Part shown: positions 1-64,000 of the stretch, piece by piece
Position numbering within the stretch: position 1 is the first letter of the stretch
Layout of the letters: each line of letters opens with the position of its first letter
IMG/VR virus record: IMGVR_UViG_3300024255_001088
Origin: a virus
Length of the DNA: 64,000 nucleotides
Strand: one strand, 5' to 3'
Program-made: the position numbers and the translations under genes
Notes under the pieces: generated by a model
The model's database searches: none
Told to the model about the DNA's origin: nothing
What the model saw: the letters and a program-made list of their open reading frames with translations, nothing else

Positions 1-5
1 CATTA

Positions 6-722
6 TTGTCAAGTGTTAGAAGAACAGGAACTAATTCACCTGAAGATAATAATTTAGATTCAACATTTACATTACGCTCAAAGAATGAATTCATTACATT
101 AAATGACAATAACTATTTCGAAAGACCTAGTATTATCGCATCGAGTATTAATGAAGCAGAAGAACAGACTGGTGGCACAAATAATAAATCATTTGAATGT
201 AGATTACAGTTTACTAGTGCTAACCAGAACTTATCTCCAGTAATTGATATTGGTACGATTGGTTGTTTGGGTATCATGAATAGAATCAATGATATTGATT
301 CTGCTAATGACCTACCTGGTGGTTCAACTGGTTCTATGATTCATGTGCCTTCAACTGATCCAGATGGCGATAATAACGCCATGGTCTATATCACTAGAAA
401 AGTGAATCTTAAGAATCCTGCAACTACATTGAAAGTTATTGCAGACAACTATAGACCACCTGAATCTGATTTAAAATTCATGTTTAAGATATTAAAGAAT
501 GACGAGACAACACCTATCGATGACTTAGGGTTTGAATACTTCAATACGAATGGGGATCCAGATGTGGTGACCGAAAAAGATGCAAGAAACTTTAAAGAGT
601 ACGAATATACTGCTGAAGGTTTACCAGAGTTCACAGGTTTTGTAGTTAAGATTGTTGGTCAATCAAGTAATACTTCGATTGTACCACTAGTGACTGCATT
701 GAGGTGTATTGCTCTTGCGTAA
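6..722 (+). CDS. C-terminal part of a large baseplate/virion structural protein (gene begins before the window)
   Basis: Open frame from the window edge. C-terminal 'YITRKVNLKNPAT...FKEYEY...F.VKIV...LRCIALA' resembles the end of large marine T4-like structural proteins. Confidence 0.6.
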   Translation: MSSVRRTGTNSPEDNNLDSTFTLRSKNEFITLNDNNYFERPSIIASSINEAEEQTGGTNNKSFECRLQFTSANQNLSPVIDIGTIGCLGIMNRINDIDSANDLPGGSTGSMIHVPSTDPDGDNNAMVYITRKVNLKNPATTLKVIADNYRPPESDLKFMFKILKNDETTPIDDLGFEYFNTNGDPDVVTEKDARNFKEYEYTAEGLPEFTGFVVKIVGQSSNTSIVPLVTALRCIALA

Positions 723-930
723 GATAGTACATAAAGTGGAAGGATTTTCAGACCTAATTAGGGATGAATCCTCTCATGCCATTATCAATACTAACGAAGA
801 ACAGTATAGGTTGACAATGAAAAGAAGAGATTTTTTAAAAACTCAAAAGAATGAAATAAATACTCTTAAGAAAGAGGTAACAGAAATTAAAGACTTATTA
901 AAAGATATAGTAGAGAAATTACATGGCTAA
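709..930 (+). CDS. Small conserved coiled-coil protein (start may be TTG at 715)
   Basis: 'KVEG.SDLIRD..S.AIIN' followed by heptads. GAGGT at 701-705 fits a TTG start at 715. Confidence 0.6.
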   Translation: MLLRKIVHKVEGFSDLIRDESSHAIINTNEEQYRLTMKRRDFLKTQKNEINTLKKEVTEIKDLLKDIVEKLHG

Positions 931-3301
931 AACAGTAGACAACTTCGCAACAATTGAAGACTTTAGAACTACCTATAACGAACTCGCATATGATGTGGGT
1001 GAAGTTTCTGGTCTAAGGGAAGGATTAAAATCTGGAAACAACGGAACACTAGTTGATGCTGTCAATGTTTTAGAAGACAAACAGTTTTTCTTCCAAGAGT
1101 TCATATTCGTTGCATCAACAAACCAAACACTATTTACAGGTAACGATGAGTTTGTAAATAACTTAATTTTTGTAAAAGATAAGATTCAAGTATTTAAAAA
1201 CGAAAGACATTTGATAGAAGATGTAGATTTCATTATTTCTAATCCTACTGGTACAGGTTCGCATGAGGGTATCACACTAACAGGTACTTATGCATCTGGT
1301 CAAGCAAATGCAATGTCTACTAACGATAGACTTCATGTATACTCATACACTGGTGCATTTGTAGGAACAAATATTGCAAACTCAGTTGCATCATTCTTCC
1401 AGAAAACAGTTGAGAACACAATCTATAACACCAATGCAAACGGTGTTATTATAAATGGAGATAGTTCATCACCAACAACTCTACTAGAATCTGGATATAC
1501 AATACAACTTGCAGGCAAGACATTTGCAGAAGATGATATCTTACTCACAACAGGCAAGACACTAACTGCACCTACTATCACTGATTCTACAATGAGTATC
1601 AACAGTGGTTCTATAACAGGCGCAGTCAACGGAACATTCTCAGGATTCTTAGATATCGAAGGTAACATCGATGTAAATGGTACATCTAATTTAGATGTTG
1701 TAGACATTGATGGTACAGTAAATATGGCATCAACACTAACAGTTGATGGCAATACAGACTTAAATGCAAACCTTACAGTAGACGGAAACACAACATTAGG
1801 TAACGCCGCTTCTGATACAATCACATTTACAGGTTATGCAAACTCTCATTTAAGACCAGAAACAACTAATACATATTCATTGGGTTTAACATCAAAGAGA
1901 TGGTCAAATGTATATTCAAACTTATCAAATGTATCAGGAACTGCAACAGTAGGAACTCTAACAGATGGTACATTGAGTATCACTGGTGGCGACATTACAA
2001 GTGTCGATGATATAACAGGTGACACAAACTCAGTATTCAAATCAGGTAGTTCTGTAGTTAATAACATTAAAAACTTTGCTGGTACTCACACAATACTAGA
2101 TACAACATCTGACCACGACAGTAATGCAAACGCAGGTTCTTTGACTGGTACAGTTTCAAGTATTGCAAACCACACAACACAAAACTTAACAGAACATAGT
2201 TCTAATCTATATTATACAGATGCAAGAGCAGACGCTAGAATCGCATTAAAGAATATAGATTATCTTGCAAATGTAACCAATTCAGCGCTTGCAAATGATG
2301 ATGTTTTATTGTATAATGGTAGTGCATGGGTGAATACGCCAATGCAAGAGAGAGTTGAAGATATCGCTGGTGCAATGTTCGCTGGTAATACTGAAACAGG
2401 TCTATCAGTCACATACAACGATACTACAGGCAAAACAAATCTAGTAGTAGACAATTCAACTTTCACATTAACAGGTGGAGTCACAGGTACTGCTACTCAG
2501 ACTGCAAAGGGTAATTTGACAATTGCAACTACTCTTAGAGATTTGACAAAAGGAGATATTACTGATACTCAACTTGCTCTAAATGATTTATACGATGTTT
2601 CAGATGGAAACAATACTGATGACCAAATCTTAGTACAAGACACTAATGGTACATGGTCGAATGTCACACTCACCGAGAAAGTACAAGACATTTCTGGTGG
2701 AATGTTCACAGGCAATACTGAAACAGGTATTACTGCAACATATCAAGATTCAGATGGAACTGTTGACCTTGTAGTAGACAATTCAATTTTCACATTAACA
2801 GGCAAAGTCACTGGTACCCAGACTCAGACTGCAAAGGGTAATGTATCTATTTCCACCTCAGTCAATCTCGCATTATCAGACTTACCATCAATCGACTTAG
2901 AAGATTTAGCAAATGTCAATAGTGGTGCAAATACTGGTCAAGTATTAGTTTGGAGTGGTAGTGCTTGGAACCCTGCTGACCAAGCTGGTAGTACTAGTAA
3001 TTTAACTGAAGACGCTTCTGCTGTATTCTTTACAGACAACAGAGTTGCAGATGTCTTTAAGGTGAGTGATAATGTTGAACTAAATAAAGGTATAAAAATC
3101 ACCTACAATGATAATCCAGAAGGTGGTACTAATACAACTACAGATGGTGAGATAACATTCGAAGCTTCAGTTAGTAATGGTATCGCTCTAGATGGTAACG
3201 ACATAGAGTTAGATTATAGTGTGATAACAGACTCAGATTTATCTAGTGGTCTTCCGAGTGGTAGTGGAAAAGAGATTGGTCATCTTTTCTTTTTAATATA
3301 G
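923..3301 (+). CDS. Tail-fibre-like protein 1 (792 aa)
   Basis: T/G/D/S-rich beta repeats; duplicated 'E.V.DI.G.MF.GNTETG...TY.D' modules; C-terminal 'LPSGSGKEIGHLFFLI'. Confidence 0.7.
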   Translation: MAKTVDNFATIEDFRTTYNELAYDVGEVSGLREGLKSGNNGTLVDAVNVLEDKQFFFQEFIFVASTNQTLFTGNDEFVNNLIFVKDKIQVFKNERHLIEDVDFIISNPTGTGSHEGITLTGTYASGQANAMSTNDRLHVYSYTGAFVGTNIANSVASFFQKTVENTIYNTNANGVIINGDSSSPTTLLESGYTIQLAGKTFAEDDILLTTGKTLTAPTITDSTMSINSGSITGAVNGTFSGFLDIEGNIDVNGTSNLDVVDIDGTVNMASTLTVDGNTDLNANLTVDGNTTLGNAASDTITFTGYANSHLRPETTNTYSLGLTSKRWSNVYSNLSNVSGTATVGTLTDGTLSITGGDITSVDDITGDTNSVFKSGSSVVNNIKNFAGTHTILDTTSDHDSNANAGSLTGTVSSIANHTTQNLTEHSSNLYYTDARADARIALKNIDYLANVTNSALANDDVLLYNGSAWVNTPMQERVEDIAGAMFAGNTETGLSVTYNDTTGKTNLVVDNSTFTLTGGVTGTATQTAKGNLTIATTLRDLTKGDITDTQLALNDLYDVSDGNNTDDQILVQDTNGTWSNVTLTEKVQDISGGMFTGNTETGITATYQDSDGTVDLVVDNSIFTLTGKVTGTQTQTAKGNVSISTSVNLALSDLPSIDLEDLANVNSGANTGQVLVWSGSAWNPADQAGSTSNLTEDASAVFFTDNRVADVFKVSDNVELNKGIKITYNDNPEGGTNTTTDGEITFEASVSNGIALDGNDIELDYSVITDSDLSSGLPSGSGKEIGHLFFLI

Positions 3302-3311
3302 TGAACAAAAT

Positions 3312-4901
3312 ATGTCAGACGATATTTTTATAAAACATGATAAGAATGGTGGAACTTTTCAGCAACCCTTTTTAGCCAGAGTACCTGCAACCGGTCAACA
3401 ACCGAATATCGCACAAAGAATTTATCAGGTTACTACTCAAGGAACACAACCATTTACATATCAAAGTAGAACACCTACAAATGTTCAGACGCCTAGTAAT
3501 GCACAAAATCCAATAATTGCTCAAGGTATCGCACAAACAACTTATCAACATAGGTCGCCTGCTATATACACAAGTAGGGCGCCTTCAATATACAATATTC
3601 AAACACCTTCTACATATCAACATAGAAGTCCTTTGATATATCAACATAGGTCACCGTTTACTTATCAGTTAAATTATCAACATAGAGAACCTTCTACATA
3701 TCAACATAGAAGTCCTTTGATATATCGTACACCGACTCAGACTAGAACGCCTAGCATCTATACAAATAGACAACCTTTAACATATGAACATAGAAGTCCT
3801 TTTACATATGACCACAGAAGTCCTTTAACATATGACCACAGAAGTCCTTCTCGAACACCTTCTACATATCAAAATAGACAACCTTTAATATATGACCATA
3901 GGTCGCCTTATCAAAGTCCGTTTACTTATCAACATAGAAGTCCGTTGATATATGACCATAGGTCGCCTTCTACATACGATAATAGAGAACCTAGTATCTA
4001 TCAACATAGAAGTCCAGACACTTATCAGCATCAATCGCCGAGTACTTATCAGCATAGGTCACCGTCTCAGAGTCCGTTTACATACGACCATAGGTCACCA
4101 TTTACATATGACCATAGGTCACCGTCTCAGAGTCCGTTTACATACGACCATAGGTCACCATTTACATATGACCATAGGTCGCCTTATCAAAGTCCGTTTA
4201 CATACGACCATAGGTCACCATTTACATATGACCATAGGTCACCATTTACAACTCCAGTAATTGTTAATACACAAAGCTCAAGAAATGCACGAACACCGTT
4301 TATCTTTAGTGAATTACAACAGCAAAACATTGGTACTACGACTGCTCCATATGCTGAAGTTCATTGTGAGATGTCACTTATAGATTCTAGCGGTCGAGAA
4401 CCTTGGATTGTATTATATTGTGTTGAATCAAGTAATGATGTTAATGTATATGTTTATGCTTCAGCTGATGCATTTGGACTTCCTGATGCATATCTGAAAG
4501 AAACAAATACCGGCGGTACTCAAAATGGTCAGGATCAAAACATTGAAGAAAATAGTGATGTTCTTCTATACAAAATAGACGATGCTGGAACTAATTATTC
4601 TGTTGCTAGAAGTACCTCTACTCATGGTACCTTCAATGAGGGTACTCTGAGCGGAAACATTTCTGGAGGCACTGCAATAACTAGCACTTCTTGGACTTAT
4701 GGTACAACTAATGGTACTTTTACCAAGTGGAAATGTGATAATGCTAACTCTGGAGATGTTAAGGAGTACGAGACAACTAATACATTTACATTTACAAGTC
4801 CAGATGCTAATATGGGAACTCATACAATAACGCTAAAAGTGAATCTGTATTACGAAAACGAACAACCAGAAGAAGATGAAGAAGAAAATGACCAGGAGTA
4901 A
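3312..4901 (+). CDS. Zipper chain A1: xTYxHRSP repeat protein with a ~200-aa C-terminal domain
   Basis: Residues 20-329 are Pro-delimited repeats; residues 330-529 are non-repetitive with an acidic tail. Confidence 0.85.
   Translation: MSDDIFIKHDKNGGTFQQPFLARVPATGQQPNIAQRIYQVTTQGTQPFTYQSRTPTNVQTPSNAQNPIIAQGIAQTTYQHRSPAIYTSRAPSIYNIQTPSTYQHRSPLIYQHRSPFTYQLNYQHREPSTYQHRSPLIYRTPTQTRTPSIYTNRQPLTYEHRSPFTYDHRSPLTYDHRSPSRTPSTYQNRQPLIYDHRSPYQSPFTYQHRSPLIYDHRSPSTYDNREPSIYQHRSPDTYQHQSPSTYQHRSPSQSPFTYDHRSPFTYDHRSPSQSPFTYDHRSPFTYDHRSPYQSPFTYDHRSPFTYDHRSPFTTPVIVNTQSSRNARTPFIFSELQQQNIGTTTAPYAEVHCEMSLIDSSGREPWIVLYCVESSNDVNVYVYASADAFGLPDAYLKETNTGGTQNGQDQNIEENSDVLLYKIDDAGTNYSVARSTSTHGTFNEGTLSGNISGGTAITSTSWTYGTTNGTFTKWKCDNANSGDVKEYETTNTFTFTSPDANMGTHTITLKVNLYYENEQPEEDEEENDQE
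3369..4298 (+). repeat. Coding repeat array (HRSP type), 310 codons
   Basis: Units of even length (4-16 aa); near-perfect 60-bp tandem copies at ~4050-4250. Confidence 0.95.
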
Positions 4902-4907
4902 TGTGAT

Positions 4908-6002
4908 ATGCCAGTAGGACAACAACCATCCATATACCAACATCCTATTGCTACACAGGCGCAACAACCAGCGCAACAACCTAATATTAGAAACAAACAA
5001 CACCCTGTTATTAGAAACAAACAGGAAAGTAATCAAGAACCTAATATTAGAAACAAACAACACCCTGTTATTAGAAACAAACAGGAAAGTAATCAAAATC
5101 CTGTTATTAGAAACAAACAAGAACCTAATATTAGAAGCAAACAGGAAAGTAATCAAAATCCTGTTATTAGAAACAAACAACATCCGTTTATTAGAGACAG
5201 ACAAAATCCGGTTGAAAGAGCTCATCAAACTCCTTATACTGCAAATAAACAAAATCCTGTTATTAGAGACCAACAGGTGCCTAGTATAAGAAACGCCCAA
5301 CAGAATGCTCAAGAACCTAATATTAGAAGCGCTCAAAGTCCTTACATCGCAGATGCACAAGCGAATACGCAGAATCCTTTTATTAGAAATCAACAAGAAC
5401 CTAATATTAGAAGCAAACAGGAATCTGTTATAAGAAACAAACAGTCTGCTTATCAAGCGAGTAAACAAACTCCTTCTATAACAAGAACACCAGCGAGTCA
5501 ACAAGAACCTAATATTAGAAGCGCACAAACACCTTCTATTAGACAAGCGCTTAAAAATAAACAACAACCTAATATTAGAAGTCAACAAGAACCTAATATT
5601 AGAAATAAGAGAACACCTTCAGCACATAACGCACAATATCTTAATACTCACAATAGACAAGACCCTGTTATTAGAAGACAACCATTTACATATCCTTTCT
5701 CATATAGAAGTCCTTCTACTTACAGACATCCTACTATTGGTCAACAACCATATATTGCACAAGGTCAGGCTTCTTATAGTTTTCAACAAAACAGACAACA
5801 ACCATATGGATTCAGGTCTCCGTTTATATTTCAAGCAACAGAGAACTCTAATCGACCAATAACGCCAGTTGCAAAAGTGAAAGGAGTCTTTATAAAAGAT
5901 AGTGATGGTGTTGTAAAAGCTTCAACTAAAGTCTTTGTTAAGAAAGATAGTTCAACAGTTGAGAAAATTCATCAGGTACCTGCTTTGCCGTTTGACGAAT
6001 AG
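4908..6002 (+). CDS. Zipper chain B1: xIRxxQxP repeat protein
   Basis: Residues 8-317 are repeats mirroring A1; C-terminal 'VFIKDSDG...VFVKKD' hairpin motifs. Confidence 0.85.
   Translation: MPVGQQPSIYQHPIATQAQQPAQQPNIRNKQHPVIRNKQESNQEPNIRNKQHPVIRNKQESNQNPVIRNKQEPNIRSKQESNQNPVIRNKQHPFIRDRQNPVERAHQTPYTANKQNPVIRDQQVPSIRNAQQNAQEPNIRSAQSPYIADAQANTQNPFIRNQQEPNIRSKQESVIRNKQSAYQASKQTPSITRTPASQQEPNIRSAQTPSIRQALKNKQQPNIRSQQEPNIRNKRTPSAHNAQYLNTHNRQDPVIRRQPFTYPFSYRSPSTYRHPTIGQQPYIAQGQASYSFQQNRQQPYGFRSPFIFQATENSNRPITPVAKVKGVFIKDSDGVVKASTKVFVKKDSSTVEKIHQVPALPFDE
4929..5858 (+). repeat. Coding repeat array (EPNIR type), 310 codons
   Basis: Near-perfect 60-bp tandem copies at ~4975-5180. Confidence 0.95.
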
Positions 6003-6008
6003 GATGAC

Positions 6009-6014
6009 TAAATA
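6009..6014 (+). promoter_or_regulatory. T4-type late promoter core TAAATA
   Basis: TAAATA 5 nt before ATG 6020; same geometry at six other genes; gp55 is encoded in the window. Confidence 0.6.
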
Positions 6015-6019
6015 GTAAT

Positions 6020-6352
6020 ATGGCTATAATCGCAAATTTATTTATCGACCAGGGAACAGACTTTACAGTTGCTGTAGATGTTTCCGATGCAACAGGAAGC
6101 GTTTTAAATCTCTCTGGTTATTCATCAGCAGGACAAATAAGAAAGACATACGGTTCTTCAACCATATCTGCCACATTTGCTACCAGTAATGAGAACGCTA
6201 CAGGTAAAGTGACATTATCTTTGACTGATACTCAAACATCAGCATTAGAACCTGGAAGATATGTGTATGATATGAACATAACAAGTGCTGGTGGTATAAC
6301 AACAAGAGTTGTAGAAGGTCAAGCAATAGTCACACCAGGAGTAACCAGATAA
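6020..6352 (+). CDS. Small virion structural/adaptor protein
   Basis: 'IDQGTDF...GRYVYD...RVVEG...VTPGVT' pattern typical of marine T4-like fibre regions. Confidence 0.6.
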   Translation: MAIIANLFIDQGTDFTVAVDVSDATGSVLNLSGYSSAGQIRKTYGSSTISATFATSNENATGKVTLSLTDTQTSALEPGRYVYDMNITSAGGITTRVVEGQAIVTPGVTR

Positions 6353-6591
6353 TGGCAATAAAAGGCGTAGTATCAAGAGTCGCTACTATAGGTGGCGTAT
6401 TATCCAACACAACAAATCTAAGAGCAAAACAAGTGACTGTTGGTTCTCAATCCGGTACTGATATCAGTGCAAAATCTATCAACGAACTTTCAGATGTAAA
6501 TGCATCGGAAACAGATGATGGTCTTCTCTCATATGACCAGTCAACTGATAAGTGGACAACCACCACTACGATAGACGGCGGAACATTCTAA
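6352..6591 (+). CDS. Small fibre-associated protein ending IDGGTF
   Basis: 'ELSDV...DG.LL.YD...KW' repeat unit and C-terminal IDGGTF. Confidence 0.6.
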   Translation: MAIKGVVSRVATIGGVLSNTTNLRAKQVTVGSQSGTDISAKSINELSDVNASETDDGLLSYDQSTDKWTTTTTIDGGTF

Positions 6592-6733
6592 AACACTAAA
6601 TAATAGTACAAATCAAGGTTGTCGACCAGTGAGACAACGACCCTCATTGTGAGAGGACAGTTTTATATTATGTATTCACGACTCAGGAGTGCTGAGTCAC
6701 AACAATTAATTTAATTTTTATAGGAAAATAAAA

Positions 6734-8368
6734 ATGGCAACAGTAATTCAAATCAAAAGAAGTACAGGCGCATCTGCTCCGGCGATATCAGATTTATCGG
6801 AAGGTGAATTGGCGTATGTACAAGATAGAAGTAATTCTGGTGCATCTGCTAAACTATTCATCGAATCAGTAGATTCAGATAATTCTACAGCCCTAATCCA
6901 TGCGATTGGTGGTAAGTATTATACTGATATGCTTTCTGGTTCTTCAGCAACACCTGCTAACTTTAAAGTTGGTAATGGTTCTACTGCTGGTGCAACTTTA
7001 CAAATCATGGAAGATTCCGATAACGGAACAAACTTCGTTGGTCTTAAAGCTGCAGATACTCTTGGTTCTTCAGTAACCTTCACGCTGCCTACCGCAGACG
7101 GTTCTGCTAACCAAGTTATAGCAACAGATGGTTCAGGAAATCTTTCTTTCGCTTCAACAACTTCAACCCTTGCTGGTGGTAGTGATGTAAACATCACATC
7201 TGCTGCTGATGGTGCGATGTTATTATATGATACAGGAACATCAAAATGGATTGACAATGTAATGTCTGGTGACGCCACTATGGCCGACACAGGTGTTATG
7301 ACAATCGCAAACAACGCTATCAACGCTGCTAAATTAGCAGATGATGCAGTAGATACTGCAGCTATCTTAGATAGTAATGTGACATTAGATAAGATTAACT
7401 TCTTTGTAGACGAAGACAACATGGCTTCTAACTCAGCAGTTAAAGTTCCTTCTCAACAATCAGTAAAAGCATATGTAGACAGTAGTGTAACCGCTTCAGA
7501 CTTAGATATGGCTGGTGACAGTGGAACAGGTGCAGTAGACTTAGACTCTCAGTCACTAACAATCGCTGGTACAGCAAACGAGATTGAAACATCAATGTCA
7601 GGACAAACTTTAACAGTTGGTCTTCCAAACAATGTGACAGTCGCAAATAACTTAACAGTTTCAGGAAACTTAATATCAGACGATATTACAACTGCAACTT
7701 TAACAACATCTGGTAACTTAACAGTCACAGGAAACTTGGCAGTTAATGGTACTACAACAACAGTAAACTCAACAACAGTAAATATCGCTGACCCTGTATT
7801 CGAAATTGGTTCAGATAGTTCAGACGATAACCTAGACAGAGGTATTAAATTTAAGTACAACTCCGGTGGTGCTAAAATTGGTTTCTTTGGTATGGATGAT
7901 ACAGATGGTTCTTTTGTCGCTCTAACAAGTGCAACAGATAGTTCTTCAGTATTCTCTGGTACTGCAATGGCAGGTAAATTCGGTGACTTAACAGCTGCTG
8001 GTTTAGCAATGAGTGGAAGTATTTCTTCTTATGCAGGTTCAGCTCCTACAGATGGTCAAGTCTTAATTGGTGACACATCTTCAGGTTTAATGGACGCTGC
8101 TACTCTTACTGCTGGTGATGGTATTGATATCACTAATGGTGCAGGTGCAATTACGATTGCTGCTGAAGTATCAACTGCTTCTAACTTAGGTTCTGTAATT
8201 GTCGCTGCTGGCGAAGGTATGGATGTAGCGTACTCAGGTGGTACAGCAACCATTACTGGAGAAGATGCAACGACATCTAATAAAGGTATCGCTAGTTTTG
8301 CTAGTGCTAACTTTACAGTATCAAGTGGTGCAGTTACCATTACTGCTATTGACGGTGGAACATTTTAA
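6734..8368 (+). CDS. Tail-fibre-like protein (IQIKRS N-terminus, IDGGTF C-terminus)
   Basis: N-terminal 'IQIKRS...L.EGELA' motif, G/S/T/A-rich repeats, SD AGGA. Confidence 0.7.
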   Translation: MATVIQIKRSTGASAPAISDLSEGELAYVQDRSNSGASAKLFIESVDSDNSTALIHAIGGKYYTDMLSGSSATPANFKVGNGSTAGATLQIMEDSDNGTNFVGLKAADTLGSSVTFTLPTADGSANQVIATDGSGNLSFASTTSTLAGGSDVNITSAADGAMLLYDTGTSKWIDNVMSGDATMADTGVMTIANNAINAAKLADDAVDTAAILDSNVTLDKINFFVDEDNMASNSAVKVPSQQSVKAYVDSSVTASDLDMAGDSGTGAVDLDSQSLTIAGTANEIETSMSGQTLTVGLPNNVTVANNLTVSGNLISDDITTATLTTSGNLTVTGNLAVNGTTTTVNSTTVNIADPVFEIGSDSSDDNLDRGIKFKYNSGGAKIGFFGMDDTDGSFVALTSATDSSSVFSGTAMAGKFGDLTAAGLAMSGSISSYAGSAPTDGQVLIGDTSSGLMDAATLTAGDGIDITNGAGAITIAAEVSTASNLGSVIVAAGEGMDVAYSGGTATITGEDATTSNKGIASFASANFTVSSGAVTITAIDGGTF

Positions 8369-8405
8369 TTAATATTCTTTAACACACTTTCAATAGGAGA
8401 TAGAA

Positions 8406-9230
8406 ATGGCAACAGTTATACAGTTTAAAAGAAGTTCGACTCAGAACGCAGTTCCTAGTACTGGTGATTTATCACTAGGGGAACTGGCTGTCAATACTTA
8501 TCACGGTAGATTTTATACCGAGAAAAATGATGGTTCCGCTGCTGTTGTAGAGATTGGGTCTAACCCAAAAACTCTACAAATTAATGACGCTATAACATTT
8601 CCAACCAGTGATGGTTCAAATGGACAAGTTCTTCAGACCAATGGTTCAGGAATAGTTTCATTTGCAACTTTAGGTGGTTCAGGTGTTTCAATTTACAAAT
8701 ACACCGTTTCGGGTAACCAAACTGTATTTACAGGTAATGATGATGACAGTAATGCATTGTCTTACACTGTAGGTTCAGAACAAGTATTCCTTAATGGTGT
8801 TAAGTTAGTTGATGCTGGTGCAGATTATACTGCAACCAACACCACGACAATCACACTGGAAGAAAATGCAATTGCAGGTGATACAGTAGAAGTAGTAGCA
8901 GTTACCGCTGCTAATTTAGTACAAGGATACTATACAAATAGTGTCTTTAGTGCAACTACTGCTAATCAAGTATTATCAAGCAATGCAGTATCTAATAAAG
9001 GTATTAAATATGTTATTACTGCCACTCATGCGAGTGCAGGAACACATTCAGCCGAAGTATTATTAATCAATGATGGATCCAATGCATATTTCGTTCAATA
9101 TGGCGATATATTCAGTACTGCTTCATTATTTTCGTTGACAGCTGATGTTAATTCAGGAAACATGAGACTCTTATGTACACCTGCTAACACCAACACAACG
9201 GTTAATACTTTCCAAATAAGACAATCATAG
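8406..9230 (+). CDS. Fibre adaptor/structural protein
   Basis: 'IQFKRS...L.LGELA' N-terminus; C-terminal 'KY.I...H..EVL...DG...QYG' domain. Confidence 0.65.
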   Translation: MATVIQFKRSSTQNAVPSTGDLSLGELAVNTYHGRFYTEKNDGSAAVVEIGSNPKTLQINDAITFPTSDGSNGQVLQTNGSGIVSFATLGGSGVSIYKYTVSGNQTVFTGNDDDSNALSYTVGSEQVFLNGVKLVDAGADYTATNTTTITLEENAIAGDTVEVVAVTAANLVQGYYTNSVFSATTANQVLSSNAVSNKGIKYVITATHASAGTHSAEVLLINDGSNAYFVQYGDIFSTASLFSLTADVNSGNMRLLCTPANTNTTVNTFQIRQS

Positions 9231-9241
9231 GGGGATAGAAA

Positions 9242-9652
9242 ATGGCTATAACAAGAAGTTTTAAACTCGCTGAATTCATCCGTCACATGTCTTATAACTC
9301 TAGTACAGATAGAATAGAAACAGGTAAAGAGATTCAAGACGAGAATACAACAACAGGTGGTATCACTAAAACTGCTACTACTGAATTCTCACTTGATACC
9401 TTTGCTCATGCTACCTATAGAGCTGCGAGATATATCGTGGCGATGTCAGAGGGAAGTAATTTCCACTCAACAGAGATAATGTTAGTACATGACGGTTCTA
9501 CCGTGACATTAACACAATACGGAACGCTTAAAGATACTAACTTAGCGACATTTGATGCAGACATTAATGGAGACAATGTTAGACTACTATGTACACCGGC
9601 GGGTACAAACTCAACGGTTATTAAGTTTAACAGAACTACAGTCGAAGCTTAA
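9242..9652 (+). CDS. Fibre adaptor/structural protein
   Basis: Same 'A(R/K)Y...EI...HDG...QYG' domain as its neighbours. Confidence 0.65.
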   Translation: MAITRSFKLAEFIRHMSYNSSTDRIETGKEIQDENTTTGGITKTATTEFSLDTFAHATYRAARYIVAMSEGSNFHSTEIMLVHDGSTVTLTQYGTLKDTNLATFDADINGDNVRLLCTPAGTNSTVIKFNRTTVEA

Positions 9653-9670
9653 ATTCAGTAATATATTATG

Positions 9671-9701
9671 AAAAGGGGGACTTTAGAGTCCCCTTTTTTT
9701 T
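9671..9701 (+). terminator. Rho-independent terminator
   Basis: GGGGAC-TTTAGA-GTCCCC followed by T8. Confidence 0.85.
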
Positions 9702-9730
9702 GTCGGTAGATAAATTACATAAATAACACC

Positions 9731-10549
9731 ATGGCATCGAAAGTAAAATTTTTCGCAGATTTAGGTGTACAGTCAAAACTAAACACTCAAGTAGATGGCG
9801 ATTTAACAGTTGCAGGTGACTTAACGGTTACAGGGACAACTTTAACAGTCAATTCTACAACGACATCTGTTGGCGACTCAATGTTTGAGTTCGCAAATCA
9901 AAATACTAGTTCAGACCTAATCGATATTGGTTTCTACGGAAACTACAACGATGGTTTATCAGATGGTGGTGCATCTGAGTACACAGGTCTATTCAGAGAT
10001 GCATCGGATTCTACATGGACATTATTTGATGGTTTAGAGGTAGAACCAGGAACTACAGTTAATACTGGTGGTTCGGGTTACGCACTTGCTGATTTAAAAC
10101 TTGGAGATTTAACTTCTTCAACACTAACAGCAGGTGGATTATTATATCCAACTTCAGATGGTTCTAACAACCAAGTCTTAATGACTAATGGTTCTGGTAC
10201 TTTATCTTTCCAAGATGCTGGTTCAGGACTTACTTCTGGTACAGTGACTACAACATCGACTACTATCACAAATTTAGATACAATGGCGATTGCAAGTTAT
10301 AGAGGTGCAAAGTATACTATAACAGTCTCAGACGCTACTGGTGGTGATTATGAGATAACAGAGGTTCATGTAATACACGATGGTACTAACGCAAGTATAA
10401 CGCAGTTTGGTACAGTCCTACAAGGTACATCTAGTGAGTTAGGAAGTTTCTCAGTAGATATCAACTCAGGCAATCTCAGATTGAGAGTCACTTCTGCCAG
10501 TACAAACTCCACAGTTTATAATTTTAAGCGAATAGACCACGCTGTATAA
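9731..10549 (+). CDS. Fibre adaptor/structural protein
   Basis: 'GDLTV.G' repeats plus C-terminal 'AKY...EV...HDG...QFG' domain. Confidence 0.65.
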   Translation: MASKVKFFADLGVQSKLNTQVDGDLTVAGDLTVTGTTLTVNSTTTSVGDSMFEFANQNTSSDLIDIGFYGNYNDGLSDGGASEYTGLFRDASDSTWTLFDGLEVEPGTTVNTGGSGYALADLKLGDLTSSTLTAGGLLYPTSDGSNNQVLMTNGSGTLSFQDAGSGLTSGTVTTTSTTITNLDTMAIASYRGAKYTITVSDATGGDYEITEVHVIHDGTNASITQFGTVLQGTSSELGSFSVDINSGNLRLRVTSASTNSTVYNFKRIDHAV

Positions 10550-10658
10550 AATAGTTATAACTAATTGAATTTTATTAGGGAAAATGAGGTCTTTAGAACG
10601 ACACCAATCTATAAATAATAGTATTAATTACTAATACTTTTACAAAAGGACATAAGAA

Positions 10659-10877
10659 ATGGCAACAACACAAACATTTGTAATCGAGTATGGGTTATCA
10701 GTAGGGTCATCTGAAGTCATAAATTCAAGTGGAAAAATCGTACCAGGTGCGTTATCCAATGTGGATTCAGACGACATAACAGAAGGCTCAACTAATCTGT
10801 ATATGACTACTTCAAGATTCAACTCTGCATTTGATACGAGACTATCTAACGCCACTATTGATGGAGGCACTATCTAA
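10659..10877 (+). CDS. Small fibre-associated protein ending IDGGTI
   Basis: 'FVIEYGLSVG' N-terminus, 'DDITEGSTNLY' module, SD AAGGA. Confidence 0.6.
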   Translation: MATTQTFVIEYGLSVGSSEVINSSGKIVPGALSNVDSDDITEGSTNLYMTTSRFNSAFDTRLSNATIDGGTI

Positions 10878-13354
10878 TGACAAGTAAAAATTTCATAATC
10901 AAAAATGGTCTAACAGTAGGAACTACTGAGGTCATAACATCTGCTGGTTTAATTACTGGCGCAGCTGTCAACGAGGCAGTTGACGATAGAGTTGATTCTC
11001 TATTAACTGCTGGAACAGGTATCTCATTAACATATGATGACACTGCTGGCACACTAACAATTAACGGACAACAAGGTGACATCACAGGTGTGAACGCTGG
11101 TGCTGGTTTAACTGGTACTGCAAGTTCAGGTGATGCAACACTAAACATTGGTGCTGGTACAGGTATTACTGTAAATGCAGACGATATTGCAGTCAACTTC
11201 AAAGATGAAGATGACATGTCTTCAAACTCAGCAACTCATGCCGCTACTCAACAATCAATTAAAGCATATGTTGACGCTCAAGTTGCAACAGTTCCGACTG
11301 GAGACATAACAAGTGTAGTCTCAGGAACTGGTCTAACAGGTGGCGGAACAAGTGGCGATGTCACTGTAAATGTTGTTGCAGGTAATGGTCTTATCGCAAA
11401 CGCAGACGATGTGACAATCGATACTTCGATAACAGCAGATTTAACTACTGCACAAACTTTAACTAACAAAACATTAACGACTCCAATTCTAAATGGAACA
11501 ATTTCGGGTACTGCTGTCTTAGACCAAGACAACATGTCTTCTAATAGTAATACTCATCTTGCAACACAACAATCAATCAAGGCATATGTAGACTCTTCAG
11601 TTGCAGGTAAAGATAATACAGACGAGATTACAGAAGGTTCAAGTAACCTATACTTCACAAATGAAAGAGTAGACGATAGAGTAGATGCTCTACTAACTTC
11701 TGGTGTCAATGTCGCTATGACATATGACGATGCAAATGGAAGTTTAGAGATTAGAGTACCTTATGAGAATATACAAGATACAGTTGGCGCTCAGATTGCA
11801 ACCAATGGTTCACATACAGGTCTTACTGCAACATATGATGATGCAGGTGACGGCGCTGTAGACCTTGCAGTATCAACATCACATGTTAGGGGTTTAATAT
11901 CTGCTGGTGGTGACTTATCATACAACAGTTCAACAGGTGTAATTAGTTTCACAAACGATGCTGGTGATATCTCTTCAGTAGTTGCTGGAACTGGTATGAC
12001 TGGTGGGGGAACTTCTGGTGATGTGACAGTCAATGTTATTGGGGGAGACGGTATTACTGCAAACGCAAATGATATCGCATTGTCTTCTTCAGTCGCTGGT
12101 GATGGTCTTTCATTCTCAAGTGGTGTTCTTGCAGTAGGGGTTGACGATAGTTCTATAGAAACAAGTTCAGATACATTACAAGTGAAAGCACTTGGTGTCA
12201 CAAATGCCATGTTGGCAGGTTCAATTGCTGAAGGCAAACTTGCAGGTGGTATTTCAAACGCAAAACTTGCTAACTCATCCATAACAATAGACGGAAGTGC
12301 TGTTTCATTGGGTGGTTCAATAACTACTACAAATACACAACTTACACAAGAACAAGTCGAAGACTTTGTTGGTGGTATGTTAGATGGTACCGAAACAGGT
12401 ATCTCTGTATCATACGATGATACAAATGGTAATCTTGACTTTGTTATTGGCGCTGACGACATTACTAACGATATGTTGGCAGGGTCAATTAATCAATCCA
12501 AACTTGCAGGTTCAATTGCAAACGCAAAACTTGCTAATAGTACGATAACAATTGATGGACAATCAGTTGCATTGGGTGGTTCAGTCACAACAACTAACAC
12601 TCAATTATCAACAGAGAATGTACAAGATATCGCTGGGGCGATGTTCTCAAGTAATACTGAAAGTGGTATTACTGCAACATATCAAGATGCAGATGGTACA
12701 ATCGATTTGAATGTTAATGACCCAACAATATCCTTGACAGGCGATGTGACAGGTTCTGCTACAATGACCAATTTAGGTAATGTTAGTATCTCTACTACAG
12801 TCGCTGCTAACTCAGTCGCACTTGGAACAGATACAACAGGTAACTATGTCGCAGGTGTAAGTGCAGGAACTGGTGTCTCAGTAAGTGGTTCTGGAGAAGG
12901 TGCAACATCAACAGTATCTATTGGACAGGCAGTTGGAACATCAAGTAATGTTCAATTTGGAAACTTAGTTCTCACAGGCGACTTAACAGTTAATGGTTCA
13001 ACAGTAACCAACTCTTCAACAAATACAACTATCGAAGACCAACTTATAGAGTTAGGGACAGGTAATAGTGGTTCTGCTTCAGGCGATGCAGGTTTTGTTA
13101 TCGAAAGAGGAAGTGATGCCAATGTATTTATTGGTTGGGATGAAAGTGCTGATGCAGTCACATTCGGAACAGGAACATTTACAGGTGCATCAACAGGTGA
13201 TTTAACGATTACACCAAGTGCAGTAAACACTGGCGCATTGACAATTACAAATGCAACAAACAGTGGTGGCACAGCGAGAAACATACATCAGTCAACATCA
13301 GCTCCAGGCGGAAGTGATGGCGCAGTTGGCGATTTATGGGTTCTTTACTCTTAA
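10877..13354 (+). CDS. Tail-fibre-like protein 2 (825 aa)
   Basis: 'GDITSV.AG.GLTGGG.SGDVT' and 'E.V.D.V...TY.D..G' repeats; C-terminal 'STSAPGGSDGAVGDLWV'. Confidence 0.75.
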   Translation: MTSKNFIIKNGLTVGTTEVITSAGLITGAAVNEAVDDRVDSLLTAGTGISLTYDDTAGTLTINGQQGDITGVNAGAGLTGTASSGDATLNIGAGTGITVNADDIAVNFKDEDDMSSNSATHAATQQSIKAYVDAQVATVPTGDITSVVSGTGLTGGGTSGDVTVNVVAGNGLIANADDVTIDTSITADLTTAQTLTNKTLTTPILNGTISGTAVLDQDNMSSNSNTHLATQQSIKAYVDSSVAGKDNTDEITEGSSNLYFTNERVDDRVDALLTSGVNVAMTYDDANGSLEIRVPYENIQDTVGAQIATNGSHTGLTATYDDAGDGAVDLAVSTSHVRGLISAGGDLSYNSSTGVISFTNDAGDISSVVAGTGMTGGGTSGDVTVNVIGGDGITANANDIALSSSVAGDGLSFSSGVLAVGVDDSSIETSSDTLQVKALGVTNAMLAGSIAEGKLAGGISNAKLANSSITIDGSAVSLGGSITTTNTQLTQEQVEDFVGGMLDGTETGISVSYDDTNGNLDFVIGADDITNDMLAGSINQSKLAGSIANAKLANSTITIDGQSVALGGSVTTTNTQLSTENVQDIAGAMFSSNTESGITATYQDADGTIDLNVNDPTISLTGDVTGSATMTNLGNVSISTTVAANSVALGTDTTGNYVAGVSAGTGVSVSGSGEGATSTVSIGQAVGTSSNVQFGNLVLTGDLTVNGSTVTNSSTNTTIEDQLIELGTGNSGSASGDAGFVIERGSDANVFIGWDESADAVTFGTGTFTGASTGDLTITPSAVNTGALTITNATNSGGTARNIHQSTSAPGGSDGAVGDLWVLYS

Positions 13355-13386
13355 TAAATAGAATAGTATTTTAAGGACTATATAAT

Positions 13387-15489
13387 ATGGCGACAGGCTC
13401 ACAAAAGGTAAAAACACCAACAGGTTGGAATAGTACCCGAGGTGCATGGGTAAAAACAGACTCAGGCACATGGAAAGCTGCTGACCAGATTTATGTAAAA
13501 ACACCTACAGGTTGGAACAATGCTTCTGGACAACAGAGTGTTCAACAACCTTACCCTTATATCGCAAACGCACAAGAACCCAATATAAGAAACAAACAGA
13601 ATCCTTATCCTTATATTGCAAACGCACAAGAACCTAATATAAGAAACAAACAGAATCCTTATCCTTATATTGCTAATGCACAAGAACCTAATATTAGAGA
13701 TAGAAGACAACCTGCGATTTATCAAAATCCAGTAAATGCACAAGAACCTAATATTAGAAATCAACAAGAACCTAATATTAGGTCACAACAAGAACCTAAT
13801 ATTAGAGATGCTAGACAACCTGGTACATATCAACATAGGTCACCTAGTACATATAGAGACCCTCGTTCATATCAGAATCCTTCTACATATAATCATAGAA
13901 GTCCGTTGACATATCAACATAGAAGTCCGTTGACATATCAACATAGGTCACCATTTATATATCAACATAGGTCACCTTCTACATATAGTAATAGACAACC
14001 TAGTACATATCAACATAGGTCGCCTTATAGAAGTCCGTTTATCTATCAACATAGAAGTCCGTTGACATATGACCACAGGTCTCCTTTAATATATCGTAAT
14101 CCGTTTACTTATAATCACAGGTCTCCTTTAACATATGACCATAGGTCACCTTATCAAAGTCCATTTACTTACGACCATAGAAGTCCGTTGACATATCAAC
14201 ATAGGTCACCTTATAGAAGTCCGTTCACTTATCAACATAGAAGTCCGTTGACTTATCAACATCAGTCACCGAGTATTTACCAGAATCCAAGTACCTATCA
14301 GAACAGACAACCTAGTACTTATCAGCATCAGTCGCCAAGTATTTACCAGAATCCTAGTACTTACGACAATAGACAACCTAGTAGTTATCAGCATCAGTCG
14401 CCAAGTATTTACCAGAATCCGAGTACTTACAACAATAGACAACCTGGTACATATGACCATAGGTCACCTTATAGAAGTCCGTTCACTTATCAACATAGGT
14501 CACCATTTACATATGACCATAGGTCGCCGTTTACATATCGTAATCCGTTTACTTATAACCATAGGTCGCCTACTACATATAATCACAGGTCACCATATAC
14601 ATATGACCATAGGTCGCCTAGTACATACAATCACAGGTCACCTAGTACATATCAGGCAAGACAACCTAACGCTGCTAGAAACCCATTTAGTGCAAGACAA
14701 CCGTTCACTTATCAGGCAAGAGAACCTAATACATATAATCATAGGTCGCCTAGTACATACCAAGCAAGACAACCGAATAGTGCTAGACAACCATTTAGTG
14801 CGAGACAACCGTTCACTTATCAGGCAAGACAACCAAACTCTGCTAGAAACCCATTTAGTGGAAGAAATCCTTTCACTTATCAGGCAAGGTCGCCTTCGAT
14901 TGCAAACAATAGGTCTCCTGCAACTTATTCATTCAGAATGCCGTTTACCTTTGGTGGTGGAGGAGGAGGCGGAGGTTGCTTCGCTCCAGGTTCAATGATA
15001 TGGTTAGGCGATGGTTCACATGCACCTATCGAGTCATGTGTTGTTGGTCAATGGGTCATGTCTTGGAACGAAAGTACTAAATTACTTGAACCTAAGAGAA
15101 TACAACAAATTAATCCTCAGCCAATCAGTTCTATATGGGATATAACATTCTCAGATGGTAGAATTCTACAGATGACTGATACTCACCCATTGATGTTACC
15201 AAATGGTGAATGGGGTGCATTTGATATTGAGAAATCAGTAAAAGAACATTGGTGGATGGAAGATATAGAAACACATGAACTTAAAGTTGGAGATAGTATA
15301 TTCAGTATGTTAGATGGCATAATGTTTGATAGACAAGATGAAATGGGACTAGAGATAGTATCAATAGAAGAACACTCAGAAATGGAAGTTTATAACTTAA
15401 CTGGTATTGAAGATAACTCGAACTTCTTTGTTAATGGCATGTTAGCACATAACTTTAACAATCTACCTATTCCTGTAGGACAAAAATAA
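13387..15489 (+). CDS. Zipper chain A2: repeat protein with Gly8 linker and C-terminal Hint domain
   Basis: Three 'VKT..(.)G.W'-type motifs, 464-aa repeat array, G8, then a Hint domain. Confidence 0.85.
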   Translation: MATGSQKVKTPTGWNSTRGAWVKTDSGTWKAADQIYVKTPTGWNNASGQQSVQQPYPYIANAQEPNIRNKQNPYPYIANAQEPNIRNKQNPYPYIANAQEPNIRDRRQPAIYQNPVNAQEPNIRNQQEPNIRSQQEPNIRDARQPGTYQHRSPSTYRDPRSYQNPSTYNHRSPLTYQHRSPLTYQHRSPFIYQHRSPSTYSNRQPSTYQHRSPYRSPFIYQHRSPLTYDHRSPLIYRNPFTYNHRSPLTYDHRSPYQSPFTYDHRSPLTYQHRSPYRSPFTYQHRSPLTYQHQSPSIYQNPSTYQNRQPSTYQHQSPSIYQNPSTYDNRQPSSYQHQSPSIYQNPSTYNNRQPGTYDHRSPYRSPFTYQHRSPFTYDHRSPFTYRNPFTYNHRSPTTYNHRSPYTYDHRSPSTYNHRSPSTYQARQPNAARNPFSARQPFTYQAREPNTYNHRSPSTYQARQPNSARQPFSARQPFTYQARQPNSARNPFSGRNPFTYQARSPSIANNRSPATYSFRMPFTFGGGGGGGGCFAPGSMIWLGDGSHAPIESCVVGQWVMSWNESTKLLEPKRIQQINPQPISSIWDITFSDGRILQMTDTHPLMLPNGEWGAFDIEKSVKEHWWMEDIETHELKVGDSIFSMLDGIMFDRQDEMGLEIVSIEEHSEMEVYNLTGIEDNSNFFVNGMLAHNFNNLPIPVGQK
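13552..14943 (+). repeat. Coding repeat array (short EPNIR part, then long HRSP part), 464 codons
   Basis: 63 units of 4/6/8/10 aa. Confidence 0.95.
14977..15453 (+). other. Hint (intein-like/BIL) autoprocessing domain
   Basis: Block A CFAPGS, block B TDTHP, block F VYNL, block G NFFVNGMLAHN; +1 residue is Phe; no endonuclease. Confidence 0.9.
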
Positions 15490-15529
15490 TGAAGATGATA
15501 ATTAAATTAAGAGTAGGGAGTAAAATCTA

Positions 15530-16996
15530 ATGCCACAGCAACCTCTAATTGGACTTGCTCAATCGCCAAGTACTTCTAATGTGCAAACTCCGTATATTGC
15601 TAATGGCCAGCAACCTTATACTGGTCAACAACCATATACATATCAGTCGCCATATATTGCATCTGGTCAGACTCCTTATACTGGTCAGACTCCTTATACT
15701 TACCAGAGTCCTTATATTGCGAATAATCAACAACCCAATATTAGAAGTTATCAAAGTCCGTATATTGCGAATGGTCAGACTCCTTATACTGGTCAACAAC
15801 CTTATACTTTCCAGAGTCCATACATTGCGAATAATCAAGAACCTAATATAAGGAACAATCAGGAACCCAATATTAGAAGCATACAAGAACCTAATATTAG
15901 AAACCAACAAGAACCTAATATTAGAGATGCTCAGTCACCTAGTAATGCTCAGCAACCTACAATTAAGAACAAACAAGAACCTAATATTCGTTCAGCGCAA
16001 CAGTCAGCACAAGAACCAAATATCAGAAACTTTCAGACTCCTTACATTGCTAATGCACAAGGGGCTAGTGCAGCTCAAGAACCTAATATCAGAAATGCAC
16101 AAACACCTTATATTGCAAACAGACAAAACACTGCAAATGCACAAGAACCTAATATTAGAAACAGACAAACACCTTATATTGCAAACAGACAAACCACTTC
16201 AAATGCACAAGAACCAAACATAAGGTCACAACAAGAACCTAATATTCGTTCAGCGCAAGCGTCAGCACAAGAACCAAACATAAGGTCACAACAAGAACCT
16301 AATATTAGAAACAAACAGCAGAGTGCTCAACAACCTACTATTAAGAACCAACAGGAACCTAATATTAGAGATGCTCAGTCACCTAGTAATGCTCAGCAAC
16401 CTAATATTAGAAGTCAACAAGAACCTAATATTCGTTCAGGTCAAACGGTAACGCAAGAACCTAATATTAGAGACAGACAAACACCTTATATTGCTAATGC
16501 ACAAAATCCGTTTATTAGAAATGCTCAAGAACCAAACATAAGGTCACAACAAGAACCTAATATTAGAGCTCAACAAGAACCTAATATTAGAAACAGACAA
16601 ACAACAGCGAGCTATCAGAATCCTGTAAATGCTCAGAATCCGTTTATAAGAAATAATCAGACTCCATTTACATATGACCATAGAAGTCCGTTGACATATG
16701 ACCACAGGTCTCCTTTAACATATGACCATAGAAGTCCGTTTACTTACAGAAATCCTGCAAATAGTCAGACACCTCTTACATATCAACATCAGAGTCCTTC
16801 TACATATGCTAGACAAGGTCAAACACCAACGACTTATCAACATAGAAGTCCTTCTACATATGCTAGACAAGGTCAGACACCAACGACTTATCAACATAGG
16901 TCACCTAGTACATATGCTAGACAAGGTCAAACACCTGTTATCCGTTGGGATGGTTCATTGTCACAAACATGGCCAGGAACACCTGTTAATTCTTAA
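15530..16996 (+). CDS. Zipper chain B2: repeat protein (long EPNIR/YIAN part, then short HRSP part)
   Basis: 5 aa + 464-aa array + 19 aa; SD GGGAG. Confidence 0.85.
   Translation: MPQQPLIGLAQSPSTSNVQTPYIANGQQPYTGQQPYTYQSPYIASGQTPYTGQTPYTYQSPYIANNQQPNIRSYQSPYIANGQTPYTGQQPYTFQSPYIANNQEPNIRNNQEPNIRSIQEPNIRNQQEPNIRDAQSPSNAQQPTIKNKQEPNIRSAQQSAQEPNIRNFQTPYIANAQGASAAQEPNIRNAQTPYIANRQNTANAQEPNIRNRQTPYIANRQTTSNAQEPNIRSQQEPNIRSAQASAQEPNIRSQQEPNIRNKQQSAQQPTIKNQQEPNIRDAQSPSNAQQPNIRSQQEPNIRSGQTVTQEPNIRDRQTPYIANAQNPFIRNAQEPNIRSQQEPNIRAQQEPNIRNRQTTASYQNPVNAQNPFIRNNQTPFTYDHRSPLTYDHRSPLTYDHRSPFTYRNPANSQTPLTYQHQSPSTYARQGQTPTTYQHRSPSTYARQGQTPTTYQHRSPSTYARQGQTPVIRWDGSLSQTWPGTPVNS
15545..16936 (+). repeat. Coding repeat array mirroring 13552-14943, 464 codons
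   Basis: 63 units whose lengths are the reverse of those in A2. Confidence 0.95.
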
Positions 16997-17033
16997 TCAC
17001 TAAATATTAGTGTAGAAATTAAGGAACTATATT

Positions 17034-18581
17034 ATGAGCGTAAAATCAGACTCACTCGAGCACACAAAGGAACTTCTCAAAGATTGGGATCCAACAGATA
17101 AGAACACACATGTTCAGTTGGGTTCTTTTGATGTATCAAAAGATTATAAAGAAACAGAAGCATATAAATCTTTAAAATGGGTGACAGCGAACAAAACAGG
17201 AAAATTAAAACAGGTCAAATGGGGTGATATGACTAAGTTAATCAAGGAACAAAAGTTTCTTGGTTGGAACAAACTACAATCTCATTCATGGGCATATCAT
17301 TACTTTCTTTCTAAAGGATACACTGCACCACCCGAAAATCCAAAACCAGGAATTGCAGGTATGGATTTTAAAAATTCAAATGATGAATATCAAAAGATAG
17401 AAGAATTCACAGATACTAAGTTAAGCGAACAACAAGATTCTAGTCTTAATGCTGTATATTATCATGGTGCAAAGGCACATTGGTTAGTCGATAGTATCAG
17501 AAAAGAAGGTCTATGGAATGCAATTCAAGGCACTGTATCTACAGCAGGTATGAACTCCAGAGATGAACGAATGTATCAGTTATCTATACATCCAGGTTCT
17601 GTTCGTTCAGGTGTTTTCGAAACTATGAATGACCCAGACTTAGATTTATGGATATGGGATAACCACGATGCTATACCTCTTCCAGAAACACCTATAGATG
17701 AAATGATTGACGAAATGAAGTCGCAACTTGTAGAAAGAAATGCAGACCACTACTCAATGTCGTTTTCATTCACTCGTGGATATTTAGAAATACATAGTGA
17801 CTTATTGAAGATGAACTTCAGAGGAGATGTGACAGACTTCAATAAAAAAGTAAATAAACTTTCTGCTGGCAAACCCTTGACAATCTATGTCGGATATGAT
17901 AGTAGACACAAAGACATTGCAGAACTAAGTGCTAAATGTCTTAAGAGTAGTATATTATTTGGAGCAGGTCATGGTGATGTACATGATATATTAGGAGATT
18001 GGACTCCTGAGATAAAGTTTCTTGACATATCAAAGATTCCAGAGTATAATAGAGAGTATGCAGCTCAATCAACAGAGTTCACATATAGTAGATTCTTAAT
18101 TCCTTACTTAGAAAACTATGAAGGATTTAGTATTTTTATTGATGATGATATACTATTCAATGAAAGTATCTTACCAATGTTCTACTATTTAGATTTAGAT
18201 GATGCAGTTGCATGTGTTCAGTATGATTTTGATACTTATGCTGAAACAAAATTTAACGGTGAAAAGAATGTATCTTATCCTAAAAAACTTTGGTCATCAT
18301 TAATGATATTTAATAATGGTCACGAAGACTGTAAGAAACTTACGCCAGAAGTTATCAATACTGAAAGTGGTAAATATCTACATCAATTTGAATGGACAGA
18401 TAAGATATCAGAAATACCAGAATGGTATGTTATAACTGAGGGGCATGATACGCAAGAAGAAAAGTGGCGTGCTTGTGCTATACATTATACTAGAGGTGGT
18501 CCTTGGATTGAAGGCATGGATACTTCTGAAATAGAACACCTAAATATGTATGAAAGATTTAAAAATAAACATCAAAACTAG
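17034..18581 (+). CDS. Two-domain protein with C-terminal GT-A glycosyltransferase
   Basis: 'IYVGYDSR', 'STEFTYSRFLIPYL', DxD ('IDDD'), 'YPKKLWSSLMIFN', 'HYTRGGPW'. N-terminal domain not identified. Confidence 0.75.
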   Translation: MSVKSDSLEHTKELLKDWDPTDKNTHVQLGSFDVSKDYKETEAYKSLKWVTANKTGKLKQVKWGDMTKLIKEQKFLGWNKLQSHSWAYHYFLSKGYTAPPENPKPGIAGMDFKNSNDEYQKIEEFTDTKLSEQQDSSLNAVYYHGAKAHWLVDSIRKEGLWNAIQGTVSTAGMNSRDERMYQLSIHPGSVRSGVFETMNDPDLDLWIWDNHDAIPLPETPIDEMIDEMKSQLVERNADHYSMSFSFTRGYLEIHSDLLKMNFRGDVTDFNKKVNKLSAGKPLTIYVGYDSRHKDIAELSAKCLKSSILFGAGHGDVHDILGDWTPEIKFLDISKIPEYNREYAAQSTEFTYSRFLIPYLENYEGFSIFIDDDILFNESILPMFYYLDLDDAVACVQYDFDTYAETKFNGEKNVSYPKKLWSSLMIFNNGHEDCKKLTPEVINTESGKYLHQFEWTDKISEIPEWYVITEGHDTQEEKWRACAIHYTRGGPWIEGMDTSEIEHLNMYERFKNKHQN

Positions 18582-18595
18582 ATTATGGAGTTATT

Positions 18596-19147
18596 ATGAA
18601 TATGTTAATTTATTGTGAGAATGGTCATCTTACTATTAGAAAACCAAATGGCCTAGAATGGAGACATGATAATGTCGATAAACCTAATTTAGGGTTTGAG
18701 TATGATGTTCTTATCTATGATGACATCGAAGTCAAGATTATGGAATGGAAAGAAAATGTTCAGTTTGATGAACAAGAAAAAATTTCATTAACAGATGTTG
18801 AGTTAGATGCAATCGAAAACTACATTCAAAATTCTGTTCCACCTTCCGATGTGACATTATCCAATCAATACAGTCAACAAATTAATGATGTTGGTAAAGA
18901 TTACTTAGACCAACAAATTCAAACTTATGGATTTGAAAGTCTGGTAGATGTTATGGCTGCAGGTAGAGATGGTTCAAATCATCCTTTAAGGTCAGATGCA
19001 AGAAGAGTATTAGAATACTATGATGTGATGTGGAACATCTATGTAAATATTATGAATGATGTAAAATCAACTAGAGAAGATTTACTTCCAGATGTAGAAG
19101 AATATATTAATAGATTCCCACCGCCACAAAAAGCATTAATAGAGTAG
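18596..19147 (+). CDS. Hypothetical protein, possibly tail-fibre-assembly-like
   Basis: C-terminal helical pattern resembling fibre chaperones; lies after the fibre genes. Confidence 0.4.
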   Translation: MNMLIYCENGHLTIRKPNGLEWRHDNVDKPNLGFEYDVLIYDDIEVKIMEWKENVQFDEQEKISLTDVELDAIENYIQNSVPPSDVTLSNQYSQQINDVGKDYLDQQIQTYGFESLVDVMAAGRDGSNHPLRSDARRVLEYYDVMWNIYVNIMNDVKSTREDLLPDVEEYINRFPPPQKALIE

Positions 19148-19150
19148 TTT

Positions 19151-19885
19151 ATGTCCCTAGAAATAGTCAAGGTAGATAAACCTTTTACTATTAAAGACTT
19201 TCCTTTAGGAAATAAAGTCTATGTAATAGACAATTACTTAGAAACTTCTATACATCGATGGATTCATCGTAAAACTTCTGAGGGTCCTAGGTGGTCTAAA
19301 CAAAATCAAGTAAACGCACAACATCCCACAGGTTTACCTCATCATCAACTTTGGGGTGCATCATTCTTTAAAACAGATGATTATGGTAATCCAAAAATGG
19401 AATATGGGGAAACAAGCGACACTGTAGAACATGCTAAATGGTTGAACAGAAGAATATGTACAGACTTTGGTTTTAAATGGAAAAGATTTCAGTATATGGG
19501 AACCAATTCTCAAACTCATGGTCAACATGGTACAACTCATTGTGATTGTGATGAACAAGATGAATGGAACCTATCATTTCTATATTACTATAATAAATTC
19601 TGGAATCCTGCATGGGGTGGAGATTTAAGATTTTATGATAAAGGTGTTTATCAAGCCGGTTTAGATGGAAGAGAAGAACACATAGAAAAACATTCTATAG
19701 GAAGTATAGAGTTTAAACCAAACAGATTGTTAATGTTTGATGGAAGAATACCACATGGTGCAGATGCACCAACAGAACGAGCTCGATATGCAGATAGATG
19801 TTCTATCGTACTTAGGGGTGACGAGATAGAACTAGTAGATAAGGAAGAATTATATAATGCCAACGATAGATTTCACTACATTTAA
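19151..19885 (+). CDS. 2OG-Fe(II) oxygenase (prolyl-hydroxylase-like)
   Basis: HxD (HCD), 'W.P.WGG.L.F', 'PNRLLMFDG.IPH', distal Arg. Confidence 0.85.
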   Translation: MSLEIVKVDKPFTIKDFPLGNKVYVIDNYLETSIHRWIHRKTSEGPRWSKQNQVNAQHPTGLPHHQLWGASFFKTDDYGNPKMEYGETSDTVEHAKWLNRRICTDFGFKWKRFQYMGTNSQTHGQHGTTHCDCDEQDEWNLSFLYYYNKFWNPAWGGDLRFYDKGVYQAGLDGREEHIEKHSIGSIEFKPNRLLMFDGRIPHGADAPTERARYADRCSIVLRGDEIELVDKEELYNANDRFHYI

Positions 19886-20693
19886 CGAAGAGAGTCTTAG
19901 AGACTGGAAACCAGTTCTTGCTAAATCGTTAAGTCCTGATTGGTGGAAAAAAATGAAAGTCTTTCAACACGATAGAGGACAAAGAATACAGACTATTCGT
20001 GCTTGTCCGGCAATGGACGATTGGTTAAAATCTGGTTGGTACATTCTTGCAAATAGAGATATGGAAGTTGTTTTTGATAACGGCAAAACATATACTCAAG
20101 AATTTGGTAAAAAGGTGGCACAATCTCAAGCATCTCCTTCTCATCCTGCAGCTCAGTTTGCACACTCATTCAGTTATTTAGGAGAAGAAGGTCCAATTAA
20201 AGATGCATTTAAAATGAGAAATGCTTGGAATATAATAACGCCAAAGGGTTATTCTTGTTTCTATTTAGACCCCTTTTTATTTCAAAACAATCATTTTGCA
20301 ACATGGCAAGGTGTTATAGATACAGATGACTTTAATATCAATCAAGACAATTCACAAATTATTTTCTATCCTAAAGTTAGTCATTCGTTTGTTATACCAA
20401 AAGGAACTCCCCTAGTTCAAGTTATACCTTTTAAAAGAGAAGAATGGGTATCGACTTATCAGTTAAAAGACACTGCTGGATGGCACAAAGATAGAACCGA
20501 AGATAGAGTACAAGAACTTCCTAGCATGGACCAAGTAAACAGAGAGAAGTACGATAAACTATTAAAAGAGAAACCCAACAATATGGGTGCATATAGAAGT
20601 GAAGGACATTGGAAACAAAAAGGTAAGAATTTCAAAGAAATGGAACCTCCACCAGAGTGTCCATTTCATAAAGGAGAAATAGATGGCGATTAA
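19857..20693 (+). CDS. Conserved phage hypothetical protein
   Basis: 'TIRACPAM.D', 'W.I.TPKGYS', 'GVIDTD', 'GTPLVQVIPFKR' motifs, commonly found beside oxygenases in T4-like phages. Confidence 0.6.
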   Translation: MPTIDFTTFNEESLRDWKPVLAKSLSPDWWKKMKVFQHDRGQRIQTIRACPAMDDWLKSGWYILANRDMEVVFDNGKTYTQEFGKKVAQSQASPSHPAAQFAHSFSYLGEEGPIKDAFKMRNAWNIITPKGYSCFYLDPFLFQNNHFATWQGVIDTDDFNINQDNSQIIFYPKVSHSFVIPKGTPLVQVIPFKREEWVSTYQLKDTAGWHKDRTEDRVQELPSMDQVNREKYDKLLKEKPNNMGAYRSEGHWKQKGKNFKEMEPPPECPFHKGEIDGD

Positions 20694-21393
20694 ATTATTT
20701 AGTCCAGCAGTAATTTGTATTAGAGAATGGTTATATAATCCAGAAGACAAAGTAGAAGGATTGACGCCAGAGTATTTTCAAATGTTGAAGGATGAAATGG
20801 ATGCTATGAGAACTAGAGACCGTGAAGGTAGAAGCAGGTCTAATAAAGGTCTTGGTTGGCAATCAAACGATGGTATCGATAACAATCCCATATTCAATAA
20901 GTTGATGAGACAAATTAAAAGAACAGTGTCGGAAGAGATTATGGGTTATTGTGGATTCGAAAAAGGAACTGCTCAATGTGTTATGCATAACTCATGGGGA
21001 AACATAAACTATCCAGGTGGATATAATGCACCACATTTACATAATGGTTGTACTTATTCTGGTGCATGTTATATTAGGGCAGACGGAGACGAGGGAGATA
21101 TTAAGTTTATAGAAACAACTAAACACTATGTTGGAATGGCTCTATCTTCACCTAGAATGGAAGAATCTTGGGGTTGGCAACCAAAAACTGGAGACATACT
21201 TTTATTTCCTAGTGGCACCATGCATCTGGTTGAACCAAACACGACAGATAAAGATAGATATAGTATATCGTTTAATATAGAGATTTCTCAACCCAATGGA
21301 GAAATTCTTATTGAAGAGAATGGCGAAGAATGGCATAAAGAAAACATGGGTTTAGTATTCAGAACAGATAGATTTGGTAAGTTGATACAGTAG
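20683..21393 (+). CDS. Putative 2OG-Fe(II) oxygenase (TIGR02466-like)
   Basis: 'W.NIN..G.YN.PHLH...SG..Y', 'LFPS...H.V', 'R.SISFN'. Confidence 0.8.
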   Translation: MAIKLFSPAVICIREWLYNPEDKVEGLTPEYFQMLKDEMDAMRTRDREGRSRSNKGLGWQSNDGIDNNPIFNKLMRQIKRTVSEEIMGYCGFEKGTAQCVMHNSWGNINYPGGYNAPHLHNGCTYSGACYIRADGDEGDIKFIETTKHYVGMALSSPRMEESWGWQPKTGDILLFPSGTMHLVEPNTTDKDRYSISFNIEISQPNGEILIEENGEEWHKENMGLVFRTDRFGKLIQ

Positions 21394-21413
21394 TTAGTTT
21401 CATAAATAACACT

Positions 21414-21674
21414 ATGGATATAGTCATAGACCCACACTTACTTTGGAATATTGTTCTTACTGTTGTAGTAGTTCCTGTCGGATGGATGATTCGAGGAATC
21501 TTTGCTGAACAAAAGAGAATGGATATTCTTATCAATAAAACAAGAGAAGAAATCGCCAAGGATTATGTCACTAGAGAACAGATGGAGAAGTCTTTTCAGA
21601 GAATTATCGACTCTATAGAGCGTATAGATGAGAAGATAGATAGACTACAAACAAAAACTTTTTTCCAAGATTAG
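21414..21674 (+). CDS. Small membrane-anchored coiled-coil protein
   Basis: N-terminal hydrophobic helix followed by heptads. Confidence 0.6.
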   Translation: MDIVIDPHLLWNIVLTVVVVPVGWMIRGIFAEQKRMDILINKTREEIAKDYVTREQMEKSFQRIIDSIERIDEKIDRLQTKTFFQD

Positions 21675-21712
21675 AATTCATATAAATAGTAGTATAAACA
21701 GGAAATACTACT

Positions 21713-22528
21713 ATGGCAACTCCAAACAGCAAAGCAACATTTAAAGAGTACATCAAAAGAAAACTTGGTGCACCTGTTCTGGAAATCAACATCGATGAAG
21801 ACCAGTTTGATGATAGAATAGACGAAGCACTTCAATACTTCTACAATTATCATTACGATGGAACGATTAAATGTTATCTAAAACATCAAATGACCGCTAA
21901 CAAAAAAACTCAAATGAAGAGTGATGAATCATTCACTGAGAACGCAGCTGGTACTCACGCATATTCAGACGAACAATTCAAACAACAACAAAATTATATT
22001 GTTCTTCCAGAGTTTGTTATGGCAGTTATGAACATATTTCCATTCAATGATAAGTCAGCACTCAACATGTGGGACATTAGATATCAGTTAAGATTGAATG
22101 ATTTATATAGTATGAACGCTACTAACATGTTGCACTATGAAATGGTTCAACAACAGATTCAAACAATGAATCACATTCTTATTGGTAGAACACCAATTAA
22201 TTACAATCAACATCAAAACAGATTATACTTACACATGGATTCAAACTTTGTACATGAAGGTGAGTATATTGTTATTGAATGTTATAGAAAGATAGACCCA
22301 AATAACTTTACAGATGTGTACAACGACATGTGGTTAAAAAAATATGCAACAGCATTATGTAAATATCAGTGGGGAGAGAACTTATCTAAATTCTCAGGTA
22401 TCGCATTACCAGGTGGTGTGACACTAGATGGACAACAGATGAAACAAGAGGCACAAGAAGAAATAACAAGACTCGAAGAAGAGGCAAGACTAAATCATGA
22501 CATGTTACCCATGGACATGATGGGTTAA
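21713..22528 (+). CDS. gp13: Neck protein
   Basis: 'RKLGAPVLEINI', 'LPGGVTLDG'; synteny. Confidence 0.92.
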   Translation: MATPNSKATFKEYIKRKLGAPVLEINIDEDQFDDRIDEALQYFYNYHYDGTIKCYLKHQMTANKKTQMKSDESFTENAAGTHAYSDEQFKQQQNYIVLPEFVMAVMNIFPFNDKSALNMWDIRYQLRLNDLYSMNATNMLHYEMVQQQIQTMNHILIGRTPINYNQHQNRLYLHMDSNFVHEGEYIVIECYRKIDPNNFTDVYNDMWLKKYATALCKYQWGENLSKFSGIALPGGVTLDGQQMKQEAQEEITRLEEEARLNHDMLPMDMMG

Positions 22529-22534
22529 TAAATT

Positions 22535-23386
22535 ATGGCAACAAATGTATTTTTTAATCATGCAGTAAATTCTGAACAACATCTCTATGAAGATTTAGTT
22601 GTTGAGTCTTTAAGAATGTATGGTCACGAGACAATGTATCTACCTCGACAAGTTATCGAAGAGGATAGTATACTCAATGAAGATGTGCAATCTAAATTTG
22701 GTGATGCATACTCAGTTGAAATGTACATTGAAAATACAGATGGTTTCGAAGGCGAAGGCGACCTCATGTCTAAGTTTGGTTTACAGATTAGAGACCAGGC
22801 GACCTTTGTTGTATCATTAAGAAGTTGGGAAAGATTCATCTCACTAGACTCAAATCTCGCAACATCATTTAGACCAAACGAAGGAGATTTAATCTACTTC
22901 CCTCTTAGTGGTTCTATGTTTGAAATTAAATTTGTAGAACATGAAGACCCATTCTATCAAGTGGGTAAACTGTTTGTATTCAAACTAAGATGCGAACTAT
23001 TCGAATATAGTCAAGAAGATTTCGATACTGGAATTGGTGACATAGACTTGATAGAAGATGAACAAGCATACTCATTGAATATGACAATGAACAATGGTAA
23101 TGCAACAGACTATATTGCGAATGAAACTCTCGCACTCAATGGTACAGTTGTTGCAGAAGTTGTATCTTGGAATCAACCAACAAGTAAACTTCTCGCAAAA
23201 GATATCACAACAACACTACAAGTTGGCGATGTATTAAATGGTGCCAATGGCGCAACATTTACTATCTCATCTATAGACGATAGAATGACATTCAACAATG
23301 ATGCAGCCGCTCAGAACTTAGACTTTGAGAATAAAGATTCATCATACTTAGACTTATCAGAAACAAACCCATTTGGTGAACCATAA
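22535..23386 (+). CDS. gp14: Neck protein
   Basis: 'SKFGL', 'RPNEGDLIYFP', 'PFYQ.GK', 'E.NPFG'. Confidence 0.92.
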   Translation: MATNVFFNHAVNSEQHLYEDLVVESLRMYGHETMYLPRQVIEEDSILNEDVQSKFGDAYSVEMYIENTDGFEGEGDLMSKFGLQIRDQATFVVSLRSWERFISLDSNLATSFRPNEGDLIYFPLSGSMFEIKFVEHEDPFYQVGKLFVFKLRCELFEYSQEDFDTGIGDIDLIEDEQAYSLNMTMNNGNATDYIANETLALNGTVVAEVVSWNQPTSKLLAKDITTTLQVGDVLNGANGATFTISSIDDRMTFNNDAAAQNLDFENKDSSYLDLSETNPFGEP

Positions 23387-24423
23387 TGTTCGGTACATAT
23401 TTTTACAATGAAACTATTAAACGATGTGTATCAGTATTTGGCACGATGTTTAATAACATTCAGTTTAAGAAAGTTAAGGCAGACGGAACAGTCTTATCTT
23501 CTCCTATGGTGCCAATATCATATGGTCCTAAACAAAAGTTTTTAGATAGAATTGCTGAAGAGGCGAATCTATCAGATAGAAATAGGAGTGCAATATCGTT
23601 ACCAAGGATGGCATTTGAATTGACAGGTTTTGAATATGATGTTCAAAGACAACAGAACAAACTTATAAGGGCAGTCAAACCTGTAATGGAAACAAATGGC
23701 AAAAAGGGGTTTCAATATGCACCTGCACCTTATAATCTAAACTTTACATTATCTATTCTAACTAAGAATATGAATGATGCATTGCAAATCGTAGAACAGA
23801 TACTACCTTACTTTCAACCAGAATATACAGTCACCATGAAGATGGTTGATGATATGGCAGACCATAGAGATGTACCCATAATATTAAACTCAGTATCATT
23901 TCAAGATGACTATGAGGGTTCAATGGAAGATAGAAGAGTTATAGAATATACTTTAGACTTTACAATGAAGACATACTTCTTTGGTCCTATCTATACAGGC
24001 AATATCATTAAGAATGTTATTGAAAGAACTTATATTGGCGACAACTCTAATACATTCTCATCATCAACAATAGGTGCCTCAGGATTAGTCAAAGAGGTTA
24101 AACACTATGAACCTGCATTCCAAGAGTTATCAAATGCAGTAAGTAACCTAAACATAATCACCTTCCCTAGTGCAATAAATAGTAAGATAAGTGTAGGAGA
24201 TGAAGTATTTGGTACCAACTTAGATACCAATCCCACAATAACCACAATTGCAACTAACAGAGAACAAATAACAGTTTCGGCTGCTGTGAACATGACCGAT
24301 GCTAGTAATAAATTACTCTTTGTTGGTTCAGTCGATGCAGACGATACTTTCGTTGTTGCAGAGAATGTATCTTTCTATGACGATGGTGTCAAAGATGATT
24401 ATAGTGAAGAAGACAATAGTTAA
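23386..24423 (+). CDS. gp15: Tail sheath stabiliser/terminator
   Basis: 'FYNETI', 'VPISYGPKQKF', 'QIVEQILPYFQP'. Confidence 0.92.
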   Translation: MFGTYFYNETIKRCVSVFGTMFNNIQFKKVKADGTVLSSPMVPISYGPKQKFLDRIAEEANLSDRNRSAISLPRMAFELTGFEYDVQRQQNKLIRAVKPVMETNGKKGFQYAPAPYNLNFTLSILTKNMNDALQIVEQILPYFQPEYTVTMKMVDDMADHRDVPIILNSVSFQDDYEGSMEDRRVIEYTLDFTMKTYFFGPIYTGNIIKNVIERTYIGDNSNTFSSSTIGASGLVKEVKHYEPAFQELSNAVSNLNIITFPSAINSKISVGDEVFGTNLDTNPTITTIATNREQITVSAAVNMTDASNKLLFVGSVDADDTFVVAENVSFYDDGVKDDYSEEDNS

Positions 24424-24438
24424 TTATGAATGAAATAG

Positions 24439-24939
24439 ATGAAAATAATAGATAATGCATTAGACCAAAACTACTTTAATGAACTAGTAGATAAATTTAC
24501 CCATCCAAATTTTCCATATTTTTTAAATAAAGTCAATAGAGATAGTGATGAGATACAATTTATACATGCATTATACGCTGATAATCAACCTCAAAGTAAT
24601 GCATATGAATGGATTGAACCCATATTAGATGAGTTAAATGTTTGTTCTTTAATACGATGTAAACTTAATATGATGCCAAGAACTGATACAATTAAAGAAA
24701 ATGAATTTCATGTGGATATTCCGACTGCACCAAAAAATTTTAAAACTGCATTGTTATATCTAAATACAAATAATGGATACACTATGCTAAAAGAATCGAA
24801 TGAAATAGAAAATGTTAATAGTGTTGCAAATAGAATATTGATGTTTGATGGACATACACAACACACAGGTACAACCAATACATGTAGTAAAAAATATAGA
24901 CATGTACTGAATATAGACTATTTCGAGGCAATAACATGA
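24439..24939 (+). CDS. 2OG-Fe(II) oxygenase-like protein
   Basis: HVD, 'YLNTNNGYT', 'ANR...FDG...H', 'R.VLNI.Y'. Confidence 0.7.
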   Translation: MKIIDNALDQNYFNELVDKFTHPNFPYFLNKVNRDSDEIQFIHALYADNQPQSNAYEWIEPILDELNVCSLIRCKLNMMPRTDTIKENEFHVDIPTAPKNFKTALLYLNTNNGYTMLKESNEIENVNSVANRILMFDGHTQHTGTTNTCSKKYRHVLNIDYFEAIT

Positions 24940-25331
24940 ATGATATAGATGAAAAATTAGATGACCTTTTAAATATAGAATCGGACATCAAAGAAGAAAC
25001 AAAGATAGTTAAACTTCCTTCTCGACATGAGAACATGGAAACAGATTACAAATACGCTAGAGAAAATCTGTATGGACTCGTAGAAAGAGGACAAGATGCA
25101 ATCGAAGGCATACTACAATTATCAAAAGAAACAGAACACCCTCGTGCATACGAAGTTGCAGGTCAGTTAATTAAAACAGTAGGTGAAACAGCAGAGAAAC
25201 TTATAGATTTACAGAGTAAATTGAAGAAGTTAGAGGGCGAAGAACAACAGAAGATAGGACAACAACACAATCATTTGTATGTTGGGTCAACTTCTGAATT
25301 ACAAAAGTTCCTTAAGAAGAACAAAGACTAA
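24936..25331 (+). CDS. gp16: Terminase small subunit
   Basis: 'DY.YARENL', 'HPRAYEV', 'VGST.ELQK'. Confidence 0.9.
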   Translation: MNDIDEKLDDLLNIESDIKEETKIVKLPSRHENMETDYKYARENLYGLVERGQDAIEGILQLSKETEHPRAYEVAGQLIKTVGETAEKLIDLQSKLKKLEGEEQQKIGQQHNHLYVGSTSELQKFLKKNKD

Positions 25332-25334
25332 AAT

Positions 25335-26918
25335 ATGGTTCAAGCGAAGAACGAAGGTTACTTAGGTAACAATTTAATCAAAAGAGCAGGTGTAGAAACA
25401 AAGTATACACCAGAACAGATAGCAGAATATCAAAAATGTTCTGAGGATCCTTGTCACTTTATACAAAATTATTGTCAGATTATATCACTAGATGAAGGTC
25501 TAGTACCGTTTAAACTTCGTGGATATCAAGATAAACTCATAAATCATTTTAATGACAATAGATTTAGTGTCATTCTTGCCGCCAGACAGAGTGGTAAGTC
25601 TATAACATCTTGTGCATATCTTTTATGGTATCTATTGTTCACTCCAGAAGTCACCACAGCGATTCTGGCGAACAAAGGTGCGATTGCCAGAGAGATGGTG
25701 TCTCGTATTGTAACCATGTTGGAGACCGTGCCATTCTTCTTACAACCAGGCGTAAAGATTCTAAACAAAGGAAACATCGAGTTCGGCAATGATAGTAAAC
25801 TGGTCGCAGCTGCTACATCTTCATCGTCTATTCGTGGTATGTCAATTAACATGTTGTACCTTGATGAGTTTGCTTTCGTAGAAGATGCGGAGACATTTTA
25901 TACTGCTACATATCCTGTTGTCACATCTGGTAAAGATTCAAAAGTTATTATCACATCTACTGCAAATGGTGTGGGTAATATGTTTCATAAGATATACGAA
26001 AGTGCTATACATGGCCAATCAGAGTATAAATCATTCACTATTGGTTGGCAAGATGTACCAGGTCGTGATGAAGAGTGGAAGAAACAAACTATTGCAAACA
26101 CCTCAGAGGCACAGTTCGAACAAGAATATGGCAACAGTTTCTTAGGTACTGGTAACACTCTTATCAATGCAGATACATTATTGGGTATGAGAGCATTAGA
26201 TGGCGAATGGAAAAAAGATGGTTTAATAGTATATGATACGCCAAAAAAAGACCATAACTATGTTGTAACCGTTGATGTATCACAAGGCAGAGGGTTTGAC
26301 TATTCTACTTTTAGTATCTTTGATGTATCTCAAAGACCATTCAAACAGGTTTGTACATATAGGGATAACATGATTAGCCCCATGCTGTTTCCGGATTTAA
26401 TAAATAAGTACTGTAGTAGATATAATGAAGCACTTGTAATAATAGAAAACAATGCAGAGGGTTCAATGGTCGCTACACAATTGCACTATGACATAGAATA
26501 TCCAAATGTCTTTGTGCAAGGCATGACACATGCGAAAGATATCGGCATAACAATGTCGAGAAAGATTAAGAGAGTTGGTTGTTCCACTTTAAAGGAACTA
26601 CTAGAAGAAAACAGACTATCTGTAGTAGATAGAGCAACGATTACAGAACTTATGACATTTGTTAATAAAGGTTCTTCTTTCGAGGCAGACAGAGGTTATC
26701 ATGACGACATGGTAATGAATTGTGTACTCTTTGCGTGGTTTGTAACCACAGAGTTCTTCACACACCTAACAGACACCGCTGTTAAAGATTTATTGTATTC
26801 TGAACAACAGAAAATGATAGAAGATGACATGTTACCAGCGGGAGTATTTGGGGACCAAGATGGAGACGAATCATTTGTTGACGCTAGTGGCGACAGATGG
26901 TACTCTAAGGGTTCTTAG
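25335..26918 (+). CDS. gp17: Terminase large subunit
   Basis: 'RQSGKS' Walker A, 'YLDEFAF' Walker B, 'HDDMVM'. Confidence 0.97.
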   Translation: MVQAKNEGYLGNNLIKRAGVETKYTPEQIAEYQKCSEDPCHFIQNYCQIISLDEGLVPFKLRGYQDKLINHFNDNRFSVILAARQSGKSITSCAYLLWYLLFTPEVTTAILANKGAIAREMVSRIVTMLETVPFFLQPGVKILNKGNIEFGNDSKLVAAATSSSSIRGMSINMLYLDEFAFVEDAETFYTATYPVVTSGKDSKVIITSTANGVGNMFHKIYESAIHGQSEYKSFTIGWQDVPGRDEEWKKQTIANTSEAQFEQEYGNSFLGTGNTLINADTLLGMRALDGEWKKDGLIVYDTPKKDHNYVVTVDVSQGRGFDYSTFSIFDVSQRPFKQVCTYRDNMISPMLFPDLINKYCSRYNEALVIIENNAEGSMVATQLHYDIEYPNVFVQGMTHAKDIGITMSRKIKRVGCSTLKELLEENRLSVVDRATITELMTFVNKGSSFEADRGYHDDMVMNCVLFAWFVTTEFFTHLTDTAVKDLLYSEQQKMIEDDMLPAGVFGDQDGDESFVDASGDRWYSKGS

Positions 26919-26988
26919 ATATTATAAATATATAAATAAAAGTGTAAACAACTTTTACAATGTAAAAATACATTAACAGGAGAAAAGT

Positions 26989-28992
26989 ATGGCATTTCAA
27001 GTTTCACCAGGCGTTCAGGTCAAAGAGATTGACTTATCGAATGTTGTTCCAGCAGTATCCTCAACAAGAGGTGGATTCGCTGGCGTATTCCAATGGGGAC
27101 CTGTTGATGAAGTAAAAACAGTTTCAGATGGACAACAACTAGTTGAAGAATTCTACAAACCAGCAGACACAAACGCCTCTGTTGAAGACTTCTACACTGC
27201 CGAGTCTTTCCTGAGATATGGTTCTTCATTATCAGTAGTTAGAATTTCTAACACTGGTTTATTCAACGCAAACCAAACAGGAAACTCAGCAACATTATTA
27301 AAAAATTCAGACGACTATGTAAACACCTATAAATCAGGTGGGGCAGCAGGTACAGTCGGTAAGTGGGTTGCAAGACACGCTGGGGCTTTAGGTAATTCTA
27401 TTAAAGTTCACATGTGTGCTTCTTCAAACGCATATTTCAATGACGCTGCTACCGCAGTCAACAATGGGTCAGGCTACGCAATTGGTTCAACATCAGTTGT
27501 AGTAGATTCAGGCGCCGCTGTTATAATTGGCGACATCATTAAGTTCGCAAATCACACAACTCATTATCAAGTAGTTGGTATTTCAACAAATACATTGACA
27601 TTTAAGGCATTAAATCAACCCGCTGGGACTGGTCTTACAAGTGCTCTTGTTGATGATGAATCAGTTGATAGATATTGGGAACATTACGCATTATTCGACA
27701 AAGCACCAGGAACATCAGCAGGGGCCACATCAGTTGGCGCAGTAAATGATGAGATTCACCTTGTTGTTGAAGATGAAGATGGTCTATTCACAGGCACTAA
27801 AGGCGCTGTGTTAGAGTCATTCTCATTCGTATCACTAGGGTCAGATGCAAAGAATTCTACAGGTAATTCAAACTACTACAAAGATGTAATCGAAAGAGAA
27901 TCAAAGTATGTTTGGTGGTCAGGTCACTCAACTGCAACAGACTTAACAGTCTCAGAAAACAGAACATTACAGGCTTCAGTCGGTAATGTCTTCACAAGAC
28001 CTGCTCTTCCTGAAATCTCATCACTAACAGGTGGTGCAGATGGTCGTGCAAACCCAACAGTTGGTCAAAAGACCGATGCATGGGACAAACATTTCTCAGA
28101 TGCAGAAACAATAGATATGGCTTTCTTAGTCGTTGGGTCAACATCCAGTGACGCTGGGGGTGGTTCAGAGGGTGCTCAAGATACTCTTGCAGACCACAAT
28201 TCACTAGTAAACAGTGCAATACAAATTGCAGAATCAAGAAAAGACTGTTTAGTAGTTGCATCTCCAAGAAGAACTTCAGTAGTTGGCGTATCAAGTGAGT
28301 CAACACAATCAACAAATGTTAAGGCAGATTACGCATCATGCACATCTAGTTCTTACGCAGTATTCGACAGTGGTTGGACTTATCAATACGAGAAGTACAA
28401 TGACAAATATTGTTGGGTACCTGCATGTGGACACACTGCTGGAATTATGGCAAGAAGTGACTTACTTCAAGACCCATGGTTCTCGCCTGCTGGGTTCTCA
28501 AGAGGACAATACTTAGGTATCACTAAACTTGCTTTCAATCCGAAACAGTCAAGTAGAGATGACCTATATCGTGCAAGAATTAATCCAGTAGTTACCTTCC
28601 CAGGACAGGGAACAGTACTATTTGGAGATAAGACTGCATTAACATCACCTTCCGCATTTGATAGAATAAATGTACGAAGACTATTCATCACTTTAGAAAA
28701 GGCAATATCAACTGCCGCTAAGGCTCAATTGTTTGAATTTAACGATTCATTCACAAGGGCTCAGTTTAGGGCTGCTGTAGAACCTTTCTTAAGAGATGTT
28801 AAAAACAGAAGAGGATTAGTAGATTTCTCAGTCGTTTGTGACGAAACAAACAATACCGACTCAGTGCAAGATAGAAACGAATTTGTATGTTCTATCTTCT
28901 TGAAACCTTCTAAATCAATTAACTACATAACTTTAAACTTTGTTGCTGCTAGAAGTGGTGTTCAGTTTGAAGAAATTTACGGCGCAGTATAA
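26989..28992 (+). CDS. gp18: Tail sheath protein
   Basis: 'SPGVQVKEIDL', 'WFSPAG', 'FDRINVRRLF'. Confidence 0.97.
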   Translation: MAFQVSPGVQVKEIDLSNVVPAVSSTRGGFAGVFQWGPVDEVKTVSDGQQLVEEFYKPADTNASVEDFYTAESFLRYGSSLSVVRISNTGLFNANQTGNSATLLKNSDDYVNTYKSGGAAGTVGKWVARHAGALGNSIKVHMCASSNAYFNDAATAVNNGSGYAIGSTSVVVDSGAAVIIGDIIKFANHTTHYQVVGISTNTLTFKALNQPAGTGLTSALVDDESVDRYWEHYALFDKAPGTSAGATSVGAVNDEIHLVVEDEDGLFTGTKGAVLESFSFVSLGSDAKNSTGNSNYYKDVIERESKYVWWSGHSTATDLTVSENRTLQASVGNVFTRPALPEISSLTGGADGRANPTVGQKTDAWDKHFSDAETIDMAFLVVGSTSSDAGGGSEGAQDTLADHNSLVNSAIQIAESRKDCLVVASPRRTSVVGVSSESTQSTNVKADYASCTSSSYAVFDSGWTYQYEKYNDKYCWVPACGHTAGIMARSDLLQDPWFSPAGFSRGQYLGITKLAFNPKQSSRDDLYRARINPVVTFPGQGTVLFGDKTALTSPSAFDRINVRRLFITLEKAISTAAKAQLFEFNDSFTRAQFRAAVEPFLRDVKNRRGLVDFSVVCDETNNTDSVQDRNEFVCSIFLKPSKSINYITLNFVAARSGVQFEEIYGAV

Positions 28993-29003
28993 GGAGTAAT
29001 TAG

Positions 29004-29501
29004 ATGGCAAGTATAGACCAATTCAAAGCACAACTTCTAGGTGGTGGCCCAAGAGCTAACCGTTTTAGAGTTTTTATACCTAGAACAGGTAATAAGATTG
29101 AATTCTTATGTCAATCAGCACAGATTCCTGCTGCTACATTAGGTGTTGTTGAACAACAGTTCAGAGGACATGTTTTAAAACTCGCAGGAGATAGAACATT
29201 CGAACCTTGGACCGTGACAATTATTAATGATGTAGAATTCTCAGCAAGAACTGCACTAGAAGGATGGCAAACAGACATTCAAGAACTAGACAGTGGTGAA
29301 GGACAAACAAACCTTGACTACTTAGTAGACAGAGCATTTGTTGAACAATTAAACAAAGATGATTCCGTCCTTGCGAGATACGAATTCTTTAACATGTTTC
29401 CAACTAGTATTGGTGCGATTGACTTATCTTATGAGACAGTTGACACATTGGAGACATTTGATGTTGAATTCCAGTATTCGCATTGGGAAAGAGTCCTTTA
29501 A
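29004..29501 (+). CDS. gp19: Tail tube protein
   Basis: 'GG.R.NRF', 'AGDRTFEPW..T..ND'. Confidence 0.95.
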   Translation: MASIDQFKAQLLGGGPRANRFRVFIPRTGNKIEFLCQSAQIPAATLGVVEQQFRGHVLKLAGDRTFEPWTVTIINDVEFSARTALEGWQTDIQELDSGEGQTNLDYLVDRAFVEQLNKDDSVLARYEFFNMFPTSIGAIDLSYETVDTLETFDVEFQYSHWERVL

Positions 29502-29546
29502 AAATAAAGTGAAAATAGCACCATTTAGGGTGTTATAAATATAATT

Positions 29547-31079
29547 ATGGATATTTTTGGGTTTGAAATAAATCGTAAGGGGTTGAAAGACGAATTACGA
29601 GATGTAGATATACAGAAGAAGTCAGCGACTTCTTTTGTAGCACCGGCCGAGGATGATGGAACTCCCATTGTTCAACAGTCGCCAGGTGGTTTCATATCAG
29701 GTGGGGCATATGGTTCCTATGTTGATATGGAAGGAGGTATCAAGAATGAGGTCGCACTCATTAGAAGATACAGAGAGACATCTCTTGTGCCAGAATGTGA
29801 TATTGCTATCGAAGATATAGTAAATGAATGTATAGTTTCAGATACCCAAGATAGAGTAGTCTCATTAGATTTAAGAGATGTAGAATTGTCCGACAGCATC
29901 AAACAAAAGATGCACGAAGAATTCAAGGTGATTCTAACCTTGATGAAATTCCATCAAAATTCACATGAACTATTCCGTAAATGGTATGTTGATGGTCGTA
30001 TTTACTTTCATAAGATTGTAGATTCTAAAAGACCACAACAAGGCATGGTTGACATTAGAAATGTTGACCCATTAAAGATTAAGAAAGTTCGTAATGTCGA
30101 AAAAGAAAAAGACGCTAAAACGAAAATAGATATAATCAAAAAAGTTGAAGAATTCTATATGTTTAACGACAAAGGATTCGACAAAGGTGTCGCAAATGAA
30201 GGCGCCACAGTTAAGATTGCACCAGAGGCAGTAAGTTATACTACTTCTGGTATGTTAGATTACACAAAGAATGTTGTAATCGGATATTTGCATAAGGCAT
30301 TGAAGACTGCAAATCAGTTATCAATGATGGAAGATGCACTTGTTATTTACAGAATATCAAGGGCACCAGAAAGAAGAATCTTCTATATTGATGTTGGTAA
30401 TTTACCTAAAGTAAAGGCAGAACAATACCTTGCAGATACAATGAACAAGTATAGAAATAAACTTGTTTACAATGCAGACACAGGCGAAATCAAAGATGAT
30501 AGACGCCACATGTCAATGTTAGAAGACTTTTGGTTACCAAGAAGAGAAGGTGGTAGAGGAACAGAGATTACTACACTACCAGGTGGTCAGAACCTTGCAG
30601 AGATAGAAGATATAGAATACTTTAAAAAGAAACTATATCGTTCTCTCAATGTACCTACATCTAGACTTGAAGCAGATAATGGTTTCAACATGGGTAGGGC
30701 ATCAGAAATTAGTAGAGATGAACTTAAATTTAACAAGTTCACTAAGAGACTACAAACTAAGTTTGCAAGACTTTTTACTGATTTACTTAGAACACAAATG
30801 GTTCTAAAAAATATTGTATCAGGCGCTGAGTTTGATTCAATGAAAGATTTTATACATTATGATTTTGCAACAGACAATCACTTCCAAGAGTTAAAAGAGG
30901 GAGAGATTATCAGAGAAAGATTAGATATTCTTTCACAGGCAGAATCATTTATTGGTAAGTATTTTTCAGACGATTATGTCAGAAAACATATACTTCGTTT
31001 CTCAGAAGACGATATCGCTAGAATACAAGGCGAGATAGATTCAGAGGGACATGGTGAAGAAGAAGGAGAAGACTTTTAA
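29547..31079 (+). CDS. gp20: Portal protein
   Basis: 'WYVDGR', 'RAPERRIFYIDVGNLPK', 'EDFWLPRREGGRGTEI'. Confidence 0.98.
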   Translation: MDIFGFEINRKGLKDELRDVDIQKKSATSFVAPAEDDGTPIVQQSPGGFISGGAYGSYVDMEGGIKNEVALIRRYRETSLVPECDIAIEDIVNECIVSDTQDRVVSLDLRDVELSDSIKQKMHEEFKVILTLMKFHQNSHELFRKWYVDGRIYFHKIVDSKRPQQGMVDIRNVDPLKIKKVRNVEKEKDAKTKIDIIKKVEEFYMFNDKGFDKGVANEGATVKIAPEAVSYTTSGMLDYTKNVVIGYLHKALKTANQLSMMEDALVIYRISRAPERRIFYIDVGNLPKVKAEQYLADTMNKYRNKLVYNADTGEIKDDRRHMSMLEDFWLPRREGGRGTEITTLPGGQNLAEIEDIEYFKKKLYRSLNVPTSRLEADNGFNMGRASEISRDELKFNKFTKRLQTKFARLFTDLLRTQMVLKNIVSGAEFDSMKDFIHYDFATDNHFQELKEGEIIRERLDILSQAESFIGKYFSDDYVRKHILRFSEDDIARIQGEIDSEGHGEEEGEDF

Positions 31080-31261
31080 TGTCAGAAATAGCAAAAAACA
31101 TAGTGGACCAAATAGAGTCCGGTAAATTACAAGATGCTCAGGATTCTATTTTCCAGGGTATCAAACAAAAGGCTGCTGACCAGGTCGACATGAAAAGAGT
31201 CGAAATGTCAGTTGATTGGATGAATGGCGAAAACTTGGGACCAGATAACAACGATTCTTAA
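31079..31261 (+). CDS. Small prohead core protein (gp67-like position)
   Basis: Synteny between the portal and protease genes. Confidence 0.55.
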   Translation: MSEIAKNIVDQIESGKLQDAQDSIFQGIKQKAADQVDMKRVEMSVDWMNGENLGPDNNDS

Positions 31262-31532
31262 TGAGGCGAAGTTTAAACTTCCGTCAGAACAGAAAGAAGT
31301 TAAGAAGTCTACTGAAAAAGTAGGCAGTAAAACACTGGACATAAGATTCGGCGAAGATAAACGAGGCAAGATTCATGTTTATGTTAATACAGTCTCAATG
31401 GGAGACCCATACAGAAACATGAAAGAAGCTGAAAAAGAGATGAAGAATATTAAAATGGTAATGAAGCAAATGAATGAAGAAGACATCTCATTAGAAGAAA
31501 TTTTAGGAGTTATAAATGAAACTAATATCTGA
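31224..31532 (+). CDS. Prohead-associated protein (gp68-like position)
   Basis: Synteny; 'ILNE-A' resembles a gp21 cleavage site. Confidence 0.5.
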   Translation: MAKTWDQITTILNEAKFKLPSEQKEVKKSTEKVGSKTLDIRFGEDKRGKIHVYVNTVSMGDPYRNMKEAEKEMKNIKMVMKQMNEEDISLEEILGVINETNI

Positions 31533-32169
31533 ATTTGTTGATTACGCAATTGAACCAGTAATCGTAGAAGAAAACGAAAAGGGCGAGAAAGATTACTTCA
31601 TTGAAGGTGTATTCATGCAGGCCGACATTAAAAACAGAAACGGCAGAGTTTATCCAAAAGAAGTAATGAAAAAAGAAGTAGACCGCTACTGTAAAGAGTT
31701 CGTTGAAAAAGGACGAGCATTTGGTGAGTTAGGACATCCTGACGGACCAACAATCAATTTAGACAAAGTATCTCACATGATAACAAAATTAGAAGAAGAT
31801 GGTTCTAATTTCATGGGAAGAGCAAAAATTTTAAGCACCCCAAACGGTCAAATCGTAAGAAATTTGATTAATGATGGTGCAAAACTTGGCGTATCATCAA
31901 GAGGTTTGGGTTCGCTCGAACAAAGAGGTGGTGCCCAATATGTTAAAGGCGATTTTCAACTTGCAACCGCAGCTGATATCGTTGCAGACCCCTCCGCACC
32001 AGAAGCCTTCGTTGAAGGAATCATGGAAGGTGTAGAATGGGTCTATGAATCTGGTGTACTGAAAGCACAAGACATTGAAGTTATGCAGAACAAATTAAGG
32101 ACTGCAAAGATGAATAAACTTGAAGAAACCAAATTAAACATGTGGAAAAAGTTCGTAGAGAACCTATAA
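31516..32169 (+). CDS. gp21: Prohead protease
   Basis: 'NRNGRVYP', 'GELGHP', 'GVSSRGLGS', 'DIVADPSAP'. Confidence 0.96.
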   Translation: MKLISEFVDYAIEPVIVEENEKGEKDYFIEGVFMQADIKNRNGRVYPKEVMKKEVDRYCKEFVEKGRAFGELGHPDGPTINLDKVSHMITKLEEDGSNFMGRAKILSTPNGQIVRNLINDGAKLGVSSRGLGSLEQRGGAQYVKGDFQLATAADIVADPSAPEAFVEGIMEGVEWVYESGVLKAQDIEVMQNKLRTAKMNKLEETKLNMWKKFVENL

Positions 32170-32214
32170 TATATAAATAAAAGAGTTAAGCTAAAACTCA
32201 AACAGGAGAAAAAA

Positions 32215-33594
32215 ATGGCAGATTTAGAAAAAAACCTAGAACAGGCAATCGCAGAGGCTATGCAGCCAAATTCGAAAGCCGAAAAAGGTGACTCAAAACC
32301 TGTTAAGCAAGGTTCATCCGATGCCGCCAAAATAGACGGTGGTAAGGCTGAAGTCGTCAAACCAGAAGAAAATCCTGTTGACAAAGCAGTTGCATCAGTT
32401 AAGAGCGCAGAGAAAGGAACCAAAGAAGTTAGCGGTGACGCTCAACAGAAAGGTGAATCGCCTGCCGAGAAGCAACCTAAGTTGAAGAATGTTAAAGAAG
32501 AAGAAGTTTCCGAATCAGAGAAACCTTCTAAGATGCAAACTATCAAGGCTATGGTCAACGCAATGAAGGATATGAGTAAATCAGATTTATCAACAATGTA
32601 TTCAGAAATGAAGAAAGTTGACGATGAAGACGAAGACGAAGACTCAAAGAAGGTTGACGAATCCTTGACTAAAGCAGAGATTGCGAGAAACATCGTAGAA
32701 TTCTTAAAGAGTTCAGACGAAGAAACAGTCGAAGAAACTTACAATTCAATTATTGAAGCTAAGACTAAAGAAGAGAAAGAAGACGAAGAAGATGATGAAG
32801 ATGAAGATGATGAGGAAGAAGTAAAAGAATCCTCAGAAATTGATTCAGACCTCGTTGAAATGGAGATAGAGGACGACCTATCAAAAATTTCAGAAGCTCT
32901 AGACTTATCAGAAGAAAATTCTGAAAAGGCAAGAACTATCTTTAAGGCTGCTGTCACTTCAAAAGTTGCAGAAATAAAAGAAGAGTTAGAAACAACTTAT
33001 TCAGAAAATTTAAAAACCTCAGTAGAAACTGTCAAAGGCGACCTAACAGAAGCAGTTGATAAGTATCTATCGTATTGTGCAGAAGAGTGGACGAAAGAAA
33101 ACGAACTTGCTATAGAAAGGGGTTTGAGGTCAGAAATGACAGAAAACTTTATCGAAGGTATGAAAGCATTGTTCGTAGAACATTATGTTGAAATTCCTGA
33201 AGATAAGTACGATGTTATTGATGAACTCGCAAATCGTCTTGATGAGATGGAAGAGAAACTAGACAACGAAGTATCTAAAAATATGGAAGTTGTTGCAGAG
33301 AACGACCAACTCAAAAGAGGCACCGTGATTTCAGAGGCCTGTAAAGACCTATCTGAATCACAAACAGAGAAAATGGTTTCTCTTGCAGAAGGTGTAGATT
33401 TCGTTAGTGCTGAAGACTTTAGTGATAAAGTTGAAGAACTAAAGAACGCTTACTTTCCAAAAGAAGAAAACATTGCAGAAGAAACTGTAGTAGAAGAAGG
33501 AACTGGTGATTTCTCAGAAGAGAATGAAGTAAGACTTGACCCTACAATGAATCAGTACGCTTCTGCTATTAGTAAACTAAACCCTTTGGGATAA
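32215..33594 (+). CDS. gp22: Prohead core scaffold protein
   Basis: Acidic coiled coil; 'VDKYL.Y..EEW..EN.LA.E.G'. Confidence 0.92.
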   Translation: MADLEKNLEQAIAEAMQPNSKAEKGDSKPVKQGSSDAAKIDGGKAEVVKPEENPVDKAVASVKSAEKGTKEVSGDAQQKGESPAEKQPKLKNVKEEEVSESEKPSKMQTIKAMVNAMKDMSKSDLSTMYSEMKKVDDEDEDEDSKKVDESLTKAEIARNIVEFLKSSDEETVEETYNSIIEAKTKEEKEDEEDDEDEDDEEEVKESSEIDSDLVEMEIEDDLSKISEALDLSEENSEKARTIFKAAVTSKVAEIKEELETTYSENLKTSVETVKGDLTEAVDKYLSYCAEEWTKENELAIERGLRSEMTENFIEGMKALFVEHYVEIPEDKYDVIDELANRLDEMEEKLDNEVSKNMEVVAENDQLKRGTVISEACKDLSESQTEKMVSLAEGVDFVSAEDFSDKVEELKNAYFPKEENIAEETVVEEGTGDFSEENEVRLDPTMNQYASAISKLNPLG

Positions 33595-33622
33595 ACCCTA
33601 AGGGTATTTAAAGGAAATAAAA

Positions 33623-34936
33623 ATGTTTTTATCAGAAAACTTACAAGAAAAGTGGAGCCCTATTCTAGAACACTCCGATTTGCCAAAAATCGAAGACAAC
33701 TACAAAAGAGCAGTCACAGCAGTAATTCTTGAAAACCAAGAAAAAGCCCTAAACGAAGATAGAGCTGTTCTTTCAGAAGCTGCACCTTTAAATGCTACTG
33801 GTTCTGCCATATCTAACTGGGATCCAATCCTAATTAGTTTAGTGCGTAGAGCTATGCCAAATCTCGTTGCTTACGACATTTGCGGTGTTCAACCGATGAC
33901 TGGTCCTACAGGACTTATCTTCGCTATGAAAGCAAGATACCAAGATTACCCTACAGGTAGTACTAGACTTAATCAAACAGAAGCTATGGGAGTGAACGAA
34001 GTACAAGATGCTTCACACGACCATGGAAGAGTTGATGGTGAGTCTGGATTATACGCTGCTAGAGAGGGCGATCCATTTGCCGGTTCAAATGCATATAAAA
34101 ATGCAACTCCAACTGGTATGGACACAGATAAAGCTGAAGCATTAGGCGATTCCGCAACAAACGAATTCGCTGAAATGTCTTTCACAATTGAGAAATCAAC
34201 AGTGACAGCTGTATCCAGAGCATTAAAAGCAGAATATACACTCGAACTTGCACAAGACTTAAAAGCTATCCACGGTCTTGACGCTGAGTCTGAGTTAGCA
34301 AACATCTTATCTTCAGAAATACTTGCTGAAATTAACAGAGAAGTAGTAAGAAGTGTAAATGTACAAGCAAAAACTGGTGCTGAAGGCACTGCATCTGCTG
34401 GTACTTTTAACTTAGATGTTGACGCTAACGGAAGATGGTCAGTTGAAAAGTTCAAAGGTTTATTATTCCAAATCGAAAGAGAATCAAACAAGATTGCTAA
34501 AGAAACTCGTAGAGGTAAAGGTAACTTTATTCTATGTTCTAGTGATGTTGCATCTGCTCTTTCAATGGCAGGCGTATTAGATTACGCTCCAGCACTTTCA
34601 ACTTCTTTAAATGTTGATGACACAGGCAATACATTTGCTGGTGTTCTTAACGGAAGAGTTAAAGTATACATCGACCCATATGCTGGGTCAGACTACATGA
34701 CAGTAGGTTATAGAGGAAGTAACCCTTATGACGCTGGTATGTTCTATTGTCCGTATGTTCCATTACAAATGGTTCGTGCAGTTGGCGAGAACACATTCCA
34801 ACCGAAAATTGGTTTCAAAACACGATACGGTATGGTTGCAAATCCATTCGTAGGTGCTACTCCTACATCTACTTTAGCAAGTACTGCTGGTGTAAACCAA
34901 TACTACAGAAAGATTGCAGTTTCAAATATCCTGTAA
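33623..34936 (+). CDS. gp23: Major capsid protein
   Basis: 'GVQPMTGPTGLIFAM', 'ELAQDLKAIHGLDAE', 'FQPKIGFKTRYG'. Confidence 0.98.
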   Translation: MFLSENLQEKWSPILEHSDLPKIEDNYKRAVTAVILENQEKALNEDRAVLSEAAPLNATGSAISNWDPILISLVRRAMPNLVAYDICGVQPMTGPTGLIFAMKARYQDYPTGSTRLNQTEAMGVNEVQDASHDHGRVDGESGLYAAREGDPFAGSNAYKNATPTGMDTDKAEALGDSATNEFAEMSFTIEKSTVTAVSRALKAEYTLELAQDLKAIHGLDAESELANILSSEILAEINREVVRSVNVQAKTGAEGTASAGTFNLDVDANGRWSVEKFKGLLFQIERESNKIAKETRRGKGNFILCSSDVASALSMAGVLDYAPALSTSLNVDDTGNTFAGVLNGRVKVYIDPYAGSDYMTVGYRGSNPYDAGMFYCPYVPLQMVRAVGENTFQPKIGFKTRYGMVANPFVGATPTSTLASTAGVNQYYRKIAVSNIL

Positions 34937-34964
34937 ACTTAGTAGTTTCGATTTTAATCGAGTT

Positions 34965-34993
34965 AAAAAGGGTCTTTCGAGACCCTTTTTTTT
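34965..34993 (+). terminator. Rho-independent terminator after gp23
   Basis: AAAAAGGGTCT-TTCG-AGACCCTTTTTTTT. Confidence 0.9.
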
Positions 34994-35056
34994 AGCGCAC
35001 TAAATACTATTGTATCATAAAGATACAGTCATAAACACACACACACGGAGGAAAAT

Positions 35057-35275
35057 ATGGCAAATCAAGGAAAGAGCGGTTATGAAATAAGAGCCGATTT
35101 ACTAAGTATGGCGCAATCCATACTAATCGAAAACTTACAAAGGAAGATTGATGCGGTTTACTCGCACAACGATAATCATCCAGATGATAAGAAACCTTTA
35201 CCAACAAAATCAATCGATGCACAGGAGATAATTTCTGTTGCAAGTGAATTGAATGAGTTTGTAAACGAGAAGTAA
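35057..35275 (+). CDS. Small conserved hypothetical protein
   Basis: Strong SD GGAGG, upstream TAAATA, own terminator. Confidence 0.75.
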   Translation: MANQGKSGYEIRADLLSMAQSILIENLQRKIDAVYSHNDNHPDDKKPLPTKSIDAQEIISVASELNEFVNEK

Positions 35276-35281
35276 ACTTTT

Positions 35282-35301
35282 GGGGACTTCGGTCCCCTTT
35301 T
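35282..35301 (+). terminator. Rho-independent terminator
   Basis: GGGGAC-TTCG-GTCCCC-TTTT. Confidence 0.85.
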
Positions 35302-35316
35302 CGCATAAATAGTATT

Positions 35317-35862
35317 ATGGGTATAAAAACAGATATAAACAAGTCAATACTAAACAGAAATAACTTTAGACTACTCATAGATAAAGTTCCTACTGTAGAG
35401 TATTATGTTAGAACAGTAAACATACCAGGTGTTCAATTTGGCGAAACTGTTCAATCAGCAGGTGTTGGTCTAGATGCTTTCTTTCCAGGAGATAAGGCAT
35501 CATTTGATACATTAGAAGTATCATTCATTGTTGACGAAGACTTAGAGAACTTCTCAGAGATATACAATTGGATAGACTCTATAGTTCCTTTGAATGACCC
35601 AGCATTGTATGGCACATACACTGATACTGCTGTAAATAGAACTAACATACTTGCATCTATCGACAATGATAGAAATCAATACTCAGATATCACATTAGTG
35701 ATAAACACAAACAAAAATGTACCCAACAGGTACATAAGATTCCATGATGCATTTCCTGTATCATTGGGGTCAATTGAATTAGAATCTGGTGCAGATGCCG
35801 AACCGGCAATAGTTTCTGTATCGTTTAGATTCTCGTATTACGAAATTAAAACCACCTCGTAA
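35317..35862 (+). CDS. gp3: Tail tube terminator / tail completion protein
   Basis: 'VNIPG', 'F.VDEDL.N..EI.NW', 'F.DAFP.SL'. Confidence 0.85.
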   Translation: MGIKTDINKSILNRNNFRLLIDKVPTVEYYVRTVNIPGVQFGETVQSAGVGLDAFFPGDKASFDTLEVSFIVDEDLENFSEIYNWIDSIVPLNDPALYGTYTDTAVNRTNILASIDNDRNQYSDITLVINTNKNVPNRYIRFHDAFPVSLGSIELESGADAEPAIVSVSFRFSYYEIKTTS

Positions 35863-35893
35863 TTTTACGCCATATGGTGTATAATGGTATATT

Positions 35894-36337
35894 ATGAATT
35901 TAGAACAATTGAAAGAACAATGGGTGAAGGATTGTGAGATAGATGATATCGAATTAGATACAGCATCTTTACATGTTCCCAAACTACACGCAAAGTATTC
36001 CGACTTATTAACAAGTAAAATCTTACTGTTAAAGAAATACAACCAAGACTACAATCAACTACTTAAGTATAAGTGGATGTGGTTCAATGGAAAACTTGAC
36101 GATGATAAGATACAAGAACTTGGTTGGCAAACAGACCCATTCGATGGTCTTAAAATAATGAAGAACGATTTCAATTACTTTTTTAACGCTGATGAAGATT
36201 TAGTTAAACTTAAGGCAAAGATTGATTACTTAGAGGTGACTGTAGACTTTATAAAAAGATGCATGGATAATATCACTTGGAGACATCAAACTATTAAGAA
36301 TACAATCGAGTGGCGTAAATTTATGGCAGGTCAATAA
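35894..36337 (+). CDS. uvsY: Recombination mediator
   Basis: 'W.KD..ID', 'PKLHAKY', 'IKN.IEW.KF'. Confidence 0.9.
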   Translation: MNLEQLKEQWVKDCEIDDIELDTASLHVPKLHAKYSDLLTSKILLLKKYNQDYNQLLKYKWMWFNGKLDDDKIQELGWQTDPFDGLKIMKNDFNYFFNADEDLVKLKAKIDYLEVTVDFIKRCMDNITWRHQTIKNTIEWRKFMAGQ

Positions 36338-37026
36338 TGAATCTAAGAAACTATGCAATGATATATCCTAGTTATTTCACTGAACATGAGTGCGATAGAA
36401 TAGTTCAATTTGCAAATAGATATGAAGAAGTCATTGGCGGTGTAGGTCAAAGAACAGACGATTTAGATGCGCCAGATGTACAAGAACAAGGCACAATTGA
36501 TGATAGTATTAGACAATCAGATATCAGATGGTTAATACACGAAGAGTTTCCCGAAGATATTGCTACAAAAATTGAAGCTGGCATTAACATGGCATCAGTA
36601 GATGCAAATTGGATGCACCAATGGGATTATGTAGAACATCATCAATACACAACATACAGACATAGACCAGAAGCACGAGTACAAGGAGACTTCTATACAT
36701 GGCATACAGATTCAGGAGATTCAGAACAATCTCATGGTGGTCGTTATAGAAAATTAAGTTCAACAATTCAATTGTCTAGTCCAGATGATTATGAAGGTGG
36801 AAACTTTCAATGGATAGAACCAAAGGGTATGTTTGACATGTTAAGAAATAACAAAACTCTTCAGAATGTACCAGTAGACGATTATATTAAAACAGTACCC
36901 TTTAGTGGTAAAGAAAGAGGAACTCTAATTGTATTTCCGTCTTTCGTACATCATCAAGTCACACCAGTTACCAGAGGCACTAGAATATCTTTAGTTAGTT
37001 GGTTTCATGGCAATCCTTATGTCTAA
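36337..37026 (+). CDS. 2OG-Fe(II) oxygenase (PKHD-type)
   Basis: 'Y.WHTD', 'RKLS...QLS...YEGG', 'FPSF..H.V.PVT.G.R.SLV.W'. Confidence 0.88.
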   Translation: MNLRNYAMIYPSYFTEHECDRIVQFANRYEEVIGGVGQRTDDLDAPDVQEQGTIDDSIRQSDIRWLIHEEFPEDIATKIEAGINMASVDANWMHQWDYVEHHQYTTYRHRPEARVQGDFYTWHTDSGDSEQSHGGRYRKLSSTIQLSSPDDYEGGNFQWIEPKGMFDMLRNNKTLQNVPVDDYIKTVPFSGKERGTLIVFPSFVHHQVTPVTRGTRISLVSWFHGNPYV

Positions 37027-38425
37027 TCTAGTCACTGTTTCTAAAGTAGATGAATGTTTTCTCAAAGTAAATTGTGATAAAGGTCTAGCAAGAGACTTAT
37101 ACGACTTTTTCTCATTTACTGTACCTGGCGCCAAGTTCATGCCATCTTACAAAAACAAATGGTGGGATGGTAAAGTAAGACTCTTCTCTCTAAAAACTCA
37201 GAAGATATACATAGGTCTACTACCCTACATTGACGAGTTTTGTAGAGAAAGAGGATTTGATTTTGAGGGCATAGAAGATGTTATCGGACACAAACATAAA
37301 CTCAAAGATTGGAATGTAGAAGACTTAAACTTACCCTTTGCTCCTAGAGATTACCAACTCGAAGCATTCAAAGAGACAGTCAAGTATGGTAGACAACTTC
37401 TTTTGTCTCCTACGGCATCTGGCAAGAGCTTAATCATATATATGATAGCCAGATACTACAACATGAAAACAATTATAATTGTTCCCACTACATCGTTAGT
37501 AGAACAAATGACAAAAGATTTTCAGGAGTATGGATATGATAAACAAGTATGTAAAATTTATAGTGGTCAACCTGTATTTCCTGCTGACATTACGGTTACT
37601 ACATGGCAGAGTTTTGCTAAAGCACCTAAAGAGGTCATGCAATCGTTTGATGTAGTCATAGGAGATGAGGCACATCTATTCAAGGCACAAACACTCAAAG
37701 GTATCTTAGAGAAGATGAATACCACTGCAATTAGAGTTGGTCTTACAGGAACATTAGATGGTACAGAAGTTCATAGATTACAACTAGAAGGACTATTTGG
37801 TCCTGTTAAGAAAGTAGTATCTTCGGCACAACTTATGGAAGAAGGAACAATCGCAAATTTGAATATTGATTGTGTCATACTCCGTCATACTAAACAGAAA
37901 AAAATGTCGTATCAGGATGAGATGGACTACTTAGTATCAAATGAAAGTAGAAACGAATTTATATGTAATCTAGTATATTCGCTGAAAGGTAATACTTTAG
38001 TGTTGTTTCAGTATGTAGAGAAACATGGAGTCTTGCTACATAAAAAAATGTTCGATAGATTAGGAGATAAACTACATTATGTATATGGTGGTACAGATGT
38101 AGAAGATAGAGAGAATGTAAGAGAAGTCGTAGAAAAGGCAAGTGATAATGTCATACTGGCGTCATACGGAACATTCTCAACAGGAGTAAACATTAAAAGA
38201 ATAGATAATGTTGTCTTTGCATCTCCCTCTAAATCAAGAATAAGAAACTTACAGTCTATTGGTCGTGGTCTTCGTAAGGCAGAAGGTAAGACTGAGATGA
38301 GGTTATTTGATATTGCAGATGATTTACAATGTGAAAATCATACGCTAAACCACCTAAAGGAAAGGATAAATATATACAATGAAGAGAACTTTTCTTACGA
38401 ACTAAAACAATTTGACCTTAAATGA
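37019..38425 (+). CDS. uvsW: SF2 DNA helicase
   Basis: 'SPTASGKS', 'DEAH', 'QSIGRGLR'; start placed at ATG 37019. Confidence 0.95.
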   Translation: MSNLVTVSKVDECFLKVNCDKGLARDLYDFFSFTVPGAKFMPSYKNKWWDGKVRLFSLKTQKIYIGLLPYIDEFCRERGFDFEGIEDVIGHKHKLKDWNVEDLNLPFAPRDYQLEAFKETVKYGRQLLLSPTASGKSLIIYMIARYYNMKTIIIVPTTSLVEQMTKDFQEYGYDKQVCKIYSGQPVFPADITVTTWQSFAKAPKEVMQSFDVVIGDEAHLFKAQTLKGILEKMNTTAIRVGLTGTLDGTEVHRLQLEGLFGPVKKVVSSAQLMEEGTIANLNIDCVILRHTKQKKMSYQDEMDYLVSNESRNEFICNLVYSLKGNTLVLFQYVEKHGVLLHKKMFDRLGDKLHYVYGGTDVEDRENVREVVEKASDNVILASYGTFSTGVNIKRIDNVVFASPSKSRIRNLQSIGRGLRKAEGKTEMRLFDIADDLQCENHTLNHLKERINIYNEENFSYELKQFDLK

Positions 38426-38889
38426 CAAGACCAACAGATTTAACACCAAGTAGATACGAAGTTATAAGACTTAAAGACAGTACAGAACTTGTTGGTATGA
38501 CAAAGGATTGTGGTGATTACTTAGAAATAACTTTACCCATGATATGTCAATTATCTCTCATACCAGGAATTGCAAAAACAAATGCAGTTTTCTATCCATA
38601 CTCACCCTTGAGTTCAGATGAGAGAGTACAATTACCTAAGACTGAGGTTGTTCATAGAAATACTATGAACCCACAATTTATTCCCTATTATGATAATGCA
38701 TCAGCAAGATGGTTCGATATGATTGAAAATCAGAGTGTGCCACTTGCATCAGCAGAAGAGAATAAAATAAGAGATAACCTACAGAGAAAGATGCAAGAGA
38801 TGATGACTTCATATAGAGAAGACATTGCCTTTGAAGAAGAACTAGAAGATTTCGATGAAGACTTTGATATCGAAAAGACAATTCATTAG
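38422..38889 (+). CDS. Conserved hypothetical protein
   Basis: Overlaps the uvsW stop; usual position between uvsW and gp55. Confidence 0.6.
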   Translation: MTRPTDLTPSRYEVIRLKDSTELVGMTKDCGDYLEITLPMICQLSLIPGIAKTNAVFYPYSPLSSDERVQLPKTEVVHRNTMNPQFIPYYDNASARWFDMIENQSVPLASAEENKIRDNLQRKMQEMMTSYREDIAFEEELEDFDEDFDIEKTIH

Positions 38890-38986
38890 GTTTTCAATTT
38901 AACTAAATAAGTGCGTATGAAGATGTAATCATACATATTTATTATATACATTTATCATTATTATTAATATATAAACTGGAGAAACC

Positions 38987-39148
38987 ATGTCAACTGCAAT
39001 CAGAATTGCGAAGAGCATGGTGGGACGATTCGAAGACCTGAAAGAAATGCTACCCAGCATCATGGAAGGAATTGAGTTTATGACACTATTGACTCTTCCT
39101 ATTTTATTACCTTGGATAATCATATTCATGTCGAAAGGCATCATGTAA
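38987..39148 (+). CDS. Small membrane protein, 53 aa (not in ORF track)
   Basis: SD GGAG; MSTAIRIAKSMVGRFEDLKEMLPSIMEGIEFMTLLTLPILLPWIIIFMSKGIM. Confidence 0.65.
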   Translation: MSTAIRIAKSMVGRFEDLKEMLPSIMEGIEFMTLLTLPILLPWIIIFMSKGIM

Positions 39149-39150
39149 GA

Positions 39151-39249
39151 ATGTCAAAGAGAACCACAGAAAAACTTAAGGACGCAACAGAGGTGGCAAC
39201 ACTTCTGTTGGTCTTTATTATATCAATCGTATCACTAGTACCACAATGA
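39151..39249 (+). CDS. Small membrane protein, 32 aa (not in ORF track)
   Basis: MSKRTTEKLKDATEVATLLLVFIISIVSLVPQ; ATGA overlap with the next gene. Confidence 0.5.
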   Translation: MSKRTTEKLKDATEVATLLLVFIISIVSLVPQ

Positions 39250-39452
39250 GTTATCAACACCAACTTCCACTCGCACTAAATAAAAATAGAGATGCAACTC
39301 CTGAAGAAGTTCAGAAGTGGCATGAAGATGATTTCTTTATGAAAGGGGATTTTGATGTTATGAAACTTTTCGTAGTCATACCCGCCGTCATACAGATAGT
39401 CGTATTTGGAATGATGTTAGTTATGTTTTATGTCAATAGTATCGTATTTTAG
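39246..39452 (+). CDS. Small membrane protein, 68 aa
   Basis: C-terminal hydrophobic helix. Confidence 0.6.
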   Translation: MSYQHQLPLALNKNRDATPEEVQKWHEDDFFMKGDFDVMKLFVVIPAVIQIVVFGMMLVMFYVNSIVF

Positions 39453-39603
39453 AACAATTCTTAAACTTTTACTAGGGATAGGAAAAGAAGAAGAGTTTGT
39501 TGTAACCTATCTAAATGTATTAATAATTGCAATATTGGTAGGGAGTATCTTTACTGTTATACCTGGATTGTTTCTTATATGGATCCTGACCCTGGCGACA
39601 TAG
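39430..39603 (+). CDS. Small membrane protein, 57 aa (not in ORF track)
   Basis: MSIVSYFRTILKLLLGIGKEEEF followed by a long hydrophobic stretch. Confidence 0.5.
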   Translation: MSIVSYFRTILKLLLGIGKEEEFVVTYLNVLIIAILVGSIFTVIPGLFLIWILTLAT

Positions 39604-39718
39604 TTATCTTAACATACTATTCCTGATTCCCACAAGGGGGTTTTGAAATTAATTTAAAATTAATTAACTTAAAAAACCACTATCCTTACAACAACTAACC
39701 TAGTATAATAAGTACATC

Positions 39719-40261
39719 ATGGCAAAAAACGCAAAACAACAAGAACACTATGTTAATAACAAAGAGTTCACAGCCGCAGTCGCCGAGTTTAACGAGAAAG
39801 TAAAGCTCGCCCAGGCAGAAGGTAAAACACCTCCGCAAATGTCTAACTACATAGGAGAGTGCATCTATAAGATTGCTACTCGACTATCTACAAGACCAAA
39901 CTTCATAAACTACACTTACAGAGATGAAATGATATGTGATGGTATAGAGAATTGCATACAATATATCAAAAACTTCAATGTAGAAAAATCAAACAATGCT
40001 TTTGCTTATATAACGCAAATTTGTTATTATGCTTTCTTAAGAAGAATTCAGAAAGAAAAGAAACAAGTTTACATTAAGCAACAAGTCATATCAGACATAA
40101 CACAAGAAACACTGGATTCCATAGACGGCGATACAACTGGAATGGTCAATACCAATGTAGAGTGGATGCAAGACAACATGAATCATGTTGAGTATCAACC
40201 ACGAAAAACCAAAAGAGAAAAAACAAAGAAAGAAAAAGGTCTGGATAAATTTACTGAATGA
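39719..40261 (+). CDS. gp55: Late-transcription sigma factor
   Basis: 'HYVNNKEF', 'NF.NYTYRDEMI.DG.EN', 'FAY.TQI.YYAFLRRIQKEK'. Confidence 0.96.
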   Translation: MAKNAKQQEHYVNNKEFTAAVAEFNEKVKLAQAEGKTPPQMSNYIGECIYKIATRLSTRPNFINYTYRDEMICDGIENCIQYIKNFNVEKSNNAFAYITQICYYAFLRRIQKEKKQVYIKQQVISDITQETLDSIDGDTTGMVNTNVEWMQDNMNHVEYQPRKTKREKTKKEKGLDKFTE

Positions 40262-41325
40262 AAATAGCGATTCTTAACGACACACATGCTGGTGTTCGTG
40301 GCGATATGTTGGAGATGTCCAAATATCAAGGCAGATTTTATGAGGAAGTATTCTTCCCATACTTAGATGAACACGACATCAAACACATATTACACTTGGG
40401 CGATTACTTCGACAGAAGAAAGTTTGTAAACTTCGCCTCTCTAAAAGCAAATAGAGACCACTTCATCAAACCAATGCTAGAAAGAGGCATCTCTATGGAT
40501 TTGATATTGGGTAATCATGATGTCTACTATAAGAATACGAATGAAGTAAATGCACCAGAGTTATTACTATTCGAAAGTGATTCGATTAATATTATACATC
40601 ATCCCATTGTAAAAGAATTTGACGGAGTTAATCTCGCACTTGTTCCTTGGATTAATAATGAGAACTATGCTGATAGTATAGATTTTCTACTCAGTGCAAA
40701 TGCAGATACATGTATGGGTCACTTTGAAATTGAAGGTGCATTGATGATGCCAGGCATGACATGTCAACATGGTCTAGACCACACATATCTAAAACGATTT
40801 GACAAAGTTTATAGTGGTCACTTTCATCAAAAGTCTGAAGTTAAGAACATCAAGTATCTAGGTTCTCAAATGGAATTTACATGGTCAGATTATGGAGATA
40901 ACAAATACTTTCATATCTTTGACACTGAGACAAGAGAGATGATGCCAGTTCATAATCCTTTGACTATGTTTGAGAAAGTATTTTACGATGATAGTAAAGA
41001 AACATTTGAGACAATCAGTAATAAAGATTATTCAAAGTACACAGGTAAATTCTGTAAAGTTATCGTAGTAAACAAAGACAATCCATACTGGTTCGATTCG
41101 ATGGTCGATAAATTACATTCTGCTAATCCTTTGCATGTTGTAGTTGTAGATGACCACAAACATATGGACTTAATGGACGATGATGACATTGAGGGTGTAG
41201 AAGACACTCTTACAATATTAGAGAAGTATGTAGACGGTCTGGAAATACAAGGTCAGAAAAAACCACTTCTCGAATTGATGACTTCGTTGTATAATGAAGC
41301 ACTTGAAGAACATAATTACCTATGA
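40258..41325 (+). CDS. gp47: Recombination nuclease (Mre11-like)
   Basis: 'DTH.G', 'LGDYFDRR', 'GNHD', 'SGHFH'. Confidence 0.95.
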   Translation: MKIAILNDTHAGVRGDMLEMSKYQGRFYEEVFFPYLDEHDIKHILHLGDYFDRRKFVNFASLKANRDHFIKPMLERGISMDLILGNHDVYYKNTNEVNAPELLLFESDSINIIHHPIVKEFDGVNLALVPWINNENYADSIDFLLSANADTCMGHFEIEGALMMPGMTCQHGLDHTYLKRFDKVYSGHFHQKSEVKNIKYLGSQMEFTWSDYGDNKYFHIFDTETREMMPVHNPLTMFEKVFYDDSKETFETISNKDYSKYTGKFCKVIVVNKDNPYWFDSMVDKLHSANPLHVVVVDDHKHMDLMDDDDIEGVEDTLTILEKYVDGLEIQGQKKPLLELMTSLYNEALEEHNYL

Positions 41326-43040
41326 TTAATTTTAGCAAAATACGATACAAGAACTTGTTATCGTCTGGAAACACATTTACTAGTTTCGACCTAGACAGGT
41401 CGCAGACAACATTAATAGTTGGAGATAATGGTGCAGGCAAGTCCACACTGTTAGATGCATTGTGTTTTGTATTGTATGGTAAAGGTTTTCGTAATCTTAA
41501 AAAAGACTTATTGGTAAACTCTATCAACCAAAAAGACCTAGTAGTAGAGATAGAATTTACAGTTGGTAGAAAATCATACAAAGTTATAAGAGGTGCTAAA
41601 CCAAATAAGTTTGAGTTATATGTCAATGGTACAATGCTCAATCAAGATGCAACAGTTAGAGATTATCAAGAACACTTAGAGAAGAACATTCTTAAAATGT
41701 CCTTTCGTTCATTTACTCAAGTTGCAGTATTGGGTTCTGCTAACTTTACTCCCTTTATGCAATTAAAGTCAGTAGAAAGAAGAAGACTAGTAGAAGACTT
41801 ACTGGATATAAGTATCTTTTCTACCATGCAAGATATACTTAAGAAGAAAGTCACCCAACACAATATAGATGTCAGAGAAACTAAACACGAAACAGAATTA
41901 CTAGAAGAAAGAATTAGTGGTCTTAATGAACAGATGAGTCTACTACAAAAGAATCGTGACAAGAAGATTGCGAAGTATGAAAATACAATACAAGAAACTC
42001 AGAATAACATAACTTCTGTTATGAAAAGTATTGGTGTAAAACAAGACGAAGTAAAAGATAAACAAAGGTCTATATCAGATAGAGACCCACAAGGCGATAG
42101 ACTCAAAAAAGCATTAGATTTAGAGAAGAGACTTGAAGATTCTCAGAAGAAGGCACTTAAAGAAATTGAGTTCTATCAAAACAACGATGATTGTCCAGTA
42201 TGTAAACAAGGATTAGATGAAGACCACAAGACGAAATGCATTAAAGAAAAATCAGATAAGGTTGCAGAGCTCAAGACGGCAGTTCTTTCAATTGGAGAAA
42301 CCATCGAAGCATCCAGAAATAGAATGGCGGAAATACAAACCGTCATCGGAGAAATAGAAGAAATTCAGAGAAAGATTGGTTTACACCAAACAGAAGTTTT
42401 ATCTAATCAGAAATATGTAGAAAAACTCAATAGCGAAGTAAAAGACTTACAAAGTGAGATTAATGCTGACTCTGGTGTAAGTGATAGACTTACAAGTGCT
42501 GAAGATGATTTAGATAAATTACACACTAAGAAAGAAAGTTTAACAGATAGACAACATTACTTTGACCTTGCAACAACTCTATTAAGAGACCAAGGTGTAA
42601 GACAGAGAATCATCAAACAGTATGTACCAGTCATGAACAAGATGATTAACAAGTATCTTGCAAATTTAGAATTCTATGTTGGATTTGAATTGAATGAATC
42701 ATTCGAAGAAACAATCAAGTCCAGATTTAGAGATATATTTAAGTATGATAACTTCTCACAAGGAGAGAAGATGAGAATTGACCTTTCGTTGTTGTTCACA
42801 TGGAGAGCAGTCGCAAGAATCAAAAACTCAGTAAACACCAACATACTTATACTAGACGAGGTGTTTGATTCTTCTTTAGATTCACAAGGTACAGATGATT
42901 TCTTAAAATTACTGAACTCACTGAATGAGAAGACAAATGCATTTATTATCTCCCATAAAGGAGACCAACTATATGATAAGTTTGAAGAAGTGGTTCGATT
43001 TGAGAAACACAAGAACTTCAGCCGTATCGCAATTTCATAA
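41322..43040 (+). CDS. gp46: Recombination ATPase (Rad50-like)
   Basis: 'G.NGAGKST', CPVC zinc hook, 'FSQGE', 'LDEVFD'. Confidence 0.96.
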   Translation: MINFSKIRYKNLLSSGNTFTSFDLDRSQTTLIVGDNGAGKSTLLDALCFVLYGKGFRNLKKDLLVNSINQKDLVVEIEFTVGRKSYKVIRGAKPNKFELYVNGTMLNQDATVRDYQEHLEKNILKMSFRSFTQVAVLGSANFTPFMQLKSVERRRLVEDLLDISIFSTMQDILKKKVTQHNIDVRETKHETELLEERISGLNEQMSLLQKNRDKKIAKYENTIQETQNNITSVMKSIGVKQDEVKDKQRSISDRDPQGDRLKKALDLEKRLEDSQKKALKEIEFYQNNDDCPVCKQGLDEDHKTKCIKEKSDKVAELKTAVLSIGETIEASRNRMAEIQTVIGEIEEIQRKIGLHQTEVLSNQKYVEKLNSEVKDLQSEINADSGVSDRLTSAEDDLDKLHTKKESLTDRQHYFDLATTLLRDQGVRQRIIKQYVPVMNKMINKYLANLEFYVGFELNESFEETIKSRFRDIFKYDNFSQGEKMRIDLSLLFTWRAVARIKNSVNTNILILDEVFDSSLDSQGTDDFLKLLNSLNEKTNAFIISHKGDQLYDKFEEVVRFEKHKNFSRIAIS

Positions 43041-43048
43041 ATAAAACT

Positions 43049-43684
43049 ATGTATCAATTAATAGAAGAAGCATCACAAGTATTAAGAACTCCACCTCCGG
43101 AGTTTGACTTTGAAAATCCACCAGAAGACCCAATTGAAATTGCCAAGAACCTGGCAGAGGCAATGGACAAATTTGGGGGTTTAGGTCTATCGGCAAATCA
43201 AGTTGGTTTACCATATAGATTATTTGTTATGAGAACTATGCACGAGGGTGACGAAGAGTCTAAAGTTCTTCCTTATTTCAACCCTAAGTTGACTAGAGTA
43301 TCTCAAGAAACAGATTTAATGAAAGAGGGTTGTCTATCCTTTCCAGATTTATTCTTAATGATTAAAAGGTCTAAGACAATCGAATTTACATATCAAGATG
43401 AAACAGGTGAAGAGAAAAGTGCTGTACTAGAAGGCATAGGTGCAAGATGTGTGCAACACGAAATTGACCACCTGAACGGTATACTGTTTTTACAGAGAGC
43501 ATCTAGATTAAAACTTGAAAGAGCCCAAAAGGCAAGAGTAAAAGAAAGAAAGAAGAGGTTAGAGTATGAAAGAAGAATTGCACTGGCAAGATACTTCCAA
43601 GGAATGCAATCCACCAAAGATGATTCAGAATCTATTGACACCACAACAGTGTCAAGAGATGATAGAGTTTCACAAGAGTCATAA
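43049..43684 (+). CDS. def: Peptide deformylase
   Basis: GLGLSANQVG, EGCLS, QHEIDH. Confidence 0.93.
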   Translation: MYQLIEEASQVLRTPPPEFDFENPPEDPIEIAKNLAEAMDKFGGLGLSANQVGLPYRLFVMRTMHEGDEESKVLPYFNPKLTRVSQETDLMKEGCLSFPDLFLMIKRSKTIEFTYQDETGEEKSAVLEGIGARCVQHEIDHLNGILFLQRASRLKLERAQKARVKERKKRLEYERRIALARYFQGMQSTKDDSESIDTTTVSRDDRVSQES

Positions 43685-44201
43685 ACACTTAACAGCAATT
43701 GGTGATGGGTCTGATTACACAGGTATCAGACTTATGCATATTAAGAATAATTATATCAGAAAATGTATGGCCGAAGTTATGGTCAATCTTGTAGGCGAAA
43801 TAAGAAAGATATCAGACCAAGTTGTATTTCCTGAAATGGTGGGTCTTAATGAATGGCCAATAGGTGGTGTTCAAGAACCACATTTAGACACATACTCAAA
43901 TCAACAGATGAACGCCGGAACACACGAAGACAAACCTGCTAGAGAATGGACTTGTATTCTTTATCTCAATGATAATTTTAGAGGTGGTAGAACCTATATT
44001 CCAGATGGCGAAATCTATGAACCTGAAACAGGTTCTGGTCTTTTGTTTCAAGGTATTTACATACCACATGGTGTTCAAAAGGTTAGAAGACACCCACGAC
44101 ATACAATCTCAATGTGGTTCACCACAGACATCGATAGAGCCATGCCTATATATCCAGTCGATGACCTAAATCTAAACGAAGACACTATTCGAAATACCTA
44201 G
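43620..44201 (+). CDS. 2OG-Fe(II) oxygenase (prolyl 4-hydroxylase-like)
   Basis: HLD, 'ILYLNDNF.GG', 'HGV..V....R.T...W'; start placed at ATG 43620. Confidence 0.82.
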   Translation: MIQNLLTPQQCQEMIEFHKSHKHLTAIGDGSDYTGIRLMHIKNNYIRKCMAEVMVNLVGEIRKISDQVVFPEMVGLNEWPIGGVQEPHLDTYSNQQMNAGTHEDKPAREWTCILYLNDNFRGGRTYIPDGEIYEPETGSGLLFQGIYIPHGVQKVRRHPRHTISMWFTTDIDRAMPIYPVDDLNLNEDTIRNT

Positions 44202-44234
44202 GGGTTGACAGCGACCCTAACTTTTTGTTATCCT
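44200..44234 (+). promoter_or_regulatory. Early sigma70-like promoter, repeated element copy 1
   Basis: GGGGTTGACAGCGACCCTAACTTTTTGTTATCCT. Confidence 0.7.
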
Positions 44235-44260
44235 ACTCCTGAATCAAAAAAGGAGAAGAA

Positions 44261-44455
44261 ATGGGACACCCAACAGAAACACAAATCATGAATAAACTCA
44301 TAGAAATAGGAGATGAACTGGCGAGCCAGCTAAGTCAACTAGAATCTAATTTAGATAGTTTATCATCAAGTATAAGTTCATTAGAATCAGATATAGGTTC
44401 TATATCATCTGAAGTAAGTAATATTGAATCGATGGTCAATTCGCTCGAGGGTTGA
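44261..44455 (+). CDS. Small Ser-rich coiled-coil protein
   Basis: SD AAGGAG; L/I heptads. Confidence 0.65.
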   Translation: MGHPTETQIMNKLIEIGDELASQLSQLESNLDSLSSSISSLESDIGSISSEVSNIESMVNSLEG

Positions 44456-44481
44456 CAATGACCCTCACTTTTTGATAGGAT
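44448..44481 (+). promoter_or_regulatory. Early sigma70-like promoter, repeated element copy 2
   Basis: AGGGTTGACAATGACCCTCACTTTTTGATAGGAT. Confidence 0.75.
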
Positions 44482-44487
44482 ATAAAC

Positions 44488-46866
44488 ATGACAGAAAAAC
44501 TTAAAAACCAAAAAGACTCTCTCGCAAGATTAATGGCAACAGAAAATCTTACGATTGTACATAAAAAAATACCGACTGCATACTTTGATGTTAAGAATAG
44601 GGTACTTGCTTGTCCTACTTTCAAAGATGATATTTCTCCTGAACTATATGACTTGTTCATGGGACACGAAGTTGGCCACGCACTGAATACTCCTTACGAG
44701 GGACTTCACTCTACACTAACTGAGAATAGAACTCTTAAGGGTTATCTTAATGTTGTTGAAGATGTAAGAATCGAGAAGGCAATCAAACAAAAGTATCAAG
44801 GGTTGAGAACTTCTTTCTTTAAGGCATACAATGAACTTATGGAAAAAAACTTCTTCGGCATCGAGGGCAGAAACTTACAAGAACTTGCATTGATTGACAA
44901 AATCAATCTTATTACTAAGTGTGGTTCTAGAGTCAACATCAAACTAAATGAGACCGAACAAGAATTCTTAGACATGGCAGAATCATGTAAGACTTGGGAA
45001 GAAGTTGTCGAATGTGCAAATTCAATCTACGAATACTCTAAAGAAAATGAAGAGAGAGATGAAGAAGACGAAAAACTTTCTAAGATGCAAATGCCTGAAT
45101 CAGAAGATGATGATGAAGAAGACGAGACTGAATCATCTCCAATGAGTGGTGAAGAGTCAGATGATGAACCAGAGAGTGAAGAAGAAGAAGATAAATCAAA
45201 CGCTGAGGGCGACATAGAAGAAGAGGGTGATAAAGTTGAAGAGACTCTTGTAGAATCTGGCGCCAAGGGTGGCAAGTTCGATGGCAAATATGATGAATTA
45301 GATGGCGCTAGAGAATCAATCACTGAACACTATGCACATAATAATGAAGATGATTTTGTTGACGAAAAGGCAAACATCAAAACTAATATTGATTTGAGAA
45401 CTAGATTCAAAAGTACTGATATAGATGCAATGATTTATGACAACAAACAAATTACATCTGATTGGCAGAGTTGGTTTGCTGGTGTTGACTATGACAAGTT
45501 GATAAAAGAAGACCCAAGATACTACACTGAAGAGAGAAAACAAGAAACTGTCAACGAGAGAAGTAATACTTTAGTTCTTGGTAAACATTACAGAAAACAT
45601 CTTCAAAACAAAAACAAAAAGATTGTTGCCCATATGGCAAAAGAGTTTGAGTTAAGACAAAATGCACATAGAAGTGCAAAGGCATATACAGGCACTAGTG
45701 GTGACCTTGATATGAATAGACTTGCTAAGTATCAGATTGTAGATGATATCTTCAAAAGAGTCACTTACATTCCAGATGGCAAGAACCATGGTGTCAATGT
45801 TTTACTTGACTGGTCTGGTTCTATTCACAACGAAGCTGCTGACATGTTAGAACAATCAATTATACTTTCAGAGTTCTGTAGAAAAGTAAACATTCCTTAC
45901 AGAGTATATCTCTTCTCAGATTCTATTGTAAGACAAGACAGACTTGACTACTCAAGTGGCAAGGCAAAACTTGTTGAGATTATGTCTAACGAAATATCTA
46001 ATAGAAAATATTCAGAGATGCTAGATTACTTATCTTGTATCCTTGTTGGGTACATGCACAATGAACTTCATGATTGCTGGGGTGGTTCACCAAAGGGAAT
46101 AAAACTTGTTGAAGAATACAATTCAGTATTCAGTTCTATTCAAGAATGGGAATCAGGTAGTTCATATTGGGGTGATGCAAGATTCTCAAGATACTGCTGT
46201 CCTGAAAATTATAGATTGGGTGGTACACCACTTGACGAATGCCTAGTTGCTATGAGAAAATTCTTACCAGAGTTCAACAGACAGTATGGTATTGAGAAAT
46301 CAATTCTAACAATCATCACCGATGGGTTCAGTTTCAGAAGTGACTTCTTTGAAGAATCAGAAGTTGAGTCTGCTGACTATAAGGCTCAGGCAGGCGATGA
46401 TTACTACTGGTCTGCTCAGAGAGAGAGAAGTTTCATTGACCCATACATCAACAAGAACTTCCTTTACACGACTAATTCAAGATATGGTAGAAACGACTTC
46501 GAGAAAACTCAAAACATCTTAGAGTGGTTATCAGAAACTTGTAATGTGACCGTGACTGGTTACTTTGTCTTCACCAAGAAAAGAGACTTTCAACAAATGG
46601 GTGAATACATTATACCAAACTTTTGGGAAGAAGTTGATGGGTTGTGGAGAGATATGAGAAAATCAGGTGTAGTAGTTGACACCAAGGGTTACAACAAATT
46701 GTTCTTGACCACTGCATCTAATCTTGCTACGACAGGCGAAGATGAACTTGGCGAAGAGTTCATTGGTGCAAACAAAAACAGAGTGACTGCCGCTTTCAAA
46801 AGAAATCAGAAAGGCAAGTCAACATCAAGATTTCTAACTAACGAATTTATAAAGGAGATTGCATAA
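44488..46866 (+). CDS. HExxH metallopeptidase-like + VWA (MIDAS) domain protein (CobT-like partner of the AAA ATPase)
   Basis: HEVGH...EDVRIE, acidic linker, DWSGS, GGTP, ITDG. Confidence 0.8.
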   Translation: MTEKLKNQKDSLARLMATENLTIVHKKIPTAYFDVKNRVLACPTFKDDISPELYDLFMGHEVGHALNTPYEGLHSTLTENRTLKGYLNVVEDVRIEKAIKQKYQGLRTSFFKAYNELMEKNFFGIEGRNLQELALIDKINLITKCGSRVNIKLNETEQEFLDMAESCKTWEEVVECANSIYEYSKENEERDEEDEKLSKMQMPESEDDDEEDETESSPMSGEESDDEPESEEEEDKSNAEGDIEEEGDKVEETLVESGAKGGKFDGKYDELDGARESITEHYAHNNEDDFVDEKANIKTNIDLRTRFKSTDIDAMIYDNKQITSDWQSWFAGVDYDKLIKEDPRYYTEERKQETVNERSNTLVLGKHYRKHLQNKNKKIVAHMAKEFELRQNAHRSAKAYTGTSGDLDMNRLAKYQIVDDIFKRVTYIPDGKNHGVNVLLDWSGSIHNEAADMLEQSIILSEFCRKVNIPYRVYLFSDSIVRQDRLDYSSGKAKLVEIMSNEISNRKYSEMLDYLSCILVGYMHNELHDCWGGSPKGIKLVEEYNSVFSSIQEWESGSSYWGDARFSRYCCPENYRLGGTPLDECLVAMRKFLPEFNRQYGIEKSILTIITDGFSFRSDFFEESEVESADYKAQAGDDYYWSAQRERSFIDPYINKNFLYTTNSRYGRNDFEKTQNILEWLSETCNVTVTGYFVFTKKRDFQQMGEYIIPNFWEEVDGLWRDMRKSGVVVDTKGYNKLFLTTASNLATTGEDELGEEFIGANKNRVTAAFKRNQKGKSTSRFLTNEFIKEIA

Positions 46867-47099
46867 TGGAAATGATAGGTACTATTAATATTGATAAATT
46901 TCAAGACGCCATACAACAGGTCGGTAAAGGACCTTGCGTAAAGTTTGATTGCCCTAGGCAAAAGGCTTGTGGCGAAGAAGAGGTTGAATGTAAGGCATTT
47001 AGGTTTTGGGTTAACAACGACTCATACACCACAATGAGAAAAGGTCAGAAGACCTCTATTGCAATTGACATGGAAAGATTACTAAAAGAAATTGAATAG
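46866..47099 (+). CDS. Small Cys-containing protein
   Basis: Four Cys ('PC...DC....AC......C.AF..W'). Confidence 0.55.
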   Translation: MEMIGTINIDKFQDAIQQVGKGPCVKFDCPRQKACGEEEVECKAFRFWVNNDSYTTMRKGQKTSIAIDMERLLKEIE

Positions 47100-47131
47100 G
47101 GTTGACAATGACCCTAACTTTTTGATAGGAT
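47098..47131 (+). promoter_or_regulatory. Early sigma70-like promoter, repeated element copy 3
   Basis: AGGGTTGACAATGACCCTAACTTTTTGATAGGAT. Confidence 0.75.
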
Positions 47132-47173
47132 AATAACTGATGAGAAATAAAACTACTTTAACGGAGACAAATT

Positions 47174-48406
47174 ATGAGTAAGTGGACATACGACCCAACA
47201 GAGTCGATAAATCTGGGAGATAAAAATTTCCACCTGACACCTGACAGGAAAGAATTCATTCAGGCATTAAAGGAGAAATATCCGAATCAATTGCAATTCT
47301 CGAAAGAGCAGTTCAATTCATTGGGCCATTTTCCATACTGGTTGAAATCAAACAGGTACAATTTTAAAGATGGTGCTGTTTTCAATCTAACACCAATCCT
47401 TGCGATTGATAATAACGGTACGACTGTTGCAGTTTCTAAACCAGAACCTTTAACAGTTCCAAAAGTTGCACCTCAAGTTCAACAAATGCCAGTTGCCGCT
47501 GCTACTGCTTCGGTCAACATGATTGATGATAATGTAAAAATCATTCCAGAAAAAATGCCAAACTATGTACCGTTTGGTCATGCTAAAGATGTCAAGAACA
47601 TAATCAACTCTAAAATGTTCTTCCCTTTCTTTGTGACTGGTCTTTCAGGTAATGGTAAAACATTAATGATTGAACAAACTTGTGCTCAATTGAAGAGAGA
47701 ACTCTTCAGAGTCAATATCACTATTGAGACAGACGAAGACGACCTAATGGGTGGTCACACTTTGCAGAATGGCAACATCATCTTCAGAGAAGGTCCAGTT
47801 ATCAAGGCAATGAGAAAAGGCGCTGTATTACTTCTTGACGAAGTAGACTTAGGGTCTAACAAAATGATGTGTCTACAATCAGTTCTTGAGGGCAAAGGTT
47901 ACCTTATCAAGAAAACTGGTGAGTGGGTCACACCGACACCAGGGTTTACTGTTGTCGCTACTGCCAACACCAAGGGCCAAGGGTCTGAAGATGGCAAGTT
48001 CATTGGTACTCAAATCATGAATGAGGCGATGCTTGAAAGATTCGCTATCACGATGCAACAAGAATATCCACCAGTGACTACTGAGAGAAATATTCTGAAA
48101 CAAGAAATGGCTTTGACTGGCGATGTCGATGAAGACTTCGTTAAGAAACTAGTTGATTGGGCTGACATAATCAGAAAAACTTATTATGAAGGCGCCATTG
48201 ATGATGTGATTACAACAAGAAGACTTGTTCACATTGTCAGTGCTTACAAGATGTTTGGTGACAAACTCAAGGCGATTACAATGTGCATATCTAGATTCGA
48301 TGAAGAAACTAGAAATGCTGTTCTAGACCTCTACACCAAAGTTGACGATGGTGTTCATTTAGAAAACTCTATTGACGATTCAGAGTCTTCAGAGTATAAT
48401 GATTAA
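47174..48406 (+). CDS. cobS: MoxR/CobS-like AAA+ ATPase
   Basis: GLSGNGKT, LLLDEVD, 'ATANTKG.G', 'A.LERF', 'TRRLVH'. Confidence 0.85.
   Translation: MSKWTYDPTESINLGDKNFHLTPDRKEFIQALKEKYPNQLQFSKEQFNSLGHFPYWLKSNRYNFKDGAVFNLTPILAIDNNGTTVAVSKPEPLTVPKVAPQVQQMPVAAATASVNMIDDNVKIIPEKMPNYVPFGHAKDVKNIINSKMFFPFFVTGLSGNGKTLMIEQTCAQLKRELFRVNITIETDEDDLMGGHTLQNGNIIFREGPVIKAMRKGAVLLLDEVDLGSNKMMCLQSVLEGKGYLIKKTGEWVTPTPGFTVVATANTKGQGSEDGKFIGTQIMNEAMLERFAITMQQEYPPVTTERNILKQEMALTGDVDEDFVKKLVDWADIIRKTYYEGAIDDVITTRRLVHIVSAYKMFGDKLKAITMCISRFDEETRNAVLDLYTKVDDGVHLENSIDDSESSEYND
48372..48400 (+). promoter_or_regulatory. sigma70-like promoter
   Basis: TTGACG-N17-TATAAT. Confidence 0.7.
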
Positions 48407-48407
48407 T

Positions 48408-48743
48408 ATGGGTTTATTTACTAAGTCAACTAATACCAAAAGTGGTATTGACTACAAATACAATGAGGGAGAACTTCTAAAGGAGTTCTCTTCTTATGTA
48501 GACTCAACATATGACCAACACTACAGTCTGAACAAATATCAGGCAACTGAATTCATTATGGATGCAGGACACGGTGAAGGTTTCTGTATTGGGAATATTT
48601 TAAAGTATGCCCAACGATACGGCAAAAAAGGTGGGAAAAATCGTGCCGACCTTTTAAAGGTAATTCATTATGGATTCCTTGCATTGAACAATCACGATAA
48701 ATTAATGCTTGAAGAATCAGGCTATAAAGGAGACAAGAAATGA
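48408..48743 (+). CDS. DUF3310-like conserved phage protein
   Basis: 'TY.QHY', 'GFC.GNI.KYAQRYGKK', 'DL.K..HY'; start placed at ATG 48408, downstream of the promoter. Confidence 0.75.
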   Translation: MGLFTKSTNTKSGIDYKYNEGELLKEFSSYVDSTYDQHYSLNKYQATEFIMDAGHGEGFCIGNILKYAQRYGKKGGKNRADLLKVIHYGFLALNNHDKLMLEESGYKGDKK

Positions 48744-49405
48744 AAATTTCAAGTGAAACAAAGGCGATATTAAAAAACTTCGCTACTATTAATTCAGGTA
48801 TCAAAGTTGATTCAGGTAATCAACTTAAGACGATATCTAACATGAAGAATATTCTGGCAGTCGCAACGATACCAGAAACATTCGACAAGTCATTTAGTAT
48901 CTACAATCTAGTAGAATTTCTAGGTGCAACAAGTCTAATGGAGAATCCAGACTTCAACTTCAACGAAGCTTCGTTGGCGATTGCAGATGCTGATACATCT
49001 CTAACATATTTCTATGCCTCAGAGGGTATGGTCACTTCACCAGAGAAGATGATTACCATGCCAGATGCAGAGATTAGTATTGACTTAACTTCTACACTTC
49101 TAACTGAATTGCAAAAGGCAGCTTCAGTATTGGGTGTAAATGATTTAGTTCTTACATCCGATGGTACTAAAATCGAGATGCAAGTGACTGATAAAAAGAA
49201 CACAACTTCAAATACATTCAGTAGAACTGTAGGCGAAGGCAATGGTGCAACATTCACAATGAACTTCAAGATTGAGAACTTGAAAGTTTTAGATGGCAAC
49301 TATACAGTTGCAGTATCTTCTAAAGGCATCTCACACTTTAAGAATAAAGATGTAGATTTAGAGTACTTTATTGCTTTAGAACCAGATAGTTCTTACAGCG
49401 CTTAA
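48740..49405 (+). CDS. gp45: Sliding clamp
   Basis: 'LKNFA.IN', 'IY.L.EFL', 'FK.ENLK', 'YFIALE'. Confidence 0.95.
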   Translation: MKISSETKAILKNFATINSGIKVDSGNQLKTISNMKNILAVATIPETFDKSFSIYNLVEFLGATSLMENPDFNFNEASLAIADADTSLTYFYASEGMVTSPEKMITMPDAEISIDLTSTLLTELQKAASVLGVNDLVLTSDGTKIEMQVTDKKNTTSNTFSRTVGEGNGATFTMNFKIENLKVLDGNYTVAVSSKGISHFKNKDVDLEYFIALEPDSSYSA

Positions 49406-49519
49406 CATATATATTATGTGTGAAACAGCGCCAGTCTCCGCTACTTTCATGGGAGTATTAGAATCTCATCATCAATGGTCTAATACACGAACACTCGGAG
49501 GGGTTTGTTCTCTTTAATT

Positions 49520-50464
49520 ATGAATACAAATGAATTTTTATATGTAGAAAAGTATCGTCCTACTATCATTGACGATACTATACTACCAAAAGGCGTCAAG
49601 AAAACATTCAAAGAGTTTGTTTCCAATAACGAAATACCAAATCTGATGCTCTGTGGTTCACAGGGAACAGGCAAAACAACCGTCGCTAAGGCACTCTGTA
49701 ATGAGTTAGGCGCTGATTTCATTGTTATCAATGGCAGTGACGAAGGCCGACTTATCGACACTTTGCGAACTAAAATCAAAAACTTTGCATCTACTGTATC
49801 TCTTGCCGGTGGTCCTAAAGTTGTCATTCTTGATGAGGCAGATTATATATCTGCTGATTCAGTTCAACCGGCATTGAGAAACTTCATAGAAGAGTTCTCA
49901 AGTAATTGTAGATTTATCTTTACATGTAATTACAAGAATAGAATCATTGCACCTCTACATAGTAGATGTACTGTAATCGATTTTTCTATACCTAAGAGTG
50001 AGAAACAAAAACTCGCAATGGGTGGTCTTGATAGATTAAAATCTATATGTGACAATGAGGGTATCAAGTATGATGAAAAGGTATTAGTAGAACTTATACT
50101 AAAGTTCTTTCCAGATTTCAGACGATGCATTAATGAAGTACAACGATATGGTGCAAGTGGTGTAATCGATAGTGGTCTACTAGCGACATTATCAGAAGAA
50201 AAACTTACACCTCTCATTGATATGATTGAAAAGAAAAACTGGACTGCCATGAGAAAATGGGTTGCTCAGAATTCTGATAATGATTTCAATGGTTTATATC
50301 GTAAAGTTTTCGATGCACTTGAACAAAGATTAGAACCAAGTTCTATACCTGCAGCTGTTTTGTTCATTGCTGATTATCAATACAAGGCTGCATTTGCAAT
50401 GGACTCAGAAATCAACTTCACTGCATGTCTCACCGAGATTATGTCAGAGTGTAGATTCAAATAA
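49520..50464 (+). CDS. gp44: Clamp loader large subunit
   Basis: 'VEKYRP', 'G.GKTT', 'LDEAD', 'SRC'; start placed at ATG 49520. Confidence 0.96.
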   Translation: MNTNEFLYVEKYRPTIIDDTILPKGVKKTFKEFVSNNEIPNLMLCGSQGTGKTTVAKALCNELGADFIVINGSDEGRLIDTLRTKIKNFASTVSLAGGPKVVILDEADYISADSVQPALRNFIEEFSSNCRFIFTCNYKNRIIAPLHSRCTVIDFSIPKSEKQKLAMGGLDRLKSICDNEGIKYDEKVLVELILKFFPDFRRCINEVQRYGASGVIDSGLLATLSEEKLTPLIDMIEKKNWTAMRKWVAQNSDNDFNGLYRKVFDALEQRLEPSSIPAAVLFIADYQYKAAFAMDSEINFTACLTEIMSECRFK

Positions 50465-50646
50465 TGGCAATATCAGATGAAATGAGAGAACAACTTGAAA
50501 TGGTTATCCAATACGGTGACCAAGTAAAGGCAATGTTCAAAGAACAAGATAGCGTTGACTATGAGATTAGTGACTACGATGAACCTATCACACAACTGTT
50601 AGGTCATATGAATGAAGTAATGGAAACCATTGACGGTGGTTGGTAG
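50464..50646 (+). CDS. Hypothetical protein
   Basis: TAATG coupling to gp44. Confidence 0.55.
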   Translation: MAISDEMREQLEMVIQYGDQVKAMFKEQDSVDYEISDYDEPITQLLGHMNEVMETIDGGW

Positions 50647-50762
50647 TGGGTAAACTAAGACAATGGTTAGCAAGATGGTTTGATTACCACTTAGAGAAAA
50701 GTTTACAAAGACAAGCCGATAAAATATGGCGGGAGAGTAGAGACAATGACACAATACAATGA
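50646..50762 (+). CDS. Possible 38-aa protein (not in ORF track)
   Basis: GTG overlaps the previous stop; fills the gap; MGKLRQWLARWFDYHLEKSLQRQADKIW... Confidence 0.4.
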   Translation: MGKLRQWLARWFDYHLEKSLQRQADKIWRESRDNDTIQ

Positions 50763-51006
50763 AACAGTAGAACGACAAAGACTGTTATTAGAAGCAGAGA
50801 AATGGTCAAATGGTGTTAAATCTATTCATGCACATTCTTTTACTTCAATGTGGTACGACAACAGAAACAATGATGGTTCAGTGATGGACATTGAATATAA
50901 CAACGGTGTCGTGCAAAGAACAATAAAGTCAAGTGGTGAGATTATTTACTTTGGTGAAGCTCTCACTGGTCAAGCACTAGTTGACTCTTACATAAGAAAC
51001 ACTTAA
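50746..51006 (+). CDS. Hypothetical protein
   Basis: SD-like GGAG; fills the gap before gp62. Confidence 0.55.
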   Translation: MTQYNETVERQRLLLEAEKWSNGVKSIHAHSFTSMWYDNRNNDGSVMDIEYNNGVVQRTIKSSGEIIYFGEALTGQALVDSYIRNT

Positions 51007-51399
51007 GTGGCAAAACGAAATCCATTCGACTTCGTTAAGTCGGTCTCTTACGACAAAAAAGATATCATGGTTGATGATATCGAAGAGAAAGCATATCAAC
51101 CTTTCCTAATCAATAAGGCATTATCTTACCACCAAGATGCAGTCTTTCTAGTAAACGAGATGAACACCAGACATTCGACTGAGGGTCGTCTTCAATACTT
51201 GTTTTTCATAAATACTCTTAGAAAAAGGCAGAGATTTTCGAAATGGCATAAACCTTACGAGAGTAAGAAATTAGATACAGTGAAGAACGCCTTTGGTGTA
51301 TCCTCACAACGAGCCAAAGAATATCTAGAACTTTTAAATGATAAACAGTATCGTGACTTGAAAGATAGTATGAAAATTGGTGGAAAGAATAATGGATGA
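51007..51399 (+). CDS. gp62: Clamp loader small subunit
   Basis: 'Y.PF.IN.ALS...D', 'EMN', 'RKR.RFSKW'. Confidence 0.92.
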   Translation: MAKRNPFDFVKSVSYDKKDIMVDDIEEKAYQPFLINKALSYHQDAVFLVNEMNTRHSTEGRLQYLFFINTLRKRQRFSKWHKPYESKKLDTVKNAFGVSSQRAKEYLELLNDKQYRDLKDSMKIGGKNNG

Positions 51400-51802
51400 C
51401 ATTTTAGAATCAGTAAAAGATTTAGTAGAAATAACATTTCCTGAAAAGGACGACTTCTTAAAGATAAGAGAAACCTTATCTAGAATTGGCGTAGCGTCAA
51501 GAAAAGAAAAAGAACTTTTTCAGTCATGTCACATACTACACAAAAGGGGCAAGTATTACATTGTCCACTTCAAAGAGTTATTCAAACTCGATGGTAAACA
51601 ATCAAACTTTGACGAATCAGATGTTGCAAGGCGCAACACCATAATCGATTTATTGAGACAATGGAGTCTTGTCAAGGTACTTGACCCAAAGAGAATTGAA
51701 GAACCTAGAGCACCACTTTCTCAGATTAAGGTTATACCTTACAAAGAGAAACAACAGTGGAAACTCACACAAAAGTACTCAATAGGCACTAACATATCAT
51801 AA
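51392..51802 (+). CDS. regA: Translational repressor
   Basis: 'DDFLKIRETL.RIG', 'QSCHILHKRG.YYIVHFKELF'; start placed at ATG 51392. Confidence 0.95.
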   Translation: MDDILESVKDLVEITFPEKDDFLKIRETLSRIGVASRKEKELFQSCHILHKRGKYYIVHFKELFKLDGKQSNFDESDVARRNTIIDLLRQWSLVKVLDPKRIEEPRAPLSQIKVIPYKEKQQWKLTQKYSIGTNIS

Positions 51803-51841
51803 ATACCTCTGTTATAAATCAATTAATAACAGGAGTATTAT

Positions 51842-52015
51842 ATGTTGGAATTTCTTCAATGGATAATTGCTTGGGTACAAGTGTTACCCTGGTTAGTAAT
51901 GGGTGCATCATTAATTGCAGCTCTTACACCTACACCAGTTGATGATGGCATAGTCAAGAAAGCTTACAAAGTACTTGATTGGGTCGCATTAAATGTTGGT
52001 AAAGCAAAGGACTAA
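51842..52015 (+). CDS. Small membrane protein, 57 aa, TPTP.DD type, possible holin (not in ORF track)
   Basis: SD AGGAG; MLEFLQWIIAWVQVLPWLVMGASLIAALTPTPVDDGIVKKAYKVLDWVALNVGKAKD. Confidence 0.7.
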   Translation: MLEFLQWIIAWVQVLPWLVMGASLIAALTPTPVDDGIVKKAYKVLDWVALNVGKAKD

Positions 52016-52034
52016 AAAGTTCTATAAAACCCCC

Positions 52035-52063
52035 TAGACAAATACACGAAACTTCGATATACT
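52035..52063 (+). promoter_or_regulatory. sigma70-like promoter
   Basis: TAGACA-N17-TATACT. Confidence 0.65.
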
Positions 52064-52092
52064 GGAGTCTCATAATTTGATAGGAGTATATT

Positions 52093-52425
52093 ATGGAATA
52101 CGCAATTGCAATTGTAGTGTTATTTGTTATTGTTTACGCTTACCTCAATAGAGATAGTGAAACATCAACAACATCAACGCCGACTCCTGCACCGGTTTCA
52201 AAACCAAAAGCAGTAAAGAAGGCGCCTGTTGTCGATAAAAACAATAACGGTGTTACATCTAAGGCTGAACTTAAGACATTAACTAAAGTTCAACTATTAG
52301 AACTTGCTGATAAAAAATCACTGAAAGTAAAAAGAAGTGGTTCGAAAGCAGCTGTAATTACCGAAATACACTCGCAACTGAAAAATAATAATGATTCTGA
52401 TGGTGATGATACCGAAGAAGAATAA
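52093..52425 (+). CDS. Membrane-anchored protein with Rho-N/HeH-like C-terminal domain
   Basis: N-terminal TM helix, P/T/K linker, 'L..LTK.QL.ELA......K...I'. Confidence 0.6.
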   Translation: MEYAIAIVVLFVIVYAYLNRDSETSTTSTPTPAPVSKPKAVKKAPVVDKNNNGVTSKAELKTLTKVQLLELADKKSLKVKRSGSKAAVITEIHSQLKNNNDSDGDDTEEE

Positions 52426-52448
52426 TTATTAGTCCTACCAGGACACTT

Positions 52449-52476
52449 AAAGGGACTCATTGAGTCCCTTTTTTTT
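52449..52476 (+). terminator. Rho-independent terminator
   Basis: AAAGGGACTC-ATT-GAGTCCCTTTTTTTT. Confidence 0.85.
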
Positions 52477-52511
52477 AGCCCCCATGAAAGTCTATTTGTA
52501 TAAATAACTGT

Positions 52512-52808
52512 ATGGAAGAGATTTTTAATCTAATAGGTGAAGTGGGTGCTCCAATTGCTGGTTCAGTAATCATGGGGTTCTTCATATTCATAGTTATTAA
52601 ACAGATACTTGAGGGTGTAGTTGATTCTATTTCCACACTTACAATGTTCTGTAAATCTTTAGAAAATCGAGCAAGAACAATGTCTAATGAAATGATTAAG
52701 ATAGATTTACTTGTATCAAGTGCTTTAGAACTAAGACCAGACATAGAGCGAATTGCAAGAGCTGAAAACTTCATAGAAGATGATAAGCTCGATGTCAGAA
52801 GAGACTAA
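52512..52808 (+). CDS. Small membrane protein at the head of the curli-like operon
   Basis: 'I.EVG.PIA...MG.FI' TM segment; similar to the next gene. Confidence 0.65.
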   Translation: MEEIFNLIGEVGAPIAGSVIMGFFIFIVIKQILEGVVDSISTLTMFCKSLENRARTMSNEMIKIDLLVSSALELRPDIERIARAENFIEDDKLDVRRD

Positions 52809-53062
52809 TGGACATTGCACAATTAATTTCCGATTTCGGATTTCCCATTGTGATGGCAGTAGGACTCGGTTACTTCATATATTACATTTGGTGGTTTGTA
52901 GGTGAAAAACTAGAACCCGAAATTGAAAAAATGCACTTTCAATTAATTAAAGTAATAGACCAAACAAGAATGTTAGACCAAGATTTGATACGACTACAAC
53001 AAAAAGTAGATGTAGTTTTAGAAATGAAAGAAAACATTAAAAAGAAAGAGGTGAAGAAGTAA
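52808..53062 (+). CDS. Small membrane protein
   Basis: 'I.DFGFPIV.A.G.GYFI' TM segment plus coiled coil. Confidence 0.65.
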   Translation: MDIAQLISDFGFPIVMAVGLGYFIYYIWWFVGEKLEPEIEKMHFQLIKVIDQTRMLDQDLIRLQQKVDVVLEMKENIKKKEVKK

Positions 53063-53542
53063 ATGAAATTATTATTATCATTTTTAGTTATAATTTTCAG
53101 TATGGGTGTTCATGCTGATATAAAACACAAATTTAAGAACCCTAGTTTCAGTGGAATAGGTACAGCATCACATTACCTAACCGTTGAGAACCAAGAGTTC
53201 ACAAGAAAAAAAGAAATAGAAGATGCACTTGAATCTGCTAGAAAGGCAGCTGAAAGGGCAGAAGACAATACAACCATGGCTAAATTTATTCGGAATCTAG
53301 AATCACGAATTTATGCACAAATGGCTAAACAATTAGTTGAGTCTATGTTTTCGAATGACGGTTCAGTTAGATTTGGTTCATTCAGTTTAGAAGGCAATGT
53401 TGTCACATATGAAGTGATAACTAATGAAGATGGTTCAGAATTTATACGAATGACAATTGTTGATTCCGATGGAACAGAAACAATTTTAGAAATACCAATC
53501 GGAACAGGAAACTTTGGGCAAGACTCAGATGGAACTGGTTAA
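53063..53542 (+). CDS. csgF: Curli assembly component CsgF-like
   Basis: Signal peptide then 'FKNPSFSG', 'F...LESRI.AQ', 'T.LEIP'; directly upstream of csgG. Confidence 0.8.
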   Translation: MKLLLSFLVIIFSMGVHADIKHKFKNPSFSGIGTASHYLTVENQEFTRKKEIEDALESARKAAERAEDNTTMAKFIRNLESRIYAQMAKQLVESMFSNDGSVRFGSFSLEGNVVTYEVITNEDGSEFIRMTIVDSDGTETILEIPIGTGNFGQDSDGTG

Positions 53543-54497
53543 ATATTTACTCACCGGCGTAATTTTACTATCTGGATGTGCATCTGTTCCAAAGTGGTCA
53601 GACAACCCAGCAGATTGTGCCTATGAGACAGGAAGATTTGATGAGGGTTTCGGTAGAGATGTTGTCACAGGTGTAGCAAAGGCCTGGTCTAGAAATTACA
53701 TATGTGTAGAGAATGCTACTGTAATTAATCTACCTTCACATTTAGAACTACTGAATTTGCCTAAGGCAAAAGATAGACCTACTGTTGCAGTTTATAACTT
53801 TGTGGACAAAACAGGACAGAGAAAATCAGAAGATAACCTTGCATCATTCTCTACTGCTGTGACACAAGGTGCAACCGAAATGGTTATTGATGCACTTAAA
53901 ACGGCAGGTAAAGGAACATGGTTCAGAGTTGTTGAAAGACATGGCATAGACAACTTGGTAAGAGAGAGACAAATTATTCGTTCTGCTAGACAAGACTTTG
54001 CTAAACAACAAGGCGAAGAGAAGTTTCAAAATTTACAACCCTTACTATTCGCAGGTATGATAATAGAGGGTGGTATAATAGGTTATGATTCCAATTTATT
54101 AACTGGTGGTCGAGGCGCAAGGACCCTAGGAATTGGAGTTAGTAGACAGTATCGTCAAGATGCTGTCACGGTTAGTATGAGAGCTGTTTCAGTTCTAACA
54201 GGCGAAGTATTATTGAATGTCCAAACAAGAAAGACTATCCTTTCTTATGGTTCAGGCGGCGATGTATTCCGATTCATTGAAGAAGGAACACAATTGCTAG
54301 AGTTCGAGGACGGAGTGGGTAATAATGAGTCAGTGACATATGCAGTACGAACAGCTATCGAGGCTGCCGTACTGGAATTAATCTACCAAGGACATGATAG
54401 GGGTTTTTGGAAAATCGAGGAAAATCATAGACACCCACACAATAGTGATGGTGTAAATGATTTACACTCATTAAAAGGAGAAGAAGAAAATGAATAA
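53529..54497 (+). CDS. csgG: Curli secretion channel CsgG-like lipoprotein
   Basis: Lipobox LSGC, 'VAVY.F.DKTGQRK', 'FSTAVTQG', 'WF.VVER....L..ERQIIR', 'EGGIIGYD'. Confidence 0.92.
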   Translation: MELVKYLLTGVILLSGCASVPKWSDNPADCAYETGRFDEGFGRDVVTGVAKAWSRNYICVENATVINLPSHLELLNLPKAKDRPTVAVYNFVDKTGQRKSEDNLASFSTAVTQGATEMVIDALKTAGKGTWFRVVERHGIDNLVRERQIIRSARQDFAKQQGEEKFQNLQPLLFAGMIIEGGIIGYDSNLLTGGRGARTLGIGVSRQYRQDAVTVSMRAVSVLTGEVLLNVQTRKTILSYGSGGDVFRFIEEGTQLLEFEDGVGNNESVTYAVRTAIEAAVLELIYQGHDRGFWKIEENHRHPHNSDGVNDLHSLKGEEENE

Positions 54498-55224
54498 AAT
54501 TTTAAGTATTTTATTACTAATGTCGACACCATTCGTTTTCGCAGCTGCAACTGATGATAATGAGATTATGATTACACAAGTTGGTGATACTCTAAAATTA
54601 TATGTTGACCAAGTTGGTTTTGGTAACAAAGTAGGACTAAACGACTTTTCAAGTGGTTCTGGTTCAAACATGACCATTACTGGTGTGACTTTGGATTTCA
54701 ACATAGATATGATAGGTAACAAGAACTTGTTATTCGGACCTCTCGTTGCCGATACATCTAACTATACTTTATTGATGACTGGTGATTCTAACTCTATTGA
54801 CTGGAACATAGGTTCTACAGGTAGTTCAGACGATTCAGATATCAATTTCAACATGACCGGCGATTCGAATACATTCGATATCGAACAAGGTGCTGTTGCA
54901 AGTGCAGAGAGATTAAATGCGGATTTAGTTCTTGTTGGTAGTAGTAATGTTTTTGATATTGATTGGGAAGCAGATGATGTCACATGGAATTTCGATGTGA
55001 CTGGTTCTAGTTCTAATTTCAACACATTGCAGAAAGATGGTTCACAAACACTTAATTTTGATTTTACAGGAGACAGCGCTGATGTTGATATCACTCAGAT
55101 ATCAGGCACATGTGCAGCTTCTGGTAATGGGTGTGCAACACCTAATGCAAATGTCAATCTTAATGTAAACAGTGACAATGCGATTATTCAGATTACACAA
55201 AAAGATTCAGCTGGCGACAGTTAG
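54490..55224 (+). CDS. Secreted curlin-like beta-solenoid protein
   Basis: Signal peptide; 'N...I.Q.G' and 'G.SN' repeats. Confidence 0.65.
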   Translation: MNKILSILLLMSTPFVFAAATDDNEIMITQVGDTLKLYVDQVGFGNKVGLNDFSSGSGSNMTITGVTLDFNIDMIGNKNLLFGPLVADTSNYTLLMTGDSNSIDWNIGSTGSSDDSDINFNMTGDSNTFDIEQGAVASAERLNADLVLVGSSNVFDIDWEADDVTWNFDVTGSSSNFNTLQKDGSQTLNFDFTGDSADVDITQISGTCAASGNGCATPNANVNLNVNSDNAIIQITQKDSAGDS

Positions 55225-56329
55225 TTTCTTTTTACTATTCGCTAGTGGGGTCAGTTCTGCTGAACCCATTGGCGGTGTAATTGAATCTACAGGTGTCACA
55301 TCTGTAAAAAGAGAGCAGGACAGAATTCTAACAGATGTCGGTACAGACATCAACATGTATGATGAAGCAGAGACTGCCAATGGTCGTATGCTCATACAAT
55401 TTTTAGATAATGAAAAATTGAGTTTAACAGAAAACTCACTCGTTTACATAGACGAGGCATATTACGACCCCGACCCAAGTTTATCCAAAATGTCAATACG
55501 AATGGCACGAGGCACAGCACGATTCGCCTCGGGTGGTGGTTCAAGAATTAAAAAACAAAATGTAGATGTATCTACTCCTACAGCCAATATCACAATGAGA
55601 GGGACAGATTTTACAACCACCATTGATGAGTTGGGAAGGACTATGGTAATCTTACTTCCGGATGAAGAGACAGGTGAATCATCTGGAGAAATACTAGTTT
55701 ATAATGACGGTGGTGAAACCGTTTTAAATCAACCATATCAGGCAACTACTGTTGCATCGTATGATTCACCACCAACTACAGCAGTCACGGTTCAAGGTAT
55801 TACGCCGAATCTGATTGACAATATGTTTATCGTAAATCCACCTTCGGAAATACGACAAGCGATGGAAGAATCCTATCAAGATGAAAATTATGATGACCAG
55901 GGTTTATTAGATGTAGACTTCTTAGAGTTCAATGAACTTGAGGGAGATGCTCTGGCCGATACGACTGAAGATTTATCATTTTCAGAGTTGGACATAGATT
56001 ATTTGGATGTGGATTTTTTACAAGACTTATTAGATGTTATAGAAGAATTAGAGAAAACCACGGTATCGTTAGATTCCAAAGGTGGTTCAAGTACTGAATT
56101 AGCTGGGTTTGCACTTAAAGGTGCATCACCAGGTTTCAACAAAGATTCTCAGTTTAATGTTTTCGAACAAGACGGAGACCTAGTTTTCTTTCGTGATGTC
56201 CAAGGAGTCATAAATATAATTATAACAAGTGGTGGTTCGGGCATTGTAGATGCCGAAGTTCCAGGATACTCAGGTGTCATGACATTTGGAGATGGAGATG
56301 GAATTACAATTGTTATACGACAAGATTAA
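55178..56329 (+). CDS. Secreted FecR-domain protein
   Basis: Signal peptide; 'T.NG...I.F.D...L.L.ENS', 'G.ARF.SG', 'TPTA.I..RGTDF'. Confidence 0.8.
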   Translation: MRLFRLHKKIQLATVSFFLLFASGVSSAEPIGGVIESTGVTSVKREQDRILTDVGTDINMYDEAETANGRMLIQFLDNEKLSLTENSLVYIDEAYYDPDPSLSKMSIRMARGTARFASGGGSRIKKQNVDVSTPTANITMRGTDFTTTIDELGRTMVILLPDEETGESSGEILVYNDGGETVLNQPYQATTVASYDSPPTTAVTVQGITPNLIDNMFIVNPPSEIRQAMEESYQDENYDDQGLLDVDFLEFNELEGDALADTTEDLSFSELDIDYLDVDFLQDLLDVIEELEKTTVSLDSKGGSSTELAGFALKGASPGFNKDSQFNVFEQDGDLVFFRDVQGVINIIITSGGSGIVDAEVPGYSGVMTFGDGDGITIVIRQD

Positions 56330-56339
56330 GGAGAGATTT

Positions 56340-56495
56340 ATGAGCATAAATATTGACTTTACTAAACTAAGACAATGGCATGAAAACCTAACATGGGAAG
56401 TTGCCGACTATTTTGGTTTAGATGAATATGAAATGTTATGGGTGTCATACACCGAGGGATTAATTTTAGGATTATTATTATGGTGGATTTTTTAA
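56340..56495 (+). CDS. Small membrane protein
   Basis: SD GGAG before ATG 56340; hydrophobic C-terminus. Confidence 0.5.
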   Translation: MSINIDFTKLRQWHENLTWEVADYFGLDEYEMLWVSYTEGLILGLLLWWIF

Positions 56496-57142
56496 AAAGA
56501 ACATTTATTGTAGGGGCATTTATTCTGATAAGTGGCCTTACTTTTGCTGACGACAATCATGTCCATGTTGAACAAGTATCTAGTGGAGATAACTTAGATT
56601 TAAACATAACACAAATAGGTTATGATAACGAAGTAAACTTCACTGTATCTCATTCTGGTAATGTATTCAACTTAATTCAAAACGGTAATGGAAACTATAT
56701 TGGTTGGGTATCCTTTTGGGGTTCAGGTAAAGCATGGGGTGGTGATATTGATGGAACAGATAATACTGAAAACATAGAACAATGGAATGGTGCAACATAT
56801 GGCCGTCACATATGGGGAAATAATAATGAAGTAGATGTCTATCAGAATGGTTCACATACTCATTGGTTAGATATACATATAGATGATGCTGACCATAATG
56901 CACATCAATCTGGAACAGGAAGTCATTACGCACATACATATTACTATGGTACTCAAGACGGTTCTGTTGCTAGCATTATGCAGAAAGATACAGGAAGTCA
57001 TAACGCACAAATAACACTTACAGGTAGTCAACCAACAACACTTAATTTATTACAACAAGGCGCAACCAATAAGTCTTACAATCTAACTCAAAATTGTATG
57101 ACTGTTGGAGGGTGTACAGTATCGGTGACTCAAAGTGACTGA
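56480..57142 (+). CDS. Second secreted curlin-like protein
   Basis: Signal peptide; 'Q.G..N' and 'Q.G..SH.A' repeats; start uncertain. Confidence 0.65.
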   Translation: MVDFLKRTFIVGAFILISGLTFADDNHVHVEQVSSGDNLDLNITQIGYDNEVNFTVSHSGNVFNLIQNGNGNYIGWVSFWGSGKAWGGDIDGTDNTENIEQWNGATYGRHIWGNNNEVDVYQNGSHTHWLDIHIDDADHNAHQSGTGSHYAHTYYYGTQDGSVASIMQKDTGSHNAQITLTGSQPTTLNLLQQGATNKSYNLTQNCMTVGGCTVSVTQSD

Positions 57143-57392
57143 ATGTCCACCAGAGTTTAATGAATGTCTCACCGAAGAAGAATACGATGAGATTTTAGAC
57201 ATCTTTGAAGAGAATGAAATCGCAATGCCTGAGGCACTAGGCGATGTAGAAGCTGCATCTGATTTTGTCTGGCAAGTTCTTTTTCTCACACCAATAGAAC
57301 TAGTTTACATAGGTTTTACAATGACTGTTCTCGCTACTTACGGACTGTCTATATACTATATCTATAAAAAAATACAGAAGAAATTTTCATAA
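57135..57392 (+). CDS. Small membrane protein
   Basis: Acidic N-terminus, hydrophobic C-terminus. Confidence 0.55.
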   Translation: MTECPPEFNECLTEEEYDEILDIFEENEIAMPEALGDVEAASDFVWQVLFLTPIELVYIGFTMTVLATYGLSIYYIYKKIQKKFS

Positions 57393-57574
57393 TGAACGAA
57401 GCGAATCCATTTTCAAAAAAATCAAGAGAAAGGACCATCGCAATGGTTAACGAATATCGTAAAAAGAAAAAACAACAGTGGTGGTCAAGTTTCTGGTCAA
57501 CAGTTCTTGCAATTGCACTCATTGGTGTTTGTCTATACATATTCTTTTTTGCGTGGCCTACAATTGAACAGTGA
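57392..57574 (+). CDS. Small membrane protein
   Basis: Basic stretch followed by a TM helix. Confidence 0.55.
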   Translation: MNEANPFSKKSRERTIAMVNEYRKKKKQQWWSSFWSTVLAIALIGVCLYIFFFAWPTIEQ

Positions 57575-57637
57575 TACTCAACAGATATCGAAAGTATCGA
57601 CTTATCGAGTGGAAGAAAGGTAATCTCGTAGATATCT

Positions 57638-59476
57638 ATGTATAGTTGGAAAACAGTTTTAATAACCATAGTCGCCCTTGTGGGTATAAAGATATGGTCA
57701 CCCTATCTAATAGATAATGTTAGATGGTCTTACTTCGATGTTCTACATCAACAAAAAGAAAATGTGATAGTAGATAACATACTACTGGTCAACATAGATG
57801 AAAAGGCAATAGAGAAGTACGGTCAGTATCCTTTTCCTAGAAATGTGTATGCAGATACATTATGGGAAACACATCACTCAAACACTCATGTATTCAATAT
57901 ACTATTCGCAGAAGAAGATAGATTCGGTGGTGATGAAGTCTTTGCAGAGGCACTAGAAAACAGATTAACGATATTATCATCAGCACCAACAATTCAAAAA
58001 GAATCAGGCAACGCACCATTCGTAAACACCTCAGTATTTGGCGATGGTGATATACAAGACCATGTGTGGAATTTTCCAGGTTTAGTATCGCCAATCCCGG
58101 AACTACAAAACAGTGCTTGGGGTATGGGCGTGACAGTTGCCACACCACCTGTGGCGAATACCCCAAATTTTGACGGAACAAACAGAGCGGTTCCGCTAGT
58201 CATCCAGGCAAATGGTCAATTATATCCAAGTTTAGGATTCGAAGTTCTCAGAGCATACTATGACCAACCCAATTATCAAACTAGGGTAACTGCTGATGCA
58301 GGTATTGAATGGGTTAAAATGGGAAGAGACAAACCAATAGAGACCACATCAAGTGCAGACTTGATGATTTCGTATTGGAACGAATTCGAATCTATCTCAT
58401 TTGCAGACTTGCAAGATTCTGATATAGAAGGAAAGATTCTAGTCTATGGACTAACCGCTGAGGGGTTATCTATTCCAGTTTCAACCCCAATGGGTGTAAT
58501 GTATCCTCACGAAGTTCAAGCACACCTAATCCAAACCGTCTCGTCAGGAGTTCAAATACATGTATCCGAGACTCTTGAAATGCTCGAGACTTTTCTTCTT
58601 CTGTTAGTCCTTCTAGGAATACTGGTATCGGTCTACAAACTTCCCACAGCCTTCTCGGCGATAGTCTCTGTAGGGTTCGTTTTACTTCAGGTGGGGTTAA
58701 GTCACTATTTGTGGTTTTACAATCTCGTTCTTTTCGATATCTTCTGGTCATCGTTAAGCTCCGTTGTTGTTTTCGGACACGCTTCTTTTAACCAATACTA
58801 TACTACTTACCAACTCAAAGAACAAATTAAGAAGCAGTTCCAAAAGTATTTATCTCCTGACATGATTGAAGAACTACAAAAAGACCCAAGTAAACTTAGA
58901 CTTGGCGGAGATAGAAGAGAGATGACTTTCATGTTTATGGACATAATCGGATTCACTCCCATAAGCGAACACTATATGCAGAAAGATGATCCAGAAGGTT
59001 TAGTAGAACTCATTAATAAGTTTTTAGATATGCAAACTAAAATCATACTAAATAATAGTGGAACCATAGATAAGTATATGGGGGATTGCATAATGAGTTT
59101 TTGGAATGCACCACTTGATTGTGAAAACCACGCAGACCTTGCCGTAAAGTCAGCACTAGAAGTTTTAGATGCTACAAAGGAATTAAATGAAGAACTTAAA
59201 CCTCTTAACCTGCCTCCTATTAATGTGGGCATCGGTATCAGTTCAGGCGAATGTATTGTCGGAAACATGGGTTCCGAACTTAGATTCGACTATTCCGTCA
59301 TCGGAGATGCCGTCAACTTGGGCGCTAGACTCGAAGGACAAACAAGAAATTATAATGGGGTTGACTTGTTGTTATCGGAAAGAACTTATCAACTATGTCC
59401 AGACAGAGCATTCACTAGAGTTGATAGAATTACAGTTAAAGGAAAATCAGAACAGGTTACAATTTACACTTGTTGA
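57638..59476 (+). CDS. CHASE2-domain class III adenylate cyclase
   Basis: CHASE2 ('IDEK....YGQYPFPR', 'F.E.DR'), three TM helices, 'FMDIIGFT', 'IDKYMGDCIM', 'DYSVIGDAVNLGARLE'. Confidence 0.92.
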   Translation: MYSWKTVLITIVALVGIKIWSPYLIDNVRWSYFDVLHQQKENVIVDNILLVNIDEKAIEKYGQYPFPRNVYADTLWETHHSNTHVFNILFAEEDRFGGDEVFAEALENRLTILSSAPTIQKESGNAPFVNTSVFGDGDIQDHVWNFPGLVSPIPELQNSAWGMGVTVATPPVANTPNFDGTNRAVPLVIQANGQLYPSLGFEVLRAYYDQPNYQTRVTADAGIEWVKMGRDKPIETTSSADLMISYWNEFESISFADLQDSDIEGKILVYGLTAEGLSIPVSTPMGVMYPHEVQAHLIQTVSSGVQIHVSETLEMLETFLLLLVLLGILVSVYKLPTAFSAIVSVGFVLLQVGLSHYLWFYNLVLFDIFWSSLSSVVVFGHASFNQYYTTYQLKEQIKKQFQKYLSPDMIEELQKDPSKLRLGGDRREMTFMFMDIIGFTPISEHYMQKDDPEGLVELINKFLDMQTKIILNNSGTIDKYMGDCIMSFWNAPLDCENHADLAVKSALEVLDATKELNEELKPLNLPPINVGIGISSGECIVGNMGSELRFDYSVIGDAVNLGARLEGQTRNYNGVDLLLSERTYQLCPDRAFTRVDRITVKGKSEQVTIYTC

Positions 59477-59780
59477 ACCAATCTCAACTAAGCAGTGGAT
59501 TACATTTACCACACTACAACTTGCAGATATCTATACAACTTATCGTGGACTTAAATACAATTGTGTTTATGAGATGAATCCAATTGTTGGTGAACAACCA
59601 TCAGTACCACAAATGTTTCTTGTTAAAACACTTGTTCTCTTGCCTGCAATCGAATCCGATATGAAACGACAAACTCTCGAACCACAAACTATGGATAATA
59701 TAAATCTTCTAATGGCATTAGTTGTAGGAAATAACTACAATGTATGGCACAGAGCAGAAAAAAACTGTGGAAGAAGATGA
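59187..59780 (+). CDS. Putative exported/membrane protein overlapping the cyclase 3' end
   Basis: SD AAGGA, signal-peptide-like N-terminus, C-terminal 'D..TT..GL....E.NP' motif. Confidence 0.6.
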   Translation: MKNLNLLTCLLLMWASVSVQANVLSETWVPNLDSTIPSSEMPSTWALDSKDKQEIIMGLTCCYRKELINYVQTEHSLELIELQLKENQNRLQFTLVEPISTKQWITFTTLQLADIYTTYRGLKYNCVYEMNPIVGEQPSVPQMFLVKTLVLLPAIESDMKRQTLEPQTMDNINLLMALVVGNNYNVWHRAEKNCGRR

Positions 59781-60544
59781 TAATAATAACTGGTACAAAA
59801 AAAGATAACAGAGTATCTTTTCTTGTATACAATGATAATTTTGAACTACAATTGGTCAAACCCTACACTCCTGAATTAGATGACTTGTCAGTTGAAGGAA
59901 TGAAATCAGGCAAAAAAACCAGACCAACCTTTAGACCCTTTGGCATAACTTATGATGAAGATAATATTTACATTGCAAATCATACTAAAATAGGTATCTA
60001 TGATATCAATGATTACACATTCAAAGGTCTATTACCTATTACTAGTTTTTTTAACACGCATCAAATATTAAAGAAAGACAATATCATGTATGTTGCGAAT
60101 ACACACGAAAACTCAATTGGTATACATAATTTAGATGACGGCAGTTCATTCTTTAAAGTTCTTCCTAAAAAATCTCATTGCAACAGTCTATTTTTTAAAG
60201 ATGAGTTATACTATGTATTTCACAATAAAAATCTAAAACCATCTGAGTTTTATAGAGGAGATACTAAGATAAAGGAATTAGGAAGAAAATGTCATAACAT
60301 AATTGTTGATGAACATTTCTATACTATTGATACAGGTGCCTATGAACTAGTCATTGATGACGATAGATATTTCATTAATAAGGGTTTCTGTAGAGGTTTA
60401 GCAAAAAGAAATGGAAAACTTTTAGTTGGCAATAACGAAGGAGATGTTGCGTCTGTTTTTGTTTTTGATATAGAAAATAGAGTATTTAATAATCAAATAA
60501 ATATAGAACACCTAGATAAAATTACAGATATAAAATGCATTTAG
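59777..60544 (+). CDS. Beta-propeller-like protein
   Basis: Repeated short beta blades ('FGIT', 'HQI', 'HCNSL', 'HNI', 'RGLA'); ATGA coupling at 59777. Confidence 0.55.
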   Translation: MIIITGTKKDNRVSFLVYNDNFELQLVKPYTPELDDLSVEGMKSGKKTRPTFRPFGITYDEDNIYIANHTKIGIYDINDYTFKGLLPITSFFNTHQILKKDNIMYVANTHENSIGIHNLDDGSSFFKVLPKKSHCNSLFFKDELYYVFHNKNLKPSEFYRGDTKIKELGRKCHNIIVDEHFYTIDTGAYELVIDDDRYFINKGFCRGLAKRNGKLLVGNNEGDVASVFVFDIENRVFNNQINIEHLDKITDIKCI

Positions 60545-61173
60545 ATAAAATATTTTACACTCCTTTTCTGAGTCATAAATTTCCAGATAACACTGAGTTA
60601 AACAAAAACTTGATTGATGAAATTGAACAAGAAAAACTCCTTGCGCCAGATGGTGACACACGAAGTTTTGCTTCTACACCCAATAACACTTGGCAATCGA
60701 ACACTAAGATGCAACATACTTATCATAGTTTTAGAGCTTTAACTCGTCAGATAGACGATTTACTCCTAGAAGAAGAGATGCAAGTATCAACCTGTTGGGC
60801 TAATCTTATACATGGAGCTGGTGGATTTTCTTTTCCACATACTCATAACAGTAAAAAAAACGAAATAAGGGGTTCGGTTTCTACCAAAATGACTGCTGTA
60901 TATTTTCCAAAGGGTCTAGTAGAAAAAGATAATTTCATGAAAAGTAGATATAGTAAAGACGAGGGAGATTTAATTCTCTTTTCTCCAAACTTTGCATATA
61001 AAAATTCTCATACTGATGTTTTAAGTATAAGTGTAGTAGAATCTTTATTGGTTGTATTTCCCAATAATATAACACATATGGTTAAACCTATGCAGACAAA
61101 TACAAAAAGATATTCTATAGTTTGTACATTTTCTACACCTAAACAAAAGGGAAAATATGAATCGCTTTTCTAA
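60535..61173 (+). CDS. Putative 2OG-Fe(II) oxygenase (TIGR02466-like)
   Basis: 'WAN....G....PHTH', 'FP....H.V.P', 'R.SI'. Confidence 0.7.
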   Translation: MHLDKIFYTPFLSHKFPDNTELNKNLIDEIEQEKLLAPDGDTRSFASTPNNTWQSNTKMQHTYHSFRALTRQIDDLLLEEEMQVSTCWANLIHGAGGFSFPHTHNSKKNEIRGSVSTKMTAVYFPKGLVEKDNFMKSRYSKDEGDLILFSPNFAYKNSHTDVLSISVVESLLVVFPNNITHMVKPMQTNTKRYSIVCTFSTPKQKGKYESLF

Positions 61174-61849
61174 AAATACTTCAGAAATAGATGCCGTTGT
61201 TGCATTTTCTGGCGGAGTGGAATCTACATCACTTCTACAATATCTTTGTGATAACAAATTAAAAGTGGCTGCAATATACAGTCATTATCCTGCAAGAAAA
61301 AAAACAATTCAAGCTAATCGTCTTCCCAATCATTTAGAACTAATATGTAAACTACTTGATGTTGACTTTATAACACATACTCATGAACATTATACCAAAT
61401 ATCGTGATGTCGAAACTTCTTTTTATTCTACAAGACATTGGTTATTAGCAATGTGTAATGCATCATTGAGATTTTCAAAAGTTAAAAATTTCTATTGGGG
61501 AGCAAATAGTGGTATGTTAGAGTTCAATGATGGATTAGGAGACTGTTCTATAGTCGACCCTACAAAGTATCAGGTTCAAAATGTATTTGAGGCATTACAG
61601 AACATACCCCAAAAAGTAAAAGGATATCATGATGCAGATGCAAAACATCATGATGGAAGTTATAAACATTCTTTTGATTGGCCAATCAAACAAACAATAT
61701 CAGCACCACTAATAGGTTGGACAAAAAAACAGCAATGGGATTATATAAGAGATGATATAAAACCATTAGTTCAAAGTTGTATACATTTTACTAATTGTGG
61801 TAAATGTATGAAATGCGAAGAATTTGAATTATTAAATGTCACTAAATAA
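61157..61849 (+). CDS. QueC-like PP-loop ATPase
   Basis: 'AFSGGVES' PP-loop; C-terminal 'SC....CGKC.KC' zinc motif. Confidence 0.7.
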   Translation: MNRFSKNTSEIDAVVAFSGGVESTSLLQYLCDNKLKVAAIYSHYPARKKTIQANRLPNHLELICKLLDVDFITHTHEHYTKYRDVETSFYSTRHWLLAMCNASLRFSKVKNFYWGANSGMLEFNDGLGDCSIVDPTKYQVQNVFEALQNIPQKVKGYHDADAKHHDGSYKHSFDWPIKQTISAPLIGWTKKQQWDYIRDDIKPLVQSCIHFTNCGKCMKCEEFELLNVTK

Positions 61850-61863
61850 TAAAAAAGGAGATT

Positions 61864-62073
61864 ATGATGCCAGTGAAATTCGGTAAAACTTCTATACAAA
61901 TAGATAGAAATACAAAAAAGAAAACTATAGTTCATGACTATATGAAATGCAAATCTAATGCAGAGTTGATAGATGCGTATAACAAACCAGTTATACCTAA
62001 ACTCAGACAAAAGGTTAAAAATGAAATGGTCAGAAGAAACATAAAGGGTCTTGCAAATATAACCTTTAGCTAG
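61864..62073 (+). CDS. Small basic conserved protein
   Basis: TAAATA and SD AAGGAG upstream. Confidence 0.65.
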   Translation: MMPVKFGKTSIQIDRNTKKKTIVHDYMKCKSNAELIDAYNKPVIPKLRQKVKNEMVRRNIKGLANITFS

Positions 62074-62197
62074 TATAATTACTAAATACTATTGTGACAC
62101 ACAATTGTCACAAAACAGAAACAATTACGATACAAAGAGTAAGTAGCGAAAGCGAAGTCCAGTTGTCAGATAGTTTCTAACATAACAGGAGATAACA

Positions 62198-62308
62198 ATG
62201 CGATATTATGCATCATTGTCTGCCGAGTATCTAAAGACGCAAGCAGACAAACTACACAACCTTATGAAATGCGGAAGATTACAGAATGTAATCAGAGACA
62301 TTTATTAG
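62198..62308 (+). CDS. Possible 36-aa protein (not in ORF track)
   Basis: SD AGGAG; MRYYASLSAEYLKTQADKLHNLMKCGRLQNVIRDIY. Confidence 0.5.
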   Translation: MRYYASLSAEYLKTQADKLHNLMKCGRLQNVIRDIY

Positions 62309-62327
62309 GTTTTTTTTAAAAACCCCC

Positions 62328-62357
62328 TTGAAAAATCTGTAAAAAGACATATATAAT
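62328..62357 (+). promoter_or_regulatory. Promoter upstream of the hsp20 leader
   Basis: TTGAAA-N18-TATAAT, preceded by AAAACCCCC. Confidence 0.55.
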
Positions 62358-62358
62358 A

Positions 62359-62459
62359 GTAGTACGAGAACTTCAAAAGAGCTCGGATTTGGAACTAGGA
62401 TTGGCCAACGCCGACATCTAGTGACCCCAAGTCTTCAAAAGAGCTCGGTTCTCTACTAC
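62359..62459 (+). ncRNA. Candidate structured RNA with two-fold internal repeat
   Basis: Closing stem GTAGTA-C-GAGAAC / GTTCTC-TACTAC enclosing two copies of CTTCAAAAGAGCTCGG. Confidence 0.5.
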
Positions 62460-62512
62460 CCTAATGCTCAATAGAGGTTAGGTAACATAACTTGCTTTAA
62501 ATAGGAGAAAAT
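62460..62512 (+). promoter_or_regulatory. ROSE-like RNA thermometer
   Basis: CTTGCT-TTAAAT-AGGAG pairs UUGCU against the SD; upstream hairpin; precedes a small heat-shock gene. Confidence 0.6.
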
Positions 62513-62920
62513 ATGACAGCAATAGATAACTTTGGTCAGTTCAGACCATTCACAATAGGATTCGATAAACTCTTTTCAGACATGGAGAGAATCTCGAATA
62601 TTAACGATAACTTCCCACCTTACAATGTAATTAAGTCTTCTGAAGAGTCTTACATCATTGAACTTGCAGTAGCAGGATTTAGTAAAGATGAATTATTCAT
62701 TGAGTTTAAAGATTCAGTTCTTAAAGTCGATGGTAAGAAAGAGACTAGGGAGATTGACTTTGCACATAAAGGTATTTCTGAGAGAAACTTTGCAAGAAGT
62801 TGGACTCTTGGTGAATATGTAAAAGTAAAGGGTGCAGAAGTTAAAGATGGTATGCTCATCATCTCACTCTTAAAAGAGATTCCAGAAGAAGAGAAACCTC
62901 AAGTAATTAAAATTAAATAA
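62513..62920 (+). CDS. hsp20: Small heat shock protein (IbpA-like)
   Basis: 'IGFD', 'FPPYN', 'ELAVAGF', 'HKGI..R.F', 'A...DGML.I.L...IPEE.KP..I.I'. Confidence 0.95.
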   Translation: MTAIDNFGQFRPFTIGFDKLFSDMERISNINDNFPPYNVIKSSEESYIIELAVAGFSKDELFIEFKDSVLKVDGKKETREIDFAHKGISERNFARSWTLGEYVKVKGAEVKDGMLIISLLKEIPEEEKPQVIKIK

Positions 62921-62934
62921 TTTTAAAAACCCCC

Positions 62935-62963
62935 TTGAAAAGTATGCAGTCTTTTAGTATACT
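62935..62963 (+). promoter_or_regulatory. sigma70-like promoter for the tRNA
   Basis: TTGAAA-N17-TATACT, 8 nt upstream of the tRNA. Confidence 0.7.
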
Positions 62964-62971
62964 GTATACAT

Positions 62972-63044
62972 GCGGAGTTAGTTTAAAGTAAAACACTTTA
63001 CTTCCAGTTAAGAGATTCTAGTGCAATTCTAGAACTCCGCTCCA
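62972..63044 (+). tRNA. tRNA-Gly(TCC), atypical D and T loops
   Basis: Acceptor GCGGAGT/ACTCCGC, discriminator T plus CCA, D stem GTTT/AAAC, anticodon loop CT-TCC-AG, T stem TCTAG/CTAGA. Confidence 0.88.
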
Positions 63045-63064
63045 ACTTTATTATGGAGAACGAT

Positions 63065-63610
63065 ATGTCTTACCCTTATAACAACGGCATGCTTTGTGTC
63101 GGAGATGAATTTCCTTCCTTTGAATTACAAGGAGTTAATTCTAACAATGAGATTGTACCGGTCTCAGTAGAAGAGAGTTATACACCACATAAACATGATT
63201 GGTCAGTAATTTACTTCTACCCTAAAGACTTTACATTTATTTGTCCTACCGAAATTTCTGCAATGGATATTTTGACAAGTGAGGCAAATGTGATAGGTAT
63301 ATCTGGCGATAATGAGTTTTGTAAACTTGCATGGAAACAAAGTAATGAGTTGATTGGAAACATTCAACATACATTAGCTGCAGACTGTGGTCTGTATCTT
63401 TCAGAATCTTTGGGCATTATCAACCAAGAAGAAGGAGTCTGTTATAGGGCAACTTTCATTGTTGATAAACAAAGAGTCGTACAACATGTATCAGTAAATG
63501 CACTAGATACAGGTAGAAATGCAAACGAAGTTTTAAGAACCTTACAGGCACTTAAGGCGGGTGGTCTAACTGGATGTTCATGGCAACCAGAAGATGATTT
63601 TGTAGCATAA
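63065..63610 (+). CDS. ahpC: 2-Cys peroxiredoxin (AhpC family)
   Basis: 'FYPKDFTFICPTE', 'GRN..E.LR...AL', C-terminal Cys; SD GGAG before ATG 63065. Confidence 0.9.
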   Translation: MSYPYNNGMLCVGDEFPSFELQGVNSNNEIVPVSVEESYTPHKHDWSVIYFYPKDFTFICPTEISAMDILTSEANVIGISGDNEFCKLAWKQSNELIGNIQHTLAADCGLYLSESLGIINQEEGVCYRATFIVDKQRVVQHVSVNALDTGRNANEVLRTLQALKAGGLTGCSWQPEDDFVA

Positions 63611-63623
63611 CACAAAAACTCAC

Positions 63624-63667
63624 TAGACAGGAACCCAAGTTCATCGTATAATGGACTTGGGTTTTTT
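63624..63667 (+). promoter_or_regulatory. sigma70-like promoter overlapping a terminator-like hairpin
   Basis: TAGACA-N17-TATAAT, with the -10 inside the loop of AACCCAAGT...ACTTGGGTT-TTTT. Confidence 0.6.
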
Positions 63668-63670
63668 ATT

Positions 63671-64000
63671 ATGTTAATACTTTCAAAACAAGATGCTGAA
63701 TATGTAGGTCAAATTTTTATTGACTACTATTCCAATTTCGATAGAATAGATGATTATCTTCGCAAAGTCAAATTAGAAAAGATGGCAGAAAGACCTGCAT
63801 CTTTATTTGGTATGGGACCAGAAGATGATATGTTTCAAGACTTTACTATGCACCCAAATGATATGGAGTTTGTTTGCAGAGAGATGCCAATCTATGATGA
63901 TTACATTGACATAGTTGCATCTCAAATGATACAAAAGTCTATACCAGGCAAAACTTTAAAGTGGGTAGTTTATGAAAAGAATACGAATAAGATTGTGGGA
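63671..64000 (+). CDS. Conserved T4-like hypothetical protein (runs off the window)
   Basis: Open frame MLILSKQDAEY...RIDDYLRKVK...HPNDM to the window end. Confidence 0.65.
   Translation, partial: MLILSKQDAEYVGQIFIDYYSNFDRIDDYLRKVKLEKMAERPASLFGMGPEDDMFQDFTMHPNDMEFVCREMPIYDDYIDIVASQMIQKSIPGKTLKWVVYEKNTNKIVG

What the first reader, a model, noticed from the sequence alone, without database searches (positions are those of the whole stretch)
3312..6002. Peptide-level 'reverse-complement' gene pair 1: 310-residue mirror register
Seen: reading A1 (aa 20-329) backwards and B1 (aa 8-317) forwards gives the same block lengths: 14,4,8,8,4,8,8,4,8,8,4,8x6,4,8,8,4,8x4,6,6,8,12,8x4,16,6,6,8,16,12, totalling 310 aa each. 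Irregular blocks also match, e.g. FTYQLNYQHREP opposite SIRQALKNKQQP. All 18 His-containing octamers face an xxR octamer, and all 3 Asn octamers face YxA. Caveat: some boundaries lack Pro in one chain and were set from the summed Pro-to-Pro distance. Inference: the two products form an antiparallel two-chain ribbon, at most about 100 nm if fully extended at ~3.3 A per residue.
Basis: partly seen in the sequence, partly recalled or inferred. Interest (0 to 1): 0.9.

Follow-up and report, generated by a model that had tools for sequence, protein, structure and literature searches.

The report
Mirror-coded two-protein phage fibre
Two neighbouring genes of an uncultured marine T4-like phage encode proline-punctuated repeat proteins that are unit-by-unit complements when one is read backwards, which points to a long two-protein antiparallel fibre held in register by a pairing code that I could not find described.

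Summary
A1 (3312-4901) read backwards and B1 (4908-6002) read forwards have the same proline spacing over 310 residues (register a+b=336). 31 of 35 B1 prolines coincide, against 12.9±2.2 (max 21) for block-shuffled A1. Parallel and non-cognate alignments look like the null.

There is no nucleotide-level reverse complementarity. A facing-residue matrix trained only on 30 pair-2-type gene pairs from other genomes scores A1xB1 at 286 bits in that one register. Shuffled A1 gives 73±14, parallel 24, and A1xB2 or A2xB1 at most 97 bits.

About 40 length classes of related pairs (a+b from 205 to 576, one with reversed gene order) obey the rule. Covariation lies almost only between even positions. Unit lengths are almost all even.

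Best reading: an obligate antiparallel, in-register A1:B1 assembly, most likely an extended beta-ladder shaft of a host-recognition fibre. The proximal clasp is conserved and the distal tip variable. Stoichiometry and 3D structure are not shown, because the structure predictions gave nothing usable.

No Pfam, PHROG, PDB or literature match was found. The scan has already noted this family on other genomes and on this one.

The parts
3312..4901 (+). Gene A1, 529 aa: short N-terminal motif (aa 1-18), repeat array (aa 19-329), C-terminal all-beta domain (aa 330-529)
   Evidence: ORF list and Pro-block listing. No Pfam, PHROG or PDB sequence match.
3366..4298 (+). A1 repeat array, aa 19-329: mainly Y-type units (P-x-T-Y-x-H-R-S) with 4-, 6-, 12- and 16-residue units interspersed
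   Evidence: AlphaFold2 on A1 alone gave pLDDT about 24 over the array, so no fold was predicted.
4299..4898 (+). A1 C-terminal domain, the putative distal tip. It is replaced by unrelated sequence in orthologue L006 and in other pair-1-type loci.
   Evidence: Alignment and C-termini. Only one homologous cluster among 5.8 billion proteins. The AF2 model is an all-beta domain of about 9 strands at low confidence, pLDDT 44. No fold match.
4908..6002 (+). Gene B1, 364 aa, starting 6 nt after the A1 stop with AGGAG 9 nt upstream of its ATG: array aa 7-317 and a conserved C-terminal motif region aa 318-364
   Evidence: No Pfam, PHROG or PDB match.
4926..5858 (+). B1 repeat array, aa 7-317: mainly N-type units (P-N-I-R-x-x-Q-x, or P-Y-I-A) that face the A1 array in register a+b=336
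5859..5999 (+). B1 C-terminal region with two V-F-x-K/N-D..G motifs. It lies at the same end as the similar motif in the A1 N-terminus and is conserved across pair-1-type loci. Putative proximal clasp.
   Evidence: Termini listed and direct reading. The clasp role is inference.
13387..15489 (+). Gene A2, 700 aa: second chain pair of the same family. N-type units aa 55-144, then Y-type units aa 145-518, then Gly8-Cys and a Hint-like domain.
15530..16996 (+). Gene B2, 488 aa, partner of A2: N-type units aa 5-378, then Y-type units aa 379-468. Register a+b=524.
6020..6352 (+). Neighbouring gene, 110 aa, LtfC-like / 'L-shaped tail fiber protein assembly' family. This is context showing a tail-fibre module.
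   Evidence: phrog_3304 E=2.2e-24. Pfam PF23926 E=0.004, below its cut-off.

Best explanation
A1 and B1 are obligate partner chains of one fibrous assembly. They are made from adjacent, probably translationally coupled genes in the host-recognition (tail-fibre) cluster of an uncultured pelagimyophage-like T4-type phage.

The two arrays of 310 residues lie antiparallel and in one register, with A1 residue a opposite B1 residue 336-a. Each unit of 8, 6, 4 or 12 residues faces a unit of the same length and of the complementary type.

Each unit has two faces. The odd positions (Pro1, Thr/Ile3, Arg/Gln7) are nearly constant and would supply generic pairing. The even positions (2, 4, 6, 8) vary and co-vary across the chains:
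- An aromatic at Y-type position 6 goes with Arg/Lys at N-type position 4.
- When that aromatic is absent, N-type position 4 is Ala and N-type position 2 is Tyr.
- A large residue at Y-type position 2 goes with Ala/Gly at N-type position 6, and a small one with a long polar residue.

Together with the irregular punctuation by short units, these even positions set partner choice and register.

The most likely geometry is an extended antiparallel beta-ladder, a ribbon. The facing prolines would sit at non-hydrogen-bonded sites and block further sheet growth. That gives a thin shaft of up to about 100 nm.

The conserved end (A1 N-terminus plus B1 C-terminus) would attach to the virion. The variable end (A1 C-terminal domain plus B1 N-terminus) would carry the receptor-binding tip.

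Shown: the mirror register, the unit and residue code, its conservation and its specificity. Inferred: direct binding, beta geometry, length, polarity, and a role in the virion.
For: 1. Mirror register well above the null for both window pairs; parallel and cross pairs are at the null.

2. No DNA-level reverse complementarity. There were no minus-strand blastn hits for A1/B1. Ungapped identity at the register is 0.25, equal to the composition expectation. No long inverted repeats.

3. The rule recurs in about 50 distinct gene pairs from IMG/VR contigs, in 41 length classes. a+b runs from 205 to 576, and gene order is reversed in L011. In every complete pair the antiparallel count clearly exceeds the parallel one; the only exceptions in the table are a frameshifted locus (L030) and end-truncated ORFs. 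In Hint-bearing pairs lenA-lenB stays near 210 while lenB runs from 190 to 488.

4. Either chain can carry either unit type, and Y-type units always face N-type units: 606 of 643 unique facing octamer pairs.

5. Mutual information is concentrated on even positions. Y6 and Y8 against N2 and N4 give 0.77-0.86 bit, Y2-N6 gives 0.93 and Y2-N8 gives 0.56, with z of 25-74 against shuffles. Odd positions give about 0.1 bit or less. Size and charge complementarity is seen at Y2/N6: F with A/G, S/T with N/R/K/Q, D with R. Entropy is low at positions 1, 3 and 7 and high at 2, 6 and 8.

6. Cross-validated code. A matrix trained on 30 pair-2-type pairs, with the window excluded, gives A1xB1 286 bits over 286 aa at a+b=336 only. 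Block-shuffled A1 gives 73 +/- 14 (max 110), parallel gives 24, and A1xB2 and A2xB1 give 97 and 93 bits over at most 89 aa. Six other pair-1-type lineages score 134-355 bits antiparallel against at most 24 parallel.

7. Facing blocks are almost all of even length: 1955 of 2011 P/P-bounded blocks. This fits the two-residue period of a beta strand and does not fit 3-residue (PPII or collagen) or fixed-turn solenoid geometries.

8. Between orthologues, window against L001, changed A1 units face changed B1 units (Fisher p=4e-4). The divergence sits in two separate DNA troughs, 3900-4200 and 4950-5250, separated by a conserved stretch.

9. Context. The pair lies directly downstream of the VrlC-like gene among fibre-like genes and an LtfC-like gene. 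This is the 'host recognition cluster' of pelagimyophages (PMC7029224). The intergenic gap is 6 nt with an AGGAG, and many relatives have overlapping stop and start codons.
Against: There is no experimental or structural evidence of binding.

AlphaFold2 on A1 alone gave no confident structure (pLDDT 28). This is uninformative with a 5-sequence alignment.

Both arrays are net basic (+16 and +28), so there is no charge complementarity between the chains.

An isolated two-stranded ribbon 100 nm long has no known precedent and no buried core. The strong conservation of the odd face may mean that further copies or another partner pack against it.

A few related pairs show partial register breaks (for example L027, L048 and L054). 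These may be assembly errors in repeats, or real bulges.

Presence in virions is not shown.
Confidence: 0.7

Rival explanations
1. The antiparallel A:B pairing is the same, but the functional unit is a bundle of several duplexes, for example (AB)3 like the six-stranded needle of the T4 gp37 tip, or (AB)2 packed face to face. The constant odd face or the aromatic even face would then be buried between ribbons.
For: Known phage fibres are typically trimers (general knowledge), and the gp37 trimer builds a needle (PMC6957217). The odd-face residues are nearly invariant without covarying, as expected of a homotypic packing surface. Size complementarity at Y2/N6 suggests tight packing.
Against: Pro at every unit boundary on both chains would break the lateral hydrogen bonds needed in a closed barrel. 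Both faces carry bulky or charged residues (Arg, His, Tyr, Gln) that fit poorly in a core about 5 A in radius; this is geometric reasoning, not a test. There are no HxH metal motifs.
Confidence: 0.3
2. The two chains interleave as a two-start antiparallel beta-solenoid, with strands across the axis. This would give a short rod of about 12 nm rather than a 100 nm ribbon.
For: Any two-chain antiparallel fibre that advances at the same rate gives a+b=constant. Octapeptide periodicity is known from the T4 gp5 triple beta-helix (general knowledge).
Against: A solenoid needs a constant number of residues per turn. Here 8-, 6-, 4-, 2- and 12-residue units are mixed in ever-changing orders (8,8,4 / 8,8,6 / 8x6 / 6,6,8). 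N-type units have almost no hydrophobic residues to fill a core.
Confidence: 0.05
3. A1 and B1 do not touch each other. Both lie in opposite directions along a third polar or two-fold-symmetric partner, such as another fibre, a polysaccharide or nucleic acid, and that partner imposes matching unit lengths.
For: Both arrays are strongly basic, which would suit binding to a polyanion. The mirror spacing alone does not prove direct contact.
Against: The residue-level compensation between facing positions (F with A/G, D with R, an aromatic swapped between the chains) and the pair-specific code are what direct side-chain contact predicts. A common template would have to co-vary as well in every one of about 40 length classes.
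Confidence: 0.05
4. The mirror is a historical by-product with no physical meaning: an inverted DNA duplication, repeat-assembly artefacts, or chance in low-complexity sequence.
For: Both genes are repetitive and come from short-read metagenome assemblies.
Against: There is no nucleotide complementarity. The facing units are complementary rather than identical. The same architecture was assembled independently from seven or more samples. It exceeded every block-shuffle null. Lengths co-vary across lineages. Mis-assembly would break a mirror, not create one.
Confidence: 0.01

Closest known systems
Needle domain of the T4 long-tail-fibre tip, gp37 (PDB 2XGF; Bartual et al. 2010, recalled from my own knowledge; trimer with seven His-bound irons per PMC6957217)
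   Same: A long, thin phage fibre element built from extended strands that run out and back antiparallel. His residues lie on one face. It sits in a host-recognition fibre.
   Different: gp37 is one chain folding back on itself, in a homotrimer held by HxH-iron sites, and is about 15 nm long. Here the two arms are separate genes and are 300-500 residues long. They are punctuated by Pro, have no HxH motif, have no sequence match to any PDB chain, and carry a unit-level complementarity code.
Streptococcal antigen I/II (SpaP/SspB) stalk: the Ala-rich and Pro-rich repeat regions pair antiparallel
   Same: Two different repeat arrays with matched repeat numbers associate antiparallel to form a stalk about 50 nm long that presents a tip domain.
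   Different: That stalk is intramolecular and pairs an alpha-helix with a polyproline-II helix, using repeats of 82 and 39 residues. Here there are two chains, with even-numbered short units that fit beta geometry, and residue-level covariation.
Triple-stranded beta-helix of the T4 gp5 C-terminal domain (VxGxxxxx octapeptide; general knowledge)
   Same: An octapeptide period in a T4-type phage structural fibre.
   Different: gp5 is a parallel homotrimer with a constant period and Gly at the corners. Here there is no V-x-G motif, the unit lengths are mixed, and the relation is an antiparallel heteropair.
Heterodimeric coiled coils with pairing codes (leucine zippers, type I/II keratins; general knowledge)
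   Same: Partner choice and register are encoded in a periodic pattern. A constant core position is combined with variable specificity positions.
   Different: Those are alpha-helical heptads and mostly parallel. Pro every 8 residues and a Thr/Tyr/Ile-rich composition exclude helices here.

Membership tests
T4 gp37-type needle (2XGF) | A single chain folds back as a hairpin, with both arms in one polypeptide | tested here: not met
   The arms are two genes. No self-mirror chain was found among 250 family proteins; the best self-antiparallel fraction was 0.63, which comes from periodicity, and the two long candidates were unrelated perfect repeats.
T4 gp37-type needle (2XGF) | HxH motifs that coordinate iron along the axis | tested here: not met
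   There are 0 HxH motifs in either array.
T4 gp37-type needle (2XGF) | Sequence similarity to the solved chain | tested here: not met
   phmmer against all PDB chains found no match at E<=1 for A1 or B1.
T4 gp37-type needle (2XGF) | Trimeric six-stranded assembly | not testable with these tools
   The only complex job was a 1:1 run and gave no verdict. Stoichiometry needs experiment.
gp5-type triple beta-helix | Constant 8-residue period with a V-x-G corner motif, in a parallel homotrimer | tested here: not met
   Units of 8, 6, 4, 2 and 12 residues are mixed. There are 0 V-x-G motifs. The relation is antiparallel and heterotypic.
Collagen-like / polyproline-II fibres | A 3-residue period (G-x-y triplets, or unit lengths that are multiples of 3) | tested here: not met
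   There are no G-x-y runs. Facing blocks are 8, 6, 4 and 2 residues long, and 97% are even.
Phage tail-fibre / host-recognition module (generic) | Encoded in the fibre gene cluster of the structural region | tested here: met
   The pair lies between the VrlC-like gene (phrog_358) and other fibre-like genes (phrog_697, 17885, 19966) and an LtfC-like gene. This matches the host recognition cluster described in PMC7029224.
Phage tail-fibre / host-recognition module (generic) | The protein is present in the virion and binds the host | not testable with these tools
   No cultured phage carries the genes. HTVC008M, Melnitz and Mosig have no six-frame match, and there is no match in 50,697 GenBank phage records.
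Any curated protein family (Pfam, PHROGs) | A significant profile match | tested here: not met
   There are 0 families for A1 and B1 in Pfam and in PHROGs.

The most novel reading that the evidence does not exclude
A natural 'protein duplex': two polypeptides pair antiparallel over 300-500 residues through a modular code. A constant face zips, a variable face specifies, and unit-length punctuation fixes the register, so partner specificity, register and fibre length are written in sequence much as in a nucleic-acid duplex. The phage runs two orthogonal duplexes (A1:B1 and A2:B2) in the same cell without cross-pairing. Lineages retune fibre length by coordinated unit gain and loss in both genes.
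Probability: 0.6. Interest if true: 0.95.

Novelty: categorically new. Interest (0 to 1): 0.86.

Why it matters
If the two chains zip as inferred, this would be a fibrous-protein architecture without a described precedent: a heteromeric, sequence-addressed antiparallel beta duplex hundreds of residues long.

It would give protein designers a natural, readable pairing code for programmable, length-defined nanofibres, with orthogonal pairs.

It would show how abundant ocean phages, relatives of SAR11 and OM43 myophages, build very long thin host-sensing fibres.

It also poses an evolutionary problem: how matched insertions and deletions arise in two genes.

The claim is directly testable, because it predicts which residues face each other.

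Tried and rejected
Structure and complex prediction:
- Complex prediction on A1 251-314 plus B1 21-84 (1:1, no alignment) scored 0.00 against a mark of 0.34. That is no verdict, and I do not use it as evidence either way.
- AlphaFold2 on full A1 with 5 orthologues gave pLDDT 28, so there is no model of the array.
- AlphaFold2 on the A1 C-terminal domain gave pLDDT 44. Foldseek against the PDB found nothing at E<=0.001.
- The ESM Atlas feature search gave only a weak PKD/Ig-like lead at 0.76, below any useful level.

Homology and literature:
- Megablast and tblastn of the region, A1, B1 and A2 against 50,697 phage records found no relevant match. The only hits were chance-level low-complexity matches to mycobacteriophages and a Vibrio phage.
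- Full-text searches for the motifs and for two-chain antiparallel phage fibres found nothing relevant.

Other checks:
- I searched 250 family proteins for a single-chain, self-complementary hairpin version to fold as a monomer and found none. P0138 and P0172 were unrelated perfect repeats.
- The upstream VrlC-like protein was flagged by my Pro-spacing filter only because of a poly-Pro/(PV)n linker; it is not part of the system.
- The late-promoter consensus TATAAATA is not found directly upstream of A1, so the pair seems to be read through from upstream genes.
- Contigs from RNA-seq libraries of three studies lie on parts of both genes. DNA carry-over cannot be excluded, so I do not count this as proof of expression.
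- I first thought one recombination tract around the gene junction explained the co-located changes between orthologues. The DNA identity profile shows two separate troughs with a conserved stretch between them, so that explanation is weakened but not excluded.
- I considered that the chains read complementary DNA strands, TALE-like. I rejected this on unit size and on the direct side-chain compensation.
Full report
**Setting.** The window is part of an uncultured marine T4-like myovirus. Its major capsid protein is 66% identical to that of Methylophilales phage Melnitz and 65% to Pelagibacter phage HTVC008M. Typical T4-type structural and replication genes follow downstream.

The finding lies directly after a VrlC-like gene (phrog_358) and among fibre-like genes. 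An LtfC-like 'L-shaped tail fiber protein assembly' gene sits right behind B1. This is the position of the 'host recognition cluster' described for pelagimyophages, and that paper does not mention these repeat proteins (PMC7029224).

A1 (3312-4901, 529 aa) and B1 (4908-6002, 364 aa) are separated by 6 nt. An AGGAG lies 9 nt before the B1 start.

**The observation.** I scanned all offsets for coincident prolines:
- The best antiparallel register is a+b=336, with 31 of 35 B1 prolines coinciding.
- 500 shuffles of the A1 blocks give 12.9 +/- 2.2, max 21.
- The parallel orientation gives 21.
- The non-cognate combinations A1xB2 and A2xB1 give 18-19, which is the null level.

The second pair in the window is A2 (13387-15489) and B2 (15530-16996). 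It is perfect: all 56 B2 prolines face an A2 proline at a+b=524.

All facing blocks inside the arrays have even length.

**It is not a nucleotide phenomenon.** The reverse complement of the A1 array has no blastn match to the B1 array. Ungapped identity at the register is 0.25, the composition expectation. No long inverted repeats exist.

The facing units are not the same sequence mirrored. They are of two complementary kinds:
- Y-type units, P-x-T-Y-x-H-R-S and shorter relatives.
- N-type units, P-N-I-R-x-x-Q-x or P-Y-I-A-x-x-Q-x and shorter relatives.

**Independent replication.** Scans of IMG/VR with A1, B1 and A2 gave 87 loci. Of the 54 adjacent repeat-gene combinations listed in them, every complete pair has an antiparallel proline match well above the parallel one. 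The exceptions are a frameshifted locus (L030) and ORFs cut by a contig end. After filtering, 48 complete pairs from these loci, plus the two window pairs, fall into 41 distinct length classes with a+b from 205 to 576.

Block-shuffle nulls for five representatives were exceeded by wide margins. In L011 the gene order is reversed and the rule still holds.

In L010 and L011 both chains are mosaics of Y-type and N-type units, and every Y-type unit faces an N-type unit. Over all pairs, 606 of 643 unique facing octamer pairs are Y/N.

Protein lengths co-vary. In Hint-bearing pairs lenA-lenB stays near 210 while lenB runs from 190 to 488. A crude, partner-blind measure of array span correlates at r=0.84.

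**The code.** I took 560 unique Y/N octamer pairs and computed mutual information between positions.
- It is high only between even positions. Y6 and Y8 against N2 and N4 give 0.77-0.86 bit, Y2 against N6 gives 0.93, and Y2 against N8 gives 0.56. The z-scores are 25-74 against shuffles.
- Odd positions give about 0.1 bit or less.

The contingency tables show three rules:
- An aromatic at Y6 (His, Tyr or Phe) goes with Arg/Lys at N4.
- If Y6 is Ala, Asn or Arg, then N4 is Ala and N2 becomes Tyr.
- At Y2/N6, Phe pairs with Ala/Gly, Ser/Thr with Asn/Arg/Lys/Gln, and Asp with Arg.

Positions 1, 3 and 7 are nearly invariant in both unit types, while positions 2, 6 and 8 carry 2.4-2.9 bits of entropy. 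So each unit has a constant face and a code face. In the Pro-opposite-Pro register the coupled positions are exactly the direct (a+b=10) and diagonal (a+b=8) cross-strand neighbours of an antiparallel ladder.

**Specificity for this pair.** I trained a facing-residue log-odds matrix on 30 pair-2-type gene pairs from other genomes, with the window excluded.
- A1xB1 scores 269 bits over the full overlap at a+b=336. The next register, 328, scores 37, and the best parallel score is 2.
- A1xB2, A2xB1, A1xA1 and B1xB1 have no register above 9 bits.
- As local segments, A1xB1 gives 286 bits over 286 residues. Block-shuffled A1 gives 73 +/- 14 (max 110). The non-cognate pairs give 97 and 93 bits over at most 89 residues.

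The irregular punctuation by short units keeps non-cognate chains from staying in register.

Six further pair-1-type lineages share the A1-like N-terminal motif and the B1-like C-terminal motif. They score 134-355 bits antiparallel against at most 24 parallel.

**Polarity and evolution.** Among orthologues, the A1 N-terminal half and the B1 C-terminal half are almost invariant. The facing distal parts differ, and in L006 and other lineages the A1 C-terminal domain is replaced outright.

Changed A1 units face changed B1 units (Fisher p=4e-4 for L001, p=0.05 for L006). The DNA identity profile shows two separate troughs, 3900-4200 and 4950-5250, with a conserved stretch between them. A single replacement tract is therefore not the simple explanation.

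A conserved end and a variable end are what tail fibres show. I infer that the A1 N-terminus plus the B1 C-terminus attach to the virion, and that the A1 C-terminal domain plus the B1 N-terminus form the tip.

**Geometry.** This part is inference.
- Even unit lengths (97% of 2011 facing blocks), coupling confined to one parity, a Thr/Tyr/Ile/Pro-rich composition and Pro every 8 residues argue for beta strands.
- They argue against helices, against 3-residue PPII or collagen geometry, and against a solenoid with a fixed turn length.
- Facing prolines at non-hydrogen-bonded sites would be tolerated in a two-stranded ladder and would block edge-to-edge sheet growth (general principle of negative design).
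- At about 0.33 nm per residue, pair 1 would be about 100 nm long and pair 2 about 150 nm.
- Whether single duplexes or bundles of them form the fibre is open. The gp37 needle is a precedent for three hairpins (PMC6957217), and the invariant odd face could be a packing surface.

**What speaks against, and limits.**
- Nothing here shows binding physically.
- The single complex job gave no verdict, and AlphaFold2 gave no confident model of A1 or its C-terminal domain.
- Both arrays are net basic (+16 and +28).
- A few relatives show partial register breaks that may be assembly errors.
- Expression is not proven. RNA-library contigs lie on parts of both genes, but DNA carry-over is possible.

**Comparison and novelty.**
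- A1 and B1 match no Pfam or PHROG family and no PDB chain.
- The family numbers 144 clusters at 50% identity among 1.84 billion proteins, and 147 clusters at 90% identity in the near-length search. All are unnamed and from marine metagenomes.
- It is absent from 50,697 GenBank phage records and from HTVC008M, Melnitz and Mosig.
- Full-text searches found no description.

The closest analogues are the gp37 needle, the antigen I/II stalk, the gp5 beta-helix and coiled-coil zippers. Each shares one idea and fails the defining features I tested.

Earlier notes of this scan describe the same family on other genomes and on this one. They agree with my reading, but they are not independent evidence.

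Noticed in passing
window 13387-15489 (aa 519-700): A2 ends its array with Gly8-Cys followed by a Hint/intein-like domain (PF14890 E=2.5e-7, PF01079 E=2.8e-4, both below their gathering scores). In the mirror register this self-cleaving-type module sits next to the N-terminus of B2. Some relatives lack it and end in a short Pro-rich tail instead.
   Followed up: partly
window 52499-59476: A TATAAATA late-promoter-like box is followed by CsgF- and CsgG-like genes, two curlin-repeat-like ORFs and a CHASE2 adenylate cyclase. A curli cluster is already reported for pelagimyophages (PMC7029224). The cyclase link was not examined.
   Followed up: partly
window 6020-6352: A 110-aa ORF immediately after B1 matches 'L-shaped tail fiber protein assembly' (phrog_3304, E=2e-24) and, weakly, the Pfam LtfC-like domain. 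It could be a chaperone or adaptor for the A1:B1 fibre.
   Followed up: no
L005:1-3360 (orthologue of the gene ending at window 722): The VrlC-like protein carries a linker of about 70 residues of poly-Pro and (Pro-Val)n between its domains.
   Followed up: no
window 3366-4298 and 4926-5858: Both arrays are net basic (+16 and +28), contain no Cys, Trp or Met, and are rich in Gln/Asn (B1) or Tyr/His/Thr (A1). The duplex would be a strongly cationic thread.
   Followed up: partly
L027, L041, L048, L054 (related loci): In a few related pairs only part of the arrays stays in one register, and in L048 the A chain is about 88 residues too short for its partner. These may be repeat mis-assembly or natural bulges.
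   Followed up: no
window 4833-5588 (-) and 3952-4260 (+), 4948-5289 (+): Long open frames on the opposite strand and in other frames of the arrays are by-products of the 24-nt periodicity, not separate genes.
   Followed up: partly

What the first reader, a model, noticed from the sequence alone, without database searches (positions are those of the whole stretch)
3369..16936. A cross-strand amino-acid pairing code shared by both zippers
Seen: in pair 2, 30 of 30 octamers with His at position 5 face an octamer with Arg/Lys at position 3, and 9 of 9 xTYx(A/N)RxP octamers face YIA. Most Tyr hexamers face small-residue hexamers (SIYQNP/SNAQEP, NSARNP/YTYQSP, FTYRNP/SNAQQP), and Y(R/Q)SP faces (A/T)Q(E/Q)P. 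The rule still holds where the chains swap roles near the base (A2 carries NIR units, B2 carries HRSP units), and it holds in pair 1. All unit lengths are even, as expected for beta-strand alternation. Inference: a small alphabet of complementary peptide units fixes register and partner choice, much like base pairing, and could be programmable.
Basis: partly seen in the sequence, partly recalled or inferred. Interest (0 to 1): 0.88.

Follow-up and report, generated by a model that had tools for sequence, protein, structure and literature searches.

The report
Mirror-coded two-protein phage fibre zipper
Two pairs of neighbouring genes in an uncultured marine T4-like phage encode proline-punctuated repeat proteins that complement each other, unit by unit and residue by residue, when one is read backwards; dozens of related phages keep this rule, which points to a natural sequence-coded antiparallel protein duplex that I could not find described.

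Summary
One gap-free antiparallel alignment puts 56 of 59 B2 prolines on A2 unit boundaries and 31 of 39 for B1 on A1. Unit-order shuffles reach at most 34 and 21.

In pair 2, 30 of 30 His-5 octamers face an Arg/Lys-3 octamer, and 9 of 9 xTYx(A/N)RxP octamers face YIA.

The rule holds in 32 distinct homologous pairs from marine viral contigs:
- Zipped lengths range from 258 to 512 residues.
- The two unit types often swap chains but almost always face each other (539 Tyr-type/NIR-type octamer blocks against 6 like-with-like).
- Covariation lies on odd positions in a Pro-opposite-Pro register.
- Relatives 96% identical to the window show compensated unit switches.
- A pair-score matrix trained only on diverged homologues picks the window's true partner and register (560 and 237 bits). 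Wrong partners, self-pairing and parallel alignments score 61 bits or less.

An antisense-DNA origin is excluded. The structure predictions gave no answer, so physical binding, beta conformation and stoichiometry remain inferred.

I found no sequence relative in the PDB, no family name and no paper. Other agents of this scan have reported the same kind of gene pair in related phage genomes. I judge it real, apparently undescribed and of high interest.

The parts
3312..4901 (+). Gene A1 (529 aa), the outgoing chain of pair 1. Residues 17-334 (nt 3360-4313) are the zipped repeat array, mostly xTYxHRSP units. Residues 335-529 (nt 4314-4898) are a non-repeat tip domain.
   Evidence: The end of the tip domain is weakly similar (E 4e-9 to 3e-5) to repeat modules of proteins that carry bacterial Ig/cadherin-like adhesin domains. 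Only one homologous cluster was found.
4908..6002 (+). Gene B1 (364 aa), the returning chain of pair 1. Residues 3-320 (nt 4914-5867) are zipped, mostly (N/V)IRxxQxP units. Residues 321-364 (nt 5868-5999) form a small C-terminal base piece that faces the A1 N-terminus.
   Evidence: An AGGAG ribosome-binding site adjoins the A1 stop codon.
13387..15489 (+). Gene A2 (700 aa). Residues 1-55 (nt 13387-13551) are a conserved base. Residues 56-522 (nt 13552-14952) are the zipped array. Gly8 is at nt 14953-14976. A Hint/intein-like domain runs from Cys531 to Asn689 (nt 14977-15453), followed by an 11-residue tail.
   Evidence: (PF14890 E 2.5e-7, 31.1 bits, below the 35.8-bit cut-off; PF01079 E 2.8e-4).
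15530..16996 (+). Gene B2 (488 aa). Residues 3-469 (nt 15536-16936) are the zipped array, antiparallel to A2 56-522. Residues 470-488 (nt 16937-16993) are a conserved RWDG...WP clasp that faces the WNNASG motif of A2.
   Evidence: It has its own AGGGAG ribosome-binding site.
17034..18581 (+). Gene for a 515-aa protein with a GT8-like glycosyltransferase domain. It is a conserved neighbour of pair-2-type pairs; any functional link is inferred only.
   Evidence: PF01501 at 24.5 bits against a 24.3-bit cut-off; phrog_28018 E 8e-44. It lies 20-160 nt downstream of B in every type-2 locus fetched and in no type-1 locus. It also follows the pair in L075, where the gene order is B then A.
923..3301 (+). 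Fibre-like structural protein gene upstream of pair 1, a paralogue of 10877-13354.
   Evidence: phrog_697 hit; 40% identity over 210 aa with the protein of 10877-13354.
10877..13354 (+). Fibre-like structural protein gene directly upstream of pair 2.

Best explanation
A and B are two chains of one fibre shaft in the host-recognition cluster of a T4-like marine myophage. They lie antiparallel. A runs from the virion-proximal base to the tip, and B runs from the tip back to the base.

Each Pro-terminated unit of one chain lies strand-on-strand against an equal-length unit of the other, with Pro opposite Pro. Even unit lengths keep a two-residue (beta) alternation. The conserved even positions (T2, R6, P8 in one unit type; I2, Q6, P8 in the other) form a constant face. 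The odd positions form a variable, mutually fitted face that carries the code:
- H5/S7 with R3/N1
- (N/A)5/Q7 with A3/Y1
- H5/T7 with A3/S1
- F1 with A5/Q7, L1 with Q5/E7
- FTY with AQE in octamers and hexamers
- Y(R/Q)SP with AQ(E/Q)P
- YP with TP

The aperiodic order of unit lengths and letters works as a barcode. It fixes one register over 310-464 residues and keeps the two pairs of one phage from cross-pairing.

Shown here: mirror register, complementarity, covariation, compensated changes and out-of-sample discrimination. Inferred: physical binding, beta conformation, stoichiometry (possibly three duplexes round a threefold axis) and the role as a fibre.
For: - Mirror register in the window against shuffles.
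- Unit pairing table.
- Every complete related locus has two adjacent repeat genes.
- In most of 37 distinct pairs a single antiparallel offset explains most prolines, for example 64/70, 61/65, 41/43, 51/54 and 45/47, while shuffle maxima across the pairs are 18-34.
- Zipped length varies from 258 to 512 residues with almost no odd blocks, so unit gains and losses are matched in both genes.
- Class table over 32 pairs: Tyr-type/NIR-type 539 blocks, like-with-like 6; hexamers 385 complementary against 1. Complementary classes make up 74% of blocks at the true position and 10-33% at block offsets of 1-4 either way.
- Unit types swap chains and stay complementary.
- Mutual information on 307 distinct octamer pairs peaks at T5-N3, T7-N1, T7-N3, T5-N1, T1-N5 and T1-N7 (z 22-61). 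All are odd with odd, with position sums of 6, 8 or 10. Hexamers peak at T5-N1.
- Window against L001 (96% identical): FTYQAREP/YIANGQTP becomes FTYDHRSP/TIKNGQTP, and FTYQARSP/YIANGQQP becomes FTYQHRTP/SIANGQQP. Changes co-localise in facing units, with odds ratio 8.3 (p 0.0016) for pair 2 and 8.4 (p 0.0012) for pair 1.
- A log-odds matrix trained on pairs at most 61% identical scores A2xB2 560 bits and A1xB1 237 bits at the true offsets. With Pro columns masked the scores are 445 and 205 bits. Non-cognate, self and parallel alignments score 61 bits or less.
- Context: tail-fibre and baseplate PHROG hits nearby, upstream of the gp13, gp14, gp15, gp17, gp18 and gp20 homologues.
- Tip domains vary on a conserved shaft.
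- The pairing survives a reversed gene order in L075.
Against: - There is no direct evidence that the proteins bind or are in the virion.
- Counts across loci are not phylogenetically independent, and repeats within a gene share ancestry.
- Some database pairs are imperfect. L010, L011 and L013 have a 17-residue stretch where 16 is expected, a one-residue bulge. L028 and L054 differ from L019 by an unmatched 44 or 88 residues in one chain, which may be assembly collapse of tandem repeats.
- The sequence gives no clearly hydrophobic face, so how a thin duplex would be stabilised is open.
- No fused single-chain form longer than 854 aa was found, which is weak evidence.
Confidence: 0.78

Rival explanations
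1. The pairing code is the same but the geometry differs. The two chains wind round each other as an intertwined antiparallel beta-helix (solenoid) with Pro at the corners, so that each unit is one side of a prism. This would resemble the triple beta-helices of T4 gp5C (8 residues per side) and gp12 (6 per side), not an extended ribbon.
For: - Unit lengths of 8 and 6 equal the side lengths reported for gp5C and gp12 (PMC3004832).
- Many arrays have three-unit super-repeats of 18-22 residues, such as 2+8+8, 8+8+4, 8+8+6 and 8+6+6, a typical coil length for beta-solenoids (my own knowledge).
- Complementarity is raised at block offsets of plus or minus 3 (33% against 10-16%).
Against: - Length matching is strict only with the one mirror partner. 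At offsets of plus or minus 3 only 53% of units have equal length.
- Conditional mutual information shows no special signal at plus or minus 3 compared with 1, 2 or 4.
- Runs of five or six plain octamers and six-unit super-repeats also occur.
- No antiparallel hetero beta-helix is known to me.
Confidence: 0.15
2. A and B do not touch each other. Each lies along a third, aperiodic template (another fibre protein or a polysaccharide) in opposite directions, and the mirror pattern reflects that template.
For: A fibre-like gene precedes each pair. Binding of A to B has not been shown.
Against: - Unit types swap chains freely while staying complementary.
- Residue covariation follows an antiparallel strand-pair geometry between A and B.
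- Zipped lengths vary twofold among pairs with similar neighbours.
Confidence: 0.04
3. The mirror pattern is a genetic or technical artefact. B would be an antisense reading of an inverted copy of A, or the pattern would come from chance in low-complexity sequence or from mis-assembly.
For: Both genes are highly repetitive, and repeats yield long ORFs in several frames.
Against: - blastn of A against the reverse complement of B finds nothing better than E 1.9, and identity in the protein-implied register is 20-35%.
- Shuffles never approach the observed register.
- The pattern recurs in dozens of independent contigs with different unit orders.
- Substitutions between 96%-identical relatives include many synonymous changes (63 synonymous against 39 non-synonymous in A2).
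Confidence: 0.01

Closest known systems
Needle domain of the T4 long tail fibre tip, gp37
   Same: It is a thin beta-structured phage fibre in which strands run out to the tip and back, so outgoing and returning strands pair antiparallel. Histidines recur along the shaft; in gp37 they bind seven iron ions (PMC6957217). The six-stranded, three-hairpin description is from my own knowledge.
   Different: - In gp37 both strands belong to one chain of a homotrimer, and the needle is short.
- Here the outgoing and returning strands are separate genes, 310-464 residues long, with Pro-terminated units and a unit alphabet.
- There is one His per unit (YxH, not HxH).
- There is no sequence similarity to any PDB chain outside the Hint domain.
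Triple-stranded beta-helix of T4 gp5 C-terminal domain and gp12
   Same: Both are phage fibre or needle folds built from short repeats, with 8 (gp5C) or 6 (gp12) residues per strand and a kink residue at each corner (PMC3004832).
   Different: - Those are homotrimers of parallel chains with a VxGxxxxx repeat.
- Here there are two different chains, mirror order (antiparallel), Pro rather than Gly, mixed unit lengths and partner-specific letters.
Heterodimeric coiled-coil zippers (e/g charge code) and collagen heterotrimer register codes
   Same: A small set of position-specific residue pairings decides partner and register in a long fibrous assembly (my own knowledge).
   Different: - Those rest on heptad alpha-helices or Gly-X-Y triple helices.
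- Here Pro every 2-8 residues and even periods exclude both.
- The code here works at two levels: unit length and residue letters.
Streptococcal antigen I/II (SpaP/SspB) stalk
   Same: Two different repeat regions run antiparallel and wrap into one long stalk. This lead came from earlier notes of this scan (e1-5796538) and from my own knowledge.
   Different: - There an Ala-rich alpha-helix pairs with a Pro-rich PPII helix of the same chain.
- Here there are two chains, no helix-compatible sequence, and Pro only at unit ends.
- I did not test this comparison.

Membership tests
Triple-stranded beta-helix (T4 gp5C type) | Octapeptide repeat with the VxGxxxxx signature | tested here: not met
   An 8-residue period is present, but the consensus units are xTYxHRSP and NIRxxQxP, with no Val or Gly signature.
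Triple-stranded beta-helix (T4 gp5C type) | Three identical chains running parallel | tested here: not met
   The register exists only between two different chains read in opposite directions. Parallel and self alignments are at noise level.
T4 gp37 needle | Sequence relationship to gp37 and HxH metal-binding motifs | tested here: not met
   No PDB chain matches B2 at E up to 1, and A2 matches only through its Hint domain. Units carry YxH, not HxH.
T4 gp37 needle | Out-and-back antiparallel strands forming a trimeric six-stranded needle | not testable with these tools
   Antiparallel pairing is inferred from covariation. Stoichiometry is unknown, and the predictions gave no usable model.
Intein / Hint domain (A2 C-terminus only) | Profile match plus Cys1, TxxH and terminal His-Asn | tested here: inconclusive
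   PF14890 scores E 2.5e-7 but 31.1 bits, below the 35.8-bit cut-off. Cys531 after Gly8, a TDTH motif and a terminal HN are visible in the translation.
Intein / Hint domain (A2 C-terminus only) | Nucleophile (Cys/Ser/Thr) at +1 after His-Asn, needed for splicing | tested here: not met
   The +1 residue is Phe in the window and Gly, Ala or Phe in homologues. Cleavage or transfer is therefore expected rather than canonical splicing.
Collagen / PPII triple helix | Gly every third residue, with a period that is a multiple of 3 | tested here: not met
   Units are 8, 6, 4 or 2 residues long and have no Gly periodicity.
Coiled-coil zipper | Heptad repeat in helix-compatible sequence | tested here: not met
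   Pro ends every unit of 2-8 residues.

The most novel reading that the evidence does not exclude
These phages carry a natural, orthogonal peptide pairing alphabet for beta structure. It has at least three octamer letter pairs plus hexamer, tetramer and dipeptide pairs. Like nucleic-acid hybridisation, it specifies partner, polarity and register of a protein duplex hundreds of residues long. It could therefore be read, predicted and rewritten to build hetero-specific protein fibres of chosen length.
Probability: 0.45. Interest if true: 0.93.

Novelty: categorically new. Interest (0 to 1): 0.88.

Why it matters
If the two chains really zip as the sequences imply, this is a kind of protein-protein recognition not described before. 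It would be a modular, position-by-position code between two separate beta-type chains, kept over hundreds of residues and evolving by compensated unit changes in two genes.

It would matter in three ways:
- It would explain how very long repetitive phage fibres assemble in one register, and how two such fibres in one virion avoid cross-pairing.
- It poses a clear evolutionary problem: matched insertions and duplications at mirror positions in two separate genes.
- It would give protein designers a ready natural alphabet, with dozens of natural 'messages' as a training set, for orthogonal heteromeric beta fibres. That is an area where designed codes exist mainly for coiled coils.

The family is large (at least 400 protein clusters in marine metagenomes) and wholly unannotated.

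Tried and rejected
- **AlphaFold2 on a natural hairpin.** A1 and B1 are in the same frame, so I read through the A1 TAA stop and folded P0125 as a single sequence. Mean pLDDT was 35.5, so the model is unusable.
- **Complex prediction.** I sent A2 1-145 with B2 380-488, each with an 18-row alignment. The verdict was 'no answer' (ipSAE 0.00; controls not run). This is no evidence either way.
- **Antisense or inverted-repeat DNA origin.** Rejected.
- **Fused single-chain forms longer than 854 aa.** None found, which is weak evidence. The '905-aa open frame' reported for G001 was a read-through of the stop; the genes are separate there too.
- **PDB sequence search.** Nothing for the repeats.
- **Pfam and PHROGs.** Nothing for the repeat proteins.
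- **Cultured phage records.** No match to the non-repeat base of A2. tblastn with the whole A2 is masked by the low-complexity filter.
- **Literature.** Six full-text searches found no description.
- **Second-neighbour contact at block offsets of plus or minus 3, to tell ribbon from solenoid.** Conditional mutual information is raised at all offsets with no peak, so the test is inconclusive.
- **A1 tip domain.** Only one homologous cluster, weak Ig/cadherin-like similarity, and not enough depth to fold.
- **Cellular genomes.** One hit, on a 121-kb contig binned as a Sphingobacteriales MAG that looks viral.
Full report
**What is there**

The window is part of a T4-like marine myophage. Homologues of gp13, gp14, gp15, terminase, sheath and portal follow at 21.7-31 kb. 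The nearest cultured relatives by DNA are Pelagibacter phage HTVC008M and cyanomyophages, at about 77% identity in head genes. The finding lies in the variable region upstream of gp13/gp14. In pelagimyophages this region is called the host recognition cluster (PMC7029224). Nearby ORFs hit tail-fibre, baseplate and 'structural protein' PHROGs.

Four + strand ORFs matter:
- A1, 3312-4901
- B1, 4908-6002
- A2, 13387-15489
- B2, 15530-16996

All four are arrays of Pro-terminated units of 8, 6, 4 or 2 residues. B chains sometimes lack a Pro, which gives units of 12 (8+4) and 14 (8+6).

**Check of the observation**

A single gap-free antiparallel alignment places 56 of 59 B2 prolines on A2 unit boundaries, and 31 of 39 for B1 on A1. 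In 5000 shuffles of unit order the maxima were 34 and 21. Parallel alignments, cross pairs (A1-B2, A2-B1) and like-with-like pairs (A1-A2, B1-B2) stay at 15-32.

Cutting both chains at the shared boundaries gives the unit table.
- 30 of 30 His-5 octamers face Arg/Lys-3.
- 9 of 9 xTYx(A/N)RxP octamers face YIA.
- 4 of 4 Y(R/Q)SP tetramers face (A/T)Q(E/Q)P.
- 13 of 15 hexamer pairs are aromatic against small.
- YP faces TP.
- Where A2 carries NIR/YIA units near the base, B2 carries HRSP units.
- Pair 1 follows the same rule (18 of 19; the exception is an NIR-type unit with an incidental His).

Blocks are of even length except for scraps at the two ends.

**Is it a genetic artefact?**

No. The reverse complement of B shows no similarity to A (best E 1.9), and identity in the implied register is 20-35%. 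Between the window and a 96%-identical relative, many differing codons are synonymous (63 synonymous against 39 non-synonymous in A2), which fits real coding sequence.

**Do homologous pairs keep the rule?**

A scan of viral contigs with B2 returned 73 loci, and every complete one has two adjacent repeat genes. There are 37 distinct pairs.

- In most of them one antiparallel offset explains most prolines, for example 64/70, 61/65, 41/43, 51/54 and 45/47. Shuffle maxima across the pairs are 18-34.
- Zipped lengths range from 258 to 512 residues with almost no odd blocks, so unit gains and losses are matched in the two genes.
- In many homologues the Tyr-type and NIR-type units alternate between chains, yet they still face each other.
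- Over 32 pairs there are 539 Tyr-type/NIR-type octamer blocks against 6 like-with-like, and 385 complementary hexamer blocks against 1.
- Complementary classes make up 74% of blocks at the true position and 10-33% at neighbouring block offsets.
- One locus found in a genome collection has the order B then A and still obeys the rule.

Exceptions exist. L010, L011 and L013 carry a 17-residue stretch in place of 16. L028 and L054 differ from L019 by 44 or 88 unmatched residues, which may be assembly collapse.

**Residue-level code**

On 307 distinct Tyr-type/NIR-type octamer pairs, mutual information peaks at T5-N3, T7-N1, T7-N3, T5-N1, T1-N5 and T1-N7, with z of 22-61 against partner shuffles. 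All of these are odd with odd, and their position sums are 6, 8 or 10. The even positions (T2, R6, P8; I2, Q6, P8) are nearly invariant. Hexamers peak at T5-N1, a sum of 6.

This is the pattern expected for directly opposed and diagonal neighbours on one face of an antiparallel strand pair with Pro opposite Pro.

The letters read out are:
- H5/S7 with R3/N1
- (N/A)5/Q7 with A3/Y1
- H5/T7 with A3(E3)/S1
- F1 with A5/Q7, L1 with Q5/E7
- an FTY-against-AQE half shared by octamers and hexamers

**Compensated change at short range**

Two class switches separate the window from L001, and each is mirrored in the partner:
- FTYQAREP/YIANGQTP becomes FTYDHRSP/TIKNGQTP.
- FTYQARSP/YIANGQQP becomes FTYQHRTP/SIANGQQP.

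Substitutions co-localise in facing units, with odds ratio 8.3 (p 0.0016). Pair 1 against its homologue in virus record G001 gives odds ratio 8.4 (p 0.0012). There a triplicated FTYDHRSP segment has become SIYQHQSP, and the facing VIRNKQES units have become FERNQQES. Several other locus pairs give p values of 0.004-0.04, and more diverged ones are saturated.

**Partner and register choice**

I trained a log-odds matrix of facing residues only on pairs at most 61% identical to the window. Results:

| Alignment | Score at best offset |
|---|---|
| A2 x B2 (true offset) | 560 bits; next best 256 bits, one octamer away |
| A1 x B1 (true offset) | 237 bits; next best below 0 |
| A2 x B2, Pro columns masked | 445 bits |
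| A1 x B1, Pro columns masked | 205 bits |
| A2 x B1, A1 x B2, parallel alignments | about 4 bits or below, mostly negative |
| A x A | up to 15 bits |
| B2 x B2 | 61 bits |

So the code learnt elsewhere predicts who pairs with whom here, and where.

**Architecture and likely function**

The A N-terminus and B C-terminus meet at a conserved 'base'. In type 2 pairs a WNNASG motif faces RWDG...WP. In type 1 pairs an IFIK-like motif faces VKGVFIKD.

The A C-terminus and B N-terminus meet at the 'tip'. Tips differ widely among homologues:
- a Hint/intein-like domain, as in A2
- several unrelated beta-rich domains; the end of the A1 tip is weakly like Ig/cadherin adhesin modules
- nothing at all, where A ends in GGG..EP and B starts with MPIG

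Ribosome-binding sites sit beside or just after the A stop codon. In many homologues the A stop overlaps the B start, which suggests coupled, equimolar synthesis.

I read this as a fibre shaft with an exchangeable distal end. If the chains are fully extended, 464 and 310 zipped residues would span roughly 155 and 105 nm (inference).

**Geometry**

An extended two-chain ribbon, perhaps bundled in threes like the T4 gp37 needle, is the simplest fit. An intertwined antiparallel beta-helix with Pro at the corners cannot be excluded. Units of 8 and 6 match the gp5C and gp12 helices (PMC3004832), and three-unit super-repeats of 18-22 residues are common. However, length matching is strict only with the mirror partner, and no second-neighbour signal stands out.

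Structure prediction did not help. The single-sequence AlphaFold2 run had a mean pLDDT of 35. The complex job gave no answer, which I do not count either way.

**Comparison with what is known**

- No PDB sequence relative for the repeats.
- No Pfam or PHROG family for the repeat proteins.
- No name on any of the 120 best-scoring protein clusters listed, out of at least 400.
- No cultured-phage match to the non-repeat base of A2.
- No paper in six full-text searches.

The closest analogues are the gp37 needle (out-and-back strands, but one chain), triple beta-helices (short-period repeats, but parallel homotrimers), coiled-coil and collagen register codes (a pairing code, but other folds) and the antigen I/II stalk (antiparallel repeats, but one chain with helix and PPII). 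The finding fails defining features of each family that I could test.

**Earlier notes of this scan**

Other agents reported the same kind of gene pair in several related phage genomes and reached the same reading. I treated those notes as leads only. This report adds the Pro-opposite-Pro odd-face register, the third letter pair (HRTP with SIA), the compensated switches between 96%-identical relatives, the out-of-sample partner and register test, and the invariant GT8-like neighbour of type-2 pairs.

**Verdict**

Binding and structure remain to be shown. I rate it apparently undescribed and of high interest.

Noticed in passing
window 17034-18581; L001-L073 and L075: A 515-aa protein with a GT8-like glycosyltransferase domain lies 20-160 nt downstream of B in every type-2 locus fetched and in no type-1 locus. 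It also follows the pair in L075, where the order is B then A (48% identity). GT8 includes glycogenin, which glucosylates tyrosine (my own knowledge), and the fibre units are Tyr-rich, so the fibre may be glycosylated.
   Followed up: partly
window 14953-15489: The A2 array ends in Gly8 followed by a Hint/intein-like domain with Cys1, a TDTH motif and a terminal His-Asn, but with Phe at +1 (Gly, Ala or Phe in homologues). In the mirror register this thioester site lies beside the B2 N-terminus (MPQQP). Cleavage, or transfer to another group, seems more likely than splicing.
   Followed up: partly
L019, L029, L032, L039-L044 (3' end of A, 5' end of B): In several homologous pairs A has no tip domain and ends in a Gly-rich tail closing with EP, such as FGGGNPPNVMEP or GGGGEEP, while B starts with MPIG. 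The fibre tip would then be only the two chain ends.
   Followed up: no
window 4893-4910: A1 and B1 are in the same frame, separated by TAA plus two codons, and an AGGAG site adjoins the stop. The homologue in virus record G001 has the same layout, but L068 does not, so read-through is probably not the point.
   Followed up: partly
window 923-3301 and 10877-13354: Each pair is preceded by a paralogous fibre-like gene (40% identity over 210 aa, phrog_697). This fits a repeated three-gene cassette.
   Followed up: partly
L010, L011, L013 (B gene); L028, L054 compared with L019: These are exceptions to perfect matching. Three related contigs have a 10+7 stretch in place of 8+8, a one-residue bulge. 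Two contigs have 44 or 88 residues (one or two six-unit super-repeats) missing from only one chain, which may be real variation or assembly collapse.
   Followed up: partly
window 13552-14952 and homologous arrays: Units often come in three-unit super-repeats of 18, 20 or 22 residues (2+8+8, 8+8+4, 8+8+6, 8+6+6; also 44 residues as six units). The cause is unknown; it could be the twist period of a ribbon, the coil of a solenoid, or duplication history.
   Followed up: partly
window 4050-4290 with 4980-5200; L074: Triplicated segments sit at mirror positions in A1 and B1. In the close relative G001 both have changed together (FTYDHRSP to SIYQHQSP in A, VIRNKQES to FERNQQES in B). This looks like concerted evolution within each gene, coupled between the two genes.
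   Followed up: partly
window 20683-21393: A 2OG-Fe(II) oxygenase gene (PF13759, E 1.9e-18) lies in the same late module. Such enzymes include prolyl hydroxylases, so hydroxylation of the many prolines is conceivable but untested.
   Followed up: no
window 15530-15900 (B2 N-terminal third): B2 scores 61 bits against itself antiparallel in its YIA/YTY region, far below the cognate 560 bits. This is weak partial self-complementarity.
   Followed up: no

What the first reader, a model, noticed from the sequence alone, without database searches (positions are those of the whole stretch)
13387..16996. Peptide-level 'reverse-complement' gene pair 2: 63 of 63 repeat units mirror over 464 residues
Seen: A2 (aa 56-519) read C-to-N and B2 (aa 6-469) read N-to-C give an identical aperiodic unit-length series: 8,8,8,6,6,8,6,6,8,8,8,6,6,8,8,8,8,8,6,8,8,4,8,8,6,8,8,6,8,8,6,8,8,4,8,8,4,8,8,6,8,8,4,8,8,8,8,8,8,6,6,8,8,8,8,6,6,8,10,8,10,8,10. 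B2 is almost nothing but this counter-strand (5+464+19 aa). Eight B2 boundaries lack Pro, but the Pro-to-Pro distances (12 or 14) equal the partner sums. Inference: two separate genes encode the two strands of one long antiparallel zipper, at most about 150 nm extended. This differs from the usual homotrimeric phage fibre. I know of no description of this architecture, but could not search.
Basis: partly seen in the sequence, partly recalled or inferred. Interest (0 to 1): 0.96.

Follow-up and report, generated by a model that had tools for sequence, protein, structure and literature searches.

The report
Mirror-coded two-protein phage fibre
Two neighbouring late genes of an uncultured marine T4-like (pelagimyophage-like) phage encode proline-punctuated repeat proteins, and one read backwards matches the other unit for unit in length and in complementary type; this rule is kept in every related gene pair tested, so the two chains most likely zip together head-to-tail into a long thin fibre of a design I could not find described.

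Summary
Read C-to-N, the A2 (700 aa) proline spacing from P55 to P519 equals the B2 (488 aa) spacing from P5 to P469. All 56 B2 prolines fall on A2 prolines, and A2 residue i faces B2 residue 524-i. In 200,000 shuffles of unit order the best score was 38 of 56.

The match goes beyond length. Among equal-length 8:8 units, TYxH(R/Q)SP always faces PNIR-type (30 of 30). TYxNRQP and TYxARQP always face PYIA-type (12 of 12).

I tested the mirror in relatives from viromes. All 26 length-distinct pairs, with mirrored regions of 277-527 aa, keep it (z 5.9-9.1). Facing units are of opposite type in 95% of cases. The cognate partner is the best match for 18 of 21. Unit lengths are even in 1261 of 1262 cases, and the strongest covariation links same-parity positions. 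Both facts fit an antiparallel beta ribbon.

No DNA inverted repeat or antisense relation explains the pattern. Physical binding is inferred, not shown: the one complex prediction gave no verdict.

The pair sits in the tail-fibre "host recognition cluster". Its A-N/B-C end is conserved. Its tip (A C-terminus) varies and here carries a BIL-type Hint domain.

I found no description in the literature. Other agents of this scan reported the same phenomenon on other genomes.

The parts
10610..10617 (+). T4-type late-promoter-like box TATAAATA ahead of the fibre gene that precedes the pair
   Evidence: all 7 matches in the window lie on the + strand, but the count is not enriched over shuffles. Co-transcription of f825, A2 and B2 is inferred, not shown.
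10877..13354 (+). f825, an 825-aa fibre-like protein directly upstream of A2. It is the first gene of a conserved three-gene module. Its N-terminal ~135 aa and C-terminal ~130 aa are conserved and its middle is variable.
   Evidence: tblastn of window proteins against 20 related loci shows it is always directly upstream of the A2-type gene. No Pfam family was found.
13387..13548 (+). A2 N-terminal conserved end (aa 1-54) with three VKTxxGW-like motifs. In the mirror it faces the B2 C-terminal end.
   Evidence: many invariant columns across 16 homologues. Third-codon-position changes dominate.
13549..14943 (+). A2 mirrored repeat array, P55-P519, 63 units of 4, 6, 8 or 10 aa. PNIR/PYIAN-type units run to aa 145 and TYxHRSP-type units follow.
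14953..14976 (+). Gly8 linker (aa 523-530) ending at the Gly|Cys-Phe junction
   Evidence: GCF is invariant in 9 homologues.
14977..15453 (+). Hint/BIL-type autoprocessing domain (aa 531-689: Cys1, block-B His-Pro, C-terminal His-Asn) at the tip of the mirrored hairpin
15454..15489 (+). 11-aa tail after His-Asn (+1 residue Phe, ends in Lys) plus the stop codon
   Evidence: 30 of 30 distinct tails in relatives carry a Lys near the end, and the +1 residue is never Cys or Thr.
15530..15541 (+). B2 start (aa 1-4), preceded by a GGGAG Shine-Dalgarno-like sequence 40 nt after the A2 stop
15542..16936 (+). B2 mirrored repeat array, P5-P469. PYIAN/PNIR-type units run to aa 379 and TYxHRSP-type units follow. 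It is the unit-by-unit complement of the A2 array read backwards.
16937..16996 (+). B2 C-terminal conserved end (aa 470-488, Trp-rich) plus the stop codon. It faces the A2 N-terminal end.
3312..4901 (+). A1, the first chain of a second, independent pair in the same window. It follows the 792-aa fibre gene (923-3301) and carries a ~200-aa C-terminal domain of unknown fold instead of Hint.
   Evidence: the mirror gives 31 coincidences against 22 for the next-best offset. z = 6.9.
4908..6002 (+). B1, the partner of A1. Its mirror is specific to A1 and does not hold with A2.

Best explanation
A2 and B2 are two chains of one elongated virion fibre element. They pair antiparallel and in a fixed register over 464 residues each, with A2 residue i opposite B2 residue 524-i. 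Each proline-delimited unit of one chain faces a unit of the same length and the complementary type in the other. The aperiodic order of 4/6/8/10-residue units acts as an address. It permits only one register and only the cognate partner, so the two pairs in the same phage (A1/B1 and A2/B2) cannot cross-pair or slip.

The geometry I think most likely is a two-stranded antiparallel beta ribbon. The prolines would sit opposite each other at non-hydrogen-bonded, outward-facing positions. Whether one ribbon stands alone or several pack together is open.

The conserved end (A N-terminus plus B C-terminus) is the proximal attachment, probably to the conserved C-terminal part of the upstream fibre protein f825. 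The variable A C-terminus is the distal tip. In A2 the tip carries a BIL-type Hint domain that removes itself at the Gly8|Cys junction.

Shown: the mirror, the type code, their conservation, pair specificity, even unit lengths, the Hint fold, and the position in the tail-fibre cluster. Inferred: physical pairing, beta geometry, orientation on the virion, and autoprocessing.
For: - Exact mirror: 56 of 56 prolines coincide, and none of 200,000 unit shuffles exceeded 38.
- Type code beyond length: among 8:8 units, H(R/Q)S units face P.I(R/K) in 30 of 30 cases and NRQP/ARQP units face PYIA in 12 of 12 (Fisher p = 9e-11). Each A2 sub-type has one B2 sub-type.
- Conservation with different series: 26 length-distinct pairs have z 5.9-9.1, and none of 2000 shuffles reached the observed value.
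- Opposite types: 1094 of 1152 facing units are of opposite type, against 50% expected.
- Pair specificity: the cognate A is the best mirror partner for 18 of 21 B chains, and the exceptions are near-identical relatives. Cross pairs within the window fail.
- Beta periodicity: unit lengths are even in 1261 of 1262 cases.
- Localised covariation: PNIR-unit position 5 covaries with the residue after Pro in the TY-unit (Gln:Leu, Ala:Phe; Z about 15 after controlling for neighbour unit type). An equally variable facing position shows none. In 6:6 units the top pairs are (3,5), (1,1) and (5,5), all of even parity.
- Termini: the mirror runs into the conserved ends, while the A C-terminus beyond it varies between none, Hint and unknown domains of 150-226 aa.
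- Real genes: third-codon-position changes dominate in both.
- Context: the pair lies in a conserved fibre-gene module between a VrlC-like gene and the neck gene. This is the host recognition cluster of pelagimyophages (PMC7029224).
Against: There is no physical evidence of binding and no usable structure model of the paired region. Some of the covariation could come from shared amplification history of super-repeats rather than from contact. The polar composition, with few hydrophobic residues, makes a free two-stranded ribbon 150 nm long surprising, and higher-order packing may be needed. A few metagenomic pairs are out of register by whole 44-aa blocks (L028, L054) or by 1 aa (L013). These are either assembly errors or evidence that mismatches are tolerated. 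Virion incorporation is untested.
Confidence: 0.7

Rival explanations
1. The pairing and register are the same, but the assembly is a three-fold needle. Three A chains run out and three B chains run back, forming a six-stranded rod like the distal needle of the T4 long tail fibre. Here the outgoing and returning strands are separate gene products.
For: Phage fibres are typically trimers (established knowledge). In the T4 gp37 needle, iron is coordinated by histidines of the three subunits at seven sites along its length (PMC6957217). That each gp37 chain runs to the tip and back is from my own knowledge and was not verified here. The TY-type units carry an invariant Tyr-x-His on one face, which could line a core or bind metal. 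The aromatic face of the ribbon needs something to pack against.
Against: There is no His-x-His motif. Pro opposite Pro on both edges of the ribbon every 4-10 residues would break edge-to-edge hydrogen bonding between ribbons (inference). Nothing here tests stoichiometry.
Confidence: 0.25
2. B is an assembly chaperone or register template for A (or the reverse). It pairs in the mirrored register only during folding and is absent from the mature virion, as some T4 fibre chaperones are.
For: Phage fibre genes are often followed by dedicated chaperones (established knowledge). The comparative data require pairing but not permanence.
Against: A residue-for-residue counterpart of equal length with conserved termini is a costly design for a transient factor. 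In the mirror, the conserved B C-terminal end faces the conserved A N-terminal end, which suggests a joint structural end.
Confidence: 0.1
3. A and B do not touch each other. Each lies along a third aperiodic scaffold, for example the upstream trimeric fibre f825, in opposite directions, and that scaffold imposes the common unit series.
For: The three-gene module f825-A2-B2 (and f792-A1-B1) is conserved.
Against: Pairs whose mirrored regions range from 277 to 527 aa all keep their mirror, and I did not test whether f825 length tracks that range. A shared scaffold does not explain why facing units are of opposite type in 95% of cases. It also does not explain position-specific covariation between A and B.
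Confidence: 0.05
4. The mirror is a relic of a DNA event. B arose as an inverted copy of A that is read on the antisense strand, so unit lengths mirror without any structural meaning.
For: Reverse-complemented A DNA aligned to B at the mirrored register has 33-39% identity at offset +6 nt, against a background of about 25%, in pairs rich in PNIR/HRSP units.
Against: No inverted repeat is detectable. The +6 peak is absent or not the top offset in pairs with other unit compositions (L047, L049, L051, L062, L068), as expected for a chance resemblance of two periodic consensus units. An ancient event cannot explain why relatives with different series each stay mirrored.
Confidence: 0.03

Closest known systems
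Distal needle of the phage T4 long tail fibre (gp37; PDB 2XGF recalled from my own knowledge; needle with seven iron sites per PMC6957217)
   Same: Both are thin, non-helical distal fibre elements of a T4-like myovirus. In both, polypeptide runs out to a tip and back, so outgoing and returning segments lie antiparallel. Both sit in the tail-fibre module.
   Different: In gp37 both strands belong to one chain of a homotrimer and are held by His-x-His iron sites over roughly 15 nm (my own knowledge). Here the outgoing and returning strands are separate gene products. There is no His-x-His motif. The region is up to 464-527 residues long. Register is set by an aperiodic code of complementary units.
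Stalk of streptococcal antigen I/II (SpaP/SspB): Ala-rich repeats paired with Pro-rich repeats
   Same: Both are long thin stalks formed by antiparallel pairing of two different repeat types, with a functional domain at the fold-back tip.
   Different: Antigen I/II is a single chain with an alpha helix wound with a polyproline-II helix and strictly periodic repeats. Here there are two chains, units of even length that fit beta periodicity, an aperiodic order, and both unit types present in both chains.
Antiparallel coiled-coil arms of SMC/Rad50/MukB proteins, and the antiparallel alpha/beta spectrin heterodimer (from my own knowledge)
   Same: Irregularities in one strand must be mirrored in the returning strand to keep register over tens of nanometres. 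Spectrin does this with two gene products.
   Different: Those are alpha-helical. A proline every 4-10 residues excludes that here.
BIL2 domain of the Tetrahymena BUBL1 locus (PDB 6Y75/6TMM), bacterial intein-like domains and Hedgehog HhC. This comparison applies only to the A2 C-terminal domain.
   Same: BIL2 is the best sequence-profile match (E 2e-10) and the best fold match (TM 0.77). A2 has Gly-Cys-Phe at the N-terminal junction, a block-B His and a terminal His-Asn, and it lacks a Cys/Ser/Thr nucleophile at +1. A conserved Lys lies downstream. BIL2 forms a Lys isopeptide with the upstream domain's C-terminus (PMC8616854).
   Different: The upstream partner is a 520-aa repeat chain rather than a ubiquitin-like domain. 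The downstream part is only 1-13 residues. Activity is untested.

Membership tests
Hint superfamily (intein / BIL / Hedgehog autoprocessing domain): A2 aa 531-689 | Nucleophilic Cys (or Ser) as first residue, directly after the upstream chain | tested here: met
   Cys531 follows Gly8. G-C-F is invariant in 9 homologues.
Hint superfamily (intein / BIL / Hedgehog autoprocessing domain): A2 aa 531-689 | Block-B His (TxxH) and C-terminal His-Asn | tested here: met
   Invariant H-P at alignment positions 92-93 (local sequence TDTHP in A2) and invariant H-N at 180-181.
Hint superfamily (intein / BIL / Hedgehog autoprocessing domain): A2 aa 531-689 | Significant profile match and Hint fold | tested here: met
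   The profile of 9 homologues against PDB gives E 2e-10 to BIL2 6y75/6tmm, plus BIL 2lwy and DnaB inteins. Pfam Intein_splicing scores 35.8 bits, equal to the cut-off, on the cut domain, and 9 of 9 homologues hit Hint families. The AF2 model core has pLDDT about 80. The Foldseek top hit is 6y75 with TM 0.77, followed by inteins and hedgehog.
Canonical splicing intein | Cys/Ser/Thr nucleophile at the +1 position of a real C-extein | tested here: not met
   The +1 residue is Phe in A2. Across 30 distinct tails it is G, F, M, I, L, K or R, and Ser once. Tails are only 1-13 aa long. A2 is therefore BIL/Hedgehog-like, not a splicing intein.
T4 gp37-type needle | His-x-His iron-binding motifs; outgoing and returning strand in one chain of a homotrimer | tested here: not met
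   Neither array printed contains His-x-His. The two strands are separate ORFs 40 nt apart in different frames. Trimer state is not testable here.
Collagen-like triple helix | Gly at every third residue | tested here: not met
   The arrays are Gly-poor, and unit lengths are 4/6/8/10, not multiples of 3.
Alpha-helical coiled coil (SMC-arm or spectrin-like antiparallel pairing) | Heptad periodicity and helix-compatible sequence | tested here: not met
   A proline occurs every 4-10 residues throughout both arrays.
Two-stranded antiparallel beta ribbon (structural class, not a sequence family) | Two-residue periodicity; residues unable to donate a backbone H-bond confined to one parity; cross-strand neighbours covary | tested here: inconclusive
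   In favour: 1261 of 1262 unit lengths are even, Pro faces Pro, and the top covarying positions have even parity. No structure model or spectroscopy is available.
Known phage or Pfam families for the repeat arrays themselves | Any curated family match | tested here: not met
   Pfam finds nothing above cut-off for B2, A1 or B1. All 244 A-type relatives are unnamed. There is no match in 50,697 phage records.

The most novel reading that the evidence does not exclude
These phages use a natural, sequence-addressable protein duplex. Two polypeptides recognise each other through a unit-level pairing code: TY/His-type units opposite PNIR/PYIAN-type units of equal length. The aperiodic order of these units specifies both partner and register over hundreds of residues. 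Two orthogonal duplexes (A1/B1 and A2/B2) coexist in one virion. Length evolves through compensated insertions in two separate genes. This would be a protein analogue of strand complementarity and a new principle of fibre construction.
Probability: 0.6. Interest if true: 0.95.

Novelty: categorically new. Interest (0 to 1): 0.9.

Why it matters
If the two chains really zip together, this is a fibre architecture with no described precedent that I could find: a hetero two-chain, antiparallel, non-helical rod. Its register and partner choice would be written in an aperiodic code of complementary peptide units.

It would explain how very long thin fibres avoid slipping out of register. It would show compensatory length evolution across two genes in nature. 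It would also give protein designers a beta-type counterpart to orthogonal coiled-coil pairs.

It bears on host recognition as well. The phages belong to a group that infects the most abundant marine heterotrophs (SAR11/OM43-type hosts). Their tail fibres could not be identified by homology in the published survey (PMC7029224).

Tried and rejected
- Complex prediction: A2 aa 1-200 with B2 aa 324-488, each with a 16-row alignment, scored 0.00. The result is no verdict and counts neither for nor against binding.
- Single-sequence AF2 of the Hint region: pLDDT was 33 and the model was useless. It was repeated with an alignment.
- DNA-level cause: no inverted repeats were found. The reverse-complement identity scan shows only a unit-type-specific 33-39% peak at +6 nt. 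I rejected this as the origin of the mirror.
- Searches of cultured phage records: blastn and tblastn with the whole region, B2 and the A2 N-terminus found no match. The fibre regions of Pelagibacter phage HTVC008M and Methylophilales phage Melnitz contain no such pair.
- Natural single-chain (fused) hairpin versions among 120 A-type relatives: none is clearly self-mirrored.
- Mapping individual compensated indels between close relatives with a sequence matcher: gap placement in the repeat arrays is ambiguous, so I rely only on each pair being in register despite different unit counts.
- Literature: the motif strings and several keyword sets returned nothing relevant.
- The window's own assembly is not held. 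The nearest record, G001, has just the same two pairs.
Full report
**The observation.** The region holds two ORFs on the + strand: A2 (13387-15489, 700 aa) and B2 (15530-16996, 488 aa). I recomputed the proline positions. With each PYP counted as one unit, A2 from P55 to P519 has 63 units: 41 of 8 aa, 15 of 6, 4 of 4 and 3 of 10, summing to 464 aa.

B2 from P5 to P469 gives the same series read forwards. Eight boundaries lack Pro, and the distances there (12 or 14) equal the partner sums. In the gapless mirrored alignment every one of the 56 B2 prolines lies on an A2 proline, so A2 residue i faces B2 residue 524-i. Other alignments score much lower:

| Alignment | Coinciding prolines |
|---|---|
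| A2 reversed vs B2, best offset | 56 |
| Next-best mirrored offset | 44 |
| Best parallel offset | 32 |
| A2 or B2 against itself | 34 or 30 |
| Non-cognate chains of the window's other pair | 18-20 |

Shuffling the order of the A2 units 200,000 times gave a mean of 17 and a maximum of 38.

**More than length.** Facing units are of complementary type. In pair 2 each A2 sub-type has one B2 sub-type:
- TYxH(R/Q)SP faces PNIR-type.
- TYxNRQP and TYxARQP face PYIA-type.
- The 6-residue (F/S)(T/I)Y(R/Q)NP faces xxNAQE.
- The 4-residue Y(R/Q)SP faces SAQE.
- The 10-residue PYPYIANAQE faces xTYARQGQT.

Among units of equal length (8:8) the association is perfect, 30/0 and 0/12 (Fisher p = 9e-11). 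Both chains contain both flavours. The switch of flavour in A2 at aa 145 mirrors the switch in B2 at aa 379.

**Relatives.** A scan of IMG/VR with B2 returned 72 loci, and nearly all carry an adjacent pair of repeat ORFs.
- In 26 length-distinct pairs, with mirrored regions of 277-527 aa, the mirrored proline match is 5.9-9.1 sd above unit-order shuffles. None of 2000 shuffles reached the observed value.
- Facing units are of opposite type in 1094 of 1152 cases, against 50% expected.
- The cognate A is the best mirror partner of a given B in 18 of 21 cases. The exceptions are near-identical relatives.
- The second pair in this window, A1 (3312-4901) and B1 (4908-6002), obeys the same rule with a different series.
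- In several relatives the flavours alternate many times along each chain, and the partner always carries the complement.
- Nine independent metagenomic contigs carry pair 2 at about 96% identity. Eight call the same 700/488-aa lengths; in L008 the A gene is split into two ORFs. This argues against an assembly artefact.
- A few pairs are out of register by one 44-aa super-repeat or two (L028, L054), or by 1 aa (L013). I cannot tell whether these are assembly collapse or real.

**Is a DNA mechanism behind it?** Both genes are on the same strand, and no inverted repeat exists. Reverse-complemented A DNA against B at the mirrored register shows 33-39% identity at offset +6 nt in PNIR/HRSP-rich pairs. 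This peak is not seen in pairs built from other units. That is what a chance resemblance of two periodic consensus units would give. It is not what an inverted duplication read on the antisense strand would give. An ancient DNA event also could not keep relatives with different series mirrored. Both ORFs evolve under purifying selection in the annotated frames: differences at codon positions 1/2/3 are, for example, 8/7/43.

**What the anatomy says about structure.**
- Unit lengths are even in 1261 of 1262 cases. This fits the two-residue periodicity of beta strands. It does not fit polyproline-II or collagen (period 3) or a coiled coil (period 7).
- In an antiparallel pair, directly opposite residues are either both hydrogen-bonded to each other or both pointing outwards. 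Pro opposite Pro at a constant parity is what one expects if all prolines occupy the outward, non-bonded positions (established sheet geometry; the application here is inference).
- Covariation is sharply localised. Position 5 of the PNIR unit covaries with the residue after Pro of the TY unit (Gln with Leu, Ala with Phe or Tyr; Z about 15 after restricting to identical neighbouring unit types). The equally variable facing "x" positions do not covary.
- In 6:6 units the top three pairs are (3,5), (1,1) and (5,5), all of the same parity and hence on the same face.
- Part of this signal could be inherited from amplified super-repeats, so I treat it as supportive and not decisive.
- A fully extended 464-residue strand is about 150 nm long. 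This is an upper bound.

**Ends.** The mirror runs into conserved termini. The A N-terminus (three VKTxxGW-like motifs) faces the Trp-rich B C-terminus. Beyond the mirror the A C-terminus is variable. It is about 10 residues in L019 and L029, a Hint domain in W2, L033, L051 and L060, and an unrelated domain of 150-226 aa in L047, L068, L048 and A1. A conserved end with a variable end is the usual arrangement of proximal attachment and distal tip in phage fibres (inference).

**The Hint domain.** A2 aa 531-689 follows a Gly8 linker.
- A profile of nine homologues hits the BIL2 domain of the Tetrahymena BUBL1 locus (E 2e-10), a bacterial intein-like domain and mini-inteins.
- All nine homologues hit Hint-type Pfam families.
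- An AF2 model built with the alignment has a core pLDDT of about 80. It matches 6y75 with TM 0.77, then inteins and hedgehog.
- Gly-Cys-Phe, the block-B His and the terminal His-Asn are invariant.
- The +1 residue is never Cys or Thr, so this is not a splicing intein.
- All 30 distinct short tails carry a Lys near their end. BIL2 is reported to join the upstream C-terminus to a Lys by an isopeptide bond (PMC8616854).

The domain therefore most likely removes itself from the fibre tip, possibly with Lys-mediated transfer. This is untested.

**Context.** The neck protein downstream is about 50% identical to those of Pelagibacter phages HTVC008M and Mosig and of Methylophilales phage Melnitz. 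The gene order is conserved in about 20 related loci:

VrlC-like (~2050 aa) - f792 - A1 - B1 - p110 - f544 - f274 - p136 - f272 - f825 - A2 - B2 - GT8-like - p183 - 2OG-Fe(II) oxygenases - neck gene

This is the "host recognition cluster" described for pelagimyophages. Its authors could not identify tail fibres by homology and do not mention these pairs (PMC7029224). f825 has conserved N- and C-terminal parts and a variable middle, so it may be the proximal rod to which the conserved A/B end attaches (inference). A TATAAATA box lies at 10610.

**Distribution.** The A type has 244 relatives and the B type about 159 clusters at 50% identity. All come from metagenomes and all are unnamed. None was found in 50,697 phage records. 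The cultured relatives HTVC008M and Melnitz lack the pair in their fibre regions.

**Known or new.** The motif strings and keyword searches returned nothing relevant. The nearest analogues are the T4 gp37 needle, the antigen I/II stalk, and the antiparallel arms of SMC proteins or the spectrin heterodimer. They share the out-and-back or mirrored-register principle, but each differs in several defining features (see the membership tests). Earlier notes of this scan report the same phenomenon on other genomes, with the same conclusion. I tested the claims independently on this window.

**Verdict.** I give 0.7 that A2 and B2 pair physically, antiparallel and in the mirrored register. The beta-ribbon geometry is likely, and the stoichiometry is open. 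The one complex prediction allowed gave no verdict. Binding experiments are the decisive next step.

Noticed in passing
window 15454-15486 (A2 tail) and the C-termini of Hint-bearing relatives (P-series proteins): Every one of 30 distinct short tails after the Hint His-Asn contains a Lys within the last few residues, while the +1 residue is never Cys or Thr. The closest solved relative, BIL2, forms a Lys isopeptide with the upstream C-terminus (PMC8616854). This suggests Lys-mediated self-excision or transfer at the fibre tip.
   Followed up: partly
window 17034-21393: Directly downstream of B2, and syntenic with it in about 20 loci, lie a GT8-like glycosyltransferase (515 aa), a 183-aa protein, two ORFs with 2OG-Fe(II) oxygenase Pfam hits (19151-19885 and 20683-21393) and a 278-aa ORF without a Pfam hit between them. 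Next to proline-, Ser- and Thr-rich fibre chains this raises the untested idea of hydroxylation or glycosylation of the fibre. Glycosyltransferases in this cluster are noted in PMC7029224.
   Followed up: partly
L028 and L054 (versus L019), L013 (versus the window): Some natural or assembled variants are out of register: B is shorter by 44 aa (L028), A is shorter by 88 aa (L054), and B has a 1-aa shift (L013). The 44-aa step equals one super-repeat. This is either short-read assembly collapse or tolerated loop-outs that could be intermediates of compensated length change.
   Followed up: partly
window 13387-16996 and related loci: Reverse-complemented A DNA aligned to B in the mirrored register has 33-39% identity at offset +6 nt in PNIR/HRSP-rich pairs, against a background of about 25%. 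I judged this a chance resemblance of two periodic consensus units, but the reason for the peak was not dissected codon by codon.
   Followed up: partly
window 13387-13548 and 5850-6002: The A2 N-terminus holds three VKTxxGW-like motifs. The B1 C-terminus holds VKGVFxxDxxG-like repeats, and the pair-1-type A N-terminus differs (MSxExF...). The two pair families therefore have different conserved ends, which may be distinct docking sites.
   Followed up: no
window 52499-59780: An earlier first-stage note reports a curli-type (CsgF/CsgG) operon behind a TATAAATA box at 52499. The box is present. A curli/type VIII secretion cluster is a published feature of pelagimyophages (PMC7029224). I did not examine the genes.
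   Followed up: no
window 6734-10549: Between the two pairs lie four further fibre-like ORFs (544, 274, 136 and 272 aa). The 544- and 274-aa ORFs share the N-terminal motif MATVIQxKRS, and all four are conserved in order in relatives. The phage therefore carries an unusually rich set of fibre genes.
   Followed up: no
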